Assembly: GCA_964534625.1 (NCBI GenBank)
Contig: CAZHRF010000056.1
Coordinates: forward strand, 1-15,558
Direction: 5' to 3'
Origin: an uncultured archaeon
Lineage (GTDB): Archaea > Asgardarchaeota > Heimdallarchaeia > Heimdallarchaeales > Heimdallarchaeaceae
DNA length: 15,558 nt
In this document: one piece after another, positions 1 through 15,558 of the stretch
How the letters are laid out: every line of letters begins with the position of its first letter
Numbering within the stretch: the stretch's first letter is position 1
Made by a program: the position numbers and the translations under genes
Notes under the pieces: model-generated
Database searches by the model: none
Told to the model about the DNA's origin: nothing
Seen by the model: only the letters and a program-made list of their open reading frames with translations

Positions 1-302
1 TTTTTTTTAAAAATTTCTTCTATTAGAACACAGACCTTTTTTGGGTCTCCCCATACTCGCAACTCTGAAATCTTTTTAGGTTCGATTTTATTTTCTCTTA
101 CTGATTGTATGATTTTATAGGTCTGTTTAGCCCGAATAAAAGGAGAAATCCAAACTTCGTTATATCGTATGTTCAATTTTACCAATCCTTTAGCTACTTT
201 TTCTTGTATTTTTATACCTGTTTTTGATAATGGCCTTTCACTATCGGATTTCCAGGTTGGAGAATGATCGCTTTTTGCATGACGCATTAGATAAAGTTTC
301 AT
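1..302 (-). CDS. sixA: Histidine phosphatase superfamily protein, SixA-like phosphohistidine phosphatase (partial; runs off the left edge)
   Basis: Not in the ORF track. My translation from ATG at 302 is MKLYLMRHAKSDHSPTWKSDSERPLSKTG...VWISPFIRAKQT... It has the RH(A/G) catalytic motif, D-x-x-RPL-x-x-x-G and SP-x-x-RA-x-QT, and is open to position 1. Confidence 0.85.
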   Translation of the reverse strand, partial: MKLYLMRHAKSDHSPTWKSDSERPLSKTGIKIQEKVAKGLVKLNIRYNEVWISPFIRAKQTYKIIQSVRENKIEPKKISELRVWGDPKKVCVLIEEIFKK

Positions 303-447
303 AAATTCATTTGAAATTTATAATAAAAAAGATTAGTGGAAAATCATCATAAAAGAAAAAACTAAAAATTGATACTAGTATCAATTGGCTAAAAACCATC
401 AAATTAAAAAAAGAAAAAGACTGTTTGGGGATTTTAAAGAACAAACC

Positions 448-1350
448 TCACTTTTTTAACTTTATTGGTATCAAAACAGGGGTATTCTTTTTATATTCTT
501 CATAATCTTCCTGTCCACCCCATCGTTTATCAGTGTATTTTTCACTTATGGGTATTCCACTTATTTGGGTTATTAGTAATGCAACAAAAACTGGGGAAAT
601 CAATGTGAAAAATCTCCAGCTTTCAAGTGTGGGTAAAGCAATAATTGCAACGCCAATCCAGATGACTATCTCGCCAAAATAATTTGGATGTCTCGAAATA
701 GACCATAATCCAGTGTTTATGAATTTACCTTTATTTTCGGGATTAGATAAGAATTTACTCTTTTGATAATCTCCAATAGCTTCAAATCCGAAACCTACTA
801 ACCATACTATAACACCAACTATCATTCCAACCCAATCATACCATTGATAAGGTGTTGTTTGTTCATAGGTAATTGCCGCTAATGCAGCAGCTAGAGTAAA
901 ACTTATCCATAACCCTTGAAGCGTCCAAGCTCTTAGAAATTCAGTGAAAGACTGTTTGAGTTCAGCAAATCGTTTATCTTCTCCTGTCTTTAAGACTCTT
1001 TTAAATAAGTAAAACCCTAACCTAGATGCCCAAATTAAGACTAACACCATAAGTAGAATAGTTCGAGCATCAACTGGTGATGGTCCGAGGATGACAGCAA
1101 GTATAGTCAATGTTATGTAAGTTAATGAACCAGTCAGATCATAGAATTTCTCTGTTTTGAATATATATGCTGGTATAAAGGCAATCCATTGAATTGTAAA
1201 GGCTAGTATTATACATAAAGCAAATAGTGGGATTGAAACTCCTAAAATATCTATCGCTTCGGTACCAATACTCCCTGCAATTGCGAGACCAGCACCTATT
1301 ATTATTATTAATAGTATGCTAATGAACGTTTTAATATCATTTTTATCCAT
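448..1350 (-). CDS. DUF1295 family membrane protein (steroid 5-alpha-reductase/ICMT-like)
   Basis: Multiple hydrophobic helices with EKFYDLTGS, W-x-x-RLG, GEDKRF, E-x-x-GD-x-QK and GLW-x-x-SRHPNYFGE motifs. ATG 1350 is preferred over GTG 1359 because GGTGA lies just upstream of it. Confidence 0.9.
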   Translation of the reverse strand: MDKNDIKTFISILLIIIIGAGLAIAGSIGTEAIDILGVSIPLFALCIILAFTIQWIAFIPAYIFKTEKFYDLTGSLTYITLTILAVILGPSPVDARTILLMVLVLIWASRLGFYLFKRVLKTGEDKRFAELKQSFTEFLRAWTLQGLWISFTLAAALAAITYEQTTPYQWYDWVGMIVGVIVWLVGFGFEAIGDYQKSKFLSNPENKGKFINTGLWSISRHPNYFGEIVIWIGVAIIALPTLESWRFFTLISPVFVALLITQISGIPISEKYTDKRWGGQEDYEEYKKNTPVLIPIKLKK

Positions 1351-1720
1351 AGTAGTCACCTAATTATTTACAATAAAATGTAAACAATAACTGATTTGAA
1401 TCGTAAATTAAAACTCTTTCCTTTAAACAAAAAGTATCTATAAAACGAATATATAATAAAACCATCCATTACTTTCAAGACAAACCTATATTAATTGGAA
1501 ATAGTTTGAATAAAAACCTAACAACTATTTTTGTAAATTATCATAAACAAGTAATTTCAATGTAAATGATGGGAAAACCATCTTAAAAACTATAGTTAAA
1601 TGGGAAATTATCATCGCATTCTAAATTTTCCATAATTGATTTCGAAGGGAAAAACTTATTTTACTATTTTTACCATTATTAATTGCTAATCAATGATACA
1701 TATTGAGTCAAAAAGAAGGA

Positions 1721-2014
1721 ATGCGTATGTCTGAAGAATCAGAACAACAATGGGAGGAAGATGTTCCCCCTGAATATGACGATTTTTATAAAGACGAAAA
1801 GAAAAAAGGCAAAAAGAACGATTTAACTCCTATAAAGGATAAAATCGCGGATCCTAAAAAAATGTTTAAAAGAGAGCGATACCCCGGACATCGAACCTAC
1901 GATGATGAAGAAGAAGGCACTATGGTTAACGTTGGTGGACTGTGGGAAGAAAATCTTATAACATTTGAGGATGAAAACGTAAGAAGACGAAAACAACGGA
2001 AAAAAAAGAGATAA
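1721..2014 (+). CDS. Hypothetical highly charged, probably disordered protein
   Basis: ORF with alternating acidic and basic blocks, ending RRRKQRKKKR. GAAGGA lies just upstream of ATG 1721/1727, so the start is uncertain. No family recognised. Confidence 0.6.
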   Translation: MRMSEESEQQWEEDVPPEYDDFYKDEKKKGKKNDLTPIKDKIADPKKMFKRERYPGHRTYDDEEEGTMVNVGGLWEENLITFEDENVRRRKQRKKKR

Positions 2015-2031
2015 AGAAAGAATTACTGTGT

Positions 2032-2427
2032 TTAATCCTCTTTGTATTTTTCTATCAGTTTTTTTATTTTTTGTTTTATTTTATCCCTTACTTCTCTATA
2101 TTTTCCAATATCCTTACCTTTTGGGTTCTCTAGATCCCAATTTTCCACTTTAGGGAGAAAGATAGCTGGACAAGCTCCCTCTGCATCACACCCCATAATT
2201 ATGATTCTGTCTGCCCATGACCAGTCATTTACACGTTTAGAAGTATGATTAGAAATATCTATGTCTACTTCTTTCATTACTTGAATGGCAAGTGAATCAA
2301 CTTTATGTCCCGATTCCGTTCCGCCTGATTGAACCTCGATTATTCCTTTACCATATTCTCTCGCAAATGCTTCCGCCATCTGACTTCTACAAGAATTGTG
2401 GACGCATACAAAATGTATCTTTTTCAT
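2032..2427 (-). CDS. arsC: Arsenate reductase ArsC, LMW-PTP fold, thioredoxin-type
   Basis: P-loop CVHNSCRSQMAE, the distal Cys pair MGCDAEGACP, and W-x-L-x-[DN]P...R-x-VRD-x-I. Confidence 0.85.
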   Translation of the reverse strand: MKKIHFVCVHNSCRSQMAEAFAREYGKGIIEVQSGGTESGHKVDSLAIQVMKEVDIDISNHTSKRVNDWSWADRIIIMGCDAEGACPAIFLPKVENWDLENPKGKDIGKYREVRDKIKQKIKKLIEKYKED

Positions 2428-2504
2428 TTGAACTCACTTTTTCATTAGATTTTATAATTATATCCCTTAGACAAAACCAATTTTTCAGATTAAGAATAAA
2501 AGAA

Positions 2505-3422
2505 TTACCCATCAAATTTGTTGATAAATGCTTGTGGCACAACAAACGGTTGTTTATGATCAGCTAAAGTGATGGAAGCATAGTAAGCTTCTTCATTAAT
2601 CATCTCACCTTCAGCTTCAAATGGATAGGGGTGTTTCAGTTTCAGTTCAATTTTACGCCCTCGGCAAAAATGAACCCCTTTTGCCCCTAAATGTTTTCCT
2701 TTTTTTAATTTATTAATCAAATTAAACATTCGAATTTTAGCAATATTTCCAGCATAACACATACCAAAATCGCTATTGAGGGGAGAATTATCAGGTAAGA
2801 CTTCAAAACCACCTCCAAAGCTACATCCAAGTCCAACTGCACACATAACTAAATTAGTCGTAATTGGTTCATTATTATCAATAATTATCTGTGTTTCACT
2901 ACTCTTAAAAGTAAAAATGTTCAAAAGTCCCGATAAGTAATATTTGGGTTGCCCTTTTAACCATTTATATTTATAAAGGACATCGCGTGCAACAAGGGAG
3001 GTTATGCCCATTTCTGCTATATTTAGAAAATACCTCTTTGTAGTGCTCTCTGCTATACCAACAGGCACCTCATAGATATTTCCTTTGGTGATTTCTGCAA
3101 TACATTCATCAATATTGGTAGTTAAACCTAATGAATTGGCATAATCATTACCATTACCTACAGGTATAGTACCTAATGCAGTGCTGCTTCCATACAAACC
3201 TTGTAATATTTCATTCATGGTACCATCCCCCCCAACAGCAATAATTTGATCAAAATTATTTTTTTCATCCATAGCCAAGACTGTTGCGTGACCTCTCTCT
3301 TTGGTAAATCTTACTTTAAAATCAGAAAAGATGGTTTTGATTTTTTTTTCAATAGTAGGCCATATTTTTTTAACATGAGCATTTTGTGATGCGGGATTAA
3401 CTATAAATAAAGTTGATTTCAC
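2505..3422 (-). CDS. Diacylglycerol kinase family (YegS/DagK-like) lipid kinase
   Basis: IVNPAS, GGDGTMNE, IPVGNGNDYA, FLN and GGG motifs. The C-terminal EGE corresponds to the usual DGE. GTG start. Confidence 0.9.
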   Translation of the reverse strand: MKSTLFIVNPASQNAHVKKIWPTIEKKIKTIFSDFKVRFTKERGHATVLAMDEKNNFDQIIAVGGDGTMNEILQGLYGSSTALGTIPVGNGNDYANSLGLTTNIDECIAEITKGNIYEVPVGIAESTTKRYFLNIAEMGITSLVARDVLYKYKWLKGQPKYYLSGLLNIFTFKSSETQIIIDNNEPITTNLVMCAVGLGCSFGGGFEVLPDNSPLNSDFGMCYAGNIAKIRMFNLINKLKKGKHLGAKGVHFCRGRKIELKLKHPYPFEAEGEMINEEAYYASITLADHKQPFVVPQAFINKFDG

Positions 3423-3526
3423 AAGTGTTCTTTTTTATGGTGTTTATAAGTTTTTAATCCTTTCATATGCATGAAATAGAAGTAAGGTTGAAATAACTCT
3501 ATACTTAAAAAGTCTCTTTTCACCTA

Positions 3527-4405
3527 TTAGTTTAATCTTAAAACGCGTCTAACAGTAGTTAAAGCATCTATTGCCTTTAATCTAACCCTATCATCTTCAT
3601 CTTCTGTGCTACATGAAATGAGTGGTTGAATAACTCTTTCGTCTGGGACATTACTGAGGTTTTCACATGCTTGAATTTTCACCTCAAGATCTTCATCTTT
3701 CAAAGCATGGATGTTAACATCTATGAATTGATTTTCGTTATTTTTCCACCCAAATTTTTCTAGCTCTTTAACTACTTCTAATCGTATTTTAGAATCTCTA
3801 TCACTCATCGCTCTTTTATACAATTCGAAGTGATTGTTCTTAACTGCAAGTCTGATTAATTGTACTGCGGTTTTTCGAACTAGTGCATTTTCATCATTGA
3901 GTAAAGGGATAATTAACGAGTTATCAATCATTCCTTGAAAACTTAATAAAGATCTTCTTGCCTCTTCAACAACTGTTTCACTTTCGTCTTTTAACGCTCT
4001 AAATAGCGGAAGAACTACATCGGGTTCAGTAAAATCAGATAATATTTTTGCTGTCGTATATCTTACATTCTGTGAATCATCATTTAATCTGGCGATTAAC
4101 TCTCCAAGAATTTCATTGTCATGAAATTTGGCGAGTGATGTAACACACGCTTCCCTTACCTTCCATGAAGTGTCAGTTAGGTGCTCCTTTAAAGGAAGAA
4201 AGGCTTTTTCTTGTCGTATATCACCTAAAATTTCAGCTGCATAGGTGCGAACATCAGGATCCGTATCGTATAAAGTATTAATTATTTGATCTATAGCAGA
4301 GTCTCTATCGGGATGTTTTGAAATCTCTTCAATGGCAAATAGCTTTAAAGCTGAGTTATCACCCTTTAATAATTTTAAATGCTCATTAATGTCTTTGGAT
4401 GTCAT
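3527..4405 (-). CDS. HEAT-repeat (PBS-lyase-like) protein
   Basis: Repeated ~31-aa units of the type L-x-D-x-x-x-x-VR-x-x-A-x-x-x-L: LYDTDPDVRTYAAEIL, LTDTSWKVREA, LNDDSQNVRYTTA, LNDENALVRKTAV, DEDDRVRLKAIDAL. Confidence 0.9.
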   Translation of the reverse strand: MTSKDINEHLKLLKGDNSALKLFAIEEISKHPDRDSAIDQIINTLYDTDPDVRTYAAEILGDIRQEKAFLPLKEHLTDTSWKVREACVTSLAKFHDNEILGELIARLNDDSQNVRYTTAKILSDFTEPDVVLPLFRALKDESETVVEEARRSLLSFQGMIDNSLIIPLLNDENALVRKTAVQLIRLAVKNNHFELYKRAMSDRDSKIRLEVVKELEKFGWKNNENQFIDVNIHALKDEDLEVKIQACENLSNVPDERVIQPLISCSTEDEDDRVRLKAIDALTTVRRVLRLN

Positions 4406-4462
4406 GAATTTCTCTAATATAAACTATTTATCCATGTTAATAAGAGTTATTGCAAGATAAAA

Positions 4463-4702
4463 CTAAGAAAAGGTTTCCTTTAGCTGCCGCATAGCTTTAT
4501 CGATAGTTAGGTGGGATAATTCTTCTGCCTTAGAATAATGTTTTCCACAAAACCATTCGGCAAAAGGGGGATGGCCTATAAAATTGCCCTTTGCTGCTTT
4601 TTTCTTCCATCGAATATCAGATTGTCTAAGGGCAAAATAAATTAATCCACCATCATCTTTAGATAATCTTTCATCGCAAATAGCGCATATGGGGGGTCTC
4701 AT
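4463..4702 (-). CDS. Small hypothetical protein, putative Zn-binding (CxxC ... CxxH)
   Basis: MRPPICAICD...GHPPFAEWFCGKH. ATG 4702 is the likely start; the ORF track starts at 4726. Confidence 0.65.
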   Translation of the reverse strand: MRPPICAICDERLSKDDGGLIYFALRQSDIRWKKKAAKGNFIGHPPFAEWFCGKHYSKAEELSHLTIDKAMRQLKETFS

Positions 4703-4803
4703 AGTACTAAAAAGGAGACTATACATATAAAGAGTTTGTAACTATTTAAAGAAGAACCAATATTTTTTAAATAAGAGTGCTTACTGTTCGTTAGGTGTAC
4801 ACT

Positions 4804-5076
4804 ATGGCAAAAGTAAAAGCAAGTCACATATTAGTTAAAAAAAAGTCCCTAGCAGAAGACATATTACAACAATTAAAAGATGGAGAAAAATTTTCTAAAT
4901 TAGCTAAAAAACATTCTGAATGCCCTTCAGGTAAAAGAGGTGGCAATTTGGGATTCTTTACAAGAGGTAAAATGGTAAAGCCATTCGAAAATGCTGCTTT
5001 TAATCTTAAAAAAGGTGAAATATCGGATATTGTTAAAACAGATTTCGGTTATCATATCATAAAGAGAACTGGATGA
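4804..5076 (+). CDS. ppiC: Parvulin-type peptidyl-prolyl cis-trans isomerase, single domain
   Basis: ASHILVK, F-x-x-LA-x-x-HS-x-CPS-x-x-x-GG-x-LG-x-F-x-RG-x-MV-x-PFE and T-x-FGYHII motifs. ATG 4804 follows AGGTG. Confidence 0.95.
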   Translation: MAKVKASHILVKKKSLAEDILQQLKDGEKFSKLAKKHSECPSGKRGGNLGFFTRGKMVKPFENAAFNLKKGEISDIVKTDFGYHIIKRTG

Positions 5077-5117
5077 TCTCTCCGTCTTCCGTCTCTTTAT
5101 TTTTCTTTCTATTTTTA

Positions 5118-6095
5118 TTACTTATCGATATTAATTAAAGAATCAAGTGAATGTTCTAAATCTTTCTCAGTCGTTTCTAATAATTCTTTTTTATCTTCAT
5201 GTTCAATTCCAACAAATATATCCTGTTCGTCAGTTTGAACACCAAATGCCATCCTAGGGGTATTCCAAGCCAGACCAAATCCTTCTTGACCTAAAGCTAT
5301 AACTCCACCCAATCCATTGACTGATTCGGTTAGATGTTTAATAGCTTTATTTGTAGCAACTTTGACATCATTTGTTTCTTCATAGTATTGATGAACACGC
5401 CTAGAGATTAGTGTTTTGATTAAATCTTCTCCATATCCTGTTGCTGCGACCCCTATAGAATCAGGTTCAATATATGCTCCTGCACCAAATAATGGTGTAT
5501 CACCTACTCTAGATGGGGCTTTTTTTGGTGTTCCTCCCGTTGAAACAGCTACAGCAACATTACCCTTCTTATCCATAATAACTGTACCAACAGTCCCCTT
5601 AGATTTACCTCGAAAAGCGTCTTTGGGGAGAAAATCTCGTTTTGTTTTAAGTTTTTCATATCGATCTAATTCTCTGCCTACTAATAGATTAGTAGGTTCC
5701 ACAAGTTCAAAACCTTGCTGTTGAGCGAATAAATTAGCTCCTTTACCCATTAGTAGAACTGGTCCATTATTATCTAATACTCTTCTAGCTACTTTTACGG
5801 GATTCTTGATATTCTGAAGGGCAGCAACTGCCCCTATGTTATACTGATCATCAGCAATAATTGAATCCATTTCAACCTCGCCTATGGCGTTCAAGAAAGA
5901 ACCTTTACCCGCATCAAATGTAGGATCATTTTCTAAAAAAACAATAACCGCTTCAACAATATCAAGAGCTTTTTCGCCTTTTTCTATTAGTTTGTTGCCT
6001 AGTTTAATGGCATGTTCCATACCTGAAAGGTGATTATGAACTGCATCATCGGGGATATCCCATGCTCCACCATGAACAATAATTCCAGATTTCAT
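5118..6095 (-). CDS. iaaA: Isoaspartyl peptidase / plant-type L-asparaginase (Ntn hydrolase)
   Basis: IIVHGGA, LE-x-DP-x-FDAG-x-GS, the GTVG autocleavage Thr, STGG, RVGDTP and TG-x-GE motifs. Confidence 0.92.
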   Translation of the reverse strand: MKSGIIVHGGAWDIPDDAVHNHLSGMEHAIKLGNKLIEKGEKALDIVEAVIVFLENDPTFDAGKGSFLNAIGEVEMDSIIADDQYNIGAVAALQNIKNPVKVARRVLDNNGPVLLMGKGANLFAQQQGFELVEPTNLLVGRELDRYEKLKTKRDFLPKDAFRGKSKGTVGTVIMDKKGNVAVAVSTGGTPKKAPSRVGDTPLFGAGAYIEPDSIGVAATGYGEDLIKTLISRRVHQYYEETNDVKVATNKAIKHLTESVNGLGGVIALGQEGFGLAWNTPRMAFGVQTDEQDIFVGIEHEDKKELLETTEKDLEHSLDSLINIDK

Positions 6096-6179
6096 AAGTT
6101 TGATGAATTGTTGAATTAATAATTTTATTGAAAGTGGATAGTAAAAAGATAAAGTTTATGAAAAAAGTATAACATATTA

Positions 6180-6302
6180 ATGTCTGATTATCTATTTACA
6201 GAAAACGAAAAAGAATTTCTTGGAGAAAAATTATTGGCAACTTTTGTAACAATGAACACAAAAAACTATCCTCATGTTTTTGGAAATCTTCGCCGTTCAT
6301 AG
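6180..6302 (+). pseudogene. 40-aa ORF resembling the N-terminus of a PPOX/pyridoxamine-phosphate-oxidase-like (split-barrel flavin/F420) protein, truncated
   Basis: Not in the ORF track. MSDYLFTENEKEFLGEKLLATFVTMNTKNYPHVFGNLRRS* follows the FL-x4-A-x-x-x-T-x5-PHV pattern of this family and then stops. Family resemblance is by eye only. Confidence 0.45.
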
Positions 6303-6333
6303 TTTTTTGATGTGTTTCAGAGAAGTCAGATTG

Positions 6334-6364
6334 ACATATCGAGGGATATCGATATGTTTATAAA
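6334..6364 (+). promoter_or_regulatory. Palindromic operator (ACATATCGA-N6-TCGATATGT) abutting an archaeal TATA box
   Basis: Perfect 9-bp inverted repeat at 6334-6342/6349-6357. TTTATAAA at 6357-6364. GGAGA ribosome-binding site at 6388-6392, ahead of ATG 6400. Confidence 0.75.
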
Positions 6365-6399
6365 TTCATAGCTTTCCCAACTAAATAGGAGATTAATTT

Positions 6400-6780
6400 A
6401 TGACCAAAGTAGGGTTTATTCTTTGTGTTTGTACTGGAGATTGTCCCGGATTCGCGACAATGAATATATGGGATCTTATCAATCAAGTTCGTCTTGTTTT
6501 ACCTGTCGAATGGGCTATTGTTCATCCACAGTTATGTGAAACTGACGGAGATAGATTTGTGGAGAATTTAATTCAACTTGTAAATGACACTCAAATGAAA
6601 TATTTCATTGCAGGTTGTTCACCTAATATGCAAAGAAAACTAATAGGATTTGGTTTCAAGAAAGCGGGATTAGACTTTAAAGAATGGGTCATGCCATTAG
6701 ATGTAAGAAACATGACAACTGATCAAGCTTTTGAAGCTATTGAAAAAACACTCGAAGAGTGGGGAGTTACTAATGAGTGA
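6400..6780 (+). CDS. Stand-alone HdrA N-terminal-like Cys-rich (putative Fe-S) protein
   Basis: KVGFILCVCTGDC...HPQLC...IAGCSP parallels the HdrA N-terminal domain (IGVYVCHCG...YMCS...VAACSP). No FAD-binding GxGxxG motif follows. Confidence 0.65.
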   Translation: MTKVGFILCVCTGDCPGFATMNIWDLINQVRLVLPVEWAIVHPQLCETDGDRFVENLIQLVNDTQMKYFIAGCSPNMQRKLIGFGFKKAGLDFKEWVMPLDVRNMTTDQAFEAIEKTLEEWGVTNE

Positions 6781-7075
6781 AGATAACCCCTCTATTCCCA
6801 AACAAATTCATAGATTCATGGGTGTAGATAGAAAACACATCGATTGGTTTCCCATTATAGATTATACCAAATGCAACCATTGTAAAGATTGTGTAGAATT
6901 TTGTGCTCATGGAGTATATACGATTAACGATGAAAAAGTGGAAGTAAAGAATCCAAAAGATTGTGTGGTTTTTTGCCAAGCTTGTATAAAAATGTGTCCG
7001 AAAGATGCATTGATTTTCCAAGATAAAAAAAGTGTTTTAAAGCAGATAAAACAAATTAAAGCATCAAAAAAATAA
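6773..7075 (+). CDS. 2x[4Fe-4S] ferredoxin
   Basis: CNHCKDCVEFC and CVVFCQACIKMCP cluster motifs, preceded by IDWFPIID. ATG 6773 overlaps the upstream gene and follows GGGGAG. Confidence 0.88.
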   Translation: MSEDNPSIPKQIHRFMGVDRKHIDWFPIIDYTKCNHCKDCVEFCAHGVYTINDEKVEVKNPKDCVVFCQACIKMCPKDALIFQDKKSVLKQIKQIKASKK

Positions 7076-7084
7076 TGCTAGAAA

Positions 7085-8002
7085 GTGAGTGAAGTTACAA
7101 TGGATTACTCGGAAAAATACAGATTTATTTCATGCATGGGCTGTGAAAAACTATTAGGACAAATAGCTACTGCCTGCAGTTTGCTTCTAGAAAAAAAACA
7201 AGAGGAATTGAACCTTATTTTCAAACCTTCCTTAGCACAAATTGCTGCAGACAAATCCAATGAATCAGAACATGAAATGGATATTATTGCTCTAAATGGA
7301 TGTATGTCACAATGTGTTAATGCCATTTTATCAAACAAGGGTTTGAAAGCATCATATATACTAAACATGCCTAAAATACTAAAAGAGTTTCAGATTCCAG
7401 AGGGAATCAAATATACCCCCGATTTATTAGAAAATCAAAGTATAGTCAATATCACTTCCGGAATTGAAAAAGCAATAATAGCGTTTTATGAGAAAAAAGA
7501 TAGTACAAGTGAAACAACAGCAATCTTTGATTTTACTCCTGAATATTCTAATACTTTAGAATTTACATATAGTAAGTTTCATTTCGTTGTTCCTGTCAGT
7601 AAAGGGCAACTTTATTTCAATTGGAATGATGCATGGGCATATGATATTGGGAACGGAAAGGTTGTTATTGGAATTACTGATTACCTCCAAAAAAATTTAT
7701 CCGATATAAGTTGGTGTGAATTTCCTGCTATAAATACAGAAGTAGGACAATTTGAAGAAGTTGCAACGCTTGAGTCTTATAAAACTGTAGTAGAGGTATT
7801 AAGTCCATTTAGTGGAAAATTAGTTCAAGTAAATAAAAAATTAGAAACTAATCCTGAATTAATAAATGATGATCCACATGGAAAAGGATGGATTGCAATT
7901 TTAGAAACACATAATCTTTCAGAGGAAAAAGAGGATTTAATGACCAGTGAACAATATTTTGAATTTATGAAAGAAAAAATAGAAGAACAAGGTGTACACT
8001 GA
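7085..8002 (+). CDS. Fusion of a DGC-like (putative zinc-binding) domain and a glycine-cleavage-H-like lipoyl domain
   Basis: N-terminal ISCMG...IIALNGCMSQC (DGC variant). C-terminal IGITDY...LESYKT...SPFSG...N-x-x-L-x-x-x-PELINDDP-x-GKGW. The lipoyl-acceptor Lys (K233, codon 7781-7783) is retained. Confidence 0.85.
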   Translation: MSEVTMDYSEKYRFISCMGCEKLLGQIATACSLLLEKKQEELNLIFKPSLAQIAADKSNESEHEMDIIALNGCMSQCVNAILSNKGLKASYILNMPKILKEFQIPEGIKYTPDLLENQSIVNITSGIEKAIIAFYEKKDSTSETTAIFDFTPEYSNTLEFTYSKFHFVVPVSKGQLYFNWNDAWAYDIGNGKVVIGITDYLQKNLSDISWCEFPAINTEVGQFEEVATLESYKTVVEVLSPFSGKLVQVNKKLETNPELINDDPHGKGWIAILETHNLSEEKEDLMTSEQYFEFMKEKIEEQGVH

Positions 8003-8424
8003 TGACTGAAACAAAAAAAGTGAACATATTACCATGTAGCGGTATTGGAAAAGCTTTAGGTACATTAGCACGTTGGAGTGCTTATGAGATTGTAGAAAAT
8101 ACATTACCTGAATATACGCGCTTACTCTGTCTAGCTAGATTAGTTGTAGCTGATGAAGAGTCTAAAGAAATAATCTCAAAAAATTTTAATATTACAATGG
8201 ATGGTTGTCCAAAAGCTTGTGCAAAAAAAAATGTTGAAAGAAATGGAGGAAAAGTGCAACAATCATATCAAATTGCGAAGTTTTTAGTCAAAAATCGAGA
8301 TTTAAAGATTAATTCCCAAAATGTGATCGACCCAGGTCCAAAAGCATTACAATTAGCAAAAAGAATTTCTGACGATATTGCAGTCGATATAAAAGCATTA
8401 CTAAGTGATAAGGAGGAAAATTAA
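8002..8424 (+). CDS. DGC domain protein (putative zinc-binding)
   Basis: ILPCSG...LLCL...TMDGCPKACA. TGATG stop/start overlap with the upstream gene. Confidence 0.85.
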   Translation: MTETKKVNILPCSGIGKALGTLARWSAYEIVENTLPEYTRLLCLARLVVADEESKEIISKNFNITMDGCPKACAKKNVERNGGKVQQSYQIAKFLVKNRDLKINSQNVIDPGPKALQLAKRISDDIAVDIKALLSDKEEN

Positions 8425-8426
8425 AG

Positions 8427-8852
8427 ATGAGTCCAGCAAAGCCAAAATATGTTGGATTATTATCATGTAGTGGAGAAGAGTACCCTGGGGGGACGGTAAG
8501 TCGTATTGCTACTAGGCGTGTTCTCCAAGATATGTTACAAGCAATAACCACCACTATTTGCGTACCACTATTCTTAGCCGGAGATGAACAAGAAAGGGAT
8601 TTCGTGAAGAAGTTTCCATGTGTCACAATAGACGGGTGTGAAAAAGCATGTGCAAAAAGAGCTCTTGATGAAATGGGAATAGAGCCAGTAGAAACAATAA
8701 TTTTGAATGACTATTTCACCGAAGAAGAATATAAAGAAATTTCTGAAGGATCTGTGCATGATTTAAAGTGGAAAGATCATCCATACTGTCAAAGATTAGC
8801 AGAAACACTGGCAGATATGGCTGTAAAAATAGTGAACCCTGATCAAGATTAA
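8427..8852 (+). CDS. DGC domain protein (putative zinc-binding)
   Basis: LLSCSG...TICV...TIDGCEKACA. GGAGG ribosome-binding site at 8412-8416. Confidence 0.85.
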   Translation: MSPAKPKYVGLLSCSGEEYPGGTVSRIATRRVLQDMLQAITTTICVPLFLAGDEQERDFVKKFPCVTIDGCEKACAKRALDEMGIEPVETIILNDYFTEEEYKEISEGSVHDLKWKDHPYCQRLAETLADMAVKIVNPDQD

Positions 8853-8874
8853 TTGTAAAATTATTGGTTACTGG

Positions 8875-8895
8875 TTTTCTATGCTTTTTTCTTTC
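8875..8895 (+). terminator. T-rich archaeal-type terminator after the operon
   Basis: TTTTCTATGCTTTTTTCTTTC between the convergent stops at 8852 and 8896. Confidence 0.4.
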
Positions 8896-9315
8896 TTAAT
8901 TTTCTAAATGCTTTTGTATAATAGCTTTGAAAAAATTCGCATCGAATTCTTCATATTCTGTTTCAAGAACACTCCATTTTCCACTTTTCTCCATTCTGAT
9001 CGCTTTAGCATTAACTAATAAATTAAGGTGATGAGAAATAGTTGACTGAGATAATCCTGCAATATGTTCGATTTCGCAAGGGCATGAAATACCTTTCATA
9101 ATTAGTTTAAGTATTAAAAGTCTATTTTTATTGGCTAACGCCTTGAATAATCTTAACAATTGCTTTAACTCTGGGTCTTTTTCCCAATGGGCATATTCTT
9201 TTTTAATGAGGTCTAGTTTGTCTAAACGTTCTTCTAATGATTCCTTTATCAATCCTTGTTCATGTAGTTGATCTAGCTTGTCCTTTACTTCTTCATAGTC
9301 TACCTTTTTGTTCAT
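8896..9315 (-). CDS. arsR: ArsR/SmtB family transcriptional regulator with a CxC (alpha-3) site
   Basis: FKALA-x-x-x-RL-x-IL...SCPCEI...LSQSTISHHL-x-x-L, comparable to the ELCVCDL motif of As(III)-sensing ArsR. ATG 9315 is the likely start; 9339 and 9396 are alternatives. Confidence 0.88.
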   Translation of the reverse strand: MNKKVDYEEVKDKLDQLHEQGLIKESLEERLDKLDLIKKEYAHWEKDPELKQLLRLFKALANKNRLLILKLIMKGISCPCEIEHIAGLSQSTISHHLNLLVNAKAIRMEKSGKWSVLETEYEEFDANFFKAIIQKHLEN

Positions 9316-9493
9316 TGAATCACTTTGATTACTGTACATAAATTTTATTTTAGAAGTATAAATATATTTAGATATTAAAGAACGTGAATACGACACATCA
9401 TAACCAAAAAAATCACTAATATGAGCCTAAAGAAGAAAACCATTCAATAAAAGTATTATATTTCCTAAAAAAAATCTAGAAAAATCAGAATAC

Positions 9494-10285
9494 TTAAAAT
9501 TCTAAAGTAAGATTAATGGGACAATGATCAGATCCAAGTACATTAGACATGATGGTTGAATTTTTAACTTTGTCAACAATATCTTCTGAAACAAAGAAAT
9601 AATCCAAACGCCAACCTACATTTCTGTTCCTGGCTCGAGTTCTGTAACTCCACCAAGTATACTGGTCAGGTTGATCGTGAAAAGCTCTAAAAGTATCAAT
9701 ATATCCACTTTTAATAACTTTATCTATCCATTTTCTTTCAATAGGTAAGAAACCAGAAATGTTTTCATTAGCTTCTGGTCGGGCTAGATCGATTGGTTTA
9801 TGCGCTGTATTGACATCTCCACAAAAAACAATGGATTTACCTTGTTCTCTTTTTCTATTAATATATTCTAAAAAGTGCTCGTAAAATTCCATTTTATAGT
9901 CTAGTCGCTCTTGACTTCTTTTTCCATTAGGAAAATAAACATTGTAGAGTATAAACTCGGGAAATTCTGTTTCTAAAATTCGTCCTTCTTTGTCAAATTT
10001 TCTGATACCTAGAGAAAAATCAACGTTTAATGGTTCTTTTCGAGTATATGTTGCAACTCCACTATATCCTTTTCTTTCAGCTGAAGCCCAGAAACTACGA
10101 TAATCAGCGATATTGGTTAGTTTTTTAGGTAATTGTTCTACGCTTGCTTTAGTTTCTTGAAAACATATTACTGTGGGTGCTTCTTTTTTGACCCATTCGA
10201 TGAAATTTAAACCATTTAAGACCTCTTTCTTATAGATAGCTCTGATACCATTGACATTCCAGGAGATTAAGTCATATTTTTTCAT
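9494..10285 (-). CDS. xth: Exodeoxyribonuclease III / AP endonuclease
   Basis: SWNVNGIRA, QETK, GYSGVA, EGR, YFPNG, GD-x-N-x-AH, YTWWSYR, GWRLDYF and SDHCP motifs. Confidence 0.97.
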   Translation of the reverse strand: MKKYDLISWNVNGIRAIYKKEVLNGLNFIEWVKKEAPTVICFQETKASVEQLPKKLTNIADYRSFWASAERKGYSGVATYTRKEPLNVDFSLGIRKFDKEGRILETEFPEFILYNVYFPNGKRSQERLDYKMEFYEHFLEYINRKREQGKSIVFCGDVNTAHKPIDLARPEANENISGFLPIERKWIDKVIKSGYIDTFRAFHDQPDQYTWWSYRTRARNRNVGWRLDYFFVSEDIVDKVKNSTIMSNVLGSDHCPINLTLEF

Positions 10286-10370
10286 TAAAAATAACAAGAT
10301 ATGGTTTTAATAAAAATTTTGTTTAATTTATGACATTTTTGCACTAATAATTTTTATCTATCTTTTTGCT

Positions 10371-11108
10371 TTAATCATGTTCGTTACTAATAATTGGTTC
10401 AACATTATAAACGACTTTACCACCCCATCTCACTTCTCCTGTTCTGTAAATGGGATTATTGCGAATGTAATATATACCACTTTGAGAGAGGTTAAACCTT
10501 TCTGCTATGGTCTTGACCCTCACTCCCTGTTCTATCATAGAAAATATCTGCTCAACTATGAGTCTCTTTTCTTCATCAATCTCAAGTTTTCCTTCCACAT
10601 TTATTTTGTAGCCAAATGGTGCTCTTGTCATGGCTTTTTCTTCTTTGATCCTTCTTTTTCTTCCTTCTTTGGCTTTTTCCCTGTATTTTTTGAGTTCTTC
10701 TGCTCCCAATATATCTTTAACACGCCTAACTATCTCTTCTTTATCATCATCAACTGCGCAAATTTGGATATTTTCTCTCTTTAAAAGAATAGTAATGTGC
10801 CCTAAATAATCAATATCTCTGCTGAGTCTATCTCTTGTCTGGACCCATACTTCGTTTACTGAATTGTTTGTTTGTTTATTTTTATGAATATAGTCAAGCA
10901 AATTTTTGAATCCTGTCCTGAATTCCGGATCACTGTCCCCACTTACATTTTCATCTATAAAGAATTTGGAAATATAACGCTGAACTGAAGGATCTTTGGC
11001 TTCTAATTCATCTATATACTGATTAATCACCGCTTTTTGTGTTTCAATTCCAGATGATTGCTCATCAGTTGAGACTCGTAAATACCCTACTGCATGCACT
11101 AATGACAT
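10371..11108 (-). CDS. Serine recombinase: resolvase catalytic domain plus a short recombinase-like domain
   Basis: GYLRVST (catalytic Ser), Q, DENVSG...R-x-G and DRLSR motifs, then APFGY...IF...NPIY-x-x-G as in the DNA-binding recombinase domain. Confidence 0.9.
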   Translation of the reverse strand: MSLVHAVGYLRVSTDEQSSGIETQKAVINQYIDELEAKDPSVQRYISKFFIDENVSGDSDPEFRTGFKNLLDYIHKNKQTNNSVNEVWVQTRDRLSRDIDYLGHITILLKRENIQICAVDDDKEEIVRRVKDILGAEELKKYREKAKEGRKRRIKEEKAMTRAPFGYKINVEGKLEIDEEKRLIVEQIFSMIEQGVRVKTIAERFNLSQSGIYYIRNNPIYRTGEVRWGGKVVYNVEPIISNEHD

Positions 11109-11219
11109 ATTTACCGACTTACAAAAAGATACTTGTCTTTTATATGTTTGTATGATTATGATTCATTCTGTGCAAAAACTTTATCTATACTGACTTCATA
11201 GATTTACTGGTGATTATAT

Positions 11220-11387
11220 ATGCCAACATGTCATGATATGAAAAAAGGAGAGATCTATACCTGTGAAGGGTGTGGATTTGAAATCCAGATATTAAAGGAA
11301 TGCACATCCTGCCAAGATACAACAGATTGTAGTTGTGAAGAGCATTGTGATTTTTCCTGCTGTGGATCTCCAATGGTAAAGAAATAA
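11220..11387 (+). CDS. 55-aa Cys-rich desulforedoxin-like / metallothionein-like protein
   Basis: Not in the ORF track. MPTCHDMKKGEIYTCEGCGFEIQILKECTSCQDTTDCSCEEHCDFSCCGSPMVKK*. GGTGA ribosome-binding site at 11209-11213. A-rich BRE plus TTTATCTA at 11180-11187. Confidence 0.8.
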   Translation: MPTCHDMKKGEIYTCEGCGFEIQILKECTSCQDTTDCSCEEHCDFSCCGSPMVKK

Positions 11388-11544
11388 CAAAACCGTTCTT
11401 TTAGTAATATTTGAAGTCAAATCAAATACTATACTTTTTTTCTGTTTTCTGTTACCTGAAGTTTAACAATCTTTAAGGGGTGTCAATTAAAGTACTGAGA
11501 GAAAACTAAGAAAGCAATTTAAAATAGTATTATTTACCCGCAAA

Positions 11545-11585
11545 TTCTTTTTGAAAGCCCCGTCCTTTAGGGCGGATAAAAAGAA
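11545..11585. mobile_element. IS200/IS605-family-like subterminal hairpin (orphan end or remnant)
   Basis: GAAAGCCCCGTCCTTTAGGGCGG forms a GC-rich hairpin (CCGTCC-TTTA-GGGCGG, one G.T pair) in AT-rich DNA, flanked by TTCTTTT/AAAAGAA. It resembles IS605-group ends as I recall them. No tnpA or tnpB nearby. Confidence 0.55.
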
Positions 11586-11755
11586 GTAAAGCATACCAAC
11601 GTTAAATTAGTACATCCGAAATGGCTTAAAAATTTGTCTGAATTCGTGTAAATCATTTAGATCTAGTTTAAAACCATTTAAACTGAGATTATCTTCTTAA
11701 GAAAAGTACTAAAAATATACGAAGTATTATAAACTATTATGTCAAAAAAATACCT

Positions 11756-12991
11756 GTGTCTAACAAAAATAACCGAATGATTTGTCCAAATTGTGGTACA
11801 CAATTGGATGATGATGCAAACTTTTGCCATCAGTGTGGAGTAACAGTAGTTGATAGAACTCAACCTGTTGACACAGAAGAGAATACAGATACTAAATATT
11901 CCGCTCCTCAACAACCCATGTATCCATCCTCGCAACCTTATGGATATCAACTCCCGGTTTCTGAATATATGAAATGTCCTAAATGTAACAAGTTATATGA
12001 TAATCAAGTCACTTTTTGTAATGAATGTCAATTGTATACATATCCGTACAATAAAGGGGCATCATGGGGTAGCTGGTTTGCTTATTTTGTACTAGGCATC
12101 GTATTACTAATAATGTTTTATCCTCTCTTTTATAACTTTGAAGCTGGTTTACCTCTTACTATTGCATGTTTACCTGTTATTATTATTTTAATTGCAACAT
12201 ATTTTTCGAAAAAGACCAATCGTCCCCCGCTTAACATGGTAGCATTGACCTTATTTTATGGTCTTATTGCAGCTATTCCGATAATTATTGTAGAGTTAAT
12301 CTTGTTGGTAATTTTTGCAATAGGCTTTTTCTCAACACAAGTATCAGACGTTGCAAGAATTTTAGTGCTATCTTTTTTCATGAGTTTTATAGTGGCTGGA
12401 TTAACAGAAGAGGTTTTTAAGTTTTTATCAATAAGAATTCACGCATATAATCACCCGTCATTTCAATCACCTATGGATGGTTTTATCTATGCCATATCTG
12501 CCTCAATGGGATTTGCTTTGATTGAAAATATTCTATATGTTGTTCGAGAGACCGAAATTTCGCCTTTAATGTTGGCTTTATTAAGAGGTTTAACCGCCAT
12601 CCCACTACATGCATTATGTGGGGCATTTATGGGATATTATCTTGGAATGAATAAAATAAAAGGTAAATATTCATTATGGCATGTCCTTCTAGTGCCTATA
12701 TTTATACATGGGATCTATAATTTTTCTGTATTCAGTCTCGGTTCTTTCAGTTCAACAATGGTGAGCCTTATAGTTTCATTTTGCATAGTTATAATTGTTG
12801 GGGTTATTTTCATACCAAAGTTTAGAGAGTTAAGGAAAGAAAGCATGAATGAAGATTCAAAGTACACCAATGAATATCTTGATCCCGAAATAATAGGCGA
12901 ATATGAAGATAATCAAGGTATTTATGCACCAAATGCACAATATACCTTCCAAGAGTTCTCTGATCCAGAGAACCATTCAGATGACCAATAA
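11756..12991 (+). CDS. prsW: PrsW-family glutamic intramembrane protease with two N-terminal zinc ribbons
   Basis: GLTEEVFK, GFALIEN, PLHA and HGIYN motifs. CPNCG...FCHQCG and CPKC...FCNEC zinc ribbons. Start at GTG 11756 or ATG 11777. Confidence 0.88.
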   Translation: MSNKNNRMICPNCGTQLDDDANFCHQCGVTVVDRTQPVDTEENTDTKYSAPQQPMYPSSQPYGYQLPVSEYMKCPKCNKLYDNQVTFCNECQLYTYPYNKGASWGSWFAYFVLGIVLLIMFYPLFYNFEAGLPLTIACLPVIIILIATYFSKKTNRPPLNMVALTLFYGLIAAIPIIIVELILLVIFAIGFFSTQVSDVARILVLSFFMSFIVAGLTEEVFKFLSIRIHAYNHPSFQSPMDGFIYAISASMGFALIENILYVVRETEISPLMLALLRGLTAIPLHALCGAFMGYYLGMNKIKGKYSLWHVLLVPIFIHGIYNFSVFSLGSFSSTMVSLIVSFCIVIIVGVIFIPKFRELRKESMNEDSKYTNEYLDPEIIGEYEDNQGIYAPNAQYTFQEFSDPENHSDDQ

Positions 12992-13098
12992 GAATAAATA
13001 TATAGCTAGTTCTAGTGTTCTCTGCTGGTTTTTTTATTCTAAGTACAAAGGAAAAAATTCTTATTAGACATTCTATAGTATTTTATTGTGGATTTACT

Positions 13099-14268
13099 AT
13101 GACCAACGAGATTGTTACATACTTTGAAAAAAAAAGAAATCCTTTACCGCTTAATTATATTGCGAAAAGTATTTTAGACCTTAAAACAATAATTGCTGCA
13201 ATTAATCCTCGAGCAACAGAGGAAGTTATACGAGGGATTCTCAGAGCAGCTAAAAAAAAGCAAGCTGTCGTCATTTTTGAGTTAGCATTAAGTGAAATGT
13301 CTCTGTCAGGGGGATATACGGGTTATACACCTAAAACATTCGCTGAAAGAGTTCATTCAGCAGCAAAGAAAGAAAAATGGTTTGCATATGCTCTCCATGC
13401 GGATCATGTTACAGTTAAAAAAGGAACTGAAGAAGAAATAGAAAAGGTTAAGAAAGAAGTTATAGCTCGAATAGATGCTGGATTTACAGGTTATGCGATA
13501 GATACTTCGTTTTTATATAACAAGAATGCACCAGATGTTGAAGGACAGTTAAAAGAGATTATTGAGAAAGGATTGATTTTCTTTGATTTATTAGAAGAAA
13601 AAATGAATGGAAAACCCTATGGCATAGAAGGAGAGATAGGTGAGATTACTGGTAGTACAGAATACAGCACACCAGAAGAAGCGGTACATTATCTAAACAC
13701 ATTGAATGAACATGGTATATCCTTAGACTTCCTTGCTATAGCCAATGGATCAAAACATGGGGTAAATGTTGATGCGGAAGGAAATGTTATACCACAACTA
13801 GGAATAAACATCAAAAGAACAATTGAAGTTGTAAAAGTTATTGAAAAAGCTGGTTATGATACCAAAATAGCACAACACGGAATTACAGGGACACCTGTTG
13901 AGACAATAGCAGAAACATTTCCACATGGTAAAATAGCAAAAGGAAATATTGGTACGCATTGGCAGAGAATTGTTTATGCTGTGTTAGAAGAAAAAGAACC
14001 AGAATTGTATGAAAAAATGAGAGACTGGGTACTAAACGAATATGCAGATACCGATAAAGATGAACATAAAATATGGGCAAGCAACTCAAAAAGAGCTTGG
14101 AAACCATTCTTTGATAAAGTAGAGCGTGTAGGAGACGATGCTAAACAAGCAATATTAGAAAAAGCTCAAAGTGATATGTTTGAGTTTATAGAAGCGTTAA
14201 AAATGGAACAAACAGCTGATGCATGCTATAAATACATAAAACAAAATGAATTAGTAGATATGTATTAA
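13099..14268 (+). CDS. fba: Class II (metal-dependent) fructose-bisphosphate aldolase family protein
   Basis: LHADH, ID-x-S, EGEIG, G-x-x-HG, AQHG and K-x-NIGT motifs. ATG 13099 is preferred over GTG 13015. Confidence 0.88.
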   Translation: MTNEIVTYFEKKRNPLPLNYIAKSILDLKTIIAAINPRATEEVIRGILRAAKKKQAVVIFELALSEMSLSGGYTGYTPKTFAERVHSAAKKEKWFAYALHADHVTVKKGTEEEIEKVKKEVIARIDAGFTGYAIDTSFLYNKNAPDVEGQLKEIIEKGLIFFDLLEEKMNGKPYGIEGEIGEITGSTEYSTPEEAVHYLNTLNEHGISLDFLAIANGSKHGVNVDAEGNVIPQLGINIKRTIEVVKVIEKAGYDTKIAQHGITGTPVETIAETFPHGKIAKGNIGTHWQRIVYAVLEEKEPELYEKMRDWVLNEYADTDKDEHKIWASNSKRAWKPFFDKVERVGDDAKQAILEKAQSDMFEFIEALKMEQTADACYKYIKQNELVDMY

Positions 14269-14322
14269 TATTAAACATATTATCTATCTTCTTCTTTTAT
14301 TTTTCCTTCGTTTATATTTTAT

Positions 14323-15219
14323 CTATTTTTCCCAGAGATCAACTAAATCTTTTGAACCTCCAACAAAACCAACTTTACGATGTAAATAGTTCATATCAGT
14401 GAGCTTAGTGATGTCTAAAGGAGGAGCGTTATTTAAAGATATAGATTTTCCGTCTATAGTAAGATAATATCCATCACCACCTACTTTGGAAAGTAAGAAT
14501 AAATAAGGTAAAATTTCATAAGCTAGTCTTAGTTTAGGCTTAAAGTATCCAAAAACACCTGTTTTGTCAAAAATGTTGTTCATATCTTGAACCATACAAC
14601 CACCATAACGAAGTTTGGCTCTCTCAGCTATTTTTTTGGTAAATTTTAACTGTTTATCGGAATATTCTTCTTTTTTTCCTCCAAAGCCATATACGGGTTT
14701 AGAACTCTTACTTATATCTAATTCATCTTTGAGAACTCTAAACTTAGTTCCATCATGAATGAATTGTAAGTAACCTATCTCTGTGGCAAGATCAAAACGT
14801 AAGAAGAGGGTATAACTAGTGGTCAACGCTGCTTGTATTTTACTTGTTTTATCAATTATAAGGATAATACCCCCAGGACCACGGCTTCTAACGATGGAAG
14901 AACCATCAATAAAATCTCCTAAAACTATATGGTCACCTGTTCCATAGGTTATGTTGTTGGGAGTTGTTTCCTCACCAATCAATAAATGATAAAGATCTGA
15001 AGGAACCTTCTGTAAAAATAATTCGTGGGCAGCAATATCAAGACTAAGTTGCTGATCACCTGAAACATTGATAACACCCGAATAGTCGTGCTCATCAACC
15101 ATAAAAGTAAGAATTTGTTTTGGTACTTCTAAGCATATGTTGATGAGTGCTTTCAATAAATTGGAAAGGGATTTGGATTCAATTTCGTCAAGATAAGAAT
15201 TTAATGTGGGAAACTTCAT
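14323..15219 (-). CDS. fbp: Divergent class I fructose-1,6-bisphosphatase (FIG superfamily)
   Basis: N-x-SGD-x-Q-x-x-LD, GEE, DFIDGSS (canonical DPLDGSS), LRYGGCMVQD and KLRLAYE-x-x-P motifs. GGTGA ribosome-binding site at 15223-15227. Confidence 0.78.
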   Translation of the reverse strand: MKFPTLNSYLDEIESKSLSNLLKALINICLEVPKQILTFMVDEHDYSGVINVSGDQQLSLDIAAHELFLQKVPSDLYHLLIGEETTPNNITYGTGDHIVLGDFIDGSSIVRSRGPGGIILIIDKTSKIQAALTTSYTLFLRFDLATEIGYLQFIHDGTKFRVLKDELDISKSSKPVYGFGGKKEEYSDKQLKFTKKIAERAKLRYGGCMVQDMNNIFDKTGVFGYFKPKLRLAYEILPYLFLLSKVGGDGYYLTIDGKSISLNNAPPLDITKLTDMNYLHRKVGFVGGSKDLVDLWEK

Positions 15220-15341
15220 TGGTCACCAAAATATAAAACAAATAAAGATTTTTCAATTTTTGCCTAAAACCTTAATTTTATTCAGAACTACAAAGGAAAA
15301 AGTTCATTAAACTGGAATTGTATAACTTAAGCGATGACAAA

Positions 15342-15557
15342 ATGAGAACAACAATAAGTTTAATCAAGGCAGATATAGGGAGTTTACCTGGTCATGTTGT
15401 GGTCTATGAGGATTTGATGGACGCAGCAGATGATTTACTTGCACAAGCATTAGATGAAGGAAAAATATTAGATTATTACACATTTAATGCTGGTGATGAT
15501 ACTGAGTTATTGATGACGCATGATCATGAGTTCTTTTGGGTACTTTTGGGTACGTGA
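15342..15557 (+). CDS. N-terminal fragment of bifunctional fructose-1,6-bisphosphate aldolase/phosphatase (class V FBPase)
   Basis: MRTTISLIKADIGSLPGH...GDD-x-x-L-x-MTH carries the D11, H18, D52 and D53 metal ligands. Similarity is lost after ~15527 and TGA follows at 15555-15557. Confidence 0.85.
   Translation: MRTTISLIKADIGSLPGHVVVYEDLMDAADDLLAQALDEGKILDYYTFNAGDDTELLMTHDHEFFWVLLGT
15533..15552 (+). repeat. 10-bp tandem duplication CTTTTGGGTA x2
   Basis: Read directly at 15533-15542 and 15543-15552. Confidence 0.7.
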
Positions 15558-15558
15558 C

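Follow-up and report, generated by a model that had tools for sequence, protein, structure and literature searches.

A predicted ArsR-controlled cassette of Fe-S proteins, DGC domains and a lipoyl carrier in a Heimdallarchaeaceae genome, probably used to handle arsenic

What does a lipoyl carrier do in an operon of Fe-S and DGC proteins that lies beside an ArsR-family repressor? No other dithiol is as sensitive to arsenite as lipoate, a textbook target of arsenite and organoarsenicals. We addressed this question in a stretch of 15,558 nt from an uncultured Heimdallarchaeaceae archaeon (contig CAZHRF010000056.1, positions 1-15,558, assembly GCA_964534625.1), which is called the window here at its full length. 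Domain families were assigned by Pfam and NCBIfam profiles. The locus has the following features.

6334..6357, no strand: predicted ArsR operator, a perfect 9-6-9 inverted repeat ACATATCGA-N6-TCGATATGT
6357..6364, plus strand: TATA box TTTATAAA, recognized by sequence, about 35 nt 5' of the g1 ATG
6400..6780, plus strand: g1, 126 aa, free-standing HdrA N-terminal-type [4Fe-4S] domain
6773..7075, plus strand: g2, 100-aa 2x[4Fe-4S] ferredoxin
7085..8002, plus strand: g3, 305-aa DGC::GcvH fusion (PF08859 and PF01597)
8002..8424, plus strand: g4, 140-aa DGC protein (PF08859, 51.8 bits)
8427..8852, plus strand: g5, 141-aa DGC protein (PF08859, 66.8 bits)
8896..9315, minus strand: ArsR/SmtB repressor, 139 aa, convergent with the operon (Pfam/NCBIfam and CxC motif)

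The five co-oriented genes g1-g5 (6400-8852) are closely spaced behind the palindrome and the TATA box. The coding sequences of g1 and g2 overlap by 8 nt (ATGAGTGA), and g2 is translationally coupled to g1. A gap of 9 nt separates g2 from g3 (24 nt if g3 starts at the alternative ATG at 7100), g3 and g4 overlap by 1 nt, and g4 and g5 are 2 nt apart, in agreement with the sequence-only reading, which had described overlaps or gaps of at most 9 bp. The single palindromic operator and TATA box that it had placed before the genes are found as well. The operator arms (6334-6342 and 6349-6357) are 9 nt each, 100% complementary and separated by a 6-nt spacer, and the abutting TATA box shares the final operator base (6357). 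The same reading had the operon closed by a convergent CxC-type ArsR, and the ORF in question, which carries an SCPCE motif, ends 43 nt beyond the g5 stop. The operon itself encodes no pump, reductase or methyltransferase. Scanning the remainder of the window with Pfam and NCBIfam gave no gcvP/T/L, hdrBC, flavoprotein or pump gene, as had been noted for the glycine-cleavage and HdrBC genes. One putative arsenate reductase gene lies there, with no operator found 5' of it.

2032..2427, minus strand: putative ArsC-like arsenate reductase of the LMW-phosphatase type, with a CX5R loop and C80/C86

The ArsR passes the cut-offs of PF01022 (HTH_5; 44.2 bits vs 22) and NF033788 (68 bits vs 55) and has an N-terminal extension of about 60 aa. 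Its SCPCE motif is in the α3 position, directly ahead of the recognition helix as in ELCVCDL-type sites (GISCPCEIEH, then LSQSTISHHL), and the winged-helix domain together with the CxC pair assigns the protein, by sequence, to the As(III)-sensing, R773-like type. A paralog on contig C2, ArsR2, is 62% identical, and ISCPCEIEHI is unchanged in both.

We searched the operator core as CATATCG-N(0-10)-CGATAT across the 3.37-Mb genome and in three Markov-1 simulations. The core occurs three times in the genome and 0 times in each simulation, and the only sites are the cassette promoter, the ArsR2/ArsP promoter at C2:20964 and the ACR3 promoter at C7:25535. The C2 locus encodes ArsR2/ArsP_1, an ArsE-like thioredoxin and a DGC protein, and its operator-TATA junction is as at the cassette. 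At C7 the core lies 16-25 nt 5' of ACR3, which scores 355.6 bits against an equivalog cut-off of 282.8. This restriction of the core to the cassette, the ArsP locus and the ACR3 promoter places the cassette in the predicted arsenic regulon of the genome, the arsenic pumps being linked to it in trans by the common operator motif. The earlier statement that there is no arsenite pump is thus correct for the window, but ACR3 and ArsP share the operator core from elsewhere in the genome. A related arrangement has been described in P. mercurii ND132, where arsenic up-regulates an ArsR5-ArsP-ArsE-DGC(PF08859) operon (bioRxiv 10.1101/2022.10.17.512643). The cassette resembles ars operons that include thiol accessory proteins (ArsR, ACR3, ArsP, ArsD/ArsA, ArsC, ArsE-type thioredoxin-like protein) in its CxC-type ArsR control and in the operator common with the ACR3 and ArsP loci, whereas none of its proteins has been described as the product of an ars gene.

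The association extends to other genomes. A g1 relative is encoded in 342 stretches in species genomes, from which 80 loci were fetched. In these loci, from archaea and bacteria, the order g1, ferredoxin, DGC-GcvH, DGC, DGC is invariant (g1 in 80, ferredoxin in 79, the DGC::GcvH fusion in 73 and DGC genes in 76), and g2 adjoins g1 in 79 of the 80. Carriers include Asgard archaea, Bathyarchaeia, Acetobacterium, Eubacterium, Clostridium ljungdahlii, Desulfovibrio and Bacteroidales. An ArsR is near the cassette in 64 of the 80 loci, and 44 of the 47 ArsRs located at most 400 bp from it contain CxC[D/E]. Other ars genes are ArsC (22 loci), ArsA (16), ACR3 (13), ArsP (11) and ArsD (8). At least one ars gene besides ArsR is present in 38 of the 80 loci, and the cassette was found inside ars operons in Acetobacterium, Clostridium, Eubacterium and Asgard genomes. 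Neither gcvP/T nor hdrBC is among the recurrent neighbours of the 80 loci. The proposal of an ArsR-linked gene set that forms a unit thus holds up across archaea and anaerobic bacteria; its author had named lack of conservation, or the company of gcvP/gcvT or hdrABC, as grounds for abandoning it, and the block accompanies ars genes instead. Counting against an arsenic reading, 42 of the 80 loci have only ArsR and no further ars gene within 8 kb. ArsR-family sensors can answer other signals.

A true dihydrolipoyl dehydrogenase (Lpd; TIGR01350, 514 bits vs 408.8) is co-encoded in 20 of the 80 loci; the earlier remark that a flavoprotein is missing describes the window, and the wider system does include one. 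LplA is co-encoded in 11 loci, and a cysteine desulfurase with a PF04060 Fe-S protein in 18-19. Accessory neighbours include DUF166/DfsP-like proteins, CC/Se-like proteins, Trx, DsbD and Usp. In locus L008 a TehA-type transporter adjoins the cassette. The cysteine desulfurase and the DUF166/DfsP-like, CC/Se-like and DsbD/Trx neighbours are equally compatible with roles in sulfur or general thiol redox chemistry, which counts against the arsenic reading.

Lipoyl proteins do serve in peroxidase relays, such as Lpd-DlaT-AhpD-AhpC in M. tuberculosis and L-protein/H-protein/OsmC in Trichomonas vaginalis. The cassette is similar in having a lipoyl carrier that could act as a swinging dithiol to Cys proteins, and in the Lpd of the 20 loci. 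It differs in that its electron input would include ferredoxin-type Fe-S proteins, its acceptors would be DGC proteins and not peroxiredoxins, and the operon has no peroxidase gene. A relay that serves against thiol, peroxide or disulfide stress in general, with the lipoyl H-domain feeding Cys repair proteins and arsenic acting only as an inducer via thiol stress, would explain the Lpd and LplA genes of many loci and the recurrence of Trx, DsbD and Usp. We regard it as rather unlikely, given that no peroxidase is present in the window or among the recurrent neighbours of the 80 loci, that nearly all the regulators are CxC As(III)-type ArsRs, and that the operator of this genome is found otherwise only at the ArsP and ACR3 loci.

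The two Fe-S proteins suggest how electrons may enter. g1 has no Pfam match. Its predicted structure (pLDDT 90) superposes on HdrA residues ~3-140 (Z 10.3-12.1, rmsd 2.6-2.9), and its profile matches residues 4-95 of 7bkb_A (E 2.3e-5). Residues C9, C11, C15, C46, C73 and H42 are invariant in 53 sequences; C9, C11, C46 and C73 are common to HdrA, whereas C15 is absent from it. The fold, the profile match and the four aligned cysteines uphold the earlier description of g1 as HdrA-like, the likeness being to the HdrA N-terminal domain/MvhD of methanogen heterodisulfide reductase (PDB 5ODC, 7BKB, 8RVY). HdrA itself is a chain of ~650 aa with thioredoxin-reductase-like FAD and ferredoxin domains and HdrB/C partners. 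In contrast, g1 has 126 aa and comes without FAD domain, HdrBC or hydrogenase partners, its homologues being nearly all free-standing at 100-135 aa. No FAD domain or CCG-domain gene was found in the window by Pfam/NCBIfam. g2 is a 4Fe-4S dicluster ferredoxin by Pfam, passing the cut-offs of Fer4_7 (31 bits vs 27), Fer4_10 and Fer4_9. In 45 sequences, seven cysteines of its two motifs (C34/C37/C40/C44 and C64/C68/C71/C75) are invariant and C64 is kept in at least 90%.

This combination recalls the sHdr-LbpA system (Cao et al. 2018, PMC6067878), in which sulfur reaches the Hdr-like Fe-S subunits on a lipoate-binding protein. Both have a GcvH-like lipoate protein outside glycine cleavage and Hdr-derived Fe-S proteins, and an LplA-type ligase accompanies the cassette in the 11 loci mentioned above. 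The cassette might accordingly handle sulfane sulfur, selenium or tellurium, with DGC in an HdrB-like role. The HdrA-derived domain, the ferredoxin, the GcvH-like protein and the dedicated LplA would fit such a function, as would the cysteine desulfurase with its PF04060 partner, the DUF166/DfsP-like and CC/Se-like neighbours and the TehA-type transporter of L008. However, the cassette has just the ~126-aa HdrA N-terminal domain without an FAD domain, and HdrB (CCG), HdrC, DsrE and TusA are absent from the window and from the recurrent neighbours of the 80 loci. DGC domains do not occur in sHdr. The cassette is found under ArsR with ars genes and not with sulfur-oxidation genes, its specific partners being ars pumps, ArsC, ArsD and ArsA, and the ArsR has the As(III) CxC site instead of a BigR- or SqrR-type pair. 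These differences make the sulfur, selenium or tellurium function improbable.

The lipoyl carrier and the first DGC domain are joined in g3, whose parts are as follows.

7127..7378, plus strand: DGC domain of g3, residues 15-98, 38 bits
7610..7975, plus strand: GcvH-like lipoyl domain of g3 (PF01597 GCV_H), residues 176-297, 112 bits
7781..7783, plus strand: codon of the predicted lipoyl-lysine K233, in an E-S-Y-K motif

The presence of a lipoyl carrier, claimed from the sequence alone, is borne out by an intact K233, which is invariant with E230 and S231 in 45 sequences. The lipoyl domain of g3 belongs to the fold family of GcvH (PF01597, TIGR00527) and has its lipoyl-lysine motif, but it is fused to DGC, has no neighbouring gcvT/P and scores below the GcvH equivalog cut-offs (TIGR00527, 96.6 vs 115.85 bits; NF002270, 110.7 vs 117). 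The genome has a separate canonical gcvT-H-PA-PB locus on contig C10, away from the cassette, and therefore the cassette H-domain is supernumerary. LplA and Lpd are also encoded in the genome. An extra H-domain paralog could be an arsenic-induced decoy or backup with Fe-S helpers of its own that shields or replaces the poisoned lipoyl domains of GcvH and 2-oxoacid dehydrogenase without transferring arsenic to pumps, and arsenite would poison the canonical GcvH and the E1-E2-E3 complex of this genome. Three conserved DGC paralogs and a pair of Fe-S proteins in fixed order would be superfluous for a decoy, and the sub-equivalog score of the H-domain is also against it, so that we consider this repair role very improbable.

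All three DGC domains score above the PF08859 cut-off of 27. C14, C45, C71 and C75 are invariant in g5 and the same pattern is seen in g4, whereas the g3 domain is without the usual β2 cysteine and has a compensating cysteine in a CMGC motif; the number of DGC cysteines ranges from 3 to 4. The g5 model (pLDDT 93) has a flavodoxin-like α/β/α fold, with no clear relative among solved structures. The sequence-only reading had taken the DGC cysteines for relay thiols. We depart from it on this point, as the arrangement of the cysteines points to a metal or Fe-S site with four ligands and not to free relay thiols. The Pfam entry lists four cysteines for DGC and regards the domain as a probable Zn binder. 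This description is echoed in a preprint (bioRxiv 10.1101/2022.10.17.512643), and on its basis the DGC proteins could be merely structural Zn-binders in a neighbourhood without common function. The invariant order, the overlapping coding sequences and the co-occurrence in two domains of life are unexpected for unrelated genes, and we give this explanation hardly any weight.

Taken together, we slightly favor a joint reading in which the operon is repressed by an As(III)-type ArsR, encodes a ferredoxin-fed relay from Fe-S clusters to lipoyl and Cys dithiols that either traps trivalent arsenicals or delivers reductant for arsenic detoxification, and represents one instance of an accessory module that is widespread in the arsenic-resistance regulons of anaerobes. 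The lipoic acid of the cassette is probably used to handle arsenic. This reading builds directly on the gene content, the folds, the conservation as a unit, the ArsR type and the operator common with the arsenic pumps. From these we infer the electron path (Fe-S to ferredoxin to DGC to lipoyl), the DGC cofactor and any arsenic chemistry, including binding of As, Sb or sulfur. Low-potential electrons would enter via the g2 ferredoxin and the HdrA-N-type g1, which has its extra invariant cysteine beside the cluster ligands. They would then pass to the cysteines of the three DGC domains, where a metal or an Fe-S cluster is probably bound, and reduce the disulfide of the lipoyl group carried by the g3 GcvH-like domain. 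The resulting dihydrolipoyl dithiol may capture As(III) or methylarsenite and pass them to the ACR3, ArsP or ArsA pumps. Alternatively, it may be a private reductant for ArsC and ArsE-type thioredoxin-like proteins. In many bacteria, the co-encoded dihydrolipoyl dehydrogenase would tie the lipoyl arm to NAD(H).

Counting against this reading, lipoate is so sensitive to arsenite that a reductant role under arsenic stress would be paradoxical unless binding is the purpose. We put forward, tentatively and as a bolder claim that may well fail, that protein-bound dihydrolipoate, reduced by ferredoxin through an HdrA-derived [4Fe-4S] module and DGC Fe-S/Cys domains, is deliberately used as a high-affinity trap and hand-off for arsenite and methylarsenite. 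Such a detoxification route would be a previously unknown one and would give DGC its first function.

In the literature searched, we found no paper describing the cassette and no described arsenic role for lipoyl or HdrA-N components. The cassette is present in acetogens that are in culture and amenable to genetics (Clostridium ljungdahlii, Acetobacterium woodii and Eubacterium limosum) and in Lokiarchaeum ossiferum, and the question is therefore open to direct testing. If the reading is true, it would provide the first function for the DGC family and for the free-standing HdrA-type domain. A dedicated lipoyl protein co-regulated with arsenic pumps would reverse the picture of lipoate as a target and would extend the arsenic resistance of anaerobes by a new step.

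The window is an entire 15.6-kb contig (C56) of a 3.37-Mb genome that is ~90% complete. ORF calls together with Pfam and NCBIfam annotation uphold the layout proposed in the sequence-only reading: five packed genes on the + strand, a palindrome at their promoter and a convergent ArsR gene.

Features of the window (genes of the operon and ArsR from ORF calls; g2-g5 and ArsR assigned with Pfam and NCBIfam)
2032-2427, -, ArsC-like LMW phosphatase-type arsenate reductase with a CX5R loop, followed downstream by C80 and C86
6334-6357, operator, a perfect 9-6-9 palindrome abutting TTTATAAA
6400-6780, +, g1, HdrA N-terminal-type protein
6773-7075, +, g2, dicluster ferredoxin, overlapping g1 by 8 nt (ATGAGTGA)
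7085-8002, +, g3, DGC plus GCV_H (alternative ATG at 7100)
8002-8424, +, g4, DGC
8427-8852, +, g5, DGC
8896-9315, -, ArsR/SmtB metalloregulator, convergent to g1-g5
9494-10297, -, exonuclease III-family gene, just beyond ArsR
10371-11108, -, serine recombinase/resolvase, just beyond ArsR

The ArsR scores above its cut-off and is of the As(III) type, with SCPCE at the position of the As(III) site. As that reading had also stated, the annotation of the window contains no gcvP/T/L, hdrBC, flavoprotein or pump gene. The ArsC-like gene, 4 kb away from the operon, does not reach the NCBIfam equivalog cut-offs, and its upstream region shows no operator. The gap of 300 bp before the operator contains a 40-codon ORF at 6181-6303 (+) whose end carries a perfect inverted repeat of 11 nt (6259-6269/6299-6309); the closest relatives have an ArsR gene at this position. 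Separately, a mini-ORF at 11220-11387 (+) encodes 55 aa with 10 Cys.

The closest relatives of the cassette are found in Promethearchaeia (Asgard) MAGs. Close relatives of the DGC::GcvH fusion are few, with every one that has a source name coming from Promethearchaeia, and the contigs of these relatives carry the five-gene unit and an ArsR. We scanned species-representative genomes with a degenerate pattern derived from the g1 alignment, which matched 342 stretches, and clustered the ORFs of the best 80 of these 342 loci for annotation with Pfam and NCBIfam. Among these best 80, the order g1, ferredoxin, DGC-GcvH, DGC, DGC is constant, with g1 present in 80, the ferredoxin in 79, DGC genes in 76 and the fusion in 73 loci. 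The gene set is thus conserved as a unit elsewhere, and this invariant order speaks against the rival explanation of five genes having no common function. Archaeal carriers include Lokiarchaeum ossiferum, Heimdall-, Frey- and Jord-archaea and Bathyarchaeia; bacterial ones include Acetobacterium spp., Eubacterium limosum/callanderi, Clostridium ljungdahlii/ragsdalei, Desulfovibrio and Bacteroidales.

ArsR is the most frequent neighbour (64 of the best 80 of 342 loci), and at least one other ars gene lies less than 8 kb from the cassette in 38 of them. CxC[D/E] is present in 44 of the 47 ArsRs whose genes lie no more than 400 bp from the cassette. The same 80 loci include ArsC of the LMWP type (22), ArsA (16), ACR3 (13), ArsP (11) and ArsD (8), as well as a PF04060 Fe-S protein (19), LplA (11), DUF166 (11) and a true dihydrolipoyl dehydrogenase (20; TIGR01350, 514 bits vs 408.8). 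An ArsE-type thioredoxin-like protein (17) also recurs. DsbD (15) would fit the rival reading of a general thiol/peroxide relay, and cysteine desulfurase (18) that of sulfur/selenium trafficking. Neither gcvP/T nor hdrB is among the recurrent neighbours of these 80 loci, so the cassette does sit with ArsR and ars genes.

Small Cys-rich proteins of unknown family also recur beside the cassette in relatives. One fetched locus (L008:7833-8431) encodes a Cys-rich, weak member of the CC/Se-motif family. Another has a 97-aa protein with VCAC (L017:7218-7511, -), in one transcription unit with an additional DGC and ArsR, and a 139-aa protein after ACR3 (L017:4632-5051, +). A 91-aa GCC...GCC HesB-like protein lies between ArsA and ArsD in a third (L031:13872-14147).

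We considered three known systems and rejected each. The cassette lacks the FAD domain and HdrBC of a heterodisulfide reductase, and it falls below the equivalog cut-offs for a glycine cleavage component and lies away from gcvPT. It was likewise rejected as sHdr-LbpA, a system showing that GcvH-like lipoate-binding proteins can act outside carbon metabolism (PMC6067878). Our searches turned up no publication on this set of five genes; those for DGC were swamped by diguanylate cyclase.

Across the phylum, g1 is present in 51 of 301 sampled genomes. The 28 further genomes sampled from the window's own family all lack it, and the nearest g1, at 79-80% identity, comes from a different family. This makes the cassette accessory in the present genome, where it may have been acquired laterally, as the neighbouring recombinase and exonuclease III genes, combined with the absence from the 28 same-family genomes, also suggest. 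A tblastn search of a plasmid collection with g1 gave no match.

The operator links the cassette to other arsenic genes of this genome. Its core, CATATCG-N(0-10)-CGATAT, has exactly three copies in the 3.37-Mb genome and none in three Markov-1 simulations. Besides the g1 promoter, it lies at C2:20964, abutting TTTATAAA in a divergent promoter that separates an ArsR paralog from ArsP_1 plus an MTH895/ArsE gene, and at C7:25535, 16-25 nt upstream of an ACR3 gene (355.6 bits vs equivalog cut-off 282.8).

Genes and sites at the other two operator loci (positions within each locus)
C2 (L013, G000:C2:14000-30000), 4350-5348, -, thioredoxin-reductase-like gene
C2, 6507-6959, -, ArsR paralog
C2, 7024-8418, +, ArsP_1 permease
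C2, 8437-8679, +, MTH895/ArsE-type thioredoxin-like protein
C2, 8888-9325, -, single-domain DGC with three Cys only, convergent
C7 (L094, G000:C7:21000-29000), 3381-4538, -, ACR3 gene
C7, 4535-4547, operator-like palindrome ACATATCGCGATAT, just upstream of the ACR3 start

The shared operator at all three promoters places the cassette in one predicted regulon with the arsenite pump and the ArsP-type permease. The ArsR paralog on C2 is 62% identical to the window ArsR, with the stretch ISCPCEIEHI unchanged. The closest relatives have another ArsR, upstream and co-oriented, and other palindromes; the operator is specific to the ArsR paralogs of this genome. The C2 divergent promoter also contains a weaker tandem site. 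At C2:132544-132553, the right half of the operator is found a fourth time, together with a TATA box (ATATCGATATGTTTATATA), in front of an ORF of 732 aa whose N-terminus is hydrophobic; this may reflect either another member of the regulon or a chance match. In Pseudodesulfovibrio mercurii ND132, an ArsR5-ArsP-ArsE(PF13192)-DGC(PF08859) operon with the same architecture as the C2 locus is reported to be significantly up-regulated in cultures with added arsenic (preprint 10.1101/2022.10.17.512643), the only experimental link between a DGC gene and arsenic that we found.

This genome also has a 2-oxoacid dehydrogenase locus that is complete (E1 alpha, E1 beta, lipoyl E2, Lpd and LplA; L095, G000:C1:154000-166000), and its contig C10 carries gcvT-gcvH-gcvPA-gcvPB in the canonical form. 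This makes lipoylation possible and the cassette H-domain an extra paralog. The organism consequently has several arsenite-sensitive lipoyl enzymes, which would fit the rival explanation of a decoy or backup lipoyl protein.

No Pfam family covers g1. Its model (pLDDT 90) has convincing fold matches only to HdrA chains, with Foldseek E values of 1e-5 to 4e-4 and, by VIA, Z 10.3-12.1 and rmsd 2.6-2.9 over ~119 residues (HdrA residues ~3-140). The family profile matches residues 4-95 of HdrA 7bkb_A (E 2.3e-5), confirming the HdrA likeness first noticed from the sequence. C9, C11, C15, C46, C73 and H42 are invariant in a 53-sequence alignment; in the profile alignment HdrA shares C9, C11, C46 and C73 and lacks C15. 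From model and alignment, g1 is thus a free-standing HdrA N-terminal [4Fe-4S] domain, the cluster being assigned by homology, with one more invariant Cys next to the ligands of the cluster. In ferredoxin:thioredoxin reductase, a Cys acts next to the cluster, and Cys15 could, speculatively, work in a similar way. The g1 family is small among 1.84 billion representative proteins, and nearly all members are free-standing with 100-135 aa. In the same relatives, g1 is much more conserved (79-83% identity) than the fusion (47-52%).

The second Fe-S-type protein, g2, keeps eight Cys in two motifs, and the lipoylatable domain of g3 has invariant E230, S231 and K233 in its lipoyl-lysine motif (45 sequences). 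The three DGC domains are paralogous four-Cys domains. The g5 model is confident (pLDDT 93), with a flavodoxin-like alpha/beta/alpha fold and four invariant Cys, which lie where strands 1-3 end and the following helix begins. Profile searches against PDB sequences and fold searches gave no convincing solved relative; the best matches, 6n2n_A (Z 8.6) and 3pu6_A (Z 8.3), are within the tool's common-arrangement range. Homology between DGC and g1 was rejected (profile-profile probability 11%), and their Cys at strand ends are merely a topological likeness. In the window's lineage, the g3 DGC has lost the strand-2 Cys and gained one beside the first Cys (CMGC). A compensating Cys is present in six of seven g3 sequences without the strand-2 Cys, by two solutions, CMGC and CCG. 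Such swapping of ligands speaks for a metal or Fe-S site with four ligands, although L. ossiferum g3 and the fourth DGC of the window's genome have three Cys only, countering this pattern. No selenocysteine (TGA) was found at conserved Cys of g1-g5 in the fetched loci, where all stops aligned to Cys are within pre-start extensions. Complex prediction for g1, g2 and g3, with g3 as partner, gave a median score of 0.38, and 0.68 in a control with an unrelated protein for g1.

We hypothesize that electrons at the ferredoxin level would enter through g2 and g1 and pass to the DGC sites, and that the lipoyl disulfide would then be reduced. The dihydrolipoyl arm may bind trivalent arsenicals and hand them to pumps, or may instead reduce thiol-dependent arsenic enzymes. 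Lpd, where present (20 of the best 80 of 342 loci), would link the lipoyl arm to NAD(H). We consider an ArsR-repressed accessory of ars regulons with a ferredoxin-fed lipoyl/Cys relay slightly favored, and the arm as an arsenical trap rather doubtful.

New here are the three-site operator regulon, the comparison of g1 and HdrA residue by residue with its extra Cys, and the Cys ligand swapping in the g3 DGC; a published case of a DGC gene induced by arsenic is newly brought in. The cassette fits best among the accessory modules of ars regulons, as an undescribed one that would work like a lipoyl-protein redox relay.

Follow-up and report, generated by a model that had tools for sequence, protein, structure and literature searches.

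A DGC domain fused to a predicted H-protein-type lipoyl carrier outside glycine cleavage, encoded beside an ArsR-family regulator in a Heimdallarchaeial genome

In the Lpd-SucB(DlaT)-AhpD-AhpC relay of Mycobacterium tuberculosis, a lipoyl arm reduces a small cysteine adaptor, which serves the final acceptor. Thiol proteins are also found in ArsR-controlled ars operons, where the accessory proteins are ArsD, ArsC, thioredoxins and ArsP. To our knowledge, no lipoyl or DGC protein is among the described ars genes.

H-protein paralogues are also found outside glycine cleavage. A hydrogenosomal peroxide relay of L protein, H protein and OsmC is reported for Trichomonas vaginalis (Nyvltova et al. 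2016, as cited in PMC7946386), and a lipoyl-dependent Ohr by Cussiol et al. 2010 (as cited in PMC12440151). Sulfur oxidation of the sHdr-LbpA kind involves GcvH-like lipoate-binding proteins and a heterodisulfide-reductase-like complex (PMC10332631). Streptococcus and Staphylococcus have an operon that encodes GcvH-L, SirTM, a macrodomain protein and LplA2 (PDB 5a35; PMC12440151), and in S. aureus GcvH-L protects and transfers lipoate in oxidative stress (PMC12440151). The H domain described here adds a fourth kind of paralogue to LbpA, GcvH-L and the Trichomonas H protein.

The window is the whole stretch of DNA analysed, 15,558 nucleotides of contig CAZHRF010000056.1 from an uncultured archaeon of the Heimdallarchaeaceae. 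It holds a cassette of five genes on the forward strand. The cassette starts with ORF1 (6400..6780), a free-standing HdrA-N-like Fe-S protein of 126 aa with invariant C9, C11, C15, C46 and C73. There is no Pfam match to ORF1; its profile hits the N-terminal domains of HdrA in three chains of known structure (7bkb, E 0.0013; 9sfi, 0.016; 5odc, 0.38), and its mean identity over archaeal and bacterial copies is 70%. Next comes a ferredoxin with two [4Fe-4S] motifs (6770..7075; Pfam Fer4_7, Fer4_10, Fer4_9), which starts at ATG 6770, inside the 3' end of ORF1; its homologues align from this start.

The third gene encodes the DGC-GcvH fusion protein (7085..8002, forward strand; 305 aa from GTG 7085). 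Its stop overlaps the start of the fourth gene (TGATG), which couples it to DGC1 (8002..8424), a free-standing 140-aa DGC protein that has four cysteines (Pfam DGC, 51.8 bits). The fifth, DGC2 (8427..8852), is a stand-alone DGC protein of 141 aa (66.8 bits). Convergent with these genes, on the reverse strand, lies an ArsR-family regulator (8896..9396; Pfam HTH_5).

Like the Trichomonas and Ohr relays, as far as the citing papers describe them, the cassette has an orphan H-type carrier outside glycine cleavage, the arm of which would be a swinging dithiol that serves a small cysteine enzyme, and its unfused bacterial version even has OsmC and sometimes Lpd. Unlike these relays as so described, the operon in the window lacks OsmC and Lpd and encodes, in their place, two Fe-S proteins and three DGC domains, of which one is joined to the carrier. 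It belongs to a type of cassette that is probably under ArsR control and, in bacteria, sits in arsenic islands. By analogy with the M. tuberculosis relay, DGC1 and DGC2 could be AhpD-like adaptors. That relay differs in that its carrier is an E2 lipoyl domain, its adaptor AhpD does not have the DGC fold, and it has neither Fe-S input nor a fusion.

The sHdr-LbpA system is similar in that a GcvH paralogue outside glycine cleavage is encoded with an Hdr-type Fe-S protein, given the likeness of ORF1 to the HdrA N-terminal domain. Unlike sHdr loci, the window holds no HdrB/HdrC CCG-domain subunits, HdrA flavin-binding body, DsrE or TusA, and DGC is not part of sHdr. The shdr cluster (hdrC1B1A-hyp-hdrC2B2 with lipoate-assembly genes) is absent from the window, and it is this gene neighbourhood that sets the fusion apart from LbpA. 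GcvH-L resembles the fusion as an extra H-like lipoyl carrier linked to stress, but its structural match is weaker than that of a true H protein (Z 14.8 vs 22.4). The fusion also scores below the cut-off of the NCBIfam 'not_gcvH' model TIGR03077 (63.9 vs 144.05), and its operon in the window has no SirTM, macrodomain or ligase/LplA2.

The fusion itself was predicted from the DNA letters before any database search, and is confirmed. Pfam DGC (PF08859) matches aa 15-98 (38.0 bits, threshold 27, E 1.9e-9), so that the N-terminus is recognised by the DGC model, and GCV_H (PF01597) matches aa 176-297 (112.1 bits, threshold 22.2, E 2e-32). A whole-genome HMM search gives the same two matches on this ORF, with DGC at 40.3 bits. 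The sequence motifs that had been read by eye are likewise found in translation and alignment: an NGC signature (N71-G72-C73), DAW where H proteins have HEW (D182-A183-W184), and ESYKT with K233 (E230-S231-Y232-K233-T234). The AlphaFold2 model has a mean pLDDT of 90.8 and a pTM of 0.64, and does not fix the placement of the two domains relative to each other.

The H-protein domain (7550..7999) has the canonical H-protein fold. Foldseek matches it to that fold with an E-value of 1e-12, and residues 167-302 of the model superpose on pea H protein 1dxm (Z 22.4, rmsd 0.9 A over 131 residues). The original prediction also noted a separate beta-rich segment before this domain. Such a strand-rich segment, TLEFTYSKFHFVVPV, is indeed present at aa 157-171, but it is not separate. 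The superposition on 1dxm starts at residue 167, which means that part of the segment is the ordinary N-terminal strand of an H protein. The extra strand is only about aa 156-166; it is specific to the cassette and common to its unfused H proteins too.

K233 (codon 7781..7783) is the predicted lipoylation site. It is invariant in all 30 full-length representatives of the fusion family and in 75/75 cassette-type H domains, and in the alignments E230, the other fixed residue of the lipoyl-lysine E-x-x-K hairpin, is also invariant. We infer that K233 is lipoylated. The genome has the genes for this: LipA scores 361.7 bits, above its cut-off of 310.25, and there are two LplA-B_cat proteins, in answer to the earlier proposal to look for a lipoate synthase and ligase.

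This H domain, a predicted lipoyl carrier, is not the GcvH of glycine cleavage. The same genome has a canonical gcvH of 136 aa next to gcvPA on contig C10, so the fusion is not its sole copy, as the original prediction had allowed it might be. A lysine-less paralogue lies on contig C16. Within the window there is no gcvT or gcvP. The fusion also falls below the cut-offs of the NCBIfam equivalog models for GcvH (TIGR00527, 96.6 vs 115.85; NF002270, 110.7 vs 117). Public records nevertheless label members of the fusion family 'glycine cleavage system protein H'.

A phylogeny of H domains, a check that had been suggested, separates it from canonical GcvH. The tree has 102 rows of known context, LbpA and GcvH-L sequences not being among them; it replaced an earlier tree of 223 rows, including proteins of unknown context, of which the resolution was too poor. 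Cassette and non-cassette H domains split with an SH-aLRT of 94, and all 54 fused H domains form one clade (96).

The residues around the arm point the same way. In the E. coli H protein, Glu-12, His-13 and Glu-14 hold the aminomethyl-lipoyl arm (PMC7733448). In the fusion these positions are N181, D182 and A183. None of the 75 cassette H domains has His at the His-13 position or Glu at the Glu-14 position; the Glu-12 position has no Glu in any of the 54 fused copies, while five unfused copies keep it. Among 27 non-cassette H proteins, by comparison, 23 have His at the middle position and 12 have Glu at the third.

Related loci were gathered with a 12-sequence alignment as query. The search for the DGC-GcvH architecture, which had been recommended, yields a family of about 30 clusters at 50% identity. 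It is present in 67 of 400 Asgard species genomes, and beyond these in Desulfovibrio, Actinomycetes and Bacillota. The architecture is already in public databases under automatically assigned names; no paper describing the cassette was found.

Fused loci have the order ORF1, ferredoxin, DGC-GcvH, DGC, DGC wherever the contig extends far enough, with one reordered exception, and usually an adjacent ArsR with a CxC. The ferredoxin is directly upstream in 19 of the 20 loci that have upstream sequence, with ORF1 before it where the contig extends, and DGC1 and DGC2 follow in all 17 with sufficient downstream sequence. OsmC and Lpd are absent from all fused loci examined.

Bacteria of at least four phyla have an unfused orthologous H gene that is followed by DGC1 and DGC2. 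The locus in the window, with an H domain of the cassette clade, orthologues of both DGC genes after it and an ArsR nearby, is a member of this ArsR-linked GcvH-like/DGC/DGC cassette. In the unfused loci OsmC comes directly after the DGC genes (12/12 of those with room), in some cases together with Lpd; none has ORF1 or the ferredoxin. The fusion, the ORF1/ferredoxin pair and the missing OsmC all map to one clade, which means that finding them together amounts to a single evolutionary event and not to several independent observations.

For the DGC family (PF08859) no experimental function, biochemical data, solved structure or paper was found, and a search for 'DGC domain' is swamped by papers on diguanylate cyclases. 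The domain of the fusion, here called DGC0, is the Pfam match at 7127..7378, within a modelled alpha/beta domain of about aa 10-140. Its cysteines are C17, C20, C73 and C77, and all of these but C20 are invariant in the fusion family. Of the DGC signature it keeps G72-C73 and C77, with Asp replaced by Asn. It lacks the second Cys (the 'ICP' position), which DGC1 and DGC2 nearly always have; C20, which makes up a CxxC together with C17, may substitute for it.

DGC0 and DGC2 (AlphaFold2 pLDDT 92.9) both model as a three-layer alpha/beta domain. For each, 3pu6_A is among the top neighbours, with Z scores of 7.0 and 8.2 that are in the common-fold range; it is the best non-H structural neighbour of both the fusion model and a bona fide stand-alone DGC protein. 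The neighbours are generic flavodoxin-like or transketolase-C-like folds only (Z 7-8.5), and no function is drawn from them. A DGC alignment profile found nothing among PDB sequences; the top hit, a designed protein, had an E-value of 5.4.

Both DGC and HdrA-N have cysteines at the ends of strands 1-3, which gave rise to the idea that the two are kin. A profile comparison of DGC with the Fe-S domain of ORF1 showed no relation (hhalign probability 0.3%), and homology of DGC to the HdrA-N/MvhD Fe-S domain was rejected.

The fusion had been proposed as Rosetta-stone evidence that DGC domains as a family act on or with a lipoyl arm. For the DGC paralogues of the cassette, a tie to lipoyl chemistry is supported by the fusion and by gene order. 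The unfused H gene followed by DGC1 and DGC2 in at least four phyla backs this link independently. DGC1 orthologues come after the H gene in fused and unfused cassettes alike, and the DGC2 orthologue group is common to both. DGC0 is a third paralogue, not seen as a free-standing gene among the cassette loci and DGC proteins compared, so the case falls short of a strict split-versus-fused Rosetta stone. The inference also does not extend to the whole Pfam family, since other DGC proteins sit without an H protein: the fourth DGC copy of this genome adjoins an ArsP-type permease and a mini-thioredoxin. What is gained is that the fusion and its neighbours put a widespread domain beside the lipoyl arm as a defined cofactor and beside an As(III)-type ArsR as a defined signal.

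The ArsR in the window has a CxC pair in SCPCEI, which we take to be the position of the ArsR As(III) site. Judged by eye, the ArsR proteins near other cassettes have a CxC at the ELCVCDL position with a single exception, the first ArsR of locus L049, which has CVS. Upstream of the operon, at 6334..6357, a 9-6-9 perfect inverted repeat abuts a TATA-like TTTATAAA. This repeat is unique in the window, and 0 of 200 shuffles gave a match. It is a candidate ArsR operator, read from the DNA letters.

Bacterial cassettes lie inside arsenic-resistance islands with ACR3, ArsP, LMW-phosphatase-type ArsC and ArsR. Some islands with the unfused cassette hold their own Lpd, LipA and lipoyl ligase (LplA/B). 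The window holds no arsenic pump gene, the genome's ACR3 being on another contig, so that in this window the case for arsenic is made by the ArsR and by other genomes. No paper linking ars genes to lipoyl or DGC proteins was found. Together, these loci suggest that lipoic acid is used in the metalloid response of anaerobes, among them Asgard archaea, of which Lokiarchaeum ossiferum is a cultured example.

Our leading reading, held tentatively, is that the fusion is a dedicated lipoyl carrier tethered to a DGC cysteine cluster, and the central subunit of an ArsR-controlled, ferredoxin-fed lipoyl dithiol relay in the arsenic response. LipA and a lipoyl-transferase or ligase of the genome would lipoylate K233. 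The As(III)-type ArsR would turn on the whole cassette. The ferredoxin would then deliver low-potential electrons, by way of the HdrA-N-like protein, to the cysteine or metal site of the fused DGC0, which would reduce the lipoyl disulfide on the same polypeptide. The dihydrolipoyl arm would swing to DGC1 and DGC2, and either keep their cysteine clusters reduced or exchange a thiol-bound ligand, for example As(III). In the unfused bacterial version, the Lpd-type flavoprotein that some loci encode in the cluster (or, in loci with none nearby, the cell's own Lpd) and the OsmC-like protein would replace the two Fe-S proteins and DGC0. We infer the direction of electron flow, the DGC cofactor and the physiological substrate in this relay.

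A stronger version seems rather unlikely to us. It holds that a protein-bound lipoyl dithiol and DGC domains perform the arsenic chemistry itself in a ferredoxin-driven enzyme system of anaerobes, by binding As(III) or organoarsenicals, reducing them or handing them on. If true, DGC would be a previously unrecognised metalloid-handling catalytic domain, with the H-protein paralogue as its built-in cofactor arm.

Arsenic could also be bound rather than processed. The reduced lipoyl dithiol and the three invariant DGC cysteines would then take up As(III) or methyl-As(III) directly and hand it from carrier to carrier in the direction of an efflux pump, or remove it from lipoyl enzymes that it has poisoned, with the Fe-S proteins only keeping the arm reduced. 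The vicinal dithiols of dihydrolipoamide are a classic As(III) target, and the three invariant cysteines of DGC0 fit the S3 co-ordination by which ArsR, ArsD and ArsM typically hold As(III). The near-universal CxC of the cassette-adjacent ArsR proteins, the islands with ACR3, ArsP and ArsC, and stand-alone DGC genes next to an ArsP-type permease and a mini-thioredoxin all suit such a chaperone or sink. A relay that only binds would, however, have no need for dedicated Fe-S electron carriers, nor for an OsmC-fold enzyme and an Lpd flavoprotein, although every cassette type conserves one of these sets, and the window is without a pump gene. On balance this is unlikely. Defence against peroxide or thiol stress of the Lpd/H protein/OsmC kind is improbable. 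Here the arm would feed a peroxidase or disulfide reductase, the DGC proteins would be AhpD-like adaptors, and ArsR would sense redox state. Lipoyl-dependent OsmC/Ohr peroxidases are known, as cited in PMC7946386 and PMC12440151; OsmC, sometimes with Lpd, stands directly after the DGC genes of unfused cassettes, and AhpC/TSA and thioredoxin genes come after the Desulfovibrio cassette. But the fused operons, including that of the window, have no OsmC or peroxiredoxin, arsenic genes adjoin the bacterial cassettes far more regularly than peroxide genes do, and the regulators retain a metalloid-type CxC site.

The fusion might instead store lipoate under stress and donate it to 2-oxoacid dehydrogenase or glycine-cleavage proteins, with DGC shielding or regulating the arm. 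The model for this is lipoate donation by GcvH in Bacillus. S. aureus GcvH-L is a precedent (PMC12440151), and in three Bacillota-type loci LipA and/or an LplA/B ligase is beside the cassette (L028, L072; in L027 the ligase only). Fused operons, however, lack a ligase or amidotransferase, and pure storage would give the Fe-S partners and two further DGC proteins no role, which makes a reservoir very improbable. Hardly credible is the reading implied by the public labels and the canonical H fold, namely that the fusion is the organism's own glycine-cleavage H protein with an accessory zinc-binding domain. It is contradicted by the separate gcvH beside gcvPA and the distinct clade, and further opposed by the lost aminomethyl-cavity residues, the scores under the equivalog cut-offs and the absence of gcvT and gcvP from the window.

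The residue numbers used here count from GTG 7085. The true start of the fusion is probably ATG 7100, because an SD-like GTGAGTGA lies just 5' of it and because P0001, a homologue that is 90% identical to the fusion protein, begins at the matching position. Counted from ATG 7100, the fusion has 300 aa and the lysine K233 becomes K228.

The DGC-GcvH fusion is encoded on the forward strand at 7085-8002 (305 aa), in a window with a low G+C content of about 32%. Pfam assigns residues 15-98 to DGC (PF08859, 38.0 bits against a cut-off of 27) and residues 176-297 to GCV_H (PF01597, 112.1 bits), and whole-genome HMM searches give the same two domain matches. This bears out the domain fusion claimed in the original prediction. 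All of its motifs were also found: NGC at 71-73, DAW at 182-184, ESYKT with the predicted lipoylation lysine K233, and the strand-rich TLEFTYSKFHFVVPV at residues 157-171. Among the residues invariant in 30 family representatives are C17, C73, C77, K164, W184 and K233.

The true start is likely ATG 7100, because an SD-like GTGAGTGA precedes it and P0001, a homologue 90% identical to the fusion, begins at that position. With this start, K233 becomes K228. The stop of the fusion overlaps the start of the next DGC gene (TGATG), so the two are translationally coupled.

An AlphaFold2 model of the fusion, built on the 30-sequence family alignment, has a mean pLDDT of 90.8 and a pTM of 0.64. Residues 167-302 superpose on the pea H protein 1dxm (Z 22.4, rmsd 0.9 A, 131 residues), a match with which Foldseek concurs; against GcvH-L (5a35), Z is 14.8. 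The beta-rich segment described earlier is present, but given this superposition part of it is just the N-terminal strand that is normal in an H protein. There is an extra strand at about residues 156-166, which unfused relatives also have. The N-terminal domain (about residues 10-140) is modelled as a three-layer alpha/beta domain, with 3pu6_A, an uncharacterised Wolinella protein, as its closest structural neighbour (Z 7.0). The model of DGC2, a stand-alone DGC protein encoded 3' of the fusion, has a pLDDT of 92.9 and matches 6n2n_A (Z 8.5) and 3pu6_A (Z 8.2). For both models these Z values only indicate a common fold.

On sequence evidence, the fusion is not a glycine-cleavage H protein, and the reading that it is an ordinary one is contradicted from several sides. 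The genome, which the names of its homologues mark as that of an Asgard archaeon, has a separate canonical gcvH (136 aa, contig C10), immediately upstream of gcvPA. The fused H domain scores slightly under the GcvH cut-offs of NCBIfam. In a tree of 102 rows, the 75 cassette-type H domains split from 27 other GcvH with an SH-aLRT of 94, the latter being a non-exhaustive set picked via shared motifs and relatives, without LbpA or GcvH-L. All 54 fused H domains form a single clade in this tree (support 96), and the genome's canonical GcvH clusters with the GcvH of its relatives. In the E. coli H protein, the aminomethyl-lipoyl arm is held by Glu-12, His-13 and Glu-14 (PMC7733448). The fusion has N, D and A at these positions, and in the 75 cassette H domains the His-13 position is never His and the Glu-14 position never Glu. 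The lipoyl lysine is retained in all 75.

The genome also has a third GcvH paralogue (L003:1471-1998, contig C16) of 175 aa, in which Asp replaces the lipoyl lysine and the C-terminus bears a long acidic tail. Related genomes (L013, L015, L019) have similar copies without the lysine, which form a separate clade.

The gene order at fused loci is ORF1, ferredoxin, the fusion (whose DGC domain is called DGC0), DGC1 and DGC2. Of the 20 loci that include upstream sequence, 19 have the ferredoxin immediately upstream of the fusion; in the remaining one, the short contig L073, the genes are ordered differently. All 17 fused loci with room have DGC1 and DGC2 after the fusion. ORF1 (6400-6780, 126 aa, five invariant Cys) has no match in Pfam, and resembles only the Fe-S-binding N-terminal domain of HdrA (three solved HdrA chains). 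Its mean identity is 70% across Asgard/archaeal and bacterial copies, a conservation far above that of neighbouring genes.

Unfused cassettes were found in Geobacteraceae, Desulfotomaculum, Peptococcaceae, Chloroflexia and Gemmataceae. Here the H gene, an unfused orthologue encoding about 150 aa, is followed by the same DGC1 and DGC2, and then by OsmC in 12/12 loci with room. Nearby are genes for ACR3, ArsR, LMW-phosphatase-type ArsC, radical SAM/SPASM and DUF2703 proteins, and at some loci an Lpd-type flavoprotein, LipA and an LplA/B ligase. ORF1 and the ferredoxin never occur at unfused loci; OsmC and Lpd occur at no fused locus. DGC0 is a lineage distinct from DGC1 and DGC2, which are common to both cassette types. 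Being fused, having the Fe-S partners and lacking OsmC all map to a single clade, so these traits are one event and not independent evidence. Three metagenome contigs (L056, L057, L059) have a third order, ArsR, DGC1 and DGC2, with the H gene following after some 360 nt, and their H domains form a well-supported branch of their own.

ArsR usually adjoins fused loci, and all but one of the cassette-adjacent ArsR proteins have a CxC pair at the As(III)-site position. A perfect 9-6-9 inverted repeat, ACATATCGA-N6-TCGATATGT, directly adjoins the operon's TATA-like box, TTTATAAA (together 6334-6364), about 36 nt upstream of the first gene. It occurs once in the window and in 0/200 shuffles, and is a candidate ArsR operator. 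The genome's ACR3 is on another contig. The fused locus of Desulfovibrio additionally has two ArsR genes, ArsC, an ArsP permease, thioredoxins, AhpC/TSA and DsbD. After its cassette (L025:8956-10173) lie a thioredoxin-MerB (alkylmercury lyase-like) fusion, two more thioredoxin-fold proteins and the DsbD-type membrane protein; a fourth DGC gene at 7998-8402 scores very high (110 bits).

Lipoate synthase and ligase, which the original prediction suggested looking for, are both present: LipA with an adjoining transferase, and a second ligase next to an Lpd-like gene. In the region L005:3-1848 (contig C2), the genome's own fourth DGC gene has a permease of the ArsP_1 type and a mini-thioredoxin (Thioredoxin_3) as neighbours, with a P-type ATPase next to this group and no H protein in the neighbourhood.

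Taken together, the fusion and the conserved gene neighbourhood support the proposal that DGC acts with a lipoyl arm, as regards the DGC paralogues of the cassette. The fusion would be an H-protein paralogue that serves a redox system of the thiol or Fe-S type. The preferred mechanism is a ferredoxin-fed lipoyl relay, held tentatively at somewhat under even odds, and its chemistry is a proposal. Electrons from ferredoxin and the HdrA-N-like protein would pass to the DGC0 site, which would reduce the lipoyl disulfide tethered on the fusion. The dihydrolipoyl arm would then serve DGC1 and DGC2, with the As(III)-type ArsR in control. In the unfused type, the Lpd flavoprotein (cluster-encoded in some loci only) and OsmC would stand in for the Fe-S pair and DGC0.

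This relay has rivals. The cassette might bind As(III) directly and hand it over. It might instead defend against peroxide in the manner of L/H/OsmC systems (Nyvltova 2016 and Cussiol 2010, as cited in PMC7946386 and PMC12440151). Or it might keep lipoate in a protected store, as GcvH-L does (PMC12440151).

The architecture is already visible and auto-named in public databases; the literature search found no paper on the DGC domain or on the cassette. Exhaustive HMMER over 1.84 billion representatives shows that it recurs, with some 30 clusters of full-length fusions at 50% identity. Named members are from Promethearchaeota (Lokiarchaeia), Thorarchaeota and one actinomycete. Genome and metagenome scans add Ca. 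Harpocratesius repetitus, the cultured Ca. Lokiarchaeum ossiferum, Desulfovibrio sp. UBA6121 and many metagenome contigs. At least five ESM Atlas clusters combine GCV_H and DGC, the top three having 56-107 members each, mostly Bacillota.

Matches with E below 1e-50 occur in 67/400 Asgard species genomes (32/85 genera); about 60 are full-length fusions, three weak ones are H domain only, and a few are clipped at contig ends. The fusion is absent from all 30 other genomes of the family to which the window's genome belongs. The distribution is therefore patchy, and lateral acquisition would fit. The window also has an LMW-phosphatase (ArsC-like) gene at 2032-2427, some 4 kb before the operon begins, and a serine-recombinase (resolvase) gene at 10371-11108, about 1 kb past the ArsR gene.
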